From contig JAUWTD010000002.1 in assembly GCA_030609775.1 (NCBI GenBank), positions 1 through 53,365 on the forward strand: a stretch of 53,365 bases of DNA, written 5' to 3'. The notes below the pieces were generated by a model that saw only the letters and a list, made by a program, of their open reading frames with translations, was not told the origin of the DNA and did no database searches. Every line of letters starts with the position of its first letter. Within the stretch, counting starts at the first letter, position 1. This document shows positions 1 to 53,365 of this stretch, in pieces. The DNA comes from Candidatus Altiarchaeota archaeon. GTDB lineage: Archaea; Altiarchaeota; Altiarchaeia; IMC4; QMZM01. The position numbers were made by a program, and so were the translations under genes.

Positions 1-488
1 AGTGTTGCATCCTCAAGGGCTCCTGATACGTTTTCTGCTACTGTTGTTTTGTTTCCTGAAAGGTTTTCTGTGGCTTCTATTGTTTCGTTTCTTGGAATGT
101 GTTCTGTGATTTCTATTGTTTTGTTTCCTGGAATGTTTTCTAAGACCTTGAACCGGGCTGATAGATTCGTTGTTTCATTAACCCAAAAAAGTTTTGCTGA
201 GATAGAGTAGTTTCCAACCTCTTCCGGGTGATAAAGATGAGTGAATGAACCCAGCGCCTCTCCAAGGGTTACGTATAAGTAGCCGCAGGGGTCCTGGATT
301 GTTAAATCTGTTGTTGTATTATCTGGAGCCGTTACCTGTATGCGCACAGTCTCATCCAATAAATAAACGGGTTTATCTGTTGAGAGCAGAAAAGATAAGT
401 CCTCTATCCCTGAAAGCTGAGAGGGCATCAAGCCTACACAAAAAACCAAGCCAACACTCAACACTACAAACAACACCCTCTTCTCCAA
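1..488 (-). CDS. Exported repeat protein, 5' part only (gene continues past the window start)
   Basis: Not in the ORF track because it has no stop inside the window. The minus-strand frame is open from TTG at 486-488 (in-frame TAG just upstream at 489-491) down to position 1. It reads MEKRVLFVVLSVGLVFCVGLMPSQLSG..., a basic n-region plus hydrophobic core (signal-peptide-like), followed by NxT-rich repeats. Start codon (TTG 488 or GTG 476) is uncertain. Confidence 0.5.
   Translation of the reverse strand, partial: MEKRVLFVVLSVGLVFCVGLMPSQLSGIEDLSFLLSTDKPVYLLDETVRIQVTAPDNTTTDLTIQDPCGYLYVTLGEALGSFTHLYHPEEVGNYSISAKLFWVNETTNLSARFKVLENIPGNKTIEITEHIPRNETIEATENLSGNKTTVAENVSGALEDAT
33..137 (-). repeat. 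Three tandem about 36-bp coding repeats (12-aa units, each with an N-x-T sequon)
   Basis: Units at 102-137, 66-101 and 33-65 follow TTCTGTGNYTTCTATTGTTTYGTTTCYTGGAATGTK. On the minus strand they translate as IPGNKTIEITEH / IPRNETIEATEN / LSGNKTTVAEN. Confidence 0.7.
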
Positions 489-664
489 CTAAACCACCTG
501 CTTACTTTAAATGAAACCCTGCAAGGTAAGATACATATACTCTCTATACAGTTAATATATTTAGATGTTTTTGATTAAATCCTGTATTGAATGCTCTGGA
601 TTATATCCTATAGGATTATATACCTGCGAGATACAATAGATTGATTACGAAAAAAAACAATAGA

Positions 665-1699
665 ATGAACAAGACGGCTTTAATCTACCACGACGACTAC
701 CTGAAACATTCCACCGGCGCCTACCACCCCGAGAGCAGTGAACGGCTGGTGTCCATAATGAAACTGCTACAACAAACCGGAATCATCGAAGAACTCACCC
801 GACTCACACCCGAAAAATGCAGCAGAGAAGATCTTTTGCGAGCACACACCAAACAACATGTAGAATACTTAAAAGAACTCAGCAGTAAAGGCGGCGGACC
901 AATCGACGCAGACACCTACTGTAATGGAGACACATACGATATAGCGCGGCTTGCGGTTGGCGGAGAAATACTTGCAGGAAAACATGTCATAGAAAAAAAA
1001 ACAGATAATGCTTTCGTGTTAGTGCGCCCACCCGGACACCATGCTACAAAAAACACAGCGATGGGATTCTGCTACCTCAACAATGTGGCAGTGATGGTAA
1101 AATACCTCCAAGAAAACCATGGAGTAAAAAAGGTCTGCATATTCGACTGGGATGTGCATGCAGCAAACGGAACAGAAGAAATATTTTATAATGACTCCAC
1201 TGTTTTGGTTATATCAATCCACCAAGACCCCAAAACGATATTCCCTGGAACCGGATTCATAGACGAAGCCGGTGAAGGATGCGGAGAAGGCTACACAATA
1301 AACATCCCGGTACCTCCACACACCGGGGATGCAGACTACATGTATCTGATGAACAACTTCATTCTTGAAAGAATAGAAGCATATAACCCTGATTTCATGG
1401 TGATCTCAGCAGGCTACGACTCCCATATGCTGGATCCGATAGGCAGCCTGCAACTGACAGAGAAAGCCTACTGCAACATGACCTCCTCTCTTAGAAACCT
1501 AGCAGAAAAAGTATGCAACGGAAGACTTGTAGTAGAGCTTGAAGGAGGATACAATCTTAACGCGATTGCAACCTCTACCCACGTGACCTTAAAAACCATG
1601 CTTGGCTTAGAACCCGAAATACAGGTAAACGGAGAAACAAACAAAACCATAACCGAACTCACACAAAAACTAACAAAAAAATTCAATGACCTTTGGTGA
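665..1699 (+). CDS. Histone deacetylase / acetoin-utilisation (AcuC/AphA) family deacetylase
   Basis: Motifs RPPGHHA, FDWDVHAANGTEE, ISAGYDSH and EGGYN. The track ORF starts at TTG 641; the in-frame ATG at 665 (MNKTALIYHDDY) is preferred. Confidence 0.85.
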   Translation: MNKTALIYHDDYLKHSTGAYHPESSERLVSIMKLLQQTGIIEELTRLTPEKCSREDLLRAHTKQHVEYLKELSSKGGGPIDADTYCNGDTYDIARLAVGGEILAGKHVIEKKTDNAFVLVRPPGHHATKNTAMGFCYLNNVAVMVKYLQENHGVKKVCIFDWDVHAANGTEEIFYNDSTVLVISIHQDPKTIFPGTGFIDEAGEGCGEGYTINIPVPPHTGDADYMYLMNNFILERIEAYNPDFMVISAGYDSHMLDPIGSLQLTEKAYCNMTSSLRNLAEKVCNGRLVVELEGGYNLNAIATSTHVTLKTMLGLEPEIQVNGETNKTITELTQKLTKKFNDLW

Positions 1700-2483
1700 C
1701 ATTCTCTAATTTAATGTAAAAAACCAAGGTCTTACCAGCCAACGGATGATTAAAATCCAGTGAAATCGAATCCTGCGTAACCTCAATTATCCGGGCCGGA
1801 CCCTTATCAGTCTCCACTACCGATCCATTCACGGGATTTGCAGAGATATATACATTCATTTCATCTACGCTCACGTTAGCCAAACCAAAGTTTGTATGCG
1901 CAGACGCATTAGGCCAAGGATCAAATCGCACCATAACAGTTGAATTAGTTAAGGCGACAACGGTTTTATTCCATTCATACAACTCCACTTGCTGGGTTAA
2001 ATTCATGCGCGGCTCCTCACCAAATTCAACCCAAAACTGATCCAAGCTTAGATTCACTACCCTCGGGAAACTCTGGACTCTATCAGCTACCGACACCTTC
2101 TCCTGAACCCATTCACCATAAGCAGACTCCGGCGGAATCCTCACAGTCTTATTTTCACCTACAGACATCCCATAAACCGCATTCTCAAAACCAGCAATAA
2201 CCTGACCTTCACCCATCCTGAACTCAAAGGGTCCATACTCCCTGAGGAAATCATAGATGCCTGCCTCTTTTGCAACATCCATGTAGGATGAGTCAAATAC
2301 GGATCCATCGGTGAGCTTGCCAATATAATTAACGTATACAATATCTCCTCTACGAGCTTTAATACTTGGAGAAGTGGTTGAGGAGGTATCTCCCATATCT
2401 CCTATATCCTCTGAAATACAACCCAAAAACAAGACAACAACCGAAAACACAAAAACTAATTTCTTCATCTTATGTTTATTCAT
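1683..2483 (-). CDS. FKBP-type peptidyl-prolyl cis-trans isomerase, probable lipoprotein
   Basis: N-terminal signal with lipobox-like LFLGC. FKBP core GDIVYVNYIGKLTDGSVFDSS, GEGQVIAGFENAVYGMSVGE, IPPESAYG and C-terminal HPLAGKTLVFYIKL, with a long insert between the halves (SlyD/archaeal FKBP style). Confidence 0.85.
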   Translation of the reverse strand: MNKHKMKKLVFVFSVVVLFLGCISEDIGDMGDTSSTTSPSIKARRGDIVYVNYIGKLTDGSVFDSSYMDVAKEAGIYDFLREYGPFEFRMGEGQVIAGFENAVYGMSVGENKTVRIPPESAYGEWVQEKVSVADRVQSFPRVVNLSLDQFWVEFGEEPRMNLTQQVELYEWNKTVVALTNSTVMVRFDPWPNASAHTNFGLANVSVDEMNVYISANPVNGSVVETDKGPARIIEVTQDSISLDFNHPLAGKTLVFYIKLENVTKGH

Positions 2484-2523
2484 TTAATTATTTTTAACTG
2501 AATCACTATTCTAAAATACTAGA

Positions 2524-3780
2524 ATGAATATAAAAAAACCAAGAGGCACACGAGATTTTCCCCCCTCTGAGCTGGCTGCAAGAGAATATATCAAATCAAC
2601 CCTCTCACAGGTCTTTGAAGCCTACAACTACCAAAGAATCCAGACACCGACCTTTGAGCATGCTGAATTATTCCAATTAAAATCCGGAGAAGAAATAGAG
2701 GAACACATGTATGTCTTCGAAGACAAATCCAGTAGAAAACTATGCCTCAGACCCGAGGCGACAGCATCCGTCTGCCGGATGTTTTCAGAGGAATTAAGGA
2801 GCATCCGCCTTCCATTAAAATTATATTATTACGGTCCAATGTTCCGCTATGAAAGACCCCAGAAGGGACGCTACCGCGAATTCTGGCAGATCGGCATGGA
2901 ATTAATAGGCCCACAAAGCCCTGAATCAGATGCAGAAACAATCCTGCTGGCGTATGATTCCTTAACGAAGCTTGGTTTAACCTTCACACTCGAAATAGGG
3001 CACATGGGAATCATCCGCGGATTAATGAGCGACCTTAAAATAGATGAAAACATCCAAAACAAGGTGATAGCATGCATCGACAAAGGCGACATAAGTCAAT
3101 TAGAACAACTTGTAGATAATCCCGTTATCCATGACCTCATAAAACTCAAAGGATCTGTTAACGTAATCACCCAAGCAGATAACATCCTTAACGAATACAA
3201 GACCGCCAAAACCGCATTCAACGAACTCAAAGAAGTTCTTGAGTGGCTGGATAACATGGGAACAGAGTACTGCCTGAACCTGGGAATAGCCAGAGGTCTT
3301 GAATACTATACTGGCACAGTCTTTGAGATCCAAATCCCTAAGCTAGGCGCCCAAAGCCAGATCTGCGGCGGAGGAAGATACGATAACCTAATAGAACTCT
3401 TCTCCGGATTAAAGATCCCCGCAGTCGGATTCGCATTCGGATTCGACCGGATCATGAATGCAATCAAACTCCAAGGAATCAAGATACCTGAAAAAAGAGC
3501 AGACCTTGTTGCTGCACCAGTAAATAATGCCATGAGACAACATACGTTAAAGATAATATCTCCTCTACGAGATACATTCATAGTTGACTTTGATGTAATG
3601 AACAGAAAACTCGATAAGATACTGAAATATGCCGGAGACATCCAGGCAAAATATGTTCTCATAGTGGGTCCAGAGGATTTGAAGGATAACCAGGTTACCC
3701 TAAGAAATATGGGGGATGGAAAACAAGAGAAGATAAAGATCACCGATCTAGAGAATAGACTAACAAAACTTTGCAGATAA
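2524..3780 (+). CDS. hisS: Histidyl-tRNA synthetase
   Basis: Class II motifs: LRPEATASVCR, FRYERPQKGRYREFWQIG, GGGRYDNL, and a C-terminal anticodon-binding domain. Confidence 0.95.
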   Translation: MNIKKPRGTRDFPPSELAAREYIKSTLSQVFEAYNYQRIQTPTFEHAELFQLKSGEEIEEHMYVFEDKSSRKLCLRPEATASVCRMFSEELRSIRLPLKLYYYGPMFRYERPQKGRYREFWQIGMELIGPQSPESDAETILLAYDSLTKLGLTFTLEIGHMGIIRGLMSDLKIDENIQNKVIACIDKGDISQLEQLVDNPVIHDLIKLKGSVNVITQADNILNEYKTAKTAFNELKEVLEWLDNMGTEYCLNLGIARGLEYYTGTVFEIQIPKLGAQSQICGGGRYDNLIELFSGLKIPAVGFAFGFDRIMNAIKLQGIKIPEKRADLVAAPVNNAMRQHTLKIISPLRDTFIVDFDVMNRKLDKILKYAGDIQAKYVLIVGPEDLKDNQVTLRNMGDGKQEKIKITDLENRLTKLCR

Positions 3781-3782
3781 CC

Positions 3783-4262
3783 TTATTCAATAGTGCCCCA
3801 ACAATATCCTGAGCTTCTATGAGTGATCCCTGATAATGCGTTTGTGTAATCTATTATCATGTTGATGCGATAATAATCCCCTGAATTAACTGTTGCTGCG
3901 GAGAAATCAAAATCCACCATCCTACTTATGCCTGGACGCATGTCATCGTTTATACTCACAATTTTCTCAGTTGACATGTATGTTGCATTAATGTTGTTAA
4001 GATGAAGCTTTGTTCCAGCGTCATTAGATATTACTACCTTAAGTTCTTTAGATGCGCTATCAAACTTTGAATCCAATGGAACAATCTGCGAGAAACCATT
4101 ACAGCCCGGAGGTGTGGCATCCGGAGTGAATATACCCATCTGCCATAAAACCAAACCCACAACCATGATAACAATTATGGCCCAACCATAGGTCATCAAA
4201 TATTCTAGCGCAGCCTGACCCTTTCTATCCTTCCGAATACGTTTTAAATTCTTTAAATTCAT
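3783..4262 (-). CDS. Class III signal peptide (archaeal type IV pilin-like) protein
   Basis: N-terminus ...RKDRKGQAALEYLMTYGWAIIVIMVVGLVL is the typical prepilin-peptidase site (KG/Q) followed by a hydrophobic helix. Confidence 0.7.
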   Translation of the reverse strand: MNLKNLKRIRKDRKGQAALEYLMTYGWAIIVIMVVGLVLWQMGIFTPDATPPGCNGFSQIVPLDSKFDSASKELKVVISNDAGTKLHLNNINATYMSTEKIVSINDDMRPGISRMVDFDFSAATVNSGDYYRINMIIDYTNALSGITHRSSGYCWGTIE

Positions 4263-4320
4263 GTATACTAATAAAAATAGGTGAACACCTATAAATATCT
4301 ATTCTCTACAGTGATCAAAT

Positions 4321-4956
4321 ATGGTGGATTATAAAAGAGCAGTTAAAAGACCCTTCGAGGACTTAGGGACATTAGGGATCGGAATCGCCGTACAATTGAT
4401 TCCCATAGTAAACCTGATGGCTTTAGGATTCTACCTTAACTGCGCCAAAACAGCAATAAATAAGGACTTTGAGTTACCTGAATGGGAAGACGGGATTAAA
4501 CTATTTACCTCGGCGTTGGCTACCGTAATAATCTGCCTTACCTACATGCTGCCAGTAACTATACTAACAATAGCGACTTTTGGAGCGACTTTATTCAGCC
4601 TGATAAGTGACTTCCAGACGGGCTTAGATGGATTAGCTGACATATCCCTTGGATCAATAGGTATCGGATCCATACTCCTATTATTCCTTCTGCTGATACT
4701 GTTAACCTACTATATACTGCCTGCAGCGATACTATACTATGTGAAAGACGACAAATTCGCATCAGCCTTCAAGATCAAAACAATCCTAAAAAAATCATTC
4801 ACCCTAAACTACTTTATCAACTGGATAATGATGACTGCCTATGTAATACTTCTAACACTAGTATTGTCAATAATACCTGTTATCGGAACCTCGGCAGGAG
4901 CATTCATCGGATTAGTGACTGCATCAACGGTGCTTGGCGAAATATGCTCAAATTAA
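4321..4956 (+). CDS. Polytopic membrane protein, DUF4013-like
   Basis: IPIVNLMALGFYLNCAKTAINKDFELPEWEDGIKLF followed by 4-5 hydrophobic helices. This resembles DUF4013 from memory only. Confidence 0.5.
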   Translation: MVDYKRAVKRPFEDLGTLGIGIAVQLIPIVNLMALGFYLNCAKTAINKDFELPEWEDGIKLFTSALATVIICLTYMLPVTILTIATFGATLFSLISDFQTGLDGLADISLGSIGIGSILLLFLLLILLTYYILPAAILYYVKDDKFASAFKIKTILKKSFTLNYFINWIMMTAYVILLTLVLSIIPVIGTSAGAFIGLVTASTVLGEICSN

Positions 4957-4959
4957 AAC

Positions 4960-5733
4960 CTACTTCTTCTTTAATTTGCCTAGGATCAGGTCAGAAACCC
5001 GTTTACCTGAAAGCAGCATACCCCCAAAGATCGGACCCATCCTAGGTGCACCGAAGACTGCATTTGCAGCCATTCCAGCAACATACAAGTTAGGATATAC
5101 CTCTTTTGTATTCTCAACAACAAGAGACTCTGACTTATCCGCCCACATAGAACCTTCCCCTTCAATGTTCCCTGAAGCTGTGTTGAGTCCACCCACCTTC
5201 ATCTGCACGATCTTACATACCTCTGTCGGATGCCCTGTTGCATCAACACAAAACCTTGACCTAATAGCCAACGGATCAACATGTAATCCAGCAACCTCAA
5301 CCGAACTCCAGTTAATAACGAAACCTGAGACACCTGAATCCCTGATTAAGACATCCTCAACAGAGATCCCGTTAAATATTGTAACCCCTGCATCAATAGC
5401 CTTAGCAGTTAACTTAGCAACAGACTCAATAGAGCTTGCAACAAACATGCCGTTTTTTCCACTATATTTTATCCCGAAGTCATCTAGGATATGAACCGCA
5501 TCCTCCTGAACCACAATCTTCGGAAACATCATACCTCCACCCCACATACCTCCGCCAATAGAAAGCTTCCTCTCAAATAAAACAACACGCACACCCTCAT
5601 CTGCAAGATATCTTGCCGCGACCAAACCCGAAGGCCCTCCCCCCGCAATCGCAACATCAACATCAACGTTGTCGAGAAAATCATCTAATGCATTCTTCAC
5701 AATCAACCGCGTAATCTCTATTTCATCTATCAT
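4960..5733 (-). CDS. thi4: Thiazole synthase (Thi4 family)
   Basis: VAIAGGGPSGL dinucleotide fold, GGGMWGGGMMF, CVDATGHP and YVAGMAANAVFGAPRMGPIFGGMLLSG. Confidence 0.9.
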   Translation of the reverse strand: MIDEIEITRLIVKNALDDFLDNVDVDVAIAGGGPSGLVAARYLADEGVRVVLFERKLSIGGGMWGGGMMFPKIVVQEDAVHILDDFGIKYSGKNGMFVASSIESVAKLTAKAIDAGVTIFNGISVEDVLIRDSGVSGFVINWSSVEVAGLHVDPLAIRSRFCVDATGHPTEVCKIVQMKVGGLNTASGNIEGEGSMWADKSESLVVENTKEVYPNLYVAGMAANAVFGAPRMGPIFGGMLLSGKRVSDLILGKLKKK

Positions 5734-5758
5734 TTTTTTTTATTTACCTCACAATAAA

Positions 5759-7744
5759 TTATGTTAACTCCTCTAACCTTAATTCAACCTCAATTAATTT
5801 CTCTTGATAATTCTCCATTAAACTATTATAAGCATCCATCTCTATTTTACCCTGCTTGTACCGCTTTTCAAGGATTTTGATTTTGCGTTCAAACTCATTT
5901 CTTTCATTTCGAAGCTGCTCTGACACCGATTTCTTTCCTTTGATTACTTCCTCCCCCTCGTCTGGTCCTATTGTTTCCCTATTTGACTCTTCCTGCGCAT
6001 TTTTCTGCCTGAATTCCTTGTTGAGATGTACCACGGTCTCAAAGAGATCCTTATACACCTTTTTTTCTCCGCTGGATTCAATAAGCTCTTCTGTAGACAA
6101 GGACCAAGGGATTAGCGTAGATTCTTTTTCTTCAATCACAATTAAAAAATCATCTAACGATATGCTCCTCTCAGATGACCCAGATACTGCTTTTTTCCAG
6201 GGAATACTAGCTGCATTATTACAGATATCATCAATATCTGCAGCAGAATACCCTTCAGTTAACTCAGCTAATCTCCTGAAATCCACATCAGAAGATAATG
6301 GCCTACCCCTCGTATGAATCTCTAAGATCTCTATCCTGGAATCCAAATCAGGCGGAGAAATAAATATTTGTTTACTAAATCTTCCAGACCTACGCAATGC
6401 CGGATCCAGATCCCATGGTGTATCCGTTGCTGCAATAATTAACACATCCTCACTAAGCCTCTCCACTCCACTCATATCCATCAGAAATTGGTTCAATATC
6501 CTCTTTTTGGATCCGTCAAGCGAACCCTTACGACTGCAGAGAGCATCAATCTCATCAAAAAATATTATGGCCGGCGCATTTTTGCTTGCGCGCTCAAAGA
6601 CTTTATGAATCTTCTCTGCTCCATCCCCTTTTTCACTCATAATATCACTGATATTCACGTTAAAGAAAGACACACCACACTCAGTAACAGCAGCCCTTGC
6701 AAGCTGGGTCTTCCCACACCCTGGAGGACCATATAAAAGTATTCCTCCCCCTACCTTCCGCCCGAATTTCTTCGATATATCCCGGTGAGTTAAGGGATAG
6801 ATTATCTCTTCTGTGATCTCTTTTTTTGCATTCTTCAATCCGCCCACATCTGAAAACGATATTGTCGACTTCTCAATAGGCACCTCATCCATAACATCAA
6901 ATCCCGTGCTCAATGCCAAGGGTTTTAATTTAACCTCGGTTTTATATCCTCTCTTTACTTTCCCGTTCTTAAGACACAACGGAAGATGCGAGATAGACTC
7001 AACTCCCCCCTTATTGCCTTGTTCACATACAAGAGAGGGCATATATGTTATCTCATCAAGTACCACATTACATCCGAATAAGTATCTGAGCGCTCTTCCA
7101 ATCCTCTCAGGGGAATACTCAATACCTCCCCGACTATAAGAATCATCAATTGTATCCACTACCTTCAAAAAAGAAGATAAATCAAATCTTTTATCATCGA
7201 ATTTAGGTAGATAATATATGGACTTAACATATGCTTTGCTAATCTCCTGCTCATCTACTGCGATTCTTAATATGTTAAGAGCACTATTACCTTTCGGTTC
7301 ATAAACCCTAACAAGACCATACCCCACAAGCTCCTGAACAATATTATGATCCAACTCACTATATAATATACTCCCCTGTTCTAGTATATGGCTTAACATA
7401 TTTAACATCTGAGGTGTAAAATCAAGAATCTTTCTCAAGAGATCTGTTTTATCTACCTGAGGTTTCGAGTGAACAACTCCAGCATACTGAGCATAATACA
7501 AATCCCCACAAGAAAGGTCAACGTAAAGATAATTCTTTTTTGTGTGAACTGCATTCTTCTTAAACAAGAAACCCTTATCAACACTCACAGTTTTTATGAG
7601 TTCTAGCTTACCTAAAGGCAAATATACCTTATATAACCTCATCTTGGGATTATTAGAAGAAAATTTTATGATGTTCTTCTCAAATCCATCTAAAATCCCA
7701 AATGACGAAGTATTTACTTTACTGATCTCCACCACAACTCGCAA
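5759..7744 (-). CDS. AAA+ ATPase (single classic-clade AAA domain) with an unassigned about 300-aa N-domain and a coiled-coil tail
   Basis: Walker A GPPGCGKT, Walker B IIFFDEIDAL, SRH ATDTPWDLDPALRRSGRF. The track start at 7744 is TTG; the first ATG is at 7642. Confidence 0.85.
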   Translation of the reverse strand: MRVVVEISKVNTSSFGILDGFEKNIIKFSSNNPKMRLYKVYLPLGKLELIKTVSVDKGFLFKKNAVHTKKNYLYVDLSCGDLYYAQYAGVVHSKPQVDKTDLLRKILDFTPQMLNMLSHILEQGSILYSELDHNIVQELVGYGLVRVYEPKGNSALNILRIAVDEQEISKAYVKSIYYLPKFDDKRFDLSSFLKVVDTIDDSYSRGGIEYSPERIGRALRYLFGCNVVLDEITYMPSLVCEQGNKGGVESISHLPLCLKNGKVKRGYKTEVKLKPLALSTGFDVMDEVPIEKSTISFSDVGGLKNAKKEITEEIIYPLTHRDISKKFGRKVGGGILLYGPPGCGKTQLARAAVTECGVSFFNVNISDIMSEKGDGAEKIHKVFERASKNAPAIIFFDEIDALCSRKGSLDGSKKRILNQFLMDMSGVERLSEDVLIIAATDTPWDLDPALRRSGRFSKQIFISPPDLDSRIEILEIHTRGRPLSSDVDFRRLAELTEGYSAADIDDICNNAASIPWKKAVSGSSERSISLDDFLIVIEEKESTLIPWSLSTEELIESSGEKKVYKDLFETVVHLNKEFRQKNAQEESNRETIGPDEGEEVIKGKKSVSEQLRNERNEFERKIKILEKRYKQGKIEMDAYNSLMENYQEKLIEVELRLEELT

Positions 7745-8009
7745 GAATACTATTTTTAGACTTTATCTCGCTTATACCTCCACTCTATATTGTTTTTAGA
7801 TAACAGCCCGCCACAAAAGACAAATAAAATGAATCATGCACTGTGGCAGCTAACCTAAAAATAAAATATGATCCAATTATATTAAAATAGGGATCACAAG
7901 ATTAAATCTCTTTTAACAACCACACCCTACTATGCGTTTAAATGAAGATCCCTGAAATAAATCTTTAAGGTATTTATATGCAGGTATCTAATAAAGATAG
8001 GTAATTAAA

Positions 8010-8663
8010 ATGTATATCGTACTTATAGGCTGCGGTGAGACTGGTTCTGCCCTTGCAAAACATCTAACAAGTGAAGATCATGAGATTGTTGTTGTTGAAA
8101 ATAATGAGGAACGTGCGAAGTCGTTGGCCGAATCCATGGATGCATTAGTCATCCACGGCGACGGAAGCAGCACAGAGATTTTGAAGGATGCCGGCATAGA
8201 GAAAGCCGACGCAGTTGTCATATTAACACGAGACGATAACACAAACCTTACAATCTGTCAAATAGTCAAAAAATTCGACGTTAAACGAATTGTTGCAAGA
8301 GTCAACGACCCAAGCAAACAAGACCTATACATAAGCTTGGAGATTACTGCAGCTATAAGCCCTATTGCTGCTATCGTCAGCTACTTCAAAAACTCAATAA
8401 CCCGAGATCGAGGCAGAAGCGTCGTCTCCATTGGGAAAGGAAAAGCCGAAATAATCGAGGTAAGTGTAACAAACGAGGCCCTAGACTGCAGAAAAATCAA
8501 AGACATAGGCATGCCATCCGATGCCCTCATCGGCCTAATCTCACGGGATGGAGAAGTCATAATAGGCTCACCTGGAGCAATACTAAAGAAAGGGGATCTC
8601 CTTACACTGATTTCTAAAACAGAGGCAACAAAAGATGTTATAACCCTTCTAAAAGGCGATTAA
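8010..8663 (+). CDS. trkA: TrkA-type K+ transport NAD-binding protein (TrkA-N + TrkA-C)
   Basis: Rossmann start IVLIGCGETGSALAKHL, the pattern DAVVILTRDDNTNL, and a C-terminal RCK_C-like IEVSV...LIGLISRDGEVIIGSPGAILKKGDLL. Confidence 0.85.
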   Translation: MYIVLIGCGETGSALAKHLTSEDHEIVVVENNEERAKSLAESMDALVIHGDGSSTEILKDAGIEKADAVVILTRDDNTNLTICQIVKKFDVKRIVARVNDPSKQDLYISLEITAAISPIAAIVSYFKNSITRDRGRSVVSIGKGKAEIIEVSVTNEALDCRKIKDIGMPSDALIGLISRDGEVIIGSPGAILKKGDLLTLISKTEATKDVITLLKGD

Positions 8664-8689
8664 AATTTTAAAATAAAAAAAACAGTAAA

Positions 8690-8710
8690 CTCCACCCCTG
8701 CAGGGCGGAG
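8690..8710. terminator. Imperfect hairpin between the convergent trkA and tfb genes
   Basis: CTCCACCC-CTGCA-GGGCGGAG (7 of 8 pairs), flanked by A/T runs on both sides. Confidence 0.3.
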
Positions 8711-8734
8711 TATAAACTAAACATAAAAAAAAAG

Positions 8735-9679
8735 TTAGGAAGGTAAGGGATACGCCTTAAGCAAGTCCTTATTCTTAAACTCCCTTAAAAGTTCATCATA
8801 CCTATTCTTTATCGCAGACTCAGGGACCTCATTAACACTCACTATTGTTTCAGTTTGCTTATCATCCGTCATCCTACCTGCAAGATATATCGCTGCAGCT
8901 GCAATGCTTATCGGCACCTTACCTGAAATAATCCCTTTTTTCCGGGCATTCTCCAACATCTCTATAGCCTTTGCCTCAGTCTTACCTGAAACACCAAGCT
9001 CTGATGCAAGCCGCGGAACATAATCCGATGCTTTAATCACAGGCATCTTCAACTCCAGTCTCCTGCATATTGTCCGATAACTCCTACCAATATCCTTCTT
9101 CTTTACACCAGAGACCTCTTCTAACTCCTTTAATGTCTTAGGTAAGTGATGTTTCCTTGATACTATATAGATTATCGCAGCTATGACACTCTCTATCGAC
9201 CTTCCTCTGACGATTCCTTTATTCACACACTTCCGATACCAACGGGCACATTCCTCCTTTATGTTAGGTGAAACATTCAAGTGCGCACACATCCTATCAA
9301 GCTCAGGTAAAGCAATAGAAAGATTCCTGTCAACAGACGTACCCATCCTCGAACGCCTCTGCCACTTCCTCAGCCTATAAAGCTGAGCCTTCCTTTCAGA
9401 TGGAACAGCACTACCCTTAATATCCCGATCATACCGATCTATCTCAGTTGTAAGACCACTATTCTGTTTCGCAAACTTCAAAGGCCCACCCGTCCTAGAA
9501 CGCTTATTCATCTGTTCTTCATCAAAAGCTCTCCATTCCGGTCCAAAATCAAAAAGTTTATCTTCCTGAATCAGTCCACAACCCCTACAAATAACCTCTC
9601 CATGTCTGTAGTCAACCATAACCTTCATGCTACCGCATGATCTACAAGATTCCGTTTTAACTCCAACCTCAGATTCCAT
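8735..9679 (-). CDS. tfb: Transcription initiation factor IIB (TFB)
   Basis: N-terminal Zn ribbon CRSCGS...CRGCG, B-finger/linker, and two cyclin-fold repeats (RGRSIESVIAAIIYIVSR, ISGKVPISIAAAAIYLAGR). Confidence 0.95.
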   Translation of the reverse strand: MESEVGVKTESCRSCGSMKVMVDYRHGEVICRGCGLIQEDKLFDFGPEWRAFDEEQMNKRSRTGGPLKFAKQNSGLTTEIDRYDRDIKGSAVPSERKAQLYRLRKWQRRSRMGTSVDRNLSIALPELDRMCAHLNVSPNIKEECARWYRKCVNKGIVRGRSIESVIAAIIYIVSRKHHLPKTLKELEEVSGVKKKDIGRSYRTICRRLELKMPVIKASDYVPRLASELGVSGKTEAKAIEMLENARKKGIISGKVPISIAAAAIYLAGRMTDDKQTETIVSVNEVPESAIKNRYDELLREFKNKDLLKAYPLPS

Positions 9680-9717
9680 TTTAACCCCAACCTCCTATTC
9701 AAATACTATCCCTACCG

Positions 9718-9760
9718 CTGAAGGGTTACATACCACCTCATCCAACTGAAGGGTTACATA
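9718..9760 (-). promoter_or_regulatory. Two perfect 15-bp direct repeats upstream of tfb
   Basis: CTGAAGGGTTACATA occurs at 9718-9732 and 9746-9760 (28-bp period), 40-80 nt upstream of the tfb ATG. Confidence 0.25.
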
Positions 9761-9868
9761 TACAGATTTCAACCACCCCGAGAAACAAAAAAAAATATAA
9801 ACCGCGCTCTCGGTTACCTGTATTTATTATAGTGTAAATTCTGATATAAATACTTATCGGTTATCTGG

Positions 9869-9970
9869 GCTTTGCTCCTAAAGTACGTTTTGCTCCTAAA
9901 GTCAAGAAGTTGTTCCTAAAGTCGGCCACTGCTAATAAGTCGGCATTTTCAGTAGGTTATTAGCAAAGCC
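9869..9970. repeat. Left repeat module: tandem about 18-bp units followed by a terminal hairpin
   Basis: Units are GCTTTGCTCCTAAAGTAC, GTTTTGCTCCTAAAGTCA, AGAAGTTGTTCCTAAAGTCG and GCCACTGCTAATAAGTCG. The terminal segment is GCATTTTCAGTAGGTTATTAGCAAAGCC. The start and end are inverted copies of GGCTTTGCT..TAA. Confidence 0.75.
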
Positions 9971-10026
9971 ACTACCCGATAAATATATTTATATAACTAT
10001 ATGCAATAATTACATTACTCATTTAA

Positions 10027-10094
10027 CTGTATTTTGTATATAACCGTATTTTGTATATAACTGTATTTTGTATATAACTGTATTTTGTATATGG
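10027..10094 (+). repeat. Four tandem 17-bp repeats (CTGTATTTTGTATATAA) immediately upstream of the small ORF
   Basis: Copies at 10027-10043, 10044-10060 (CCG variant), 10061-10077 and 10078-10094 (ends ..TATGG). Each carries a TATA-like TTTGTATATAA. Confidence 0.85.
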
Positions 10095-10100
10095 TCTAAA

Positions 10101-10271
10101 ATGGTAGTTATAAAAGTTGATGAAAAGGATTTAGATAAGGTATTTGGAATACTTTCAGGTAATGGAAGATTTATGGGTCTACCAGACAACATGTTCCGCA
10201 TTGATGAACACGTAGAGGAGGTTTTGGAAAAGATAAAAAAGGAAGGGATCAAAGTTGAGATAATAGACTGA
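10101..10271 (+). CDS. Small hypothetical protein (56 aa)
   Basis: ATG at 10101 (MVVIKVDEKDLDKVFGILSGNGRF...); the track start at 10068 is a TTG inside the repeats. No family recognised. Confidence 0.5.
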   Translation: MVVIKVDEKDLDKVFGILSGNGRFMGLPDNMFRIDEHVEEVLEKIKKEGIKVEIID

Positions 10272-10288
10272 TTGTGTGGGTGTAATCT

Positions 10289-10624
10289 ATGAAGCTTTAT
10301 CGTATATTTATTCCAAAACAATACAATGATGGTAAAAAAATAGAACCCAAAAAAATACGGAAACTTACTGAGATGGTTAGGGAGCGCTTTGGTGCATACT
10401 CTATAAACCCATTTGCCATGCTGCCGTTTATACAAGGGGTGTGGACTTCTGAAGAAACACATAAATTATACACCGAGCCCATGTTTATGATTGAATTGTT
10501 TGTTGAAGATACTTTCAAGAACCAAAGGTGGCTTAAATCATTTAAAGAAAGGGCAAGACAGGAATTAGATCAAGAGGAATTATTTGTAATTTCACAGAAT
10601 GCTGAGATATTAAAGGATTATTAG
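10289..10624 (+). CDS. Hypothetical protein (111 aa)
   Basis: Begins 17 nt after the previous ORF: MKLYRIFIPKQYNDGKKIEP...FGAYSINP...GVWTSEE...EELFVISQ. Codon use is atypical for + strand genes here (Phe TTT 8 : TTC 1 by hand count). Confidence 0.6.
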   Translation: MKLYRIFIPKQYNDGKKIEPKKIRKLTEMVRERFGAYSINPFAMLPFIQGVWTSEETHKLYTEPMFMIELFVEDTFKNQRWLKSFKERARQELDQEELFVISQNAEILKDY

Positions 10625-10646
10625 TTCTTACTTATAACAGATACCG

Positions 10647-10730
10647 GCTTTGCTAATAAAGTCGCTTTTGCTAATAAAGTCGCTTTTGCTAATAAAGTCG
10701 GCATTTTTTGGTAGTTTATTAGCAAAACCA
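10647..10730. repeat. Right repeat module (imperfect direct copy of 9869-9970)
   Basis: One GCTTTGCTAATAAAGTC unit and two GCTTTTGCTAATAAAGTC units, then GGCATTTTTTGGTAGTTTATTAGCAAAACC. Confidence 0.75.
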
Positions 10731-10764
10731 GTTATCTGGATAGTTTGTGTGTCCAATATTTGAT

Positions 10765-10803
10765 GTCCCACATTCAGCGTTTCAAATACAGTCAATGTGG
10801 GAC
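10765..10803. repeat. Perfect 10-bp inverted repeat (hairpin, 19-nt loop)
   Basis: GTCCCACATT at 10765-10774 pairs with AATGTGGGAC at 10794-10803, just outside the cassette. Confidence 0.5.
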
Positions 10804-10854
10804 CCCTAATTCTCTACCTGCTGATTTATATTAAATAACTCCGTATCTTATTCT

Positions 10855-10947
10855 ATGCCATGCGGAAGAAAACGAAAAATCCAGAAGATGCGAACTCACA
10901 AACTCAAGAAGAGAAGGAAAAAGCTTAGAAGAATGCATAAAAAATAG
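10855..10947 (+). CDS. 30-aa highly basic peptide (bS22/mS38-like or eL41-like composition)
   Basis: ATG 10855 to TAG 10945-10947: MPCGRKRKIQKMRTHKLKKRRKKLRRMHKK. Too short for the ORF track. The pattern RKRK..KMR.HK.KKRRKKLR resembles small basic ribosome-associated proteins. Confidence 0.35.
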   Translation: MPCGRKRKIQKMRTHKLKKRRKKLRRMHKK

Positions 10948-11112
10948 GCTGACCTAATCCTTACATCTCGCATATTTGACTACTTCTTCATTTCCTGCTA
11001 TGATACTCATGTAAAGCGGATAATCCGATGATTTCCTATAAAATAATCAGATTAAAGCTATAGATCCTTTTTTTTTTGAAAATATTTTTTTAGAGTTCAA
11101 GGATAAATTTAT

Positions 11113-12102
11113 ATGCTTGTTCTCCCTAATCTCCTTTGCAGGTTTCTCTTTAATATGGTACTCTATGAATCCTTTTTGGTTGTGGCAGGTATAATCGGTC
11201 TCTGTATTGGAAGCGATATTGTTGTCTTAGCTGCAAAAAGGATTGCAAACAGGCTACAAATTTCCCCTCTATTTGTCGGGCTTACGATTGCTTCTATTGG
11301 AACCTCTCTACCTGAGATATTCACAAATCTTATGGTGGGTTTCAGCAACCTGCAGGGAACAGATGCCTCAGGTATTGCAGTGGGAAATATCATAGGAAGC
11401 AACCTAGGACAGATTACACTAATACTGGGTATTGTAGGATTGTTCTCTACACTCCACATAGATAAAAGGGCGATGAGACGCGATGGCTTTATGATGTTTA
11501 TAGCATTGTTTCTTATGTTCCTGGTATGCTTTAATGGATCAGTATCACGGATTGAGGCAGTTTCCCTTATTGTGGTATATTTCATTTATTTAGGGGTCCT
11601 TATCAAACAAGAAAACGTGATAGAGAAAATAGAGTTACAAAAAGAGAAAGGCAGCCTCCTAATAGATTTCCTGAAGTGTATGGCAGGTATCCTGGTTATA
11701 GTCTATGCCGCAGATCTTGTTGTAGCCAACGGAATAAACCTTGCATCGGCTGCAGGGGTAACAGATTCCTTGATAGGTATATTCGTTGGTTTAGGTACCA
11801 GTATCCCTGAATTAAGTGTTTCCTTAAGGGCGATTATGAAAGATTCCGGGCGCCTATCCCTTGGAAACCTGATAGGCAGCAACATAACAGACCCTCTTCT
11901 ATCATTCGGCCTCGGAGCAACAGTATCTACTGTAACAGTAACTTCCCAAATACTACATTTTGATTTCATCTACTGGATGGCTGCAACATTAATCGCCTTA
12001 CTCATGCTGTCCACTCACATGGACTTGAACAAAAAAGAATCAGCTATCCTCATCCTGTTATATGTGCTATTCATATACCTACGGATTATGTTCTTTTCGT
12101 GA
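11113..12102 (+). CDS. Na+/Ca2+ exchanger (CaCA / YrbG-type) membrane protein
   Basis: Two alpha-repeat signatures, GTSLPEIFTN...GNIIGSNLGQI and GTSIPELSVS...GNLIGSNITD, with about 10 hydrophobic helices. Confidence 0.85.
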   Translation: MLVLPNLLCRFLFNMVLYESFLVVAGIIGLCIGSDIVVLAAKRIANRLQISPLFVGLTIASIGTSLPEIFTNLMVGFSNLQGTDASGIAVGNIIGSNLGQITLILGIVGLFSTLHIDKRAMRRDGFMMFIALFLMFLVCFNGSVSRIEAVSLIVVYFIYLGVLIKQENVIEKIELQKEKGSLLIDFLKCMAGILVIVYAADLVVANGINLASAAGVTDSLIGIFVGLGTSIPELSVSLRAIMKDSGRLSLGNLIGSNITDPLLSFGLGATVSTVTVTSQILHFDFIYWMAATLIALLMLSTHMDLNKKESAILILLYVLFIYLRIMFFS

Positions 12103-12142
12103 TCCGAAGATTTAATATTCTTTTACCTAGTCTAGTATTAAG

Positions 12143-13114
12143 ATGACTAAGATAACCATCACCGCGCCTGCTCACCTGCATGCGGGCAACATGGATATAA
12201 CAGGAGACCTCGGGCGACTATATGGGACAGCAGGCTTCACTTTAGATTATCCGCGAACAGTTTTGGAAGCTGTTAAATCAGATGAAATAGCGGTCAAAGG
12301 AGAAGACAAAGAAAACACAAAAAAATATGTTTCCCTATTCATGGAAAAATATGGTGTCAAGGGCGGAATAAAAATCAATGTCAAAGAAACAATCCCTAAA
12401 CATTTAGGTATGGGATCACAGACTGCGCTTGCATTATCTGTAGGCACTGCAATAGCACAGTTCTATAATATCAATGTCGCCCTTGATGAGATGGCGTTGA
12501 GCTTAGGCAGATCAGACATCGTTGCCTTAGGGTTCAATTCATTTAAAAAAGGAGGATTCATCGTTGATGGAGGATACAGGATAAAGGATAGAGGAAAAAT
12601 GATCCCACCTCTACTTTTCAGAGAACCTATCCCCTCTGACTGGCTTTTTGTTGTGTGCATACCCAATGAACCCATACCTGCGATATTGAAGATAAAAGAA
12701 AACGAAGAAGAGATACTTAATACATTAAAAGCGATGCCTGAACAGATGTCTGACCGCCTGTCGCGGATAATGCTCATGCAGGTTATGCCCTCACTCATAG
12801 AACACGACATAAAAACATTTGGCAAATACATAACCGAATTCAATGGACGCCTCGGCAGCTTCTGGGGTGACTTCCAGAAAGGGAAAACATACTGTCATCC
12901 GTCGGTCAAAGCAGGGATAAATATTCTGCTGGATAACGGAGCATATGGAGCATGCCAGACCTGCTGGGGACCAACATTCTATGGTCTAACTGATAACGGG
13001 GAGATTGCAAGAAAACTTGCAAAAAAACTTGAAAGATTCCTCGAAAAACAAGGCGGAGGAGATGTATTCTATACTACTGGCAACAACGAAGGTGCGTCAA
13101 TAATAAGATGGTGA
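12143..13114 (+). CDS. mptG: Beta-ribofuranosylaminobenzene 5'-phosphate synthase (GHMP-kinase fold; methanopterin biosynthesis)
   Basis: N-terminus ITAPAHLHAGNMDITGDLGRLYGTAGFTL and the GHMP motif HLGMGSQTALALSVGTA. Length about 320 aa, as in archaeal beta-RFAP synthases (from memory). Confidence 0.75.
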   Translation: MTKITITAPAHLHAGNMDITGDLGRLYGTAGFTLDYPRTVLEAVKSDEIAVKGEDKENTKKYVSLFMEKYGVKGGIKINVKETIPKHLGMGSQTALALSVGTAIAQFYNINVALDEMALSLGRSDIVALGFNSFKKGGFIVDGGYRIKDRGKMIPPLLFREPIPSDWLFVVCIPNEPIPAILKIKENEEEILNTLKAMPEQMSDRLSRIMLMQVMPSLIEHDIKTFGKYITEFNGRLGSFWGDFQKGKTYCHPSVKAGINILLDNGAYGACQTCWGPTFYGLTDNGEIARKLAKKLERFLEKQGGGDVFYTTGNNEGASIIRW

Positions 13115-14250
13115 CTGCAATAGGCATAGATCCGGGTACAAAGAGCATGGATCTATTCGGTTTCGATGATGAAACAGATGAAGTAATCATTGACCGTACA
13201 ATACCTCGAAGCGAGGTGACAAAGAACCCTAAGATAGTATTGGATGCAATACTTGAAACAGACAAAAACATTGATGCAATAATCGGTCCAAGCGGATACG
13301 GCTTACCTATGGTGAAGGCATCTGAAACAGAAGACGAAGAGATCAATATAGCAACATTCATCACACAAGAGGATCTAGCGAGAGGACTTAACATCGTTGG
13401 CTTAAGAGAATTGATGTTTTTAATGAAGAAATCAGATCTCAACATATGGTTTCCTCCCGGGGTTATCCATCTGCCAACTGTTCCCGAACATAAAAAAATT
13501 AATAGAATAGATATGGGTACCGCAGACAAGGTATTTACGGCAGTTTCCGGGATAAAAGATCAGGCAGAAAAATATTGCATCGATTACACTGAAACATCCT
13601 TCATCATCCTTGAGATAGGATTCGGGTACACTGCAGCATTAGCCATAGACGATGGCAAGATAGTTGACGGAGTAGGGGGCAGCGTAGGGGGATTAGGATA
13701 CATGGGCATGGGCGGAATGGACGGAGAACTCGCCTACGCCATAGCAAACACAACAGAATTCTCAAAAACCCTGCTCTTCAATGGAGGAGCAAGCACTATC
13801 TCCGGAATAGACCTGCAAAAAAGCTCTATTGAGGAATTCATTTATACTGCAAAAAAAACAGAAGAGACGCGGCTCGCTTACCTGGCCATGATAGATTCCA
13901 TAGTAAAAGACACATACTTGCTCCTCTCTTCATTGAGCAACCCAAAAGAAATACTCCTAAGCGGAAGATTCACAAAAATAGATTCATTTATCCAAGATAT
14001 CGAATCCACTCTAACAGAACACCTCAACTGCATAGGATTAGATGCAAAGATAAGAAAACTAGGACAAACAACAGATAATGTGAAAGAAGCTGCTAAAGGC
14101 GCAGCCATCCTCGCAAACGGCATAGCCGGAGGAAGATACACAAAACTTATAGAAAACATGAAGTTAACTGAGAGTGCAGGTGACATATTCACTCACCTGT
14201 ACCTTGATAAAGAAATAAAAGAAAAAATAAAAGAAACCTTCTCAAATTAA
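13108..14250 (+). CDS. ASKHA-fold (actin/sugar-kinase-like) protein, DUF1464-like
   Basis: Phosphate-1-like motif AIGIDPGTKSMD and a later GGSVGGLGYMGMGG. Its ATG overlaps the mptG stop by 7 nt. Confidence 0.55.
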   Translation: MVTAIGIDPGTKSMDLFGFDDETDEVIIDRTIPRSEVTKNPKIVLDAILETDKNIDAIIGPSGYGLPMVKASETEDEEINIATFITQEDLARGLNIVGLRELMFLMKKSDLNIWFPPGVIHLPTVPEHKKINRIDMGTADKVFTAVSGIKDQAEKYCIDYTETSFIILEIGFGYTAALAIDDGKIVDGVGGSVGGLGYMGMGGMDGELAYAIANTTEFSKTLLFNGGASTISGIDLQKSSIEEFIYTAKKTEETRLAYLAMIDSIVKDTYLLLSSLSNPKEILLSGRFTKIDSFIQDIESTLTEHLNCIGLDAKIRKLGQTTDNVKEAAKGAAILANGIAGGRYTKLIENMKLTESAGDIFTHLYLDKEIKEKIKETFSN

Positions 14251-14255
14251 ATCAG

Positions 14256-15917
14256 CTACTCAAAGATTGCACCCTTGTCTGCTGAACTCACCAACTGAGC
14301 ATATCTTTTCAGTACCCCTGTAAGGGGCTTATCTTTTCTCTTCCAGTTCTTTAATCTCGCACGGATTTCTTCATTTGAGAGTCTTATGTTAAGCTTCCTT
14401 GCAGGAATATCTAAGTCAATGATGTCTCCTTCCCGGATAATTGCAATCGGGCCGCCTTCTGCGGCTTCAGGGCTCACATGACCTATACACGGTCCCCTGG
14501 TTCCTCCAGAGAATCTCCCGTCAGTGATCAATGCAACAGAATCTGAAAGACCCATCCCCACAACAGCAGACGTACCTTGCAACATCTCCCTCATGCCTGG
14601 ACCGCCTTTCGGACCCTCATAACGGATAACTATCACATCACCTCTCCTGATTTCTTCATTCATGATTGCATTGTTAGCATCTTCCTCACACTCAAAAACC
14701 CTTGCAGGTCCAGAATGCTGAAGAATTTTTGGGTCTACTGCGGACTGTTTGACTACAGAGCCCCTAGGTGCAAGATTCCCTTTAAGGACCGCTATACCTC
14801 CCTCTTTATGGTAGGGGTTATCCAGGGTTCTTATAACCTCTGCATTCTTTTTAATGTTTATGATTACCATATCCTCTAAATTTTCTTTGAGGGTTTTCCC
14901 TGAAACAGTCATACAATCAAGACATAATTTCTCCTTGATTCTATCCATCACAGCCTGAATTCCTCCTGCCCTGTCAAGATCCACCATGAAATCTTCTCCT
15001 CCCGGCCTGATAGAGGTTATGTTAGGTGTATCCCTGCCGAGCTCATCAAACTTGTCGAGTGTAAGCTTTATTATGCATTCATGAGCTATTGCAGGCAGAT
15101 GCAATGTTGTATTAGTTGATCCCCCTATTGCCATATCAATTCTTACGGCATTCTCAAACGCATCCAAGGTCATCACATCCCTCGGCTTTAGATCTTTTTT
15201 TACAAGCTCCATCACCTGCATTCCAGATTTTTTTGCGATCCGGTATTTCTTCGCATCTACAGCCAATGCCGTCGAACAACCCGGAAGAGACATGCCTAAT
15301 GCCTCAGTCATACAACCCATGGTGTTTGCAGTAAACAAACCTGCACACGAACCCGCACCTGGACATGCATTCTCTTCAAGTAGTCTCACATCCGCCTCTG
15401 TTACATGCCCTGTTTTCAGTTCACCAACCGCCTCAAACACCGAAACCAGATCCCTGCGCTGATCATTGAAAATTCCCGGACACATTGGACCACCTGTGAC
15501 AAAAATCGACGGAATATTTAATCTTGCAGCAGCCATCAGATGCCCTGGAAGAATCTTATCACATGATGTCACAAACACAAGCCCGTCCATTTGATGTGCT
15601 TTAATTTGCAGTTCAACTGAGTCAGCAATCGTCTCCCTTGAAGTAAGTGAATACTTCATTCCCTCATGTCCCATAGCTATGCCGTCACAGATTCCTATAG
15701 TATGGAATTCTAACGGGGTACCTCCACTCATCCTCACACCGGCTTTAACATACGTTGCAAGCTTATCTAGGTTGATATGCCCTGGCACAAACTCATTCCA
15801 TGAATTCACAACGCCGATAAATGGCCTATCTATCTCCTCATCAATCATACCTGTAGCCTTCATAAGTGAACGATGAGGTGCACGTTCAATCCCTTTTTTT
15901 GTTTTATCAGATATCAT
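14256..15917 (-). CDS. ilvD: Dihydroxy-acid dehydratase
   Basis: [29 protein letters not shown] and [25 protein letters not shown]. Confidence 0.95.
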
Positions 15918-15918
15918 T

Positions 15919-17409
15919 CTAACCTAACCTCAAAAGTCTATTTAATCCATTGATGAACGCGATAACAGAAGCCATCACAATATCCTCATGAACTCCGCGA
16001 GCCATAACAGTTCTCCTACCATCACCTACCCTTATTGTTACATCAGCAAGAGCATCCGATCCACCGGTTATCGCATCTAGATGATATTCCTCTACTAATA
16101 TTTCCTCTCTACCCACGGCAGACTTTATTGCATTCAACACCGCATCAACTGGACCCACACCATCCTCCTTTGCGTTCTTCTCAACCCCATCAACCTTAAG
16201 GATTATGGATGCTACTGGCTTTTTGTTGATTTTAGACTGCAATTCTAAATCAATTAACACAATCTTTCTTTCGGCCTGAGGAACCATACCTAAAATATCC
16301 TCTGCTATCGCAATAAGATCTTCTTCAAAAACCTTTTTACCTTTACCGCCTAAATCCTTTACCTTTGAAGTTATCTCCCTGAGCTGCTCTGAGTCCACCG
16401 CTATATCCAACTCCTTGAGTTTAGCAGCTACCCCATGGATGCCAACATGCTTCCCTAAGACAAGCCGTCTCCTAGCACCCACCATCTCAGGGTTTATCGG
16501 CTCAAATGTTTCAGCTTTCTTCAAAACCGCATGAACATGTATCCCTGATTCATGGGCAAAAGCATTATCCCCTACAATAGGGAAATTCGGCATCAACCGA
16601 ATCCCTGAAAGCCTTTCAACTAATTTACTTAGAGGATATATTTTCTCAGTTTTTATATTCGTTTTTACTCCATAAAGCACATGCAGACCCATAACTACCT
16701 GCGCCATATCTGCGTTACCTGCTCTTTCACCTAATCCATTCACAGTAGTCTGAACCTGATTACAGCCAGCCTCCACAGCAGCTAACGTATTAGCCACAGC
16801 CATACCAAAATCATTATGGCAGTGAATATCCAAATCCACATGTATCTCCTTTCTTAGCTTCCCAATCAATTCTTTCATTTCTGTAGGATATATTACTCCC
16901 ACTGTATCAGGGATATTGATGGTGCCTGCTCCAGCCTCTTCAACAGCCTTACAGACCTTAACCAGATAACCTAAATCACTTCTTGTCGCATCCATCGGAG
17001 AAAACAGACAAGGCAGACCATGATCTACTATATATTCTACAGCCGCAACAGCCATTTCACATACTTCCTCCTCACTTTTCATCATCTGATACTTCAAATG
17101 CTGAGGCGAAGTCGAAATAAATGTGTGCACTAAGTCAACATCTGCTTTAAGACATGCATCAATATCACTTATTAAAGCCCGGGCAAGACCACAAACCTTT
17201 GTATCAGCCTCTGAAGAAATCTGTTTCACTGCCCTGAATTCATCTTCAGAATTAATCGGAAACCCGGCTTCAATAATATCAACTCCAATATCTGATAGAG
17301 CATGAGCTAACTCCAATTTCTTTTCCAGAGTAAACGCAACACCTGGCGTCTGTTCTCCATCCCTTAGGGTTGTATCAAAAACCTTTATCTTTTTTTGCAT
17401 ATCCGGCAT
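15919..17409 (-). CDS. 2-isopropylmalate synthase / (R)-citramalate synthase family (LeuA/CimA)
   Basis: [44 protein letters not shown] and a C-terminal LeuA-dimer regulatory domain. Start moved to ATG 17409 ([12 protein letters not shown]); the track start at 17463 adds an implausible 18 aa. Confidence 0.9.
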
Positions 17410-17506
17410 ATTCAACCACGAACCAATTATTATATCTATATGGGCTCTAAGAAAAAAAAACATTAAAAGAGAGAAAAAAAATCAACAAAAATAAAATAAA
17501 CAGAAT

Positions 17507-17863
17507 TCATAATAAGGGAACAGCGTTCAGAACACCATCCTGCCCCGGTCTTGATGTGACCTTTACCTGAATCTCATCCCCTTTAGGCGTCTCCACCTTA
17601 AGAACCGCACCCTTCGTTATTATGTTCCGTCTAGTGAAATCCTTATTTGCAGGGTTCTTTACCAAGGAAAGTAGTCCACATTTAACTCCTTTATCATCTA
17701 TGACAACATTCACAAACCCCGAAGAAACCAGCTTAGGCTTAAAATCACCGCCACGTACCCGCACTTTCTTCTTTTTATCTTCACCCGAGGTTGTATTAAT
17801 CGCTTCCCTGCCCATATAATACTTCCTCTTTTTATTTGCTTTAGTGATCTTACCCTGATACAT
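17507..17863 (-). CDS. rps8e: 30S ribosomal protein S8e
   Basis: MYQGKITKANKKRKYYMGRE...VRVRGGDFKPKLV...NPANKDFTRRNIITKGA. Confidence 0.9.
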   Translation of the reverse strand: MYQGKITKANKKRKYYMGREAINTTSGEDKKKKVRVRGGDFKPKLVSSGFVNVVIDDKGVKCGLLSLVKNPANKDFTRRNIITKGAVLKVETPKGDEIQVKVTSRPGQDGVLNAVPLL

Positions 17864-17983
17864 GATAACACTTAAGATTTCAAAGATAAAAATAGTTTTT
17901 TTTCCATTATTTATTCAAAAATCATTTATATACTACTTTAGAGTAATATATAATTAATTATATTCCTCAAAATAGGTGACTAA

Positions 17984-20776
17984 ATGAACACAAAAAATAA
18001 ATTACTTTACCTGACTGCCCTATACCTTATAATATCATTTACTTCAGCAATCCCCATAGAGCCTGATTCAGGAACTACCCTATTCCCCACACAAAACTCT
18101 GATTTAACATCCCCTAATCTCCCACTATTAACTCCTTTTTCCATTGCAACAACAGTTGCAACTGCTGGAGCAATGTTTTTCTTAATGAACCTTAAAACCG
18201 ACTCAACGACTTATCTTATCGGCCCCAAAGGCAGAGAACTCTACTTGAAATCCTCTTCCAATGAATGGACTGAAACCTCATTTTCAAACAACAAAGATTA
18301 CCTTAACTATCTCCACTCTATGATAAACAAATCCGAATCAGACCGAATCCCTGTCCGAAACCCTGAAGGGGTCTGGGTTTTATGTCCCACAGTCAATGTG
18401 AAAAAATATCTGTCTATGACTAATTCAGCAAGAAAGAGACTAAAAGAACTTGAAAAACAAAAAAATATTTATCTAACCCAGTTCATCTGTGCAAGAAAGA
18501 GAAGCCGCAATTCATGGTCGACGAGATGCGCAGCGAACGCATATGATAACACAGTATCTGAAATAAAAAGTGTGAAAGAAACCCTGAATATATTAGATTC
18601 ATGGACTAACAATCTCCCACTCCTCAAACTTAATACCGACTACGGCTTCATGTTCAATGAAAGAACCTATTCGTTCTCTAATGGAGTCATGAAAGGCATT
18701 TCACCGCAAGACGCCTACCGTCGCTTCAGAACTAAAGCAGAAGAAGCATATAATGAATTCAGAACATCAATGAAAAACACCCTCACATCTCTTAAAAAGA
18801 ACATAAAAACACTTGGCTGGGGGTTTGTCAACTTTTCTATAAATGCTTTGGAGTGCACATACTTCTCCTTCCGAAAGAAACTCAACGGGCTGAGAAACAT
18901 ATACGAAAAAGACCGAAATGGTCGGAATGGTTCATGGAAAAGATACCACACCAAGCTTTATGAAAACTATTTCACAGATTTCCGGGATAACTCAAAAAAA
19001 ATCTATGCGGAATATACTTCAAGCATCAATAAACAAGCATTCAAAATCTTAGTTCCTGAGAACGTGAAACTTGAAATAGATCTAAAAAAACGCGAAGCCT
19101 TAGAAAAAGAGAAACTCGATATGAGATCCAAGAAACGCCGTTGGAGCCATCAGCTCCGAGATAAAGCAAGACGCCTCCATAGGAATCTATTAAAAGACTA
19201 TAAGAGAGTCTATGACCTGAATCTGTTTAAGAAATTCAAGGAGAAAATAGATGACTGGTGTGATAAAGCCCTTAAAGATGCATGGAAGATGAAATGGCAA
19301 CGCACCCTTAATAAAGCTGAAACCAAATGCAAGAACATTGATCAATTCATCACAGAAGGCTTCTATAGCTTTAAGAACCTGATTCACCAAAAAGCCGTAG
19401 CAGAGATAACAAATCAATTCAATAAACCTAAAGAAGAAATTAAAGCAGCTGCTGGAGACTACAAAAAAACCATCCAAGAGCAGCAACATTCCACAGCAAA
19501 CACTGAAGGGGTTATAGTTTCACCTCATGAAACCCAGCCACCTGATCCTGTAGGCGACCTTGCCCAAGATACAACCCCTTCACAATCATTATCCAATAAC
19601 ATGAATCCATCCATACTTTATACCACAGTTACTCCAACAACCACCGGATCACAGAATAGTTTTTTCGGAGGCGTTTGGCAGTGGCTGACTGAAGAACAAG
19701 ACCGAACCCATGTAAAAGGCAGTGATTTATTCAGATGGGCCGGCAGCAACTCACTTGGACGAGGTGCATTGGATCTGCTTTTGGGCATATATGTAAAAGA
19801 AGATGGTAAGGTTACAACAACCCGCATAGATACTATTATGAACGCAACCATCATAGCAGGCCCTATACTAAGAGGAACGGCGGCAGGATCCCGTCTATTA
19901 ACTCGACTGGGACGAAGTTTCAAACGAAGCTGCGAAACCGCAAAATCCCTTAATTTAAGCAGTAAATTATCCCGACTAAAAACCTTCATAGATGATGCCC
20001 TACTCTTCACTAAACGAACCAAAGAATCTCTAAAACAACCCCTCACAAAAATAAAAAATACAACCAACTCAAAATTCCCCACCCTAAACAATAAAATAGA
20101 CGATGCAATAAAATTCACAAACAACACATCCGATTTCATTGGGCGTAATTTGAAGGTTGTAAGATCACAATTTGATTGGATAAGTGATATCTCTTCAAAG
20201 ATTGATAATGTGATAGACTTAGCGATAAAGCCTTATGGTGTTGATCAGTTTTTGGGTGTGGCCCGGAAGAATAATAGTGTTACAAGGTATTTGTCTAATT
20301 TCGGTAGGTTGCGGAATATTGATTTTCTTTATGGTGGTCGTAATGCGAGTTATACTAGGTTTGGGTTTTCTGGGTTGTTTAAAGCAAATGTAGGGCGTTT
20401 GTTTGATGCTCTTATTGATGCGGGCAGGGTTGTGGGTGGGAAGATTCCTAAACCTGTTAGGAATGAGATAACCGATTTTTTTTCTGGGATTGGGTTGACC
20501 AATGTCCATAAAAAAAAGATATATAATGTTTTAAAGGGTTTCGATGATGCTGGGACTTTACGGTCTGTGATTTATGGTAATGAGGTTCTTGATGCTGCAA
20601 AGTCTAACGTGGAGCAGATAGATAGTACCTACGCTGACTTAAAGGCGGAATTTGAGGAAAATATGCAAGAGGTAAGTGAAGATCTCATAGTTAATATGGA
20701 GAAAACATATGATAATTCATTAATTAAGGTCCAAAAAATACTTAAAAAACTGCCGTTGGTTGGGGGTCTTTTATAG
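17984..20776 (+). CDS. Large exported or membrane-anchored ORFan protein (930 aa), compositionally chimeric
   Basis: Signal/anchor LLYLTALYLIISFTSAI, a long K/R/E-rich helical region, a T/P/S/Q-rich linker, and a C-terminal region. Codon usage flips at about 20,140. No family recognised. Confidence 0.7.
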   Translation: MNTKNKLLYLTALYLIISFTSAIPIEPDSGTTLFPTQNSDLTSPNLPLLTPFSIATTVATAGAMFFLMNLKTDSTTYLIGPKGRELYLKSSSNEWTETSFSNNKDYLNYLHSMINKSESDRIPVRNPEGVWVLCPTVNVKKYLSMTNSARKRLKELEKQKNIYLTQFICARKRSRNSWSTRCAANAYDNTVSEIKSVKETLNILDSWTNNLPLLKLNTDYGFMFNERTYSFSNGVMKGISPQDAYRRFRTKAEEAYNEFRTSMKNTLTSLKKNIKTLGWGFVNFSINALECTYFSFRKKLNGLRNIYEKDRNGRNGSWKRYHTKLYENYFTDFRDNSKKIYAEYTSSINKQAFKILVPENVKLEIDLKKREALEKEKLDMRSKKRRWSHQLRDKARRLHRNLLKDYKRVYDLNLFKKFKEKIDDWCDKALKDAWKMKWQRTLNKAETKCKNIDQFITEGFYSFKNLIHQKAVAEITNQFNKPKEEIKAAAGDYKKTIQEQQHSTANTEGVIVSPHETQPPDPVGDLAQDTTPSQSLSNNMNPSILYTTVTPTTTGSQNSFFGGVWQWLTEEQDRTHVKGSDLFRWAGSNSLGRGALDLLLGIYVKEDGKVTTTRIDTIMNATIIAGPILRGTAAGSRLLTRLGRSFKRSCETAKSLNLSSKLSRLKTFIDDALLFTKRTKESLKQPLTKIKNTTNSKFPTLNNKIDDAIKFTNNTSDFIGRNLKVVRSQFDWISDISSKIDNVIDLAIKPYGVDQFLGVARKNNSVTRYLSNFGRLRNIDFLYGGRNASYTRFGFSGLFKANVGRLFDALIDAGRVVGGKIPKPVRNEITDFFSGIGLTNVHKKKIYNVLKGFDDAGTLRSVIYGNEVLDAAKSNVEQIDSTYADLKAEFEENMQEVSEDLIVNMEKTYDNSLIKVQKILKKLPLVGGLL

Positions 20777-20801
20777 AATAATTAATAGGTGTCCCCCCCA
20801 A

Positions 20802-21563
20802 ATGAATGAAATCAATCATATCCTAGAAGAGATCAATGCACTGAAATATTCGGAAAACTACCGAAGATTATATGACGCAATCAAATCTAACACGATTCCG
20901 ATAGAAGACTGCAGCAGCTGGGGTATGAAACAACCACGTATGATTATAGAACTTACTCTGCTAACGAGAGGAAGGTTGAATCACATATTTTCTAGAGATA
21001 CAATAAAATACAAACATGTTAAATCTCTATTATCTCTGCTCATTTATCTATATTATGTTTATAAACCCCAGAAACTTGATATTGCTGATGTAAAAAAGAT
21101 TTTTAACATTTATGATAGGGTCCTACTCTATTCTGATGATTTTGATAAGTGTTTTGAGACTTCTGCTCCAACTATCTGTTTTTATAAAAAATTGAAGTGT
21201 TTGAACTGGACTAAAGAATCTACTTATCTAAGAAAAAAGTTTTTTAGGAAGATACAAAAAGAAATCAACTATCCTTTGGAGGGCTTGGGCACTGAGCTGG
21301 ATTTTATGGTTAAGGGTGCAACTGAATACATCATAGCCTCATCTGCAGTTCAGAATGATCGGGTTGAAATAGTGGACTTAGATGTTTTTAATGGATATAC
21401 TACTTTTTTCAAACTCCTTAAACAAGATATAACTAAAATTGGTGTTGTTGTGGATAGGTCTGATGAGGAACTTAACCGTATTTTTGAGGAGATGGGGTAT
21501 TGTGGGGGTGTTTCTTATACTGTTCTTTTGGATGCTATGAGAGATATAAGTGGGGTTGAGTGA
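20802..21563 (+). CDS. Hypothetical protein (253 aa)
   Basis: ATG 20802 lies 26 nt after the 930-aa stop, with AGGTG 11-15 nt upstream. The track start at 20760 is TTG. No family recognised. Confidence 0.6.
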   Translation: MNEINHILEEINALKYSENYRRLYDAIKSNTIPIEDCSSWGMKQPRMIIELTLLTRGRLNHIFSRDTIKYKHVKSLLSLLIYLYYVYKPQKLDIADVKKIFNIYDRVLLYSDDFDKCFETSAPTICFYKKLKCLNWTKESTYLRKKFFRKIQKEINYPLEGLGTELDFMVKGATEYIIASSAVQNDRVEIVDLDVFNGYTTFFKLLKQDITKIGVVVDRSDEELNRIFEEMGYCGGVSYTVLLDAMRDISGVE

Positions 21564-21570
21564 TCTAGAT

Positions 21571-21912
21571 ATGAGTTCTACTGTTCTTATGTTTTTTGAG
21601 CTTATGATTTTTTGGTTTACTGCAGTTTATACGCTTTATGTTATATCCAAGTACCTTAAACTTGGACGGCATGATTTTCGGACGGCGTTTGTTACAGGGT
21701 TTATTGGTTTAGTTGTGAGTTTGATGGCATCTTTTTTGTTTTCTGGTCCATCACTGCGTTTTATTCTGTTGGTTTCCTATATCTGCCTGATAAAATCAAT
21801 TTACGGATGTGGTTGGAGAACTTCATTACAGGTTCTGGTAAGAACTGCTTTCTTCAGTGCTTTTATCGCGATTCCACTTATACTCCTACTCTATTTTTTG
21901 CTTGGAGTCTAA
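21571..21912 (+). CDS. Small membrane protein (113 aa, 3-4 predicted helices)
   Basis: ATG 21571 lies 8 nt after the previous stop. Hydrophobic stretches include VLMFFELMIFWFTAVYTLYVI, FVTGFIGLVVSLMASFLF and FFSAFIAIPLILLLYFLL. Confidence 0.55.
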   Translation: MSSTVLMFFELMIFWFTAVYTLYVISKYLKLGRHDFRTAFVTGFIGLVVSLMASFLFSGPSLRFILLVSYICLIKSIYGCGWRTSLQVLVRTAFFSAFIAIPLILLLYFLLGV

Positions 21913-22070
21913 TCAATGTTTCTGTTCTCCTAGATGTTATGTGGTCAATGAATTACCTCTACTTTTTTGAACTAAAGATAGTATAAATAGTGATACTACT
22001 GTTTACTATACCTGTTTTTATACTTCTTTATGCATAATGCATTAATATGGGGCATCTGTAGGTGATTAAT

Positions 22071-22214
22071 ATGGAAAACAAAAAAATAGTGGTTGAAGGA
22101 GTGTTCATCCCTACCAAAACTTGGAACGGGACGATGGACATTATTTTGGTTCCTGAGAATGATTTGCCGTTCAAGGATGGTCAGATAGTGAAGATCACTA
22201 TAGACTCTAAATAA
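22071..22214 (+). CDS. 47-aa DUF104-like small protein (possible orphan antitoxin)
   Basis: GGTGA sits 8 nt upstream of ATG 22071. The product is MENKKIVVEGVFIPTKTWNGTMDIILVPENDLPFKDGQIVKITIDSK. The pattern GVF.P...L.E.DLPFKDG..VKI.I resembles archaeal DUF104 proteins. A T-run follows the stop. Confidence 0.35.
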   Translation: MENKKIVVEGVFIPTKTWNGTMDIILVPENDLPFKDGQIVKITIDSK

Positions 22215-22334
22215 CTGCATCCCCCCTATTATATCTGTTGGGGACCTTTTTTTTTATTTTTTATTTATTCATATCTGAATAAAATTCGCTTGATAGTATT
22301 TATATTCGAATAAGTAATACCTTACTGATTTAAG

Positions 22335-23144
22335 ATGGTCGCTTTGAACGAGAGATGTCCTACAGGTATTCCTGGTTTGGATGATTTACTTGGTGGCGGA
22401 TTTCCAAGAGATAGGACAATACTGCTGTCTGGATCCTGCGGTACAGGTAAATCAACGTTTGCGGTGCAATTTCTCTACAACGGCATTATAAAATATGATG
22501 AACCTGGGATTCTGATAAGTTTAGAGCAAGATCCCAAGGAACTGAAGCAGGATATGTTGATGTATGACTTCGATTTACAAAAATGCGAGGATGAAGGTAA
22601 ATTAGTTATAATTGATGCGAGTCTTTCGAGGATGAGCTTTAAAGCCCCTCGAAAATCCTTAACTGCGGCGGTTCCTACGTTAGGTCAGCCTGCGGGCAGT
22701 ATGTCTCTGCTACCTGATGAATTCAATATGGATCGGATCCTTGAGATTGTTATCAGCAAGGCGAAGAGAATAGGTGCGAGGAGGATAGTCCTTGATAGCC
22801 TCCCTGCACTTGATTTCTTAGTGAAAGAGAGGACCACTGAGCTTGCACATGTGACAAGACAGCTTATATTATCTATGAACTACAGGTTAAAGATGGAGGG
22901 TATGACCTCTGTACTTCTCACAGAAACCCAGGAGGAGGATGGACGGATTTCAGCTCACGGCGTGGAAAGCTATGTGGTGGATGGAGCCATTGTACTATCA
23001 ATAAATGAGGCTCTGGATACTAGGACCTTGAGGATAAGAAAGATGCGTCAAACCAAGCATAGCTTGAAGCCAAGAAATTTTGATATTACTCCTAGAGGGA
23101 TTGTTGTCAAAAGCATAGAAAAAGAAGCTAGCCCACTTTTCTAA
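22335..23144 (+). CDS. KaiC-like / RecA-superfamily ATPase (single domain)
   Basis: GIPGLDDLLGGGFPRDRTILLSGSCGTGKSTFAVQF (Walker A), RRIVLDSL (Walker B), and a typical about 270-aa archaeal KaiC-like length. Confidence 0.85.
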   Translation: MVALNERCPTGIPGLDDLLGGGFPRDRTILLSGSCGTGKSTFAVQFLYNGIIKYDEPGILISLEQDPKELKQDMLMYDFDLQKCEDEGKLVIIDASLSRMSFKAPRKSLTAAVPTLGQPAGSMSLLPDEFNMDRILEIVISKAKRIGARRIVLDSLPALDFLVKERTTELAHVTRQLILSMNYRLKMEGMTSVLLTETQEEDGRISAHGVESYVVDGAIVLSINEALDTRTLRIRKMRQTKHSLKPRNFDITPRGIVVKSIEKEASPLF

Positions 23145-23150
23145 TGGAAA

Positions 23151-23534
23151 ATGCCATCCCGAGAAGATCAGATTATGACGGTTTTAAGCGGTGATTTACA
23201 GCCTTTAGAAGATATACATGCTTGCATGGTTGTGCGAAAAAATCTTGAAGGTATTGCTCCAATAACTGAAGACTTCAAAAAAGAGATCGTTGAAATTTGG
23301 GGCATACTAAAGAAAACAATGGACGAATTCTTCGGAGTCATAGCCCGTTATTCTGAGTTTGGCCTTAATAAAGTATACTTTGAACTAGGTAAATATGATG
23401 TCATGTTTTTCATTCTTCCTGCAACAGACACAGCACTAGTTGCTATAATCCCGGCTTTAGCGAACAGAGGCCTCCTTGAAGTAGAAATGGAGAATGCAAG
23501 AAGAAAAATAATACACATTATCGAATCCGGTTAG
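23151..23534 (+). CDS. Roadblock/LC7 (MglB-like) domain protein
   Basis: Begins 6 nt after the KaiC-like stop. The profile ...ACMVVRKNLEGIAP...LNKVYFELGKYDVMFFILPATDTALVAIIPALANRGLLEVEMENARRKI matches the Roadblock pattern (..lvvv....aNlGl...em..a...i). Confidence 0.6.
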   Translation: MPSREDQIMTVLSGDLQPLEDIHACMVVRKNLEGIAPITEDFKKEIVEIWGILKKTMDEFFGVIARYSEFGLNKVYFELGKYDVMFFILPATDTALVAIIPALANRGLLEVEMENARRKIIHIIESG

Positions 23535-23578
23535 TCTTACCTGTTTAACCTTTTTAGGACATAATAGCAGGCACTAAA

Positions 23579-24268
23579 ATGCTGGAATTCCCCTACATCC
23601 TCATAGGATATGCCCTGCTGGGCGCTGGAATAAAATATGCAGACCAAGCATATGATATAGGGGTATTCAACAAAAGAAAAGCCAACATTGTAGCAGTGCT
23701 CACCGCGATTCTTATGGTCCTTTTAATAGTTTTTGATTCACCCTCAACAATAATCCTTCTCTCAATACTTTTTACAGTAGCAATAACAAAGAAAATCGAT
23801 AATATAGCGTTCTACATAGGAACAGGAATACTATTACTTATCCTCTTAACTGCGATGTTTTTAGGTATAGGAGATCAAAATGTTAGTCTGATGTGGCTTC
23901 CTTTCAGTGTTCTATTATTCTCCGGCATCATTGATGAAATAGGGAACGACTGGTCTGATGTTAGATGTAAAAAGAAACGAATGTATAACCTTAAAAATAA
24001 TTTGAGGAACAATTTTGATAACTCTCCTATAAAAGAATTCCTTGAAGTGTTTTTTGCACACCGTTGGACGCTGAAACTTACCTTATTTCTTCTTACGGTC
24101 ACAACTTTTTTTCCCTACCTATATCTAATAGCATTCATTCTGTTTGATTTAACATACGCCCTTGTTGAATGGTATAGCTTCAACATCAAAACATATCACC
24201 TTTCAAATCCATTGATGGCTGTTAAAAACCACTTTAATACATCAATTAGTCCTATCTTAGATGATTAA
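23579..24268 (+). CDS. Polytopic membrane protein (about 6 helices), no family recognised
   Basis: Several hydrophobic helices, with a basic loop (RCKKKRMYNLKNNLRNNF) in the middle. Lies in the same operon-like string as the KaiC-like and Roadblock genes. Confidence 0.6.
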   Translation: MLEFPYILIGYALLGAGIKYADQAYDIGVFNKRKANIVAVLTAILMVLLIVFDSPSTIILLSILFTVAITKKIDNIAFYIGTGILLLILLTAMFLGIGDQNVSLMWLPFSVLLFSGIIDEIGNDWSDVRCKKKRMYNLKNNLRNNFDNSPIKEFLEVFFAHRWTLKLTLFLLTVTTFFPYLYLIAFILFDLTYALVEWYSFNIKTYHLSNPLMAVKNHFNTSISPILDD

Positions 24269-24341
24269 CTAAACAAAACAGTTTTTATCTTGAATGAGGT
24301 AATAACTTACTAATTGCTATCTCTTCTTACATCTGAATAAA

Positions 24342-25712
24342 ATGACAGAGTTGACCATAACTCAGGCAACCGAACCTAAAAAGATTCCCTCAGAATGGGA
24401 TTCAATTAAAAATAACATAAACGAAATTTCATCAAAATCCAAATTCAAATCAGCAGTAGGCCTATCACGACAATGGGATGCTCGTAAAGCCGGCAGAGAA
24501 GTCGCAGCTACAACACTGGAAAAATTAGGTAAAAAACCTGATTTCTTCATCCTATTCAGCACAATACACTACAAAGATCACGGAGGCTTCAAAGAATTCC
24601 TCAAAGGAGTCTGGGAAATCCTACCCAAAGGAACACCACTAATGGGCGGAACTGTTGCAGGATTCACAAACAATTACGGGTGCTTCACTAGAGGAGCAAC
24701 AGCTATAGCTGTATCCTACCCCCATATGGACGTATCTATTGGTGTTGGAAGAGATACAAGAAAAAATCCAAAAAAGGCAGCTAAAGAGTTGTCTAGATCT
24801 ATTAAAATCCTTCAAAATAAGTCTACTCATAATAGTTCCTTCCTATTTTGCAGTCTTCCTGGTGGAACTATTCCTCAATTTTTTGGATTTGGCAGACAAA
24901 AAGTTATGAAATCAGGCATTATCAGTAAACTTTCTTTATGGTTGCTAGATCTGTCTATACGCTTGATGCAAATGGGTCCTGGACGAGAAGATGAAATATT
25001 TGAAGAGTTAGGACATCAGTTAGCTGAGTGGCATATCTTAGGTGGTAGTGCTATGGATGATCTTACACAAAAACGATCTTATCAATTTTTCGGTAATGAA
25101 ATATGTTCTACGGATCTCGTTGGTTTAGGCATTAAAACCAACTTAAAGTGTGATATAGTTACAAAATATGGTTTAACGAGAACTGGAATCAAAATGCATA
25201 TAACAAAGAAAGGATTACGAAATTGTGTTATTAAAGAAATAGACGGTAAACCTGCCACAAAAGAATTTCTTAGTAGACTTGGATGGCCAGAAGATTTTTT
25301 AGATGATCGATTATATACTAAAACATTTTATTATCCTCTTGGATATACATATAAAGGTATATTGAGACCAGAGATTATTGGTGCATTTTTAGGAGATAAT
25401 ATCGCCTGTGGATATAGTATTAAAACAGATGATATAGAAATACTGTCTGCATCTGGAGTTTCACTTATTCAGGCAATGAAAGAATGTGCTGATGAAATAG
25501 TTAGAAATAAACCTAAAATTATTCTAGGTGTAGCTTGTGCAACACAATTAGAAACACTTGGAAGTGAGATATACCACGCATATGATCAATTCAAACATTA
25601 TTTCCAAGATACTCCTTTTATGATAGTTTACTGTGCTGGAGAGGGAAGTTATGATCCTAAGTCCCCACCAAAACAATTATATGATAGCATTAATTTATCC
25701 TGTTTGTATTGA
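24342..25712 (+). CDS. FIST (FIST_N + FIST_C) sensory-domain protein
   Basis: PDFFILFSTIHY...LPKGTPLMGGTVAGF...GATAIAVSY is FIST_N-like. YYPLGYTY...ACGYSIKTDDIEILSAS...FMIVYCAGEGSY is FIST_C-like. Confidence 0.7.
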   Translation: MTELTITQATEPKKIPSEWDSIKNNINEISSKSKFKSAVGLSRQWDARKAGREVAATTLEKLGKKPDFFILFSTIHYKDHGGFKEFLKGVWEILPKGTPLMGGTVAGFTNNYGCFTRGATAIAVSYPHMDVSIGVGRDTRKNPKKAAKELSRSIKILQNKSTHNSSFLFCSLPGGTIPQFFGFGRQKVMKSGIISKLSLWLLDLSIRLMQMGPGREDEIFEELGHQLAEWHILGGSAMDDLTQKRSYQFFGNEICSTDLVGLGIKTNLKCDIVTKYGLTRTGIKMHITKKGLRNCVIKEIDGKPATKEFLSRLGWPEDFLDDRLYTKTFYYPLGYTYKGILRPEIIGAFLGDNIACGYSIKTDDIEILSASGVSLIQAMKECADEIVRNKPKIILGVACATQLETLGSEIYHAYDQFKHYFQDTPFMIVYCAGEGSYDPKSPPKQLYDSINLSCLY

Positions 25713-25721
25713 TTTCCGTTA

Positions 25722-26846
25722 TTACTGTGCCAATATCTCATTGATAAGTTCTCTTCTCACTCTCGTTGGTATTTTTCTGTTCATAAAAGCATTATAAAAT
25801 TGTTCTTTAAGTTGGAGTAATGAGTCCAAGTTTTCTCCAAGAGTGGAGTTTATATACGTCTTATCCTTCCATTTTTGTTGATATTTGCTAAGATATTTTT
25901 TACCCCAATTATTTTTTTTGATGCATAATGCAGCGGTTTCACCAGCTACACTGCCAGATATCATTGAGGGACTAATACCCTCCCCCGTAATTGGATCAAC
26001 CATCCCTGCAGCATCACCCACTAAGATTATTCCATTAGCAATAGTCTCTTTTGTTAATTTAGGGCCACAAATAGGTATACCCCCTCCTCTGGTTTCCAAT
26101 GTAACATATTTTTTTTCGATCATATTGCAAATATTAGGGTATTCTAATATGAAAAAATCAAGCGATTTTTTAGCGTTTATCTTTGAACTGACAGCAACAC
26201 CTACATTAGCGTGTTTTCCCCCCTTTGGGAATAGCCAGGCACATCCTTGGAAGAATTCTTCACCAAAAGCAATATGCCACACATTGTTTTCGATAGTGTT
26301 TAGCCCAAAGATTTCAAGAGCATATCCTTTTGAAAAATCATTTGTTTTCCACCCATTTCTGATTCCAGCATACCTTCCAATGTTACACTCGAATCCATCT
26401 GCACCAATAACTATTCTCGTTTTTATTTCTTTGTAGTTCGCTCCCTGTTTGACTTTTACATGCCATATCCCCCCCATTTTTTTCATTCCAATGGCTTTAG
26501 TGTCTACAGATATTCTTGCTCCAGCAATTTCGGCTTGTTGTGCTATATATTTATCAAAAATTCTTCTATCTATTGTATAGCCCTTCCATTGATCTGCATT
26601 TAACTCATAAATTTCATTGTAAAAATATATTTTAGTTCCATCTATTTTCTGTTTTATGAATGAATCATCTTTTTTAATTCCTGTATCCCTAAACAAAAAT
26701 TTATTTATTCCTTCAGCACATCTTACAGGATATCCGATTTCTTTATTACGTTCTATTAGCAATACGTTTACACTCAGCTCAGAGGCGGTTTTTGCTGCCA
26801 TTGATCCCGCAGGACCCGCTCCGATAATTAAAATATCATATATCAT
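25722..26846 (-). CDS. Geranylgeranyl reductase family FAD-dependent oxidoreductase (paralog 1)
   Basis: YDILIIGAGPAGSMAA, VRCAEGINK, CAWLFPKGGKHANVGV and GDAAGMVDPITGEGI. Start set at ATG 26846; the track start at 26858 is TTG. Confidence 0.85.
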   Translation of the reverse strand: MIYDILIIGAGPAGSMAAKTASELSVNVLLIERNKEIGYPVRCAEGINKFLFRDTGIKKDDSFIKQKIDGTKIYFYNEIYELNADQWKGYTIDRRIFDKYIAQQAEIAGARISVDTKAIGMKKMGGIWHVKVKQGANYKEIKTRIVIGADGFECNIGRYAGIRNGWKTNDFSKGYALEIFGLNTIENNVWHIAFGEEFFQGCAWLFPKGGKHANVGVAVSSKINAKKSLDFFILEYPNICNMIEKKYVTLETRGGGIPICGPKLTKETIANGIILVGDAAGMVDPITGEGISPSMISGSVAGETAALCIKKNNWGKKYLSKYQQKWKDKTYINSTLGENLDSLLQLKEQFYNAFMNRKIPTRVRRELINEILAQ

Positions 26847-26883
26847 AATAATGCACAATTACCTAGTGTTATTATATTGACAC

Positions 26884-28074
26884 TTAATTATTCTGTGATG
26901 GTCGTTTGTTTTTAGCTTTCAATAATCTTACTTCTAATGCCTTATAACTCATTTCCTCTAGTTCATTTAATCTCTCCAATTCAAATAGGTTAGTTAATAT
27001 TCCTGCGAAAAGTAGATGTTTTCCACAGTGTTTTGATGTAAACCATTTTTGCATTTTCTCAACCATCCCACGTGATATCCTGAAATGTGGATGTAACAGT
27101 TTCTCAATTGATTCCATATACTGTTTCATTTCAATAGATTCCCCTTTGTGCATTTTAGTTCCAAGTTCTCCTGCAAGATGTCCACTTATGCTACTTGGTA
27201 AAATACCTTCAATGAATGGCTTCAGATTATGGTTCGCAGCATCCCCTGCTACGAGAACATTTCCTTGAACCCACTCACCTGTAATACCCCCCCAAACCGC
27301 CTTTTTCGTTTTTTCTACGACATAGTCTGCATTTTTGACTTGTTTCTTTACCGATTCAAGTTCCAGAAATTCATGAAAGTACCTCTTAAGTTCCTTTTCT
27401 TTCATTATTCCGCCAACACCAACATTTGCCACTGTCCTTGATTTTGGAAAAATATAAGCATAACCTCCTGGAGTAAAATCACCTAAATAAATCTGTTCCA
27501 TGTGGGGATTATGAAGTTTCAAATTTTTCATTTCCCAGGAATATACTTCAGCTATGTCCCCTTTTTTTGGATTATACGATCCTAAAAGTTTTAACACAGT
27601 TGATTCGACACCATCTGCAGCGATGATAACATCTGGTTCTATCTCTATTACTTTTTTAGATACTCTAACTGTTGCCTTTCTGACATTGTTTTCTTTATCA
27701 AGTTCTAAATGGATTAGTTCAGTATTTGTTCTGAGTTCGGCACCAGCACTTATTGCTAAATTGGATAACCATTTATCAAATTTTTCACGGTTAATAGTGT
27801 AGCCCTCCCAAAGTCCACCTTTACGTTCTATTGTAATATCTTCTACCTGAAATGTAATTCCGTCAATTTTCCACGTTAAATAATTCTTTGGAATTTTAAA
27901 AGGCAGATAAGGAAATAAATATTTTCCAACTCCCTCAGCACACTGTACAGGAACACCAACTTCCTCTTTTTTATCGATAAAAATCGTTTTGGTTCTTCCT
28001 CGTGCAGCCGATCTTGCAGCCATTGAACCAGCAGGTCCAGCCCCAACAACTAAAACATCACAGGAAATTGGCAT
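26884..28074 (-). CDS. Geranylgeranyl reductase family FAD-dependent oxidoreductase (paralog 2, divergent C-terminal FAD motif)
   Basis: CDVLVVGAGPAGSMAA, VQCAEGVGK, GGYAYIFPKSRTVANVGVG and VAGDAANHNLKPFIEGI, where the last replaces the usual GDAAG..P.TGEGI. Confidence 0.8.
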   Translation of the reverse strand: MPISCDVLVVGAGPAGSMAARSAARGRTKTIFIDKKEEVGVPVQCAEGVGKYLFPYLPFKIPKNYLTWKIDGITFQVEDITIERKGGLWEGYTINREKFDKWLSNLAISAGAELRTNTELIHLELDKENNVRKATVRVSKKVIEIEPDVIIAADGVESTVLKLLGSYNPKKGDIAEVYSWEMKNLKLHNPHMEQIYLGDFTPGGYAYIFPKSRTVANVGVGGIMKEKELKRYFHEFLELESVKKQVKNADYVVEKTKKAVWGGITGEWVQGNVLVAGDAANHNLKPFIEGILPSSISGHLAGELGTKMHKGESIEMKQYMESIEKLLHPHFRISRGMVEKMQKWFTSKHCGKHLLFAGILTNLFELERLNELEEMSYKALEVRLLKAKNKRPSQNN

Positions 28075-28239
28075 TTTATACGGGTTTAAATAATCACCCT
28101 ACACCTATAATAGTGGATTTATAAATATTTAATTGTTATTCCACGACTTATATACTTCATCGCTCTATGTTTTATTCTATCTTTTAACTTATAGTTTCTT
28201 ATATTTTTTATATACTCCTCCAATTCTTGGATAGATAAA

Positions 28240-29433
28240 ATGGATATGCAGCTTCTTGTTCAAAGAAGGGATGAATTGGATGTAGATAAGGTAATTGAAT
28301 TCATCGAGAACTGTGAGAATGCAAAGGTTGCATTAGTGCATGCTTCACTGAAGGATGATTTTGTTCTATTGGATTTTTTCGAGTCACTAATCCAGAATCT
28401 TACAACCTCATTTGCTGGAGTGCGGGTGAGTGGAAGCGCAACACCTAAGGGCTATGTTGAAAATGCCATAGTTGTAGCTGTTCTATGTGGAGACTTTGAT
28501 GTAGATATTTTCCATGAGAAAATTAATTTCAATGAACCTATAGAAACAATTGAACAAATCACACCCAAATTGAACGGATGGAGTCTATGTCTAACATACT
28601 CAGCTACAACTTGCCAACAAAATGTTATCATGGACTTTATTTTAAGAAGGATAAACAATATTCACCCCAACCTACAGATACTGGGCGGAGCGTCCTCTCC
28701 CCCTGCATTTGTTGCAACCAACGACGGAATGTATGATAACCACATTTTATGCATTCCCCTGAAAAAAATTAAAACAAAATTTGAGATAGATTCGGGGTTC
28801 AGATTCTGCAAAGACAACGAAAAATTTATGATAACTAAATGCAATGAAATCAATGTATTTGAAATCAATGGAAAAAACGCAGTAGATGAATACTGCAAAA
28901 TACAGCATATACGACCCTACTTCCAAAACATGCTCATGAAATACGCACTTACAAAAGCAGATATAGCACGGATTATCAAGTATCTTTTTAAGGCTAATGC
29001 ATTACTCTATGAGAGTGGACCAAGAGTAGGTGTAACCATTTTAGGTACTTATCTGACTGAGGATTCAGTAGAGCTTTTTTTTGTGTTGGAATTAGAGGAA
29101 GAAAAGAATTATTTACTCACTCAATCATATAAGCCCGAAGGCACTGAATTACGGAGAACTGAAACAACAAAAAAAGACCAGATTATAACATACAATAACA
29201 TCCATAAGAGATTTTCGGATGCTGATTCCCTGCTGGTGATATGTTGTGTTGCATTACCTCTCTTCTTTGAATTCGACTTCAAATCCTTGGAGGATACCTT
29301 GAAAAAAATTAGGTGTCCCTTTTTGCTTTCTTTTATGTTTGGAGAATTCGGTGCAAACCTACCCTACACTGGATTAGAGCAGAATGTGGTGCATGGGGGA
29401 GTAGTGAAAACACTAGCATTCAAACAAGAATAA
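28240..29433 (+). CDS. FIST-like domain protein (more divergent)
   Basis: VALVHASLKDDFVLLDFF...GVRVSGSATPKGYVENAIVVAVL is FIST_N-like. LLVICCVALP...FLLSFMFGEFGANLP...QNVVHGGVVKTLAF is a FIST_C-like ending (GE...hN.t.v). Confidence 0.55.
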   Translation: MDMQLLVQRRDELDVDKVIEFIENCENAKVALVHASLKDDFVLLDFFESLIQNLTTSFAGVRVSGSATPKGYVENAIVVAVLCGDFDVDIFHEKINFNEPIETIEQITPKLNGWSLCLTYSATTCQQNVIMDFILRRINNIHPNLQILGGASSPPAFVATNDGMYDNHILCIPLKKIKTKFEIDSGFRFCKDNEKFMITKCNEINVFEINGKNAVDEYCKIQHIRPYFQNMLMKYALTKADIARIIKYLFKANALLYESGPRVGVTILGTYLTEDSVELFFVLELEEEKNYLLTQSYKPEGTELRRTETTKKDQIITYNNIHKRFSDADSLLVICCVALPLFFEFDFKSLEDTLKKIRCPFLLSFMFGEFGANLPYTGLEQNVVHGGVVKTLAFKQE

Positions 29434-29480
29434 AATAAATAAAATAAATAAAAAAAAAATAGAGAAAGAGAAAAAATAAT

Positions 29481-29510
29481 GTATGATGTAACTTATAACT
29501 TACATCATAC
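29481..29510 (-). terminator. Perfect 11-bp hairpin overlapping the thermosome stop codon
   Basis: GTATGATGTAA (29481-29491) pairs with TTACATCATAC (29500-29510) around an 8-nt loop. An A/T-rich run lies at 29434-29480. Confidence 0.45.
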
Positions 29511-31152
29511 CAGGCATTCCGCCCATTCCTTCCATGCCGCCTGGCGGCATACCTCCACCTCCTCCGCCTCGTGGCTTAGTAGTGGAGATAACGTCATCTA
29601 TACGTAGAATCATTTCAGCCGCCTCAGATGCAGACTTCACTGCTTGAGTTTTAATCTTCAAAGGCTCAACAATTCCCCGCTTCCACATATCTCCAACGCC
29701 TCCCTCCAATACGAGGACACCAGCGTTCAAGTCACCTTTATCGTGTTTAGCTCTCAACTCCACAAGGATGTCAATGGCATCCAAGCCGGCGCTTTCAGCC
29801 AAAGTTCGCGGAATAATCTCCATTGCATCAGCAAAGGCACCAATAGCAAGCTGCTCTCTGCCGCCGACAGACTCTGCAAACTCCCGAAGCCTCCTGGCTA
29901 ATTCAATCTCAGGAGCACCGCCCCCTGGAACAATCATACCAACCTCTACAGCAGCAGCAACACCGCCAAGAGCATCATTAACTGCCCGCTCTACTTCATC
30001 AACAACATGCTCTGTACCCCCTCTCACAAGGATACTTACGGCTTTCGGATTCTTACAACCTGATACAAAAATCATGTCATCACCAGCGATCTTATTCTCC
30101 TCAACCAATTTTGCATGGCCTAAATCCTTAGATTCAAGATCCTTCAAGTTCGTGACAACAGTGGCTCCAGTAGCCTTAGATAGTTTCTCCATGTCCGATT
30201 TCTTAACTCTTCTAACTGCAAAAATACCTTTCTTTGCCATAAAATGCTGAGCTAAATCATCAATACCCTTCTGGCAAAACAAAACAGTTGCACCTGCATC
30301 AACAATAGACTCAACCATTTCTTTTAAGAAATTTTCTTCTTGATCTATGAATGCTTGCAGTTGACTGGGGTCGGTGATCTGAATCTTTGCATCCGTTTCA
30401 GTTTCCTTAATCTCAATAGCTGTATCAAGGAGGGCGATCTTGCCGTCGTTGACTTTTTTAGGCATACCTGGATGAACCCTCTCCTTATCGATGATTACGC
30501 CCTGAATAAGCTCAGAGTCAGCTGTGCTTCCGCCTTCCTTCTTCTCAAGTTTCACATTATCCAGATCAACAACAATTTTGCCATCTTCTTTCTCTGCGAT
30601 CTGCTGGATAGCGGTTACAGATAACTCCCCTAACAGTTCCTTAGATGCTTCAGCACCCTTACCTGTCATTGCAGTGATTGCGATCTCTGTAAGAAGCTTA
30701 TCATCATCAATGGAAACCTTTTTTCCAATCTCTTCTAAGATCTCCTGAGCTTTCTTAGAAGCCATCCTATAACCTCTGCCGATCACTGAAGAATGAATGC
30801 TTTGATCAAGAAGCTTCTCAGCGTTAGCTAAAAATTCACCTGTCAAAACCACTGCAGTGGTTGTACCGTCACCTACTTCGGCATCCTGAGTTTTAGCTAC
30901 TTCAACAACCATCTTGGCTGCTGGATGCTCAACATTCATCTCTTCAACGATGGTTGCTCCATCGTTTGTGATGGTGATGTCACCTAAATCATCGACCATC
31001 ATCTTATCCATTCCCCTAGGTCCGAGAGTAGTTCTTACTGTTTCGGCTACAGCTTTAGCACCCATGATGTTATTTCTTTGCGCATCTCTACCTGTTGTCC
31101 TCAAAGCCCCTTCGGGCAAAATAAATATTGGTTGTCCACCGTATTGTGTCAT
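29500..31152 (-). CDS. ths: Thermosome subunit (group II chaperonin)
   Basis: [35 protein letters not shown] and a C-terminal [22 protein letters not shown] tail. Confidence 0.95.
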
Positions 31153-31282
31153 TTTAGTTCCTCATATATTCTTTTTTTAGTCGAAAAAATATTGTGATTA
31201 GTTATGGGTTAGGGTGTATCATAGTTGATTTTAGTTATGGGTTTAGATGTATATAAATAAGATTAACAGATAACAAGAGGCG

Positions 31283-31810
31283 CTATTCTATATTTATTCT
31301 AAAAGAACCATTATTCTTCTCCTTAAGTTGAGTCAAAGTAACCTCCAGAACACCGTTTTTATAGACTGCTTTAGATACATTGGGTTTAACTCTGTTAGGA
31401 AGCACCAGTTTTTTATTATATTTTCTAGATGTTGTATTAACATTAATCTCAAGCATGTTCTCGGTGAGATCAAGGAAGATATCCTCTTTTTCGAGACCAG
31501 GTAGTTCTGCGACAACCTTGATTTTTTTACCTAATTCAATGATATCGATCAATGGTTCGCGTTCATCAGTACTACTTACTTCATCTTTATTGTTTAAAAT
31601 ATTATCGAATTTCACAATCTTTGGTTCACCCTCAGGTCCAACCTCCACAGAAAAACCATATATGACTTGTTTGCTATTATTTTTATCTTCGGACAACACA
31701 TCAGCTTCATCAAGTATTCTTATAATCTCCTCCTCGATTCCTCTGAATTCGTCTTCGAAGTCCCTGAAGAAGTCATCAAATAGCCAGTCCCTTCTCTTCA
31801 TCCATCTCAT
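31283..31810 (-). CDS. Small heat-shock protein (Hsp20 / alpha-crystallin family)
   Basis: Alpha-crystallin domain: IKVVAELPGLEKEDIFLDLTENMLEINV...LVLPNRVKPNVSKAVYKNGVLEVTL. Confidence 0.85.
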   Translation of the reverse strand: MRWMKRRDWLFDDFFRDFEDEFRGIEEEIIRILDEADVLSEDKNNSKQVIYGFSVEVGPEGEPKIVKFDNILNNKDEVSSTDEREPLIDIIELGKKIKVVAELPGLEKEDIFLDLTENMLEINVNTTSRKYNKKLVLPNRVKPNVSKAVYKNGVLEVTLTQLKEKNNGSFRINIE

Positions 31811-31853
31811 TTTGTGATTAGATATGGGTTTGATTGTTTATAAATAATATTTT

Positions 31854-32768
31854 TTAGGAACCTGAAAGAATACTGATCAACTCATCTGAATCATTAATTT
31901 CATTTAACTCACCTGGCTTTAAGATGACAACATCAGAATCCTCATTCCGATTACTAATACATACACCATAAATTCCAAGAATTTCAGAAACATCATTCAT
32001 AATTTCGACTTTCAACCTAAGCCTACGGGAATCATCACTCACAGTAGTTATAACCCGTTCATTGTTCAACTCAATTGCAACAATATCAAAAGGTGCATTT
32101 GTCAACGCAGTAGAAAAACCAAGATTCTGAAACTTCTCTAAAACCATTTTCTTCAGAGAAGTAATGTGTGCAGTAGAGTTCTCAGAATAGGTAATTTCCT
32201 CAAAAGAAAAAACCTTCTGAGGTAAGGTGATATCCTTTCCAAGAAGATCCATCAAGCGTTCAGCTATATTCAAACACATCCTACCAGACAACTCATATCT
32301 ATGTATTGTTTGTTTAGATACATTCAATTCATAAGCAAGTTTCTGTTGAGTCAGATTCAGTTCTTTACGCAGCTTCACAAGCAACTTAGAATCAATCCCG
32401 ATACAATAGTTACCTCTCACAGAATAAATAGAAGGAGAAGGCAGATTTTCATTAACTACCCCCTCAAGAGTCTTAAGATTAAGGGCATGAATGCCATATC
32501 TCGCATAGATGACACCCTCTGAAAGCTTTGCAGACTTCATATGATCACCTAAGACAAGAGGCACAGTAGACGTCATCGAGGCAACATCCTGCAACTCACT
32601 ACAGTTTTTTCTCGTAAGCCCATCAATGTTTGCAAGAATCTTTATGATAAGAACCTGGTCCTTGCGTGCAACTAAGTCAAAACAGCTCCTTAAACCGCTG
32701 CAGTCAAGCACCAGATAACCTGAATCCGAAAGTATTTCAACCGCCTTCTTAACAAGATCAGATTTCAT
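31854..32768 (-). CDS. XRE-type HTH transcriptional regulator (about 300-aa archaeal COG1395-like)
   Basis: Central HTH LNLTQQKLAYELNVSKQTIHRYELSGR. Start set at ATG 32768 (MKSDLVKKAVEIL); the longer track ORF would overlap lysC by about 100 nt. Confidence 0.7.
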   Translation of the reverse strand: MKSDLVKKAVEILSDSGYLVLDCSGLRSCFDLVARKDQVLIIKILANIDGLTRKNCSELQDVASMTSTVPLVLGDHMKSAKLSEGVIYARYGIHALNLKTLEGVVNENLPSPSIYSVRGNYCIGIDSKLLVKLRKELNLTQQKLAYELNVSKQTIHRYELSGRMCLNIAERLMDLLGKDITLPQKVFSFEEITYSENSTAHITSLKKMVLEKFQNLGFSTALTNAPFDIVAIELNNERVITTVSDDSRRLRLKVEIMNDVSEILGIYGVCISNRNEDSDVVILKPGELNEINDSDELISILSGS

Positions 32769-34155
32769 TGTCAATGAATCTATTATGTATGGATTGCACA
32801 ACCCTATTACCGTCTTCCGCCTTAACAATAAAGGAGATGTTGACTTCAGAAGAACCTTGAGCAATCATTATAATATTAACATTATTATCTGAAACCGTCT
32901 GAAAAATCCTTGCAGCAATACCCTTCGTACCAGCCATACCAACACCGACGATAGTTATGATACAAACATCATCCAAGACCTCAAGCTTCCTGATACCATT
33001 CCCTACAAAATTTTCGTTAATTAGTTCAACGGCACAGGTAAGATCATCATTAGATATAACAAAAGATAGATTAGATTCAGATGAGCCAGAGATCATGGCA
33101 ATATTTATGTTATTCACACCCAATAAATTGAAGAGCTTACCTGCAATATTAGGGGTCTCAGCCATACCCACACCCTTCAAGTTCAAGATATCCACATCAG
33201 TTTCAATAGCAACTGCCTTAATCACACGCTCAATCTTTTCCTGCTCCCTAACAATCAATGTTCCCCCACCCTCTGGATTAAATGAATTCTTTATTCTTAC
33301 CGGAATATCTGCATCCATTGCAGGCTCTATCATCTTAGAATGAATAACCTTCGCACCGAAATGAGCAAGATCCATCGCTTCAACATAAGATATCTTAGAA
33401 ATCAGCTGAACCGAATCCACAACCTTCGGATCAGCAGACAAAATACCATCCACATCAGTCCAGATCTGGACTTCATCAACTTCAAGAAATCTACCTAAAA
33501 GAGAAGCAGTATAATCTGACCCCCCTCTACCCATAGTTGTTATCCTAGCGTTCTCGTCGGCAGCAACAAAACCAGCAACAACCGGAAGAATCCCCTTATC
33601 CAATAAAGGCATCAAAGCAGATCCTACAGTATCAGACATCCGTGCATAAATCGGCCGCGCACAACCAAAATTTGAATCAGTTACAATTCCTGCTTCATAT
33701 CCCGTCAATGCCTTAGTCTTCATACCCTTAGACTCAAGAGCACCTGCAACAATCAAAACAGAGACACGCTCACCGAAAGATAATACATAGTCCAAAGATT
33801 TAAGAGACAGATCCCCTAGATAACCTACACCCAACAAGGTTATTCTCAATTCATTAGACAATTCATCAATCTTCTTTAATACACGCTTTAAAACCCTTTT
33901 ATCTTTAATAACCCCTTTAGCAGCAGACTTATGCTTAGAAAAAAATTCAAGATAAAATCGTTCACACTCCAATTCAACAAGTGCAGTAGGTAAATCCGAA
34001 ACCTTTTTTGCAATAGATACCAGCATGTCAGTGACCTCTGACATAGCAGAGACAACAACAACTTTTTTATCTTTTTCCAATACTACAAGATCTGTTATCC
34101 TACCTATTGTCTCGGCAGATCCGACAGAAGTGCCGCCAAATTTCATTACAATCAT
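32758..34155 (-). CDS. lysC: Aspartate kinase
   Basis: MKFGGTSVG, VVVVSAM, GRGGSDYTASLLG and two C-terminal ACT repeats (NIAMISGSSESNLSFVI, NIIMIAQGSSEVNISFIV). Confidence 0.92.
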   Translation of the reverse strand: MIVMKFGGTSVGSAETIGRITDLVVLEKDKKVVVVSAMSEVTDMLVSIAKKVSDLPTALVELECERFYLEFFSKHKSAAKGVIKDKRVLKRVLKKIDELSNELRITLLGVGYLGDLSLKSLDYVLSFGERVSVLIVAGALESKGMKTKALTGYEAGIVTDSNFGCARPIYARMSDTVGSALMPLLDKGILPVVAGFVAADENARITTMGRGGSDYTASLLGRFLEVDEVQIWTDVDGILSADPKVVDSVQLISKISYVEAMDLAHFGAKVIHSKMIEPAMDADIPVRIKNSFNPEGGGTLIVREQEKIERVIKAVAIETDVDILNLKGVGMAETPNIAGKLFNLLGVNNINIAMISGSSESNLSFVISNDDLTCAVELINENFVGNGIRKLEVLDDVCIITIVGVGMAGTKGIAARIFQTVSDNNVNIIMIAQGSSEVNISFIVKAEDGNRVVQSIHNRFIDNEI

Positions 34156-34497
34156 TTTTTTCAGATGATAAAAAAAATATTGAGGCAGTAGCAGTAGCCC
34201 ATCTTCTGTAAAGCCTTATTGCAAACAATGCTTGCGTTGACTTCTGGGGCATTCGTCTAAGCGGCAAAAACATGCCTTACACCAAACAGGGCATCTCGTT
34301 TCACAAGCCAATACGCATCTTCAACCAAAGCATCATAATAACGTATAGGCATCTCGTCTCTTTAGATGCTACCATAACTTTCGCCACGCAAAAAAAAGCT
34401 GTAAAATAATTGGTGGATGGAACTTCCTCACCCCTAAGGGCGAAGCCCCACAGCAACTACCTCATGTTATGAAAAACCATGTATAGATAATTTATCG

Positions 34498-37370
<2,873 letters not shown>

Positions 37371-37575
37371 TGGCGAATCATCTATACATGGTTTCATAAC
37401 AAATAATCAAATGATTATTATCCACCCTTCATCCACAAATAAGCTTGTGAATTGCATCTAAAATTACCTGATTATAGAATAAAGCGGTAGTTATTTCACA
37501 GGTCGACTATTTTCACGTCTACTACCGATGAACTTATTATAAGTATCAAAGACTTAAAAAGTGATTATATTTTAT

Positions 37576-37649
37576 TGGACCCGTCGGGATTTGAACCCGA
37601 GGCCTCCCGCGTGCAAGGCGGACGATCTACCAGACTGATCTACGGGCCC
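37576..37649 (-). tRNA. tRNA-Ala (anticodon UGC) in the 16S-23S spacer
   Basis: The reverse complement folds as GGGCCCG-UA-GAUC-AGUCUGGUA-GAUC-G-UCCGC-CUUGCAC-GCGGG-AGGCC-UCGGG-UUCAAAU-CCCGA-CGGGUCC-A. The G3:U70 Ala identity pair is present. CCA is not encoded. Confidence 0.95.
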
Positions 37650-37716
37650 CCAACGGATAATATATCCATAGAATGATAATGAAATTGACACTTAGTGCAA
37701 ACCACTGGTTTTTCTT

Positions 37717-39209
<1,493 letters not shown>

Positions 39210-39343
39210 GTTTGGTCGCTATTTTGGAATATTAGCAGTTTGCACTAAGTTTTGCCTACATTATCAAACTAATCAAACATATCTTAGATATGCCCTCCTA
39301 CTTAAATTATTGAAAATATTTACTGTTCTAATATAATATTAGG

Positions 39344-39416
39344 TATTATAGATTTAAAAGATACCTCTTCCACTCCTCTATGTATTTATTTTCCACGTAG
39401 TCTATGTTTAAAAGCT
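39344..39416 (-). promoter_or_regulatory. Two similar TATA/BRE-like elements upstream of the rRNA operon
   Basis: The minus strand reads AGCTTTTAAACATAGA (39401-39416) and CTTTTAAATCTATAATA (39344-39360), about 55 nt apart and 130-200 nt upstream of the 16S 5' end. Confidence 0.35.
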
Positions 39417-39423
39417 GACTACT

Positions 39424-40398
39424 TTAGAATTTACAGAGACTATATTTTTCTTCAAGCTTCTTCTTTAGATTCTCAATTATTTTTTCTCCCTCATGGCCAC
39501 GGATCTGCTTTGCATACTCAAAGTCTCGCATAAACATGTGTTTTGCACTTATCGCTGTTTCAGGAGACCTTATCTCTATCCCTCCAATAATATTCCTGTG
39601 CTCATCTCTCGTGTAAAGAAAGAACTCTCTAGGTTCGTATCTCTCAGGGATGAAGACATCCATTCCCTGCGGCTCCTTTAAATATCTGATATCAAGGTTG
39701 TTATGTGTTTCAATCTGATTCCAGAGTTGATCTATAATAATTTTACACTCCCTATATGCTTTCTTTGGATCTCCATAGGTTCTGAATGCATGATTAAATG
39801 GAAAATCTATATTTAATGTTGTTAAATAACACGCATGCAGTTCACCTCTCTTAAAGCAACGTTCCCAGACAAGGTCCGTATAGTTACTTATCCCTATCCC
39901 TGTAGTAAGTGGGTAAGTATATGCGATCGTGGGAAAATTTGATATCTTGTAAAATTTGTCTGCTGTCCTTAAAGATTTTGCAAGGGTGTTGTAAAACTCA
40001 TCATAGTTAAGATAAGACACTTTTGGTTTGGTTGTCTGGAGAACCGCCTTCTTAAAATATTGTTTTAGTTGCTCAGAGACTCTGTTAAATTCATTTAATT
40101 CCTCTATAAACCCCTCCTTTCTGCTCTGGAGGATAGAATATATGGCATCAAAGTTTACTGAATAAATTCCCTGCCCCCCCTTTGTTATCATGTTTTTTGA
40201 AATCAGCTGCCTTATCTGCCTGAAAAGATTTGACCTCTGAGGTGCTTTACCATATGCTTTCATGTATTCTTTCTCTATATTTTTTGGTGTTGTTCTCTCC
40301 CTTATAGCTTCTATTTTGTATATAGATAACAGGATACCAAACTGCTGCTCTGTGATGTCTAACCATACAGCCATTTTCTTAAGTTCATCGCATTTCAT
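39424..40398 (-). CDS. Putative winged-helix (TrmB-like?) DNA-binding protein
   Basis: The N-terminal about 90 aa look wHTH-like (FGILLSIYKIE...RSNLFRQIRQLISKNMITKGGQGIYSV), followed by a helical linker and an unassigned about 200-aa C-domain. Confidence 0.45.
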   Translation of the reverse strand: MKCDELKKMAVWLDITEQQFGILLSIYKIEAIRERTTPKNIEKEYMKAYGKAPQRSNLFRQIRQLISKNMITKGGQGIYSVNFDAIYSILQSRKEGFIEELNEFNRVSEQLKQYFKKAVLQTTKPKVSYLNYDEFYNTLAKSLRTADKFYKISNFPTIAYTYPLTTGIGISNYTDLVWERCFKRGELHACYLTTLNIDFPFNHAFRTYGDPKKAYRECKIIIDQLWNQIETHNNLDIRYLKEPQGMDVFIPERYEPREFFLYTRDEHRNIIGGIEIRSPETAISAKHMFMRDFEYAKQIRGHEGEKIIENLKKKLEEKYSLCKF

Positions 40399-40491
40399 TT
40401 TAATAGTCTTATATTGGATTCATATTTGATGTGATAATATGTGTGGTGGTATCATAGTTTACCATCCATGTATTTATAGTATCTAACATAA

Positions 40492-40531
40492 GTATAATTT
40501 AAACCTAGGTCGGTATAATTTAAACCTAGGT
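40492..40531 (+). repeat. Perfect 19-bp tandem duplication (GTATAATTTAAACCTAGGT twice, 21-bp period) upstream of the CBS gene
   Basis: Copies at 40492-40510 and 40513-40531. Each has a TATA-like TATAATTTAAA and a CCTAGG palindrome. The second copy ends 8 nt before ATG 40539. Confidence 0.7.
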
Positions 40532-40538
40532 GTTCACA

Positions 40539-40928
40539 ATGAATGTTAAAGACATCATGACAACCAATATAGTAAAGATCTCACCTGATGCAAACGTCAG
40601 GGATGCGATCAAAAAAATGCATTATAAGATGGTGACAAGCCTCTTTGTCGAAGGTGAAAACTACTCTGATTACGGCATAATAACAAGAAAGGATATAATC
40701 AATAAAGTAATAGCACAAAACAAAAAAATAGATAAAATAAGAGTTTCCTTAATAATGACTACTCCACTAATAACAGTTTCACAGGATAATTCAATAGAAT
40801 CCGTAGCCAACCTTATGGCAAAAACCAATATACGGCGATTTCCCGTCATACACGGAGATAAAATAATTGGACTAATATCAAATAGCGATATACTAAAAGC
40901 TTCAGTTTCGAGATGGGAGCAGATATAA
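40539..40928 (+). CDS. CBS-domain pair protein
   Basis: Two CBS repeats (VKDIMTTNIVKISPDANVRDAIKKM...; VSLIMTTPLITVSQDNSIESVANLMAKTNIRRFPVIHGDKIIGLISNSDIL). Start at ATG 40539; the track start at 40530 is GTG. Confidence 0.85.
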   Translation: MNVKDIMTTNIVKISPDANVRDAIKKMHYKMVTSLFVEGENYSDYGIITRKDIINKVIAQNKKIDKIRVSLIMTTPLITVSQDNSIESVANLMAKTNIRRFPVIHGDKIIGLISNSDILKASVSRWEQI

Positions 40929-40940
40929 AATAAAAAAAAT

Positions 40941-41099
40941 CTAAAGCTTTGTAATCCTCAATTCATTCTTACCTGAATCATACTCTAAGAGAACCTTATC
41001 CTTATTACCCAAATTCAACTCCTTGACAAGATCTTTAGGAATCGTTAATTGCCCTCCACCCCACGGAAGCTTATGGTATCTACCCACATCTCTTTTCAT
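40941..41099 (-). CDS. 52-aa AbrB/SpoVT (MazE-like) domain protein
   Basis: Too short for the ORF track. The product is MKRDVGRYHKLPWGGGQLTIPKDLVKELNLGNKDKVLLEYDSGKNELRITKL. The core GQLTIPKDLVKELNLGNKDKVLLEY matches the swapped-hairpin pattern (.vtIPkeir..lgl..GD.v.le). Confidence 0.6.
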   Translation of the reverse strand: MKRDVGRYHKLPWGGGQLTIPKDLVKELNLGNKDKVLLEYDSGKNELRITKL

Positions 41100-41349
41100 A
41101 CTAAAGTATATGTTTAAAGGTTTATAACCTACTTTATGTTTATGTGGTGTTCTATTCCACCCGATTACTTACACTTTTGGTTTGGAGTGTAAAAACAAGC
41201 AGGGGATTAGCAGAGATACTTTTTATTGTTATTGGCGCATGGTTCCAGTGTGAATGAGGGAAGGGTCTTTTAAATAAAGTCTCAGTAGGCCACCTTTTAA
41301 AAGTGTAAGTAACTTATATGATATATTTAATAAAGTGTAATTAAGTATT

Positions 41350-41952
41350 ATGGGTGCTGAATTCATGGATTTTGAAGTTATGGCTGTGGAAGTCAGAATA
41401 CTGCAAGCGTTGTGGTTCATCCTTCCTGCATATTTTGCCAATTCTATGCCTGTGCAGTTTTCCAAGATCAAGATCCTTGAAAAATATGGTAAACCAATTG
41501 ACCGAGGCAAATGCTGGCAGGGAATAAGGCTCTTAGGCGATGGGAAAACCTGGAGAGGGTTTTTCATAGGGATCATTTCAGGAACCGTGGTGGGCGCAAT
41601 TCTAACAATACTACAGCAAGATGCAACCTACTTTTTTAGTGAACTATTAAGCACACCTGAACTTGTGCTTCCACAGATGACTGTAGAACTTGCATTTATG
41701 CTGAGTTTTGGGACCATCATAGGTGATATGACTGCAAGCTTTATTAAAAGAAGAGTCGGTCTTAAATCAGGAGACCCTGCACCACTATTAGATCAACTTG
41801 ATTTTGTATTCGGAGCATTCTTCTTTTCTTGGCTTCTAACACGGGTTATAGACTATGATATGTTCTTTGTTATCGTTGTTATGACCCCGATGGTTCATAT
41901 AGCTGCAAACTTTCTTGCCTGGATATGGAAACTGAAGAGAAACCCTTGGTAG
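41350..41952 (+). CDS. carS: CDP-archaeol synthase
   Basis: LWFILPAYFANSMPV...GKPIDRGK...LLGDGKTWRGFFIGIISG...GDMTASFIKRRVGLKSGDPAPLLDQLDFV matches the DUF46/CarS family signature. Confidence 0.85.
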   Translation: MGAEFMDFEVMAVEVRILQALWFILPAYFANSMPVQFSKIKILEKYGKPIDRGKCWQGIRLLGDGKTWRGFFIGIISGTVVGAILTILQQDATYFFSELLSTPELVLPQMTVELAFMLSFGTIIGDMTASFIKRRVGLKSGDPAPLLDQLDFVFGAFFFSWLLTRVIDYDMFFVIVVMTPMVHIAANFLAWIWKLKRNPW

Positions 41953-42581
41953 ATGAGCTAAAAAAACTCTACAAAACAAAAAAGAAGGCAATACAGAAAC
42001 GCCTAAGCGACTTTGGTAAAATAGATACTGAACCGGAAAACGTATTATTTGCTGAACTCTGCTTCTGTCTTTGCACACCCCAGACAAAAGCGAAATTTGC
42101 ATGGTTTAATGCAATACATCCCCTGATGGAACGCGGAGGCCTACAAACCTACACTGAAAGCGAACTTGCTGATTTTCTAAGAAACACTGGAGTCAGATTC
42201 CATCACACGAAAGCGAAGCGAATCATCCAAGCAAGGGAACTGTTTAGGGCAGGTGGCATCAAGGAATTGCTTAATAGTTATGATAACTCAACTGACCTCA
42301 GAGACTTTCTTGAAGATGCTGTGAAAGGCTTTGGATTAAAGGAAGCAAGCCATTTCATTCGCAACATAGGCCGAGGAAACGACTTAGCCATCTTGGATAG
42401 GCACATACTCAAAAATCTTGTGTCTTTGGGAGTCATAGACAAGATGCCAAAAAACCTCACCAAGAGACGATACCTTGAAATAGAAGAGGAGATGAGAACA
42501 TTCTCCAATGAAATACAGATTCCCTTAGCTGAGTTAGATCTGCTCTTGTGGTTTAAGGAAACCGGAGAAATATTTAAGTAA
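41925..42581 (+). CDS. N-glycosylase/DNA lyase (archaeal Ogg2-type 8-oxoguanine glycosylase, HhH-GPD)
   Basis: FAELCFCLCTPQTKA, GVRFHHTKAKRI and the HhH motif GFGLKEASHFIRNIGRGNDLAILDRHILK. Overlaps carS by 28 nt. Confidence 0.8.
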   Translation: METEEKPLVDELKKLYKTKKKAIQKRLSDFGKIDTEPENVLFAELCFCLCTPQTKAKFAWFNAIHPLMERGGLQTYTESELADFLRNTGVRFHHTKAKRIIQARELFRAGGIKELLNSYDNSTDLRDFLEDAVKGFGLKEASHFIRNIGRGNDLAILDRHILKNLVSLGVIDKMPKNLTKRRYLEIEEEMRTFSNEIQIPLAELDLLLWFKETGEIFK

Positions 42582-42582
42582 A

Positions 42583-43368
42583 ATGGAAATTCAAATAGCA
42601 CATATATCGGACATACATGTTGGCAAGGTAAACTTTATGCAGGATATGCTTGAAAGCTGCATACATGAGGTTAACGAAATAGACCCTGATCTTCTTGTTT
42701 TAAGCGGTGATTTGACGGGCTTCGGGTTCAAGGAAGAATATAAGAAAGCTGATGAATATGTGCGCTGCTTTAAACAAAAAAAACTCATAGTCCCCGGAAA
42801 CCATGACGCAAGATACCGAGGCGACTTATATTTTGAAAAATACTTTGGATACGGGAACACTGTCTTGAAGGTTTCAGATGATTTAACTCTCATAGGATTA
42901 GACAGCACCATACCCGACCTTGATGAAGGGGCCATCGGAAGAGGAAAACAACGTTGGCTTAAAAAACAACTTAAAAAAATCCCTGAGGAAAGCCTAAAGA
43001 TTGTTGTACTCCACCATCACCTGATTCCAATACCTATGACTGGACGAGAACGGTCTGTTCTAAATGATGCGGGAGATGTTTTGAGAATACTTGTTGAGGA
43101 AGGGGTTGACGTTGTTCTCTCAGGGCACCGCCATACACCCTACTCATGGTTTCTTAACAATATGGCAATAATCACTGCAGGATCACCGTCCACAGAAAAA
43201 GTCAGAGCCACAATACCTCAAAGCTACAACCTTATAAAAATAACAGATAACTGGATCGAAGTCAAAGTCAAAGAAATCCACGGAAAAGAGAGGCTGATGT
43301 CAAAATACAGGCGAGTCAAGGGCAGACTAGAGTTCCCGCTCAAAAAACTCATTTCATCTCACCCCTAA
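42583..43368 (+). CDS. Calcineurin-like metallophosphoesterase
   Basis: IAHISDIHVG, LSGDLTG, PGNHD, VVLHHHL and SGHRHTP. Confidence 0.85.
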   Translation: MEIQIAHISDIHVGKVNFMQDMLESCIHEVNEIDPDLLVLSGDLTGFGFKEEYKKADEYVRCFKQKKLIVPGNHDARYRGDLYFEKYFGYGNTVLKVSDDLTLIGLDSTIPDLDEGAIGRGKQRWLKKQLKKIPEESLKIVVLHHHLIPIPMTGRERSVLNDAGDVLRILVEEGVDVVLSGHRHTPYSWFLNNMAIITAGSPSTEKVRATIPQSYNLIKITDNWIEVKVKEIHGKERLMSKYRRVKGRLEFPLKKLISSHP

Positions 43369-43566
43369 AATCTGACCTACAAGATGAATGCTGCTGCAGT
43401 TACTATTCTTTTTGGAATCAAGAGATACAACGGAGAAATGGACAAAAAAATAAGAGCCGAAATAGACACCCTCTGCGACAAAACAATAACTATCTACTTT
43501 TTTTACTGCATGCATTTAATTCTATATCCTTCCTATTATATTCTTCTATTAAATATTTTTGTATAG

Positions 43567-43640
43567 GGGCCTGTGGGGTAGTTTGGATATCCTGGGGGAC
43601 TTCGGATCCCCGGACCTGGGTTCGAATCCCAGCAGGTCCG
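43567..43640 (+). tRNA. tRNA-Arg (anticodon UCG)
   Basis: Acceptor GGGCCUG/CAGGUCC, anticodon arm GGGGA-CUUCGGA-UCCCC, and T arm CUGGG-UUCGAAU-CCCAG. The exact D-arm register was not resolved by hand. Confidence 0.85.
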
Positions 43641-43665
43641 TTACACTCTTTTTCACACTACAAAA

Positions 43666-44295
43666 ATGAGGTTAGACATACACACCCACACACGCTACTC
43701 TGACGGAGCCAATACCGTAGAAGAAATGGTTGCCTATGCTAAAAAGATTGGTTTAGATGGGATAGCAGTAACCGACCACGACACAATCAAAGGCGGCATA
43801 CGGGCTCTAAGGTATGCTACAGAAGATTTTATTGTAATTCCTGGAATCGAGGTTTCGTCCCTGGATGGCCATATACTTGTTTTAAATGTTACAGAACACA
43901 TAGATGCCCAAATCCCTGCATCCGCTGTGGTGGAGAGAGCACACGCACTCGGAGGAATCGCGATAGCAGCCCACCCCTACGATAGCATACGTTCAGGGGT
44001 AGGTGACTTAATACATAAACTAGATTTTGATGCAGTTGAAGTAATTAACGGACACACATTACATGCTTCACGGAACACCCGAAAAGCCGCAGAAAAAGCC
44101 AACCTGCCAAAGGTAGGTGGAAGCGACGCACATTCTATATGGGAGCTGGATACAGTATCAATAATTGTTGACTCTGATCCAATAGAATCCATATTATCTG
44201 ATAAAATAAAAATAGTTTCAAACATAAATAAAAAAAAAATATTTTATGGAATGGTGAAGAGACGGATACAGAGACTGCTGTCGACTATTTATTAA
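43666..44295 (+). CDS. PHP-domain metal-dependent phosphoesterase
   Basis: LDIHTHTRYSDG, IAVTDHDT, AAHP and GGSDAHS. Confidence 0.85.
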   Translation: MRLDIHTHTRYSDGANTVEEMVAYAKKIGLDGIAVTDHDTIKGGIRALRYATEDFIVIPGIEVSSLDGHILVLNVTEHIDAQIPASAVVERAHALGGIAIAAHPYDSIRSGVGDLIHKLDFDAVEVINGHTLHASRNTRKAAEKANLPKVGGSDAHSIWELDTVSIIVDSDPIESILSDKIKIVSNINKKKIFYGMVKRRIQRLLSTIY

Positions 44296-44322
44296 TTCCC
44301 ACATAATCTATTATACTCCAAG

Positions 44323-45369
44323 ATGAAGCTCAAGGTAGGTATATTAGGGGCCACTGGGATGGTCGGTCAAAGATTCATAGAGCAATTGAATGATCACCCC
44401 TGGTTTAAGATAGAGGCGTTATGTGCCTCAGAGCGAAGCGCAGGCAAAAAATATTCTGAGGCTGCTAACTGGTATCTTGAAAGCAGGATCCCTGACGAGA
44501 TAGCGGACATGACTGTAGAAAAAATTGATCCCGCGGTTTCTGACCGACTTGATTTCGTGTTCTCGGCAATACCTTCAGATATTGCAAAAGACATAGAAGG
44601 CGGCTTTGCAAAACATATACCTGTATTTTCGAATACTGCAACCTACCGGATGGATGAAGACATACCCTTAGCCATCCCCGAAGTGAATCCAGACCACCTC
44701 AACTTAGTTAATGTCCAAAAAGAAAACCGGGGCTGGGAGGGGTTCATTGTTACAAACCCCAATTGCACAACGATAGGTTTCATAACACCACTTAAACCAA
44801 TAATGGATGCGTTCGGGATAGATTGGGTTAATCTTGCAACCATGCAGGCACTCTCTGGCGCAGGATACGCCGGAGTACCCTCAATGGCTATAATTGACAA
44901 TGTTATACCCTTCATAAAAAATGAAGAAGAAAAAGCAGAGCTTGAAGGACTCAAGATCCTAGGCCAACTCAGAGACAACAAAATAAAGTTCGCAGACTTT
45001 GACGTCTTTGCATCATGCAACAGGGTCATGGTAAGAAACGGCCACACAGAGGCAGTATTCGTCCGAACCCAGGAAGACTTTAGGATAGAAGATGTAAAAG
45101 AGGAATTTTCATCATTCAAAGGAGAACCTCAAAAACTCAATCTCCCAACAGCTCCAGAGCAGCCAGTAATAGTTATGGGTGAAGAAGACCGCCCGCAACC
45201 AGCCCTAGACCGGGATCTGGGAGATGGAATGAGTATATCTGTAGGCAGGATAAGGAAGAAAAAAGAAAAACTACTTAAATTCACTTGCTTAAGCCACAAC
45301 ACAATAAGGGGTGCTGCCGGAGCAAGCGTACTCAACGCAGAGCTTGCACGCGCAATGAAGTTAATCTAA
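44323..45369 (+). CDS. asd: Aspartate-semialdehyde dehydrogenase
   Basis: [13 protein letters not shown], the active-site region [16 protein letters not shown] and a C-terminal [11 protein letters not shown]. Confidence 0.93.
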
Positions 45370-45395
45370 CTATTATTTCTTGATGGTGATATAAA

Positions 45396-45890
45396 ATGAG
45401 TAAAGCAAATGTCGATGAGGAAATACTTAAACTGCTTGAAGAAGATGCACGGATTACGGTTTCTGAAATAGCCCAGATGCTTGATATATCCAATAAAGAA
45501 GTCGAAGAAAAAATATCCTTGTTTAAGAAGACAAATATAATAAGGAAATTTAAGGCAATAATCGACTGGAAAAAGAAAGGCAAATCTAGGTCTACTGCAA
45601 TCATACAAGTAAAGGTGGTGCCGCAACAACGGGCGGGATTCTCACAGATATGTGAAGAAATATCAAAGGATTCACGGGTTAAAGACCTCTATGTTGCAAC
45701 AGGAGAATATGACATAATTATGCTGGTGGAGGCATCAAACATAGATGAGATAAGTGAGTTTGTGACAGAGAAACTGGCGCCGAAAAAAGATGTAGTCGGA
45801 ACCTACACCCACATTGTTCTCGAGGAATATAAACGCGACGGATTCAAATCATTTGAAGATAAGTCAAAGAGGTTAAAGGTTAGCATATGA
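45396..45890 (+). CDS. Lrp/AsnC family transcriptional regulator
   Basis: N-terminal HTH ILKLLEEDARITVSEIAQMLDISNKEVEEKI, plus a C-terminal RAM/AsnC_trans_reg-like domain. Confidence 0.85.
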   Translation: MSKANVDEEILKLLEEDARITVSEIAQMLDISNKEVEEKISLFKKTNIIRKFKAIIDWKKKGKSRSTAIIQVKVVPQQRAGFSQICEEISKDSRVKDLYVATGEYDIIMLVEASNIDEISEFVTEKLAPKKDVVGTYTHIVLEEYKRDGFKSFEDKSKRLKVSI

Positions 45891-45899
45891 CCCAACAGA

Positions 45900-47054
45900 A
45901 TGATTGCGAGAAGAGTTAATGAAATCCCGTTTTCAGGAATAAGAAAATTTTTTGATCTGGTTATGGGAAGTAAAGACGTAATCAGCCTCGGCGTCGGAGA
46001 ACCGGATTTTCCCACACCTGAGCCTTTGAAGGATGCTGCAATAAGGGCAATCGAAAACGACTACACCTCTTATACGTCAAACTATGGAATACCTGAATTA
46101 AGAGAAGAGATCTCAGAGAAACTAAAAGTCCGGAATAAAATCAACAGAAACCCTAAAGACGAAATCCTTATCACAAGCGGAGTCAGCCAGGGACTGGATC
46201 TTGCAGTACGGGCAATAACTGATCCTGGAGATGAGATCCTTATTCCTGAACCCTGCTATGTATCCTACAACTCAAATGTATGGTTCGCCCACGGCAAACC
46301 TATATCTGTGCCAACCTATGAGGAAAACGCTTTTCGTGTGAAAGCAGAGGATATAAAAAAGAGGCTGACAAAAAAAACAAAAGGAATCCTTATTTCAACA
46401 CCAAACAATCCCACTGGTAGCGTGCTTAAGAAAAAAGACCTTGAAGAAATCGCAGACATAGCAATAGAAAACAAACTTGCCGTAATATCAGATGAAATCT
46501 ATGAAGACCTCATCTACGACAACGAAAAACATCATTCAATAGCTTCCTTAAATGGCATGGAAGATGCCACAATAACCCTAAATGGATACTCAAAGCCTTA
46601 CGCATTCACCGGCTGGAGACTAGGTTATGCTGCAGGAAACCCTGAATTCATCGAAGCGATGATGAAAATACACCAATACGCACAAATATGTGCTCCATCA
46701 ATATCACAGTATGCTGCATTAGGTGCATTCGAGCTTGAGGAATACGTAAAAGACATGGTCAGAAGCTACGACCTAAGGCGGAGGCTGCTTGTAAAGGGAT
46801 TGAATTCACTGCCGAATATATCCTGCATAACACCCAAAGGAGCATTCTATGCCTTCCCAAACATAAAAGATACAAATCTTTCGTCTGCAGAGTTTGCAGA
46901 ACGCCTTCTGAAAGAGGCAGGGGTCGCAGTCATTCCAGGGGATGCGTTCGGGGAATCCGGGGAAGGATACATCCGATGCGCCTACTGTGTTTCACGAGAA
47001 GATATCACAGAGGCACTAGATAAGATAAACCGATTCGCAGAGAGATTACCATGA
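45900..47054 (+). CDS. Class I/II pyridoxal-phosphate aminotransferase (aspartate aminotransferase-like)
   Basis: [17 protein letters not shown] and the PLP-lysine region [14 protein letters not shown]. Located next to asd and an Lrp regulator. Confidence 0.9.
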
Positions 47055-49825
47055 CACAAGACTTCGATTTAAAAAAGATAGAAGAACACTGGGTCAACAA
47101 ATGGCGTGATGACGAAGTCTTCAAAGCAAAACCTGACAAAAGAAAAAAATTCTATCTGACAGTAGCATACCCCTACCCCTCAGGAAGCATGCACGTAGGC
47201 CACGGAAGAACATATACAGTACCCGACGTTATAGCACGATTCAAGAGAATGCAAGGATACAATGTTTTGTTTCCTATGGCATGGCATGTTACCGGAAGCC
47301 CCGTACTTGGAATAGCTGAGAGAATAAAGAAAAAAGACGCCAAGGCATTAAAACTCTACGGTGAATTATACAAGGTTCCCCAAAAGATTCTGGATACATT
47401 CACCAAACCAGAAAATATTGTTAAATACTTTTCAGAAGAATACAAAAAAAACATGACCCTAATGGGGTACTCAATAGACTGGGATAGAGAATTCCTGACA
47501 ACAACTCCCCAATATAGCAGATTCATTGAATGGCAATACCATACCCTACATAAAAAAGACCTTATCCGAAAAGGAGAACATCCCGTCAGATACTGCCCCC
47601 GATGCGATAACCCGGTAGGAGACCACGACCTCCTGGAAGGAGAAAATGCAACAATAAACGAATTCACTATAATAAAATTCATGTGCGACGACATCGTTCT
47701 ACCTGCAGCAACACTCCGACCCGAAACAATTTTCGGTGTCACAAACATGTGGCTAAATTCCGACATAGACTACGTGAAAACAAAAGTCGAAGACGAGACA
47801 TGGCTTCTAAGCAAAGAGGCAGCAGAAAAACTCAAAAACGCAGGCAAAAGAGTTGAAGTAATAGGGGTGATAAAGGGAAAGGAATTCATCGGCAAATCCT
47901 GCACGAGCCCATTTAATGATACAGTTCCCATATTGCCTGCACCCTTCGTTGACCCAGACTATGCAACCGGCGTTGTTATGTCGGTTCCAGCCCACGCACC
48001 CTACGACTACATAGCATTAAGAGACATGGAAAGCGATATCAAACCAATCTCAATAATCAAAACAAGTGAAGGCGGAAACATACCAGCCAAAGACATAATA
48101 GAGGACCTGAAGATAATTAACCAAAAAGATAAAAAACTCGAAGAAGCAACAGAAACACTCTACAGGATAGAGCACGCCAAAGGAGTCATGAAAGAAACAA
48201 TCAAAGACTACGGCGGAATGCTTGTGCGAGAGGTAAAAGAAGAACTCACACAAAAACTTATCAAAGAAGGTAAAGGCACTATATTCTACGAATTCTCACA
48301 AAAACCCGTAGTATGCAGATGCGGCACAAAATGCTTTATAAAACTACTCAAAGACCAATGGTTCCTTGAATACAGCAACCCGGACTGGAAAAAGAAAGCC
48401 CACCAAAGCATAAACGAAATGAATATCATCCCAGAAGAGACCAAACAAAATTTTTCCTATTTCATAGACTGGCTAAAAGACTGGGCATGCACTAGAAGAG
48501 TAGGTTTAGGCACAAAACTGCCATGGGATGAAGACTGGCTAATAGAACCCCTAAGCGACTCCACAATATATATGTCATACTACACAATATCACCGCAGCT
48601 TAAGGACATAAACCCGGAAAAACTCAAACCAGGGTTCTTTGACTATATTCTTCTAGGGAAAGGCAACATACAAGATGTAGCAGATACATGCAAAATAGAT
48701 CCAGAGAAACTGCAGAAAATACAAGACGAGTTCAGGTACTGGTATCCTTCCGAGTGGAGGCTTTCTGCAAAAGATCTTGTAGGCAACCACCTAACATTCC
48801 ACGTATTCCATCACACAGCAATATTCCCTGAAAAATATTGGCCTAAAGGAATCGTTGTTTTTGGAATGGGTCTCTCTGAAGGGGAAAAAATGTCTTCATC
48901 AAAAGGCAATATAATACTCTTAAGTGATGTGATCGAGAGATATGGAAGCGATGCGGTGAGGCTTTTTTTGATGGGTAATGCAGAACCCTGGCAGGACTTC
49001 GACTGGAGAGAGACGCTTATCAAAAACACTTCAAAAAAACTCAAACAATTCCATAACCAAATCAACTATGCATTCAACCTGGAAAACGATATATCTTTGA
49101 GAGATATCGATAGATGGATGATGAGCCGGATTGAAGAATCAATAAAAGACACAGTTGAAGCACTTGACCGATTCCAGACAAGAAAAGCCCTACAGTCCGC
49201 ATTCTTTAACCTGCTCAACGACTTATTATGGTATAAGAGACGCTGCAAACCCAACTCAAAAATCACAAAAGACCTTGCAGACAAATGGGTGAGGCTTATG
49301 GCCCCGTTCACGCCCTTCATATGTGAACAACTATGGTCCCAGATACCTGGAAAAAACAGTATCGTTTCCCTTGCATCCTATCCTCTACCGGACCTGGAAA
49401 AAATCAATCCAGTAACCATACAGAAAGAACAGACCCTAAAAGGCATCCTACGCGACATACAAAACATACTAGATGTTACCTGCGTAAAACCTAACAAAAT
49501 CCACTTATATCCTGCACCCGAATGGAAACGGAAGCTATTCAACCTACTCAAGGAAGGGAAAACCATCAACGACGCGATGAAGGACACCCAGATAAGAGCG
49601 AACGGAAAAATCGCAGCAAACATAATAAAGAAAACAATAAAAGAAGAGATCCCAGAAATTGTATTAACCCTAGATGAGGAATATACTGCATTATCTAATG
49701 CAAAAGAATTCCTCAAAAAAGAATTCAAATCAGACATAATAATACATAAAACACCCGGATACGACCCAGAAAACAAGGAAAAAAACGCCAAACCCATGAA
49801 ACCCGGAATCTATATAGAAGACTAA
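47051..49825 (+). CDS. leuS: Leucyl-tRNA synthetase (archaeal type)
   Basis: HIGH motif [18 protein letters not shown] motif [10 protein letters not shown], and CP1 editing insert. Overlaps the aminotransferase stop by 4 nt. Confidence 0.95.
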
Positions 49826-49826
49826 T

Positions 49827-50591
49827 CTAGTTCTTACAGTTCTCTGAAAAAGATCTCATATCCTCAATTGAGGTGAACGCACCCAACCGATTCTGTCCGT
49901 TTGAAACGCAGGCGAACTGAGGAATGATGCCGTCAATATCAAGGACTTGGGTGAGACACTCATCAGCAAAAGACATATCCTCTCCTTTATCAACATCAAC
50001 CACATGAAAAACAAAACCCTCCGCCTTAAGCTGCTTTATCCACGGAAGCATATCACTACAGGGAGCGCACTCGTCTTGAGTATAAAAAAACACTGCATCA
50101 TCAGAAATATTATGTTTACTTAAACACTCAACCGCAGAAGAAACCGATAGGAGTTCATCCTGGAGAACACATGACTCTTCAAGTTTTGCAAATTCACAAA
50201 GCAAAGAGAGAATATTTAATTCAGAGTTAGCCAGACCCAACGTGGACTTATTCCCTGCAACAACAAAGACACTAGGTCTAGTCACACTATCGGATTCAAC
50301 AGATTTCACATAAATCTCCAGCTTAGATGAAATATCCTCTAACATTTCTGGATTACAGTCTACACAATCCAGAGGCATCAAATAATATACTACAACCTCA
50401 CTTGATTTGTTTTCACATCCATTATCAGAGAAACCTGAATAAATTAAAAAACAACCTAAAACAACAACCAAAACCCAAGCCAAAGGAAAAGACCTACATT
50501 TGCAGGAATCAACACCATTGCCTGCAGCATTCTTTGACTCACCGGACCCGATTTCACTGGATTCTGATTTACCTATATCTACGTCACTCAT
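49827..50591 (-). CDS. Membrane-anchored protein with two thioredoxin/glutaredoxin-like CxxC modules
   Basis: One TM helix (FPLAWVLVVVLGCFLIYSGF), then VVVYYLMPLDCVDCNP and AVFFYTQDECAPCSDMLPWIKQLKAEGFVFHVVDVD. Confidence 0.5.
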   Translation of the reverse strand: MSDVDIGKSESSEIGSGESKNAAGNGVDSCKCRSFPLAWVLVVVLGCFLIYSGFSDNGCENKSSEVVVYYLMPLDCVDCNPEMLEDISSKLEIYVKSVESDSVTRPSVFVVAGNKSTLGLANSELNILSLLCEFAKLEESCVLQDELLSVSSAVECLSKHNISDDAVFFYTQDECAPCSDMLPWIKQLKAEGFVFHVVDVDKGEDMSFADECLTQVLDIDGIIPQFACVSNGQNRLGAFTSIEDMRSFSENCKN

Positions 50592-50682
50592 TCTAAAATA
50601 ACATATAAGCGTCTACCTTAATATACCCGTTATTTATTCCTCCAAAACAAAAATAAAGTAAGTATATCCTATTATATCATAT

Positions 50683-50769
50683 GCCGAGGTGGCAGAGCCT
50701 GGACCAACGCGCGAGCCTGGAAAGCTCGTCTCCCCTGCGGAGACTTGGGTTCGAATCCCAACCTCGGCG
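50683..50769 (+). tRNA. tRNA-Ser (anticodon GGA), long variable arm
   Basis: Acceptor GCCGAGG/CCUCGGC, anticodon arm CGAGC-CUGGAAA-GCUCG, a long extra arm (UCUCCCCUGCGGAGAC), and T arm UGGGUUCGAAUCCCA. Confidence 0.9.
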
Positions 50770-51084
50770 TCAATCTTTTCTTTTAAAAAAAGAAAACCTT
50801 GACCAAAAGAAAGGAAACTTGCTCTGGTAAGTTTCAATAAGTATTATTAGTGAAATTAAATGAACTATAAGATACACAACTAATTGAAGCTGTATCAAAT
50901 GAAATATACCCTCTAACTGTTAACTTCTTAAATTCCTGAATTAAAGGACGAAACCAAAATATTTTAAACAAGAACAATCTGTATCTTTTTTTAAGAGGCA
51001 CTTGAGTAGGGATAGATTATTGTATACCAAATTTTTTATATTTACATCATGGTGAAGTAAAAACTCTATTTATGTTACACGACC

Positions 51085-51522
51085 ATGGAAACATTTATAA
51101 ATGAATTCCTATTTTGGTGGGAAAACCCCTAAGAGATAGAGAAATTTATCGGCACACAACGAACCGCCTTACCTCAGCTGATAAATGAACTTAAAATCCC
51201 CCACATCAAAGACATAATAAGGGGTTAGAAGATGCGGAAAAACTGTTTTAATGTATCAAATAATATCCAAACTGATGGAAACAGGCACCAAACCTAAAAA
51301 CATACTTTACCTAAATTTTGATGACCCCGGATTAACAAACCTTGAAGAACATCCAGATTTTTTTTTGGGATGGAATTCAAAACGTTGAGGGGTGGGAGAG
51401 AATACTAAGAAATATTTGTTCCCGGTTCTTCTGCATCCCTCATATCAAGAGATGTTGGAAAATACTTAATATCTGTGTTGAAACTAGTTTTAAACTCTAA
51501 GTTATATGGTGTTTCATCGTAA
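51085..51522 (+). pseudogene. Decayed COG1373/DUF4143-type AAA ATPase
   Basis: Fragments occur in three frames. The first set reads ..REIYRHTTNRL.. and ..IKDIIR. After a frameshift comes GVRRCGKTVLMYQIISKLMETGTKPKNILYLNFDDPGL (Walker A). After an internal deletion come DGIQNVEGWERILRN (the DEIQ..W box) and GSSASLISRDVGKYL. Several stops and frameshifts are present. Confidence 0.6.
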
Positions 51523-51534
51523 GGGATTACTATA

Positions 51535-53365
51535 ATGGATTTTCGAACACATAATATCCCTAAAAATTTTGTTTGGGAGATTACACGCGGCTGCAATCTC
51601 CATTGCAGACATTGCGGATCAAATTCAGGAGACCCGGCTACGGTCGAACTCACAACAGAGGAGGCGAAAAATCTCATAGACCAGATAACTGATATGGGCT
51701 TTGTATTCCTGACGATTACCGGAGGAGAACCCCTAACACGAAACGATATATTCGAGCTTATCAGTTACGCCTCCAAGAGAGGTATCTGTGTAACCTTATG
51801 CACTAACGGGTCACTTATCGACCAGAAAACCGCTGAAGAATTAGTTGAAGCGGGTCTGAAATGCGCATCCCTCAGCTTGGACGGCTGCAAGGAATTCCAT
51901 GACCTAAATAGATGCAACACATATGAGCAGGTAATTTCTGCAATTGATTATCTAAATAATGGAAAAATTACTGTTTTTGCCTCGATGATGATATCCAACG
52001 AAAACATAGAGATGCTTGAACAGGTTCACCGAATTGCGTCTAACCACGGCGTTGAGCGACTAAACATACATGCTCCCCAGGACTATGGAAGAGCAAAAGA
52101 TAATGAAATTACTTTAGATAAGGATAAACTCATAGATGTTATTTTGTTTGCAAACCAGAGGGAAGATTCTGAAACCAAGATATTTCTTGATGACGGATTC
52201 GGTGTCTACAACAATAGGTTCGGATGCGATGCAGGCCGTTCTTCCATGTTTGTTTCAGCTGAAGGTTTTATCCGGCCGTGCATTTCTTTTCCACAAAATT
52301 TCGGGAACATAAAAACAGAAAAATTAGCCGACGCCTGGAAAAGCCAAGGATTTGCTGCATTCAGAAAATTTGATCACTCACAACTCAAAGAACCCTGCAC
52401 AAGCTGCCCTCTTATAGAATCATGTCAAGGCGGATGCAGAGCAAAGGTTTTTTTAAAGACCGGAGACTTCTTTGCAGGGGATGCGGATTGCATCCACATA
52501 AAAGAGACTGCCCCCCAGCTTTTCGATAAAGCCGCAGCAGCCTCAGCTATTATCACCTCAGGCCTTATTTTAATGACCTCCGGATGCATAGACCAACCCG
52601 ACATTGAACCACTAAAAGATATTAATGGCTCAATTATCCAGATAAAAAACATGGAATTTTTTGTCGACGAAAAAATATCCGGGTGTGAAACATTCTATAA
52701 AGCAAACATAACCCTTGAAACAAACGGTTCAGTAGACCTAGATAAAATAAACCTATATTACGGCGGATTCCCCCTTGATTTTGATGTATCATCCTCCACG
52801 TTCACTAAAAAAGGTGACACCCTTTTTTATGAATACCAGATCGACTACATATTCGATAGCAGAATCCATAATTACTTTGATTATACCTACCTTGAAACCG
52901 AACGCATAAATTACAAAAACACTTTTTACTATGGTTACACTGAATCGGATTTATTTTTTTCTGATGTAGGTGATTCCAATGCAAGGCTTTGGGCTATACT
53001 CCCGCTAAAAACAGGGTTCCCTGCAAACATTTATGTGCAATCAGATGAAACACCTAATGTACGGAATCTAGAGATTAACATAAATGATGGAAACATAAAA
53101 ATAAAACGAATATCAAAAATAATCGGCGAAGAAAAAATTTATCTGATCACCACAGACAATCTTAATGTAGACCTATCTGAACGAATCGAAGTCGACATAT
53201 ATCTTGGAAAACATCACCTGAAAAAGATGCTTTCACACATAGATTCAAAAGATTTTTATATAGACGCCCCTCTTCCAAGTGTATGTCCTATGATGATTAT
53301 GCCTAGTCCCTCTATAAAATCCATACAATATATTGGAACAGAGACCGCAGTGATAAACCCCGAGC
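51535..53365 (+). CDS. Radical SAM / SPASM-domain protein fused to a TM (lipobox-like) segment and a large C-terminal domain; 3' end outside the window
   Basis: Not in the ORF track because it has no stop. I translated the frame by hand without a stop from ATG 51535 through about 52,680 and read the remainder to position 53365 less carefully. Motifs: GCNLHCRHCG (CxxxCxxC), TITGGEPL, and SPASM-like cysteines CDAGRSSMFVSAEGFIRPC...CTSCPLIESCQGGCRA...DADC. These are followed by AAAASAIITSGLILMTSGC and at least 260 aa of N/Y/D-rich sequence. Confidence 0.85.
   Translation, partial: MDFRTHNIPKNFVWEITRGCNLHCRHCGSNSGDPATVELTTEEAKNLIDQITDMGFVFLTITGGEPLTRNDIFELISYASKRGICVTLCTNGSLIDQKTAEELVEAGLKCASLSLDGCKEFHDLNRCNTYEQVISAIDYLNNGKITVFASMMISNENIEMLEQVHRIASNHGVERLNIHAPQDYGRAKDNEITLDKDKLIDVILFANQREDSETKIFLDDGFGVYNNRFGCDAGRSSMFVSAEGFIRPCISFPQNFGNIKTEKLADAWKSQGFAAFRKFDHSQLKEPCTSCPLIESCQGGCRAKVFLKTGDFFAGDADCIHIKETAPQLFDKAAAASAIITSGLILMTSGCIDQPDIEPLKDINGSIIQIKNMEFFVDEKISGCETFYKANITLETNGSVDLDKINLYYGGFPLDFDVSSSTFTKKGDTLFYEYQIDYIFDSRIHNYFDYTYLETERINYKNTFYYGYTESDLFFSDVGDSNARLWAILPLKTGFPANIYVQSDETPNVRNLEININDGNIKIKRISKIIGEEKIYLITTDNLNVDLSERIEVDIYLGKHHLKKMLSHIDSKDFYIDAPLPSVCPMMIMPSPSIKSIQYIGTETAVINPE

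Follow-up and report, generated by a model that had tools for sequence, protein, structure and literature searches.

An 862-bp insertion beside the transcription factor B gene of an Altiarchaeales archaeon carries a conserved gene pair and probably derives from a transposon family with an IS6/IS1-like DDE transposase

Mobile insertion cassettes are by definition mobilised by a cognate transposase encoded elsewhere (PMC3129680), and the qnrS2 cassette is an example of this type of element (PMC5444012). A different architecture is found in the pseudo-compound transposons of the IS6/IS26 family, in which directly oriented copies of the insertion sequence flank a passenger and one outer duplication is left by the copy-in cointegrate (PMC6807381). 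The signature GGnnnTG is common to the ends of IS6/IS26 and IS1 elements, and the inverted repeats of archaeal 'IS6' elements reach 18 bp or more (PMC6807381). Here we describe an element in an Altiarchaeales archaeon that shares features with each of these systems but matches none of them completely.

The window, by which we mean the whole stretch of 53 kb that was analysed, contains an 862-bp element (9869-10730, + strand) inserted between two conserved genes. The left neighbour is tfb (8735-9679, - strand; Pfam TFIIB and Zn ribbon), the gene of transcription factor B, whose closest homologues carry the name Candidatus Altiarchaeales. The right neighbour encodes a 30-aa basic peptide (MPCGRKRKIQKMRTHKLKKRRKKLRRMHKK; 10855-10947, + strand) that is kept in relatives. 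Both lie outside the element, which consists of module L, a set of promoter-like repeats, two small genes named ORF56 and ORF111, and module R. As the preliminary description of this DNA had pointed out, exact copies of the 9-mer GTTATCTGG abut the outer edge of L (9860-9868) and the outer edge of R (10731-10739). The target duplication comprises 9 identical bases, or 8 bp if its last G is taken as the first base of the left terminal repeat. The 9-mer has three further occurrences in the window, each within coding sequence. With 33% GC against 40% for the window, the element reads as foreign in composition.

Empty sites, which the preliminary description expected of a mobile unit, were indeed found. 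In six of six related Altiarchaeales loci tfb is joined directly to the gene of the 30-aa peptide, without the cassette and colinear through the junction, and one copy of the 9-mer region is present in each. The comparison included L024, L025/L026, L027/L028, L031 and L034, representing five distinct sequences. Their TFB is 87-91% identical to that of the window, and the basic peptide (93-100% identity in L024-L028) is always encoded divergently from tfb. At the empty site of L031, CGTTTTTCTAGG is followed by AGGGTT, compared with CGGTTATCTGG followed by ATAGTT in the window. As the relatives have neither the cassette nor a second copy of the 9-mer region, insertion and target duplication together account for 871 bp; since these relatives are only 72-77% identical to the window in DNA, we infer the exact ancestral 9-mer. 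The preliminary description had also stated that no transposase or integrase lies inside, and ORF56 and ORF111, the sole genes of the element, gave no match to such proteins among the Pfam and NCBIfam models. A transposase homologue was found neither in the 53-kb window nor, with matching ends, in any fetched locus. There was no second copy of the module within the window, and metagenome DNA contigs contained no excision forms or joints.

Both ends of the element are composed of short units. Module L (9869-9970, + strand), as read from the sequence and its alignment to R, has four direct units of 16-22 bp (9869-9886, GCTTTGCTCCTAAAGTAC; 9887-9908; 9909-9924; 9925-9942), a loop (9943-9956) and an inverted unit (9957-9970). 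Module R (10646-10730, + strand) has three perfect 18-bp direct units (TRF 10649-10700, 100% matches), a loop and an inverted unit (10715-10728). Its end at 10730 had been placed correctly before, but its true start is 10646 (GGCTTTGC) instead of 10647. That the two modules are imperfect direct copies was borne out by a local alignment score of 63 (null 19.7 +/- 2.9; z 14.7); their similarity is about 75%. A hairpin had been described for both modules. It is pronounced in R (13-bp perfect stem, DNA fold z -4.2) but weak in L (fold z -1.5). Each module is bounded by inverted repeats (I3, 18 nt at 89%; I4, 19 nt at 79%), as had been proposed, but in both modules this symmetry continues for a few bases into the flanking sequence. 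For the element as a whole, the left terminal inverted repeat (GGCTTTG...) is the first unit of module L and the right one is the outer arm of module R (reverse complement GGTTTTGCTAATAAAC...). The two are imperfect, GCTTTGCTCCTAAAGTAC matching the reverse complement of the right end, GTTTTGCTAATAAACTAC, at 14 of 18 positions. The ends are of the GGCTTTGCT type and show the GGnnnTG signature, as GGCTTTG at 9868-9874 and GGTTTTG in the reverse complement of 10723-10729.

Upstream of ORF56 lie four tandem 17-bp TATA-like repeats (10024-10092, + strand; TRF period 17, 4.1 copies, 96% matches), which are presumed promoter copies and had been placed before at 10027-10094. Their number differs between strains: a contig of metagenome run X6 skips 34 nt (10023 to 10058) and retains two copies. 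Metatranscriptome contigs did not cover the locus, but the organism's coverage was negligible there, so that these data are uninformative about expression.

The end units also occur elsewhere. The preliminary description had suggested a search for further copies of the module, and for its units these are plentiful: in cold-seep metagenomes the depth at 9868-9905 is 100-400x the local one, and the first two L units reach a depth of about 1298 in X3 and about 274 in X2, compared with about 3 locally. At least seven distinct, unique left flanks adjoin end units in contigs of runs X1-X4. Solo unit arrays are found in metagenome contigs, some of them terminating in an inverted unit, and overall the end units are far more numerous than the cargo. 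The hairpin core TGCTAATAA(N)GTCGGCATTTT gave a single chance match in JGI metagenome contigs, in a coding region of Bacteroides type, and none in viral contigs, where the two-unit pattern was not found either. A CRISPR repeat was considered as an origin for the 35-nt contigs of high depth and rejected, as the adjoining sequence consists of more units with a period of 18-20 nt and not of spacers. Likewise, a replication origin with ORB boxes was discarded, as the block is an insertion without an orc1/cdc6 gene in its vicinity.

ORF56 and ORF111 are conserved as a pair in 16 independent loci with a different context in each. The hosts belong to DPANN, Methanosarcinales and Thermoplasmatota and include one bacterium. 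ORF56 adjoins ORF111, always directly upstream, in 15 of the 16 loci (tblastn), L021 giving no match. In five loci (L010, L011, L016, L018 and L014) homologous genes of an IS6/IS1-like DDE transposase lie at most 4 kb from the pair, twice directly upstream on the same strand. The best model for this DDE family is IS6, with 123.2 bits against a cutoff of 125; the second is IS1, and an IS1/IS1595 zinc domain is present. One element of L011, bounded by 27-bp inverted repeats, holds both the pair and the DDE gene. In L009 inverted repeats (15/16) that are similar in sequence (GTGCTTTGTTTAAATAAT) enclose the pair, with a flanking 10-bp direct repeat, and in L001 it splits the trpE-trpG ATGA overlap, AAATGACTAA being duplicated on either side. 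The elements with recognisable boundaries (window, L009 and L001) hold the pair as sole content and measure 613-862 bp. Ends of the GCTTTG type occur in the window and L009, and CAACCG-type boxes in L016, L018, L021 and L010. The DDE gene of L018 lies about 780 nt from the pair and is followed by these boxes in inverted copies. A 9-bp 'duplication' in this locus, TTAAATCAA, was dismissed as a target duplication, as it overlaps the conserved core AAATCAACCGAA of the repeated box. Recognisable ends were not found in 12 of the 16 loci. In all 20 contigs of the P0013 lineage the pair sits at the same place upstream of rpl1-rpl10-rpl12; ends were not recognisable there, and nothing pointed to multiple sites. 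Overall, the 56-aa partner and the SAM-lyase-like protein form an undescribed two-gene module that rides IS6/IS1-like transposons.

Both members of the pair are conserved genes. ORF111 (10289-10624, + strand) has 30 clusters of homologues with 48-81% identity, and homologues and fold assign its 111-aa product to the PII-like, SAM-lyase-like proteins of a DUF3574-related superfamily. The preference for TTT as Phe codon noted in the preliminary description was reproduced (TTT:TTC 8:1), but the supposed AAG-type codon usage was not, AAA being used nine times and AAG three times. The AF2 model (pLDDT 87.8) has the b-a-b-b-a-b topology of a PII-like ferredoxin fold, and the top PDB match in Foldseek is a phage SAM lyase, 6zm9 (E 6.4e-4, TM 0.63/0.56, 20% identity); 9gad and 9lqe are also in the list. 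Among remote relatives, 11 of 79 match DUF3574, and one DUF3574 protein also matches S-AdoMet_lyase PF23780 at 5e-11. ORF111 did not match PF23780 at E <= 1, and its similarity to the T3 SAMase (hhalign) and to PDB sequences was not significant. ORF111 relatives were found neither in viral contigs nor in phage records, and plasmids gave one weak match only. The closest viral matches are small proteins of about 100 aa, several of them from T7-like podoviruses.

SAM lyases convert SAM to MTA and homoserine lactone, and those of phages destroy S-adenosylmethionine and thereby evade restriction. Their conserved residues are Gly56, Tyr58, Glu69 and Gln104(-Glu105) (PMC7877911). ORF111 has a parallel motif, with G50-V-W52, E63 and Q95-E96-E97 in place of G56-x-Y58, E69 and Q104-E105 of Svi3-3, Tyr58 thus being replaced by Trp. 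The putative equivalence of these residues (aromatic at G+2, acidic at +11) was judged by spacing and secondary structure. G50, W52, Q95 and E97 do not vary within the family, and the sequences read have either E or D at position 63. The conserved residues, which include invariant acidic residues and a tyrosine, map to a small-molecule site. By its modelled fold and this short motif, ORF111 looks like a phage SAM lyase, sharing the PII-like fold with Svi3-3, the T3 SAMase and the SAM-AMP lyases and showing a similar pattern of G-x-aromatic, acidic (+11) and Q-E. In contrast to the phage enzymes, its gene is chromosomal, transposon-borne in archaea and always accompanied by a 56-aa partner.

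ORF56 (10101-10271, + strand) appears to encode a small ferredoxin-like protein of 56 aa. The alignment has 11 invariant residues, and a single-sequence AF2 model reached a pLDDT of 92.9. No informative family or fold match was obtained from Pfam, PDB sequences or Foldseek, and a word-indexed homologue search returned ORF56 itself only. The pair had no match in PADLOC and neither gene belongs to a toxin or antitoxin family of Pfam or NCBIfam, so that the sole likeness to toxin-antitoxin systems is the layout of a small upstream and a larger downstream gene. An addiction-like or defence-like function of the pair is possible.

With mobile insertion cassettes and MITE-flanked composites the element of the window shares inverted-repeat ends, a target duplication, passenger genes and the absence of a transposase. 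It differs from them in that it is archaeal, that each end has three to four direct units and one inverted unit instead of a single repeat, that the end modules are direct copies, and that the same cargo is found across phyla with different ends. The IS6/IS26 family and the archaeal 'IS6-like' elements resemble it in the GGnnnTG ends, in repeats of 18 bp or more in the archaeal members, in directly oriented copies around a passenger with one outer duplication, and in the best model of the DDE genes associated with the pair. However, the flanking copies are modules of about 100 bp without a transposase, and the associated transposases fall just under the IS6 cutoff and carry the IS1/IS1595-type zinc domain. 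The IS1 family has GGnnnTG ends as well as duplications of 8-9 bp and provides the second-best model and the zinc domain of the DDE genes, but its InsA/InsB frameshift arrangement is missing. The archaeal ISMhu11 group of ISfinder includes long members with passenger genes. Two observations speak against an origin from such a family: tandem arrays of three to four end-like units are atypical of IS6 or IS1 ends, and 9 identical bases are found here, compared with the 8-bp duplications of IS6 type.

Other known elements were compared and set aside. The 18-bp repeat of IS903, GGCTTTGTTGAATAAATC, was confirmed in L029, where the element measures 1057 bp. Against the window unit GGCTTTGCTAATAAAGTCG this repeat can be aligned at 17 positions, with two gaps of 1 nt; the duplications of IS903 measure 9 bp (PMC13618097). 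An origin from IS903 (IS5 family) or Tn903 was nevertheless rejected, because this likeness does not exceed the best chance match in a shuffled 53-kb sequence, and none of the loci yielded an IS903-like transposase. We treat the resemblance as a coincidence of GGnnnTG-type ends. The REP/RAYT system (REPtrons) and IS200/IS605 elements are similar in that a small gene is bracketed by lineage-specific hairpin repeats that outnumber it. IS200/IS605 elements make no target duplication. Both were rejected, as a duplication is present here and the invariant residues contain no HUH/Y1 motif, nor is there a Pfam match; there are also no other repeat copies in the 53 kb.

In our favoured interpretation, which we consider probable, the 862-bp unit is non-autonomous: it descends from an archaeal family of IS6/IS1-like DDE transposons and has lost the transposase gene. 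It would retain the ends and two accessory or passenger genes of the parent family, and a transposase encoded elsewhere in the genome would bind the 17-18 bp units. Movement could occur by cut-and-paste from the two outer ends or by IS6-type copy-in of a small circle made of one module and the cargo. Copy-in would lead to L and R as direct copies bracketed by one target duplication, although their similarity of only about 75% is awkward for a recent event. The four TATA-like repeats would drive transcription of the cargo, ORF56 and ORF111 probably sharing one leaderless message. ORF111 may form trimers and, as a PII-like enzyme, bind or cleave either S-adenosylmethionine or a nucleotide derived from it; in a new host this would weaken restriction or signalling that depends on SAM. 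ORF56 would be the small partner of ORF111 and might regulate or inhibit it, in which case the pair would be addiction-like.

Two independent MITE insertions could instead flank a pair that was acquired earlier, the identity of the 9-mers being fortuitous or due to a preferred target. This scenario agrees with the inverted units that bound each module, with the solo arrays with a terminal inverted unit found elsewhere and with the divergence of about 25% between L and R. Still, we regard it as unlikely: neither L nor R has a separate flanking duplication, an exact 9-mer at precisely both outer edges has a chance of about 4^-9 per boundary pair, and modules and cargo are absent together in the relatives, where the site closes to a single copy of the 9-mer.

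It is very unlikely, in our estimate, that the unit is a self-mobilising mini-element in which ORF56 and/or ORF111 are mobility proteins, binding the unit arrays and either catalysing insertion or directing it, with the nearby DDE genes as separate insertion sequences at common hot spots. We assign the same low probability to the pair being the element's own machinery or a cofactor that the IS6/IS1-like transposase needs for transposition. If true, this would define a self-sufficient mobile element of about 0.6-0.9 kb with two ferredoxin-like proteins, a fold that no transposase is known to have. The bounded elements do hold the pair alone, their ends vary by lineage while the cargo is constant, as would be the case when ends co-evolve with the element's own protein, and ORF111 has invariant acidic residues and a tyrosine. 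However, both proteins are small ferredoxin-like folds lacking DDE, HUH, serine or tyrosine recombinase features. Also against mobility proteins, the conserved residues of ORF111 fall on the small-molecule site, and end units greatly exceed the cargo in metagenomes. One and the same DDE family accompanies the pair in 5 of 16 loci, including the two with the gene directly upstream on the same strand, the one with both inside the same inverted repeats, and L018 with its inverted boxes behind the DDE gene.

The preliminary description had left the choice between a non-autonomous composite element and a site-specific recombination cassette. The former fits the findings. The latter, whether an integron-like attC cassette or an attL/attR unit with a core of 9 bp, would be moved by a tyrosine or serine recombinase encoded at another place and has become highly improbable. 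A shared att core would also leave direct repeats at the borders and a single copy in empty sites, and R, with TTATAAC and GTTATCT on its two sides, is about as large as an attC site and imperfectly palindromic. However, GTTATCT differs from the integron core GTTRRRY at two positions, and the 9-mer is located left of L and right of R and not at the 3' edge of each palindrome. With these two mismatches and the wrong geometry, an integron gene cassette was rejected. Furthermore, the border repeats differ per locus, the sites are unrelated (an intergenic spacer, the trpE/trpG overlap), and the enzyme associated with the pair in other loci is a DDE transposase and not a recombinase. A fixed regulatory region, that is an old resident locus with unit arrays as operator sites of a local regulator, can hardly account for the block. 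Its short direct unit arrays and four promoter-like repeats do resemble binding sites, but its absence from six of six related loci contradicts it as a complete explanation, and the composition is foreign and the units occur at many other places. The end units could nonetheless double as regulatory sites.

The highest median content of insertion sequences reported for an archaeal phylum is that of Altiarchaeales (PMC13343696), and the insertion beside tfb is a clean, datable example of transposition in this group. Its unit arrays, directly repeated modules and single outer duplication make it a test case for copy-in cointegration by archaeal 'IS6-like' elements. If the pair were an addiction module, this would explain its survival after loss of the transposase. 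Should ORF111 degrade SAM or a signal derived from it, transposons would be carriers of a function against restriction or signalling that has hitherto been known from phages.

The 862-bp unit at 9869-10730 is supported as a transposase-less IS derivative with passenger genes, a known kind of element. It is an insertion flanked by a target duplication, its inverted ends begin with GGnnnTG, its end units are multi-copy, and its gene pair is recurrently linked to an IS6/IS1-like transposase. Of the two options in the preliminary description, the 'non-autonomous composite mobile element' is upheld. In module L (9869-9970), four direct units, 16-22 bp long, precede a 14-nt loop and an inverted unit; module R (10646-10730) has three perfect 18-bp units (TRF, 100% matches) ahead of its loop and inverted unit. 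They are direct copies of each other (alignment score 63 vs 19.7 ± 2.9 by chance), with a strong hairpin in R (13-bp perfect stem, z -4.2) and a weak one in L (z -1.5). Between them, a 17-bp tandem repeat of 4.1 copies (10024-10092) ends 8 nt 5' of ORF56 (10101-10271, + strand), which is followed by ORF111 (10289-10624, + strand). The 9-mer GTTATCTGG stands exactly at both outer edges. Modules, 9-mer and repeats were as first described; the accompanying remark on 'AAG-type codons' was wrong, because ORF111 encodes lysine by AAA nine times and by AAG three times. The element is AT-richer than its surroundings (GC 33% vs 40%; GC3 33% vs about 40%). Three more exact copies of GTTATCTGG lie within coding regions at 16962-16970, 32711-32719 and 51681-51689 (- strand), and two of the three encode G-Y-L-V. 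Although the total of five in the window exceeds the 0.37 expected from shuffles, these intragenic copies are probably codon-driven chance and seemingly unrelated to the cassette.

Contigs of the cold-seep metagenome runs were aligned to the locus and their depths summed. The two-unit stretch 9868-9905 reached about 1298 in run X3 and about 274 in X2, vs about 3 for flanks and cargo, and unit contigs across runs X1-X4 have at least seven different unique left flanks. Some run on into more units with an 18-20 nt period, and some terminate in loop and inverted unit, for example GGCGTTTTTTGGTAC TTAAGGAGCAAAGC, whose arms carry CC/GG where module R has AA/TT. Because of the depth peak and the different left flanks, unit arrays of this type sit at many places without the cargo, as expected of miniature IS derivatives. 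Of the further module copies sought by the preliminary description, the module's units are thus found as multi-copy arrays in cold-seep metagenomes; the window holds no second module copy, and the JGI and viral collections hold none of the hairpin core. A related strain in the brine run X6 (9910-10137) has two 17-bp repeats vs four in the window (skip from 10023 to 10058) and other sequence left of 9910, module L starting at its third unit. Given these differences, the tandem arrays are unstable and polymorphic in copy number.

Homologues of ORF111 form about 30 clusters (48-81% identity) with 18 invariant residues. By tblastn, 15 of 16 independent loci have an ORF56 homologue directly upstream, L021 alone giving no match. 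The hosts comprise Woesearchaeota and Nanoarchaeota, Aenigmatarchaeota, Methanosarcinales, Thermoplasmatota and one Ignavibacteriaceae bacterium. Neighbours are different at every locus (trpE/trpG, pcrB, a proteasome subunit, trm1, secDF, lon, GINS, an rpl1 operon and others), and the cargo is a travelling gene pair. Recognisable ends are lacking in 12 of the 16 loci. At L009 the pair lies between inverted repeats matching at 15 of 16 positions (GTGCTTTGTTTAAATAAT), visibly akin to the window's unit, with a 10-bp direct repeat outside them and three boxes per side, the last one inverted. At L001 it splits the ATGA stop/start overlap of trpE and trpG, with AAATGACTAA on either side. Another box type, A(A/T)CAACC(G), immediately follows the ORF111 stop in L016, L018, L021 and L010. 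Downstream of the pair, L010 and L017 have a non-coding stretch of roughly 45 nt in common. This stretch 3' of ORF111, AACCTATTTTTCCCAAAC...TTACACAGAACC (4375-4420 in L010, 4360-4405 in L017, shorter at about 3385-3410 in L035), is conserved between the Ignavibacteriaceae bacterium and a Thermoplasmatota archaeon and may be a shared cis element or a transposon right end. At L003 a HEARO RNA (RF02033, 129 bits; 5473-5688, + strand) lies 115 nt upstream of the pair, and likewise at L004-L006. This RNA family, the omega RNA of IscB, goes with HNH-endonuclease ORFs; no IscB-like ORF is present beside it in L003-L006, and the pair occupies the place expected for the nuclease gene.

When the DDE proteins flanking the pair in L010 and L011 were used as tblastn queries, 5 of the 16 loci proved to have a member of one DDE transposase family no more than 4 kb from the pair. 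The transposase gene is directly upstream on the same strand in L010 and in L016, where it is frameshifted and abuts ORF56; it is near the pair on the opposite strand in L011, about 780 nt upstream in L018 and only a fragment in L014. The best NCBIfam model for these proteins is the IS6 family (123 bits vs a cutoff of 125) and the second IS1; they carry an IS1/IS1595-type zinc domain (NCBIfam) and match DDE_Tnp_IS240 in Pfam. In L011 transposase and pair share one 2.8-kb element with 27-bp inverted repeats (96%), and in L018 inverted copies of the pair-flanking boxes lie 3' of the transposase gene. On the simplest reading, full-length elements would run ends, DDE transposase, ORF56, ORF111, ends, and the window copy would be a derivative that has lost the transposase.

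The ORF111 model is a confident b-a-b-b-a-b fold (pLDDT 87.8). In the PDB it is closest to phage SAM lyase Svi3-3 (6zm9; E 6.4e-4, TM 0.63, 20% identity), followed by PII/GlnK proteins, SAM-AMP lyase and another SAM lyase. The best viral matches are uncharacterised proteins of about 100 aa, several from T7-like podoviruses, and there is a weak match to phrog_3543, of unknown function. A profile search reached 319 representative clusters; 11 of 79 remote family members match DUF3574, and one triple-DUF3574 protein also matches Pfam S-AdoMet_lyase (5e-11). SAM lyases conserve few ligand-binding residues, namely Gly56, Tyr58, Glu69 and Gln104(-Glu105) (PMC7877911). T3 SAMase has G55-C-Y57, E67/E68 and, ahead of its last strand, Q94-D95. 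In the ORF111 family G50-V-W52 is invariant, position 63 is E or D (+11, as in Svi3-3), and Q95 and E97, ahead of the last strand, are likewise invariant. This parallel, based on spacing and not on residue-level superposition, is suggestive; direct sequence comparisons with T3 SAMase and with PDB sequences gave no significant similarity. ORF111 is probably a binder or cleaver of SAM or a SAM-derived compound. ORF56 is modelled as a mini ferredoxin-like domain (pLDDT 92.9) without informative relatives, and neither protein has a PADLOC match. As a drop in SAM is expected to do harm, ORF56 may hold ORF111 in check. It is attractive to regard the pair itself as the mobility machinery, as ends co-vary with cargo and bounded elements contain the pair alone, but the protein folds, the recurring DDE partner and ends that outnumber the cargo contradict this.

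Homologues closest to the window's TFB carry the name Candidatus Altiarchaeales, and the runs containing the window's sequence are metagenomes of cold seeps and brine. Over 20 kb the window is 99.86% identical to a second assembly (GCA_048633605.1), whose cassette is identical. We compared six related loci with TFB 87-91% identical (L024, L025/L026, L027/L028, L031, L034). In all six, tfb is divergent from a gene for a 30-aa basic peptide that is 93-100% identical to window 10855-10947, and neither the cassette nor ORF56/ORF111 homologues were found in the intervening spacer of roughly 200-300 nt. The empty sites that the preliminary description had proposed to look for are thus present. Because the relatives align colinearly across the junction once 9869-10739 is removed (window ...ATACTTATCGGTTATCTGG/ATAGTT...; closest relative, L031, ...ATACTTTTCGTTTTTCTAGGAGGGTT...), these 871 bp read as an insertion plus one extra 9-mer copy, the signature of a target-site duplication. 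We infer the ancestral 9-mer and do not read it directly, because the relatives are just 72-77% identical in DNA. The single outer duplication contradicts separate insertion of L and R as two independent MITEs, and so does the joint absence of modules and cargo from relatives. An integron-like or att cassette, the site-specific recombination cassette first offered as the other option, does not fit, as core sequence and geometry are mismatched and the enzyme associated with the pair is a DDE transposase. A fixed regulatory region is refuted by the empty sites in relatives.

The product of the basic-peptide gene, MPCGRKRKIQKMRTHKLKKRRKKLRRMHKK (10855-10947, + strand), is highly basic and 93-100% identical in relatives whose other genes reach just 72-77% DNA identity; it has no Pfam or NCBIfam match, and in composition it is like ribosomal protein eL41. 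At 10758-10810, just right of the cassette, roughly 47 nt form an inverted repeat (ATTTGATGTCCCACATT / AATGTGGGACCCCTAAT) that none of the aligned related loci has; it resembles a second, very small hairpin insertion. A 24-bp tandem duplication spans the tfb start codon (9647-9694, 2.0 copies, 91% matches), and two copies of the 15-bp direct repeat CTGAAGGGTTACATA are found in the 5' region of tfb (9718-9760); relatives have other sequence here. The stretch 10948-12142, from the basic-peptide gene to the GHMP-kinase/DUF1464 genes, is a variable island among Altiarchaeales (compared with L024, L025, L027, L031 and L034). The window has a Na/Ca exchanger there, L024 and L034 have Metallophos and unknown genes, L027 has SpoIIM-like and 477-aa genes, and L025 has TrbC/T4SS-pilin-like genes. 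Farther away, at 34184-39208 (- strand), a 16S-tRNA-23S operon is followed by the RNase P RNA gene (34184-34461), 41 nt 3' of the 23S rRNA gene; no 5S rRNA match was reported there.

The first L unit GCTTTGCTCCTAAAGTAC matches the reverse complement of the last R arm GTTTTGCTAATAAACTAC at 14 of 18 positions, and with the adjoining G the ends start GGCTTTG (left) and GGTTTTG (right). GGnnnTG is found in most IS6/IS26 ends and is common to the IS1 family, archaeal 'IS6' inverted repeats reach 18 bp or more, and recorded IS6/IS26 duplications are 8 bp (Harmer and Hall, PMC6807381), whereas the window's repeat has 9 identical bp, or 8 if the last G is part of the left repeat. IS903 duplications are 9 bp (PMC13618097), and we confirmed its 18-bp repeat on a 1057-bp element of a Klebsiella plasmid. 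Aligned with the window unit (17 positions, two 1-nt gaps), this repeat does no better than the top random match in shuffled 53-kb sequences, and no IS903-type transposase was found in any locus examined; we regard the likeness as coincidental among ends of the GGnnnTG type.

A transposase encoded elsewhere would bind the units and move the block, either by cut-and-paste from the outer ends or by IS6-type copy-in of a small circle of one module and the cargo. Copy-in would leave exactly the order duplication, module, cargo, module (direct), duplication. L and R differ by roughly 25%, which speaks against copy-in of recent date, though slippage and conversion in such arrays could blur this. The TATA-like repeats, predicted promoters, probably drive expression of the cargo.

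Three things distinguish the element: its end modules are direct copies built of several units, its host is an archaeon (Altiarchaeales), and it carries a conserved SAM-lyase-like gene pair that goes with IS6/IS1-like transposons in distant lineages. An Eco57I/MmeI-type methylase (SAM-dependent restriction-modification) adjoins the transposase near the pair in L010 (161-3654), and AccI-like and Eco57I-type genes and GmrSD lie near it in L001 (1070-3524, 7807-10623). Restriction-modification genes in two loci are anecdotal and would be of interest if ORF111 acts on SAM. If ORF56 restrains ORF111, the pair would be both a putative anti-restriction aid and an addiction module.

Follow-up and report, generated by a model that had tools for sequence, protein, structure and literature searches.

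Among described systems, the closest parallels to the locus presented here are replacement-type flexible genomic islands and the switching of capsule and O-antigen cassettes by recombination in conserved flanks. Its proteins have relatives in several others: bacterial NosP is an NO and heme sensor of the FIST type, KaiC-like ATPases have reportedly been proposed as signaling hubs in archaea (Makarova, Galperin and Koonin 2017, mBio), Roadblock/MglB-fold proteins occur in regulatory pairs with NTPases, and archaeal digeranylgeranylglycerophospholipid reductases (Thermoplasma acidophilum Ta0516m, 3OZ2; Sulfolobus acidocaldarius GGR, 3ATQ) are comparable to the geranylgeranyl-reductase (GGR) family flavoproteins considered below. 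The locus in which a KaiC-like gene, a Roadblock-fold gene and a membrane protein gene precede a FIST gene is conserved, and we know of no earlier description of it.

The window, a 53,365-nucleotide stretch of a metagenome-assembled contig from an Altiarchaeota-like archaeon, had been singled out in a preliminary description for a cluster of four genes in the order FIST1, GGR1, GGR2 and FIST2. The four open reading frames (FIST1 spanning 24342-25712; Table 1), the intergenic gaps of 9 nt between FIST1 and GGR1 and 37 nt between GGR1 and GGR2, and the motifs GDAAGMVDPITGEGI, GDAANHNLKPFIEGI, GAGPAGS and V[RQ]CAEG of the GGR sequences were all found as described. Profile searches identified the flanking genes as FIST (Pfam FIST_N, 75 bits for FIST1 and 33 bits for FIST2; gathering score 23.2) and both reductases as members of the GGR family (TIGR02032, 198 bits for GGR1 and 164 bits for GGR2; cut-off 158.8 bits). 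The unit is larger than these four genes, beginning with a KaiC-like ATPase, a Roadblock/MglB-fold protein and a membrane protein, followed by FIST and then by the convergent redox enzymes.

Table 1 Features of the locus, in positions of the window.
Feature	Position	Strand	Description
KaiC-like single-domain ATPase	22335..23144	+	Pfam PF06745, 208 bits; first gene of the frame
p127	23151..23534	+	Roadblock/LC7/MglB-fold protein (AF0774-type family), from AlphaFold model and Foldseek
p229	23579..24268	+	Polytopic membrane protein; invariant acidic motifs KYxDxAxD, KIDN, DExxNDxxD
FIST1 5' part, codons 1-130	24342..24734	+	Altiarchaeota-type, putatively native; host-like codon usage
FIST1 3' part, codons 131-456	24735..25712	+	Putatively imported; AT-rich, unskewed codon usage
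GGR1	25722..26846	-	Canonical geranylgeranyl-reductase-family flavoprotein; part of the putatively imported block
GGR2	26884..28074	-	Conserved divergent GGR subfamily; signature GDAAN[HQ]NLKPF[IV]EGI
GGR2-FIST2 intergenic region	28075..28239	.	165 bp, AT-rich, between divergently oriented genes
FIST2	28240..29433	+	Second, divergent FIST protein; part of the conserved Altiarchaeota frame
Compositionally foreign core	24735..28557	.	AT3-rich, no strand skew; left edge firm, right edge approximate (28075-28560)

The most constant partner of FIST is p127, encoded directly 5' of it in 56 of 69 loci. Its AlphaFold model (pLDDT 86) matched MglB (6hjm) and Asgard Roadblock (9jue and 7f8m) in Foldseek with TM ~0.70 and probability 1.0, and its homologs are labeled Roadblock/LC7/MglB by JGI. 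The Pfam Roadblock model was not matched by p127, which represents a family of its own with high conservation (PF27410, AF0774-type, matched by some homologs). Of 35 reference loci with complete flanks, 11 have a KaiC-like gene in the vicinity of FIST. Like MglB/Roadblock-NTPase pairs, p127 is encoded beside an NTPase, here of the KaiC family; unlike those pairs, the locus contains no small GTPase and p127 falls outside the Pfam model. Searches of Pfam, NCBIfam and the PDB returned no match for p229, homologs of which (30-60% identity) are present in all of the loci L001, L002, L004, L006, L007 and L088-L092. These tighter partners of FIST, the Roadblock/MglB-fold protein, the KaiC-like ATPase and the conserved membrane protein, had been overlooked in the preliminary description.

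The locus is one case of a conserved archaeal arrangement in which a co-directional frame abuts convergent redox enzymes tail to tail. The first gene downstream of FIST is convergent in 55 of 65 reference loci. In 37 of the 65, labeled Thermoplasmatota, Altiarchaeota, Aenigmatarchaeota, Iainarchaeota and Micrarchaeota, one of the first two genes downstream is GGR-family cargo. Tail-to-tail spacing ranges from -4 to +9 nt among the window, L001, L002 and L004. Other cargo is likewise isoprenoid- or redox-themed and includes squalene-hopene-cyclase or prenyltransferase-like proteins (5 loci), amine-oxidase-type flavoproteins (4) and B12-radical SAM proteins (2). In Altiarchaeota FIST2 follows as a second FIST gene, and syntenic relatives retain the frame (KaiC 74-80% and p127 79-80% in L089, L090 and L092; FIST2 51-61% in L088, L089 and L090), while the cargo varies even among close relatives between a GGR pair, B12-radical SAM proteins with ferredoxins, and other FAD or NAD enzymes. 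L090, for example, is syntenic on both sides (thermosome 85%, AspK 75%, KaiC 74%, p127 79%, FIST2 51%) but its slot is filled by a radical SAM enzyme with ferredoxins. A conserved frame around differing cargo is likewise seen in L088, L089, L091 and L092. Among related genomes, cassettes vary at this slot.

The genome has a strong strand-specific codon skew, and the 37 other genes of the window have a mean GC3 of 0.386 (sd 0.038; rounded, 0.39±0.04). Measured against these, the 5' part of FIST1 is ordinary (GC3 0.37, z-score -0.4), and the 3' part (0.18, -5.4), GGR1 (0.28, -2.8) and GGR2 (0.25, -3.4) are depleted. The host skew is absent from the core genes on both strands, and its sign is identical to the left and right of the core. 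As had been claimed, the GGR pair is A/T-ending unlike the other minus-strand genes, with Lys AAA:AAG ratios of 33:5 and 34:8 versus 174:211 in the latter, pooled. The composition of the core is that of the donor-like loci L001, L008 and L009 (GC3 0.12-0.27, A ~ T).

A codon break inside FIST1 had likewise been noted and proved real. The change-point lies at codon 131 (position 24735; LLR 22.7, permutation p=0.002), where C3 falls from 0.27 to 0.08 and T3 rises from 0.17 to 0.44; all 8 of 8 Phe codons before 24700 are TTC, versus 11 TTT and 4 TTC afterwards. The two parts of the gene also differ in affinity. The best match of the N-part is Altiarchaeales P0102 (84%), its identity to proteins of the AT-rich clade is 62-71%, its nearest neighbor falls outside that clade in 1987-1997 of 2000 bootstraps, and the N-terminal extension has a homolog in P0020 and is missing from the clade. 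All 2000 bootstraps place the nearest neighbor of residues 131-456 within the AT-rich clade, and these residues share 70-74% identity with P0001, P0002 and L008 versus 27-42% with the syntenic Altiarchaeota relatives. Maximum chi-square analysis placed the break at residues 96-140 (chi-square 30-41, p<0.0005; controls 5-14), informative sites dividing 16-20 versus 2 to its left and 14-16 versus 61-65 to its right. Judged from these comparisons, FIST1 is a recombinant gene whose residues 1-130 are of Altiarchaeota type and whose residues 131-456 are nearest to the AT-rich clade; the left crossover is located in the most conserved stretch of the FIST coding sequence. GGR1 follows the same division, being 57-63% identical to its counterparts in L001, L008 and L009 and sharing just 27% with the gene at the same position in L088.

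The preliminary description had proposed that a block was exchanged with both FIST genes acting as homology arms. Its left half stands: on the concordant and independent testimony of the codon change-point, of the discordance in chi-square and bootstrap tests, and of gene-by-gene identities to syntenic relatives, the 3' two-thirds of FIST1 together with GGR1 appear to have an origin other than their surroundings, with the left junction inside FIST1. A role of FIST2 as the right arm is not supported. It belongs to a small, mostly Altiarchaeota-specific family (18 hits), no relative was found in 80 FIST1-family reference loci, and the donor-like loci lack it; FIST2 belongs to the frame. A return of FIST2 to the host norm near position 28,540 is visible, the cumulative likelihood rising through the GGR2-FIST2 intergenic region to a peak at 28557 and GC3 changing from 0.30 before to 0.37 after this point, but the break is not significant alone (four-letter change-point at codon 64, p=0.12; directed test at codon 106, p=0.079). 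The right cassette junction probably lies in or near the intergenic region, which is probably a divergent promoter region. GGR2, equidistant from the native-like L088 and the donor-like L001 (58% each) and with a weak mosaic signal (p 0.035-0.13), may or may not be among the imported DNA.

A window-wide scan returned 20140 to 28557 as the maximal non-host-like segment, within which the FIST1 N-part forms a host-like island. The gene for a 930-aa protein at 17984-20776 has an intragenic composition break of its own at 20138 (LLR 53), stronger than that of FIST1; such breaks are not peculiar to the FIST-GGR cluster.

Replacement of the cassette is well supported. FIST1 codons 131-456 and GGR1 appear to derive from a distant AT-rich lineage carrying the same kind of module, and the donor is unsampled, because the closest sampled donor-like proteins share only 57-74% identity. 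Recombination would have replaced the cassette with the conserved 5' segment of FIST as a homology patch, recently enough for the imported DNA still to be without the host skew. An AT3-rich segment of FIST plus cargo is nevertheless present in every Altiarchaeota-like relative examined, and could reflect either recurrent import or an intrinsic property that holds the segment AT-rich. A long-resident cassette, its AT-rich and unskewed usage kept by the locus itself (for instance through low expression, AT selection or a site where replication forks converge and skew cancels), would account for the parallel fall in L010, L088, L089, L090, L091 and L092 from a host-like frame to AT3-rich FIST and cargo, for the break at the equivalent FIST codon in these relatives, and for the strand-skew sign flips across the locus in L090 and L010; likeness to the AT-rich clade would then result from transfer out of Altiarchaeota or from an older exchange. 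We consider this unlikely, as the two composition classes in FIST1 coincide with the two phylogenetic affinities, and as mutational skew should mark resident DNA regardless of selection on GC3, yet is missing from both strands of a core flanked by skew of equal sign. Moreover, in close relatives whose p127 and KaiC are 79-80% identical, the FIST C-parts reach only 27-42% identity and the cargo is another, which points to replacement and not to vertical descent.

Concerning the enzymes of the cassette, the closest PDB entry to GGR1 is 3OZ2 (E=2.5e-50, aligned over residues 3-329), and like the digeranylgeranylglycerophospholipid reductases it keeps the complete canonical motifs GxGxxG, PVRCAEG, AWxFPK and GDAAGxxDPITGEGI. 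Unlike these reductases, the GGR proteins of the window form a fixed pair and score far below the lipid-reductase equivalog cut-offs (189 and 149 bits versus 780, and 119 and 95 versus 580, for GGR1 and GGR2). The GD/PxxGxG segment is replaced in GGR2 by its signature, which is strictly kept in 10 orthologs; since the variant motif is invariant, GGR2 is under selection. GGR1, which keeps the canonical FAD, Cys and WxFP motifs, would most likely work jointly with the conserved variant GGR2 in hydrogenating double bonds of a polyprenyl chain carried by a lipid, quinone or polyprenol.

The synteny of FIST and GGR genes is compatible with the idea of a sensor-coupled prenyl reductase. If the two were unconnected, the GGR pair would be lipid or quinone reductases hitch-hiking by the FIST/Roadblock pair in a recombination-prone region, a reading to which we assign a similarly low probability as to long residence. 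The gene sets are convergent and form separate transcription units with no co-transcription, GGR-family cargo is missing from 28 of 65 loci (~43%), and in some lineages the p127-FIST pair adjoins glycine-cleavage genes and a Shikimate_DH-like gene. A genome has only a handful of GGR-family genes, and their first or second place downstream of FIST in 57% of loci from several phyla, the near-zero tail-to-tail spacing, the apparent joint transfer of the FIST C-part with GGR1 and the related theme of the alternative cargo all speak against mere proximity.

Less probable still is that FIST is no regulator but a partner that binds a cofactor for the reductases or shares in their catalysis, such as a carrier of heme or a small molecule supplying electrons or substrate. 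NosP-type FIST proteins bind heme, ferredoxin-like proteins are among the L090 cargo, and the FIST1 model resembles, after human FBXO22 as best structural match (E=3.5e-8), two enzymes whose folds accommodate small cyclic ligands, chorismatase and cyanuric acid hydrolase (E ~1e-3). The physiological electron donor is unknown for many archaeal GGRs; for the Methanosarcina GGR it is ferredoxin, according to Isobe et al. 2014 as cited in bioRxiv 10.1101/486977. Yet FIST1 contains no identified redox motif, and the NosP equivalog model gave 41 bits (cut-off 450). Like NosP and the FIST domain of FBXO22, FIST1 and FIST2 show a clear Pfam FIST_N domain, and like NosP they are stand-alone proteins adjoining presumed signaling partners; by contrast, Pfam FIST_C remains below its gathering score (22.2 versus 28.5 bits), and in place of a histidine kinase or c-di-GMP enzyme the constant partners, which are of regulatory type, are a KaiC-like ATPase and a Roadblock-fold protein. 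Together with these two partners, FIST would most likely form a ligand-sensing unit of post-translational control; the module contains no DNA-binding domain.

As in flexible islands and capsule switching, the slot occupies the same chromosomal position in relatives with conserved flanks, carries differing but functionally analogous cargo of lower GC than the genome, and has one junction inside a conserved flanking gene. Unlike in capsule and O-antigen loci, the cargo consists of isoprenoid and redox enzymes and not of glycosylation genes, the putative donor lineage is very distant (p127 ~51%, KaiC ~27% identity), and exchange would yield a chimeric protein, since the 5' third of a sensor-type gene serves as the left arm. 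Within-species variation was also not seen here, two assemblies of 99.88% identity sharing the cassette. That the mosaic is an assembly chimera of two populations is very improbable: the contig is metagenome-assembled and conserved coding sequence, such as that around its left junction, can give rise to mis-joins, but the second assembly, separated from it by 23 mismatches over 18,930 bp, has the same structure, two joins would be required, the right one without homologous donor-like sequence (no FIST2 there), and an N-part so divergent from the AT-rich clade is ill suited to k-mer joins.

Taken as a whole, the locus is best explained, with moderate confidence, by a recombinational cassette swap within a conserved frame; for the module as found here we infer a function in sensor-linked polyprenyl reduction, in which the acidic-motif membrane protein p229 may handle the isoprenoid substrate.

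The extreme strand skew of the host marks resident DNA, and for this reason the junction of a compositionally foreign core could be located within a gene. Over the whole window, the + strand is rich in A and C at third codon positions, regardless of the strand on which a gene lies; genes on the + strand accordingly end in A or C and genes on the - strand in G or T. We know of no description of such extreme strand skew in Altiarchaeota-like genomes. Third positions of + strand genes in the reference locus L010 (isolate LFW-28) reach A 0.47, C 0.40, G 0.09 and T 0.04.

The preliminary description had placed four open reading frames here, a GGR-family pair flanked by two FIST genes, and its coordinates, the 9-nt and 37-nt gaps and the four motifs it quoted were all found to be correct. 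Both flanking genes exceed the FIST_N (PF08495) gathering score of 23.2 bits (FIST1, 75 bits; FIST2, 33 bits), and both reductases pass the TIGR02032 cut-off of 158.8 bits for the GGR family (GGR1, 198 bits; GGR2, 164 bits). Its codon counts were likewise reproduced: in FIST1 all 8 Phe codons before 24700 are TTC, followed by 11 TTT to 4 TTC, and AAA:AAG ratios for Lys are 33:5 and 34:8 in the two reductases versus 174:211 in the other minus-strand genes. It had also put both edges of the foreign core inside the FIST genes, at about 24,750 and about 28,540. The left edge was borne out by a four-letter change-point at FIST1 codon 131 (position 24735, LLR 22.7, p=0.002), whereas the right edge is weaker, with a four-letter change-point at FIST2 codon 64 (p=0.12), a directed test peaking at codon 106 (position 28558, p=0.079) and a GC3-only test, less sensitive than these two, at p=0.83. 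A window-wide likelihood scan contrasting host-like with AT-rich composition reached its minimum on the left at about 24740 and peaked on the right at 28557, near the edges first proposed.

Features of the FIST-GGR locus and of the reference loci. GC3 z-scores are relative to the 37 other genes of the window (0.386 ± 0.038); identities are between the window and the Altiarchaeota-type relatives L088-L092.
Locus	Feature	Positions	Strand	GC3	z	Identity
window	control gene, intact 930-aa ORF (function unknown)	17984-20776	+			
window	reversed-skew patch, covering part of the 930-aa ORF and the two ORFs below	20138-21775	+			
window	ORF in patch	20760-21563	+			
window	ORF in patch	21550-21912	+			
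window	KaiC-like ATPase	22335-23144	+			64-80%
window	p127	23151-23534	+			78-80%
window	p229	23579-24268	+			47-60%
window	FIST1	24342-25712	+			
window	FIST1 codons 1-130		+	0.37	-0.4	41-76%
window	FIST1 codons 131-456		+	0.18	-5.4	27-42%
window	best inverted pair at core edges	24746-24771 / 28369-28394				
window	GGR1 (identity to positional counterpart)	25722-26846	-	0.28	-2.8	22-27% (55% in L091)
window	GGR2	26884-28074	-	0.25	-3.4	
window	FIST2	28240-29433	+			51-61%
window	FIST2 codons 1-106		+	0.30	-2.2	
window	FIST2 codons 107-397		+	0.37	-0.3	
L002	gcvT and gcvH	4849-6393				
L018	gcvT and gcvH	6716-8311				
L006	tandem FIST1-family paralogs	4673-7281				
L036	tandem FIST1-family paralogs	7689-11551				
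L079	tandem FIST1-family paralogs	7423-11232				
L082	tandem FIST1-family paralogs	1327-5086				
L006	B12-radical SAM gene, 638 aa	11181-13097				
L090	segment between the two FIST genes	7166-9887				
L090	toxin-antitoxin pairs	12523-14830				
L091	toxin-antitoxin pairs	4102-4748 and 5853-7942				

The strongest intragenic break in the window, exceeding that of FIST1, lies in the control gene (position 20138, LLR 53), and the maximal segment of the scan extends from 20140 to 28557 with the N-terminal part of FIST1 as a host-like island within it. The patch that begins at this break has reversed strand skew, its + strand being rich in G and T (A 0.18, C 0.07, G 0.27, T 0.47). Since its genes stay on the + strand, simple inversion does not account for it; the patch has the appearance of another recombinational mosaic, or of an import from a relative whose replication runs through this locus in the opposite orientation, as in L090. 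Both L090 and L010 show a flip in the sign of the skew across the FIST locus, in L090 at codon 59 of FIST2 (LLR 25.6, p=0.002). Elsewhere in the window the - strand carries an rRNA operon (34184-39208) in the order 16S, tRNA-Ala(TGC), 23S, with the gene for RNase P RNA following the 23S gene at a distance of about 40 nt; no 5S rRNA was found over the whole window.

Inversion was rejected as the source of the core composition, because the core is AT-rich and unskewed rather than skew-reversed and carries intact genes in both orientations. When the core edges were searched for repeats, terminal inverted repeats included, all pairs that came up were short and of low identity. The best of them, an inverted pair of 26 nt with 77% complementarity, is notable for its placement, within about 35 nt of the change-point in FIST1 and some 60 nt away from the four-letter change-point in FIST2, but is probably a chance occurrence in AT-rich DNA.

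The composition of the core is that of a clade of AT-rich loci carrying a Thermoplasmatales label (P0001, P0002, L001, L008, L009), whose genes have a GC3 of 0.12-0.27 and roughly as much A as T, and lack skew. FIST1 residues 131-456 share 70-74% identity with this clade and GGR1 57-63%; the corresponding values are only 50-52% for p127 and about 27% for the KaiC-like ATPase. A maximum chi-square test on FIST1, with the Altiarchaeales homolog P0102 and either P0001 or P0002 as parents, gave values of 30-41 (p<0.0005; 5-14 in controls with other clade members as query) and a break at residues 96-140, the informative sites dividing 16-20 to 2 on its left and 14-16 to 61-65 on its right. In nearest-neighbour bootstraps (2000 replicates) the N-terminal part grouped outside the AT-rich clade in 1987-1997 replicates and the C-terminal part inside it in all 2000. 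Furthermore, FIST1 has an N-terminal extension of about 30 residues that is homologous to that of the native-type protein P0020 and that the AT-rich clade lacks. Taken together, identities, composition, chi-square values, bootstraps and extension argue that the 5' 390 nt of FIST1 are native and that the remainder of FIST1 and GGR1 are xenologous.

The left junction is firmly placed at FIST1 codon 131, and the right junction would lie somewhere between GGR2 and about FIST2 codon 107 (28075-28560). The preliminary description had the GGR pair and the inner parts of both FIST genes exchanged as one block, with the FIST genes as homology arms. Such an exchange is upheld for FIST1 131-456 and GGR1, but not for the remainder: GGR2 is equidistant from both sources (58% to L088, 58% to L001) with a weak mosaic signal, and the FIST2 break stays at p=0.08-0.12. 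A role of FIST2 as homology arm found no support. FIST2, a member of a small family (18 matches), has no counterpart in the donor-like loci and belongs to the Altiarchaeota frame. The mosaic is not a one-off assembly artefact, because a contig of a second assembly, the MAG GCA_048633605.1, to which an identical thermosome protein assigns the window's species, has equal structure; over 18,930 positions it shows 23 differences from the window (99.88% identity), and the cassette is common to both.

The Altiarchaeota-type relatives L088-L092 show the same slot with contents that vary from locus to locus. Synteny between L090 and the window extends to either side of the cluster (thermosome 85%, AspK 75%, PDDEXK-HTH 61% identity) and includes the frame (KaiC 74%, p127 79%, p229 60%), but the slot of L090 carries a B12-radical SAM enzyme and two ferredoxin-like proteins. 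A GGR pair occupies the slot of L088 and L091, and a divergent FAD protein that of L089 and L092, in L092 together with a saccharopine dehydrogenase. The radical SAM protein of L090, 515 aa and B12-binding, is encoded with the ferredoxin-like genes between the two FIST genes, with no GGRs there; in L006 a larger B12-radical SAM gene adjoins a FIST-FIST-GGR module. Toxin-antitoxin pairs (PIN, HEPN/nucleotidyltransferase, HicAB, MazE) lie between or beside frame genes in relatives, which fits a recombination-prone, accessory-rich region. The core is very probably a replaced cassette. As in replacement-type genomic islands, the same slot with conserved flanks holds different cargo in L088-L092 and the window, and in the window the cargo is discordant with its flanks in composition and phylogeny. 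Unlike the usual islands of this type, the cargo here is of isoprenoid/redox character, the donor lineage is very distant, and the junction yields a chimeric sensor protein.

An AT-rich slot is a recurrent feature. In L010, L088, L089, L090, L091 and L092 a GC3-rich frame is joined to an AT3-rich FIST-plus-cargo segment (GC3 0.55-0.67 versus 0.29-0.36 in L090; 0.61-0.69 versus 0.30-0.37 in L092), and the FIST1-type gene breaks at the equivalent place in L010 (codon 145, p=0.002), L090 (codon 114, p=0.002), L089 (codon 88, p=0.01) and, at p=0.07, L088 (codon 73). Although the recurrence of both segment and break would be compatible with an intrinsic property that keeps the slot AT-rich and unskewed, such a cause is improbable in view of the phylogenetic discordance, the unlike cargo in close relatives and the absence of a skew imprint. 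For these same reasons we favour repeated refilling of the slot via crossovers in the conserved 5' segment of FIST.

The slot GGRs do not match housekeeping lipid reductases at the equivalog level. GGR1 and GGR2 match Pfam GGR_cat at 34 and 49 bits (cut-off 27) but stay well below the cut-offs of the digeranylgeranylglycerophospholipid reductase equivalogs NF041160, NF041080 and NF041385, the best scores being 189 and 149 bits versus 780 and 119 and 95 bits versus 580; profile scores thus place them in the GGR family but not with the equivalog lipid GGR. GGR1 is canonical, closest to the Thermoplasma GGR 3OZ2 (E=2.5e-50), and has all four motifs: the FAD-binding GxGxxG, a conserved Cys close to the flavin, the (Y/F)xWxFP loop and GDAAG...PxxGxG. 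GGR2 keeps GxGxxG, the Cys and YAYIFPK, with GDAAN[HQ]NLKPF[IV]EGI in place of GDAAG...PxxGxG. As this element, PVQCAEGIG and GYAYIFPK do not vary among 10 orthologs of differing lineage, GGR2 represents a subfamily kept by selection rather than a decaying duplicate; the subfamily, now recognizable by the first of these signatures, is always present as a partner subunit. Since the relatives L090, L089 and L092 have no canonical GGR in the slot, the slot GGRs are suggested to be accessory.

FIST1 scores 22.2 bits against Pfam FIST_C (PF10442; gathering score 28.5), which is found in some FIST1 homologs, and FIST2 has no match. The best structural match of the full-length FIST1 model (pLDDT 88.8) is the FIST domain of FBXO22 (E=3.5e-8), with weak resemblance to chorismatase and cyanuric-acid-hydrolase folds. 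NosP is a NO-sensing haem FIST protein with an adjoining histidine kinase or c-di-GMP partner; in contrast, the ORFs and Pfam matches of the window locus include no kinase or cyclase gene, and the NosP equivalog NF041558 matches FIST1 at 41 bits (cut-off 450) over residues 215-326 only. On these matches the window proteins are FIST family members but not NosP. Metagenomes hold 523 detectable members of the FIST1 family, the best matching at 67-72%. In some genomes a single p127 gene is followed by a tandem array of two or three paralogs from the FIST1 family, which share 32-44% identity with FIST1.

The KaiC-like ATPase (PF06745, 208 bits, residues 8-261) stands first in the frame. The p127 protein had no Pfam match at E<=1, Robl_LC7 included; some of its homologs match PF27410 (AF0774), and JGI names them Roadblock/LC7/MglB. 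Its model (pLDDT 86) has the Roadblock/LC7/MglB alpha-beta-alpha sandwich fold (TM 0.70-0.73, probability 1.0 to 6hjm, 9jue and 7f8m), by which p127 is assigned to the Roadblock family as a predicted member. It shares this fold with Roadblock/LC7/MglB proteins but differs in having no Robl_LC7 sequence match and no GTPase pairing, a small GTPase gene being absent from the window locus. Its family counts 470 proteins in metagenomes, and all named relatives at 69-79% identity are from Altiarchaeota or Altiarchaeales. These names, those of the nearest FIST2 relatives and the synteny with L090 are the basis for assigning the window to Altiarchaeota. The p229 protein (229 aa), which is polytopic in the membrane, carries KYxDxAxD, KIDN and DExxNDxxD as invariant motifs; Pfam and NCBIfam gave no family for it, TIGR03987 being sub-threshold (17.6 bits, cut-off 78). 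PDB profile searches with alignments of FIST1, p127 and p229 yielded nothing useful.

The arrangement is conserved among 80 reference-genome loci, mostly from Thermoplasmatota-labelled MAGs with some labelled Altiarchaeota, Aenigmatarchaeota, Micrarchaeota, Iainarchaeota or Nanoarchaeota; the reference-genome matches did not include the window's own species. Of the 69 loci whose flanks suffice, 56 have a p127 homolog directly before FIST. The gene that comes first downstream of FIST is convergent with it in 55 of 65, and in 37 of 65 at least one of the first two downstream genes encodes a GGR-family flavoprotein (in 19, both do). Other first-downstream genes encode Shikimate_DH-like NAD-binding proteins (14 loci), squalene-hopene-cyclase or prenyltransferase alpha-alpha-toroid proteins (5), amine-oxidase-type flavoproteins (4), F420-type oxidoreductases (3) and B12-radical SAM proteins (2). 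The cyclase/prenyltransferase and amine-oxidase-type neighbours (among loci L008-L087) connect the FIST/Roadblock pair to isoprenoids independently. Some genomes labelled Thermoplasmatota have the glycine cleavage genes gcvT and gcvH directly upstream of p127-FIST, in L018 with a Shikimate_DH/THF-dehydrogenase-like gene after FIST, an alternative context of the pair. In the literature, with KaiC reviews incompletely covered, we found no account linking FIST with GGR, KaiC or Roadblock in archaea.

The KaiC, p127, p229 and FIST1 genes, separated by 6, 44 and 73 nt, would form one transcription unit, and GGR2-GGR1 a second, divergent from FIST2 across a 165-bp AT-rich spacer. The module contains no DNA-binding domain. 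We tentatively propose that FIST, together with the Roadblock and KaiC proteins, exerts post-translational control in response to a ligand, as one unit, and that the GGR pair reduces double bonds of polyprenyl chains; p229 may bind the isoprenoid substrate. More speculatively, and on balance doubtfully, the KaiC-Roadblock-membrane protein-FIST frame could be a docking locus for interchangeable isoprenoid/redox cassettes, with a functionally bipartite FIST. The highly conserved first ~130 residues of FIST would remain in the frame, in contact with its Roadblock and KaiC proteins, and the variable C-terminal two-thirds would travel with the cargo as its matched ligand- or enzyme-recognition part, through recurrent crossovers in one and the same stretch of FIST codons (in five genomes, residues ~80-157 by window numbering). 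Cassettes would cross archaeal phyla, perhaps aided by the physical contacts between host and symbiont for which Altiarchaeota are known. If so, these crossovers would rewire one signalling chassis to new lipid-modifying outputs.

Current concepts of signalling, lipids or genome evolution are not overturned by these findings, which open experiments on each. For genome evolution, the locus would be a clean case of cassette replacement across very distant lineages, with a chimeric sensor protein as its product. For archaeal physiology, a widespread, uncharacterized module is defined, consisting of a KaiC-like ATPase, an AF0774-type Roadblock protein, an acidic-motif membrane protein and a FIST protein, that is repeatedly tied to GGR-family and other isoprenoid/redox enzymes. 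It is a concrete candidate, amenable to testing, for a system by which uncultured archaea might regulate polyprenyl saturation.
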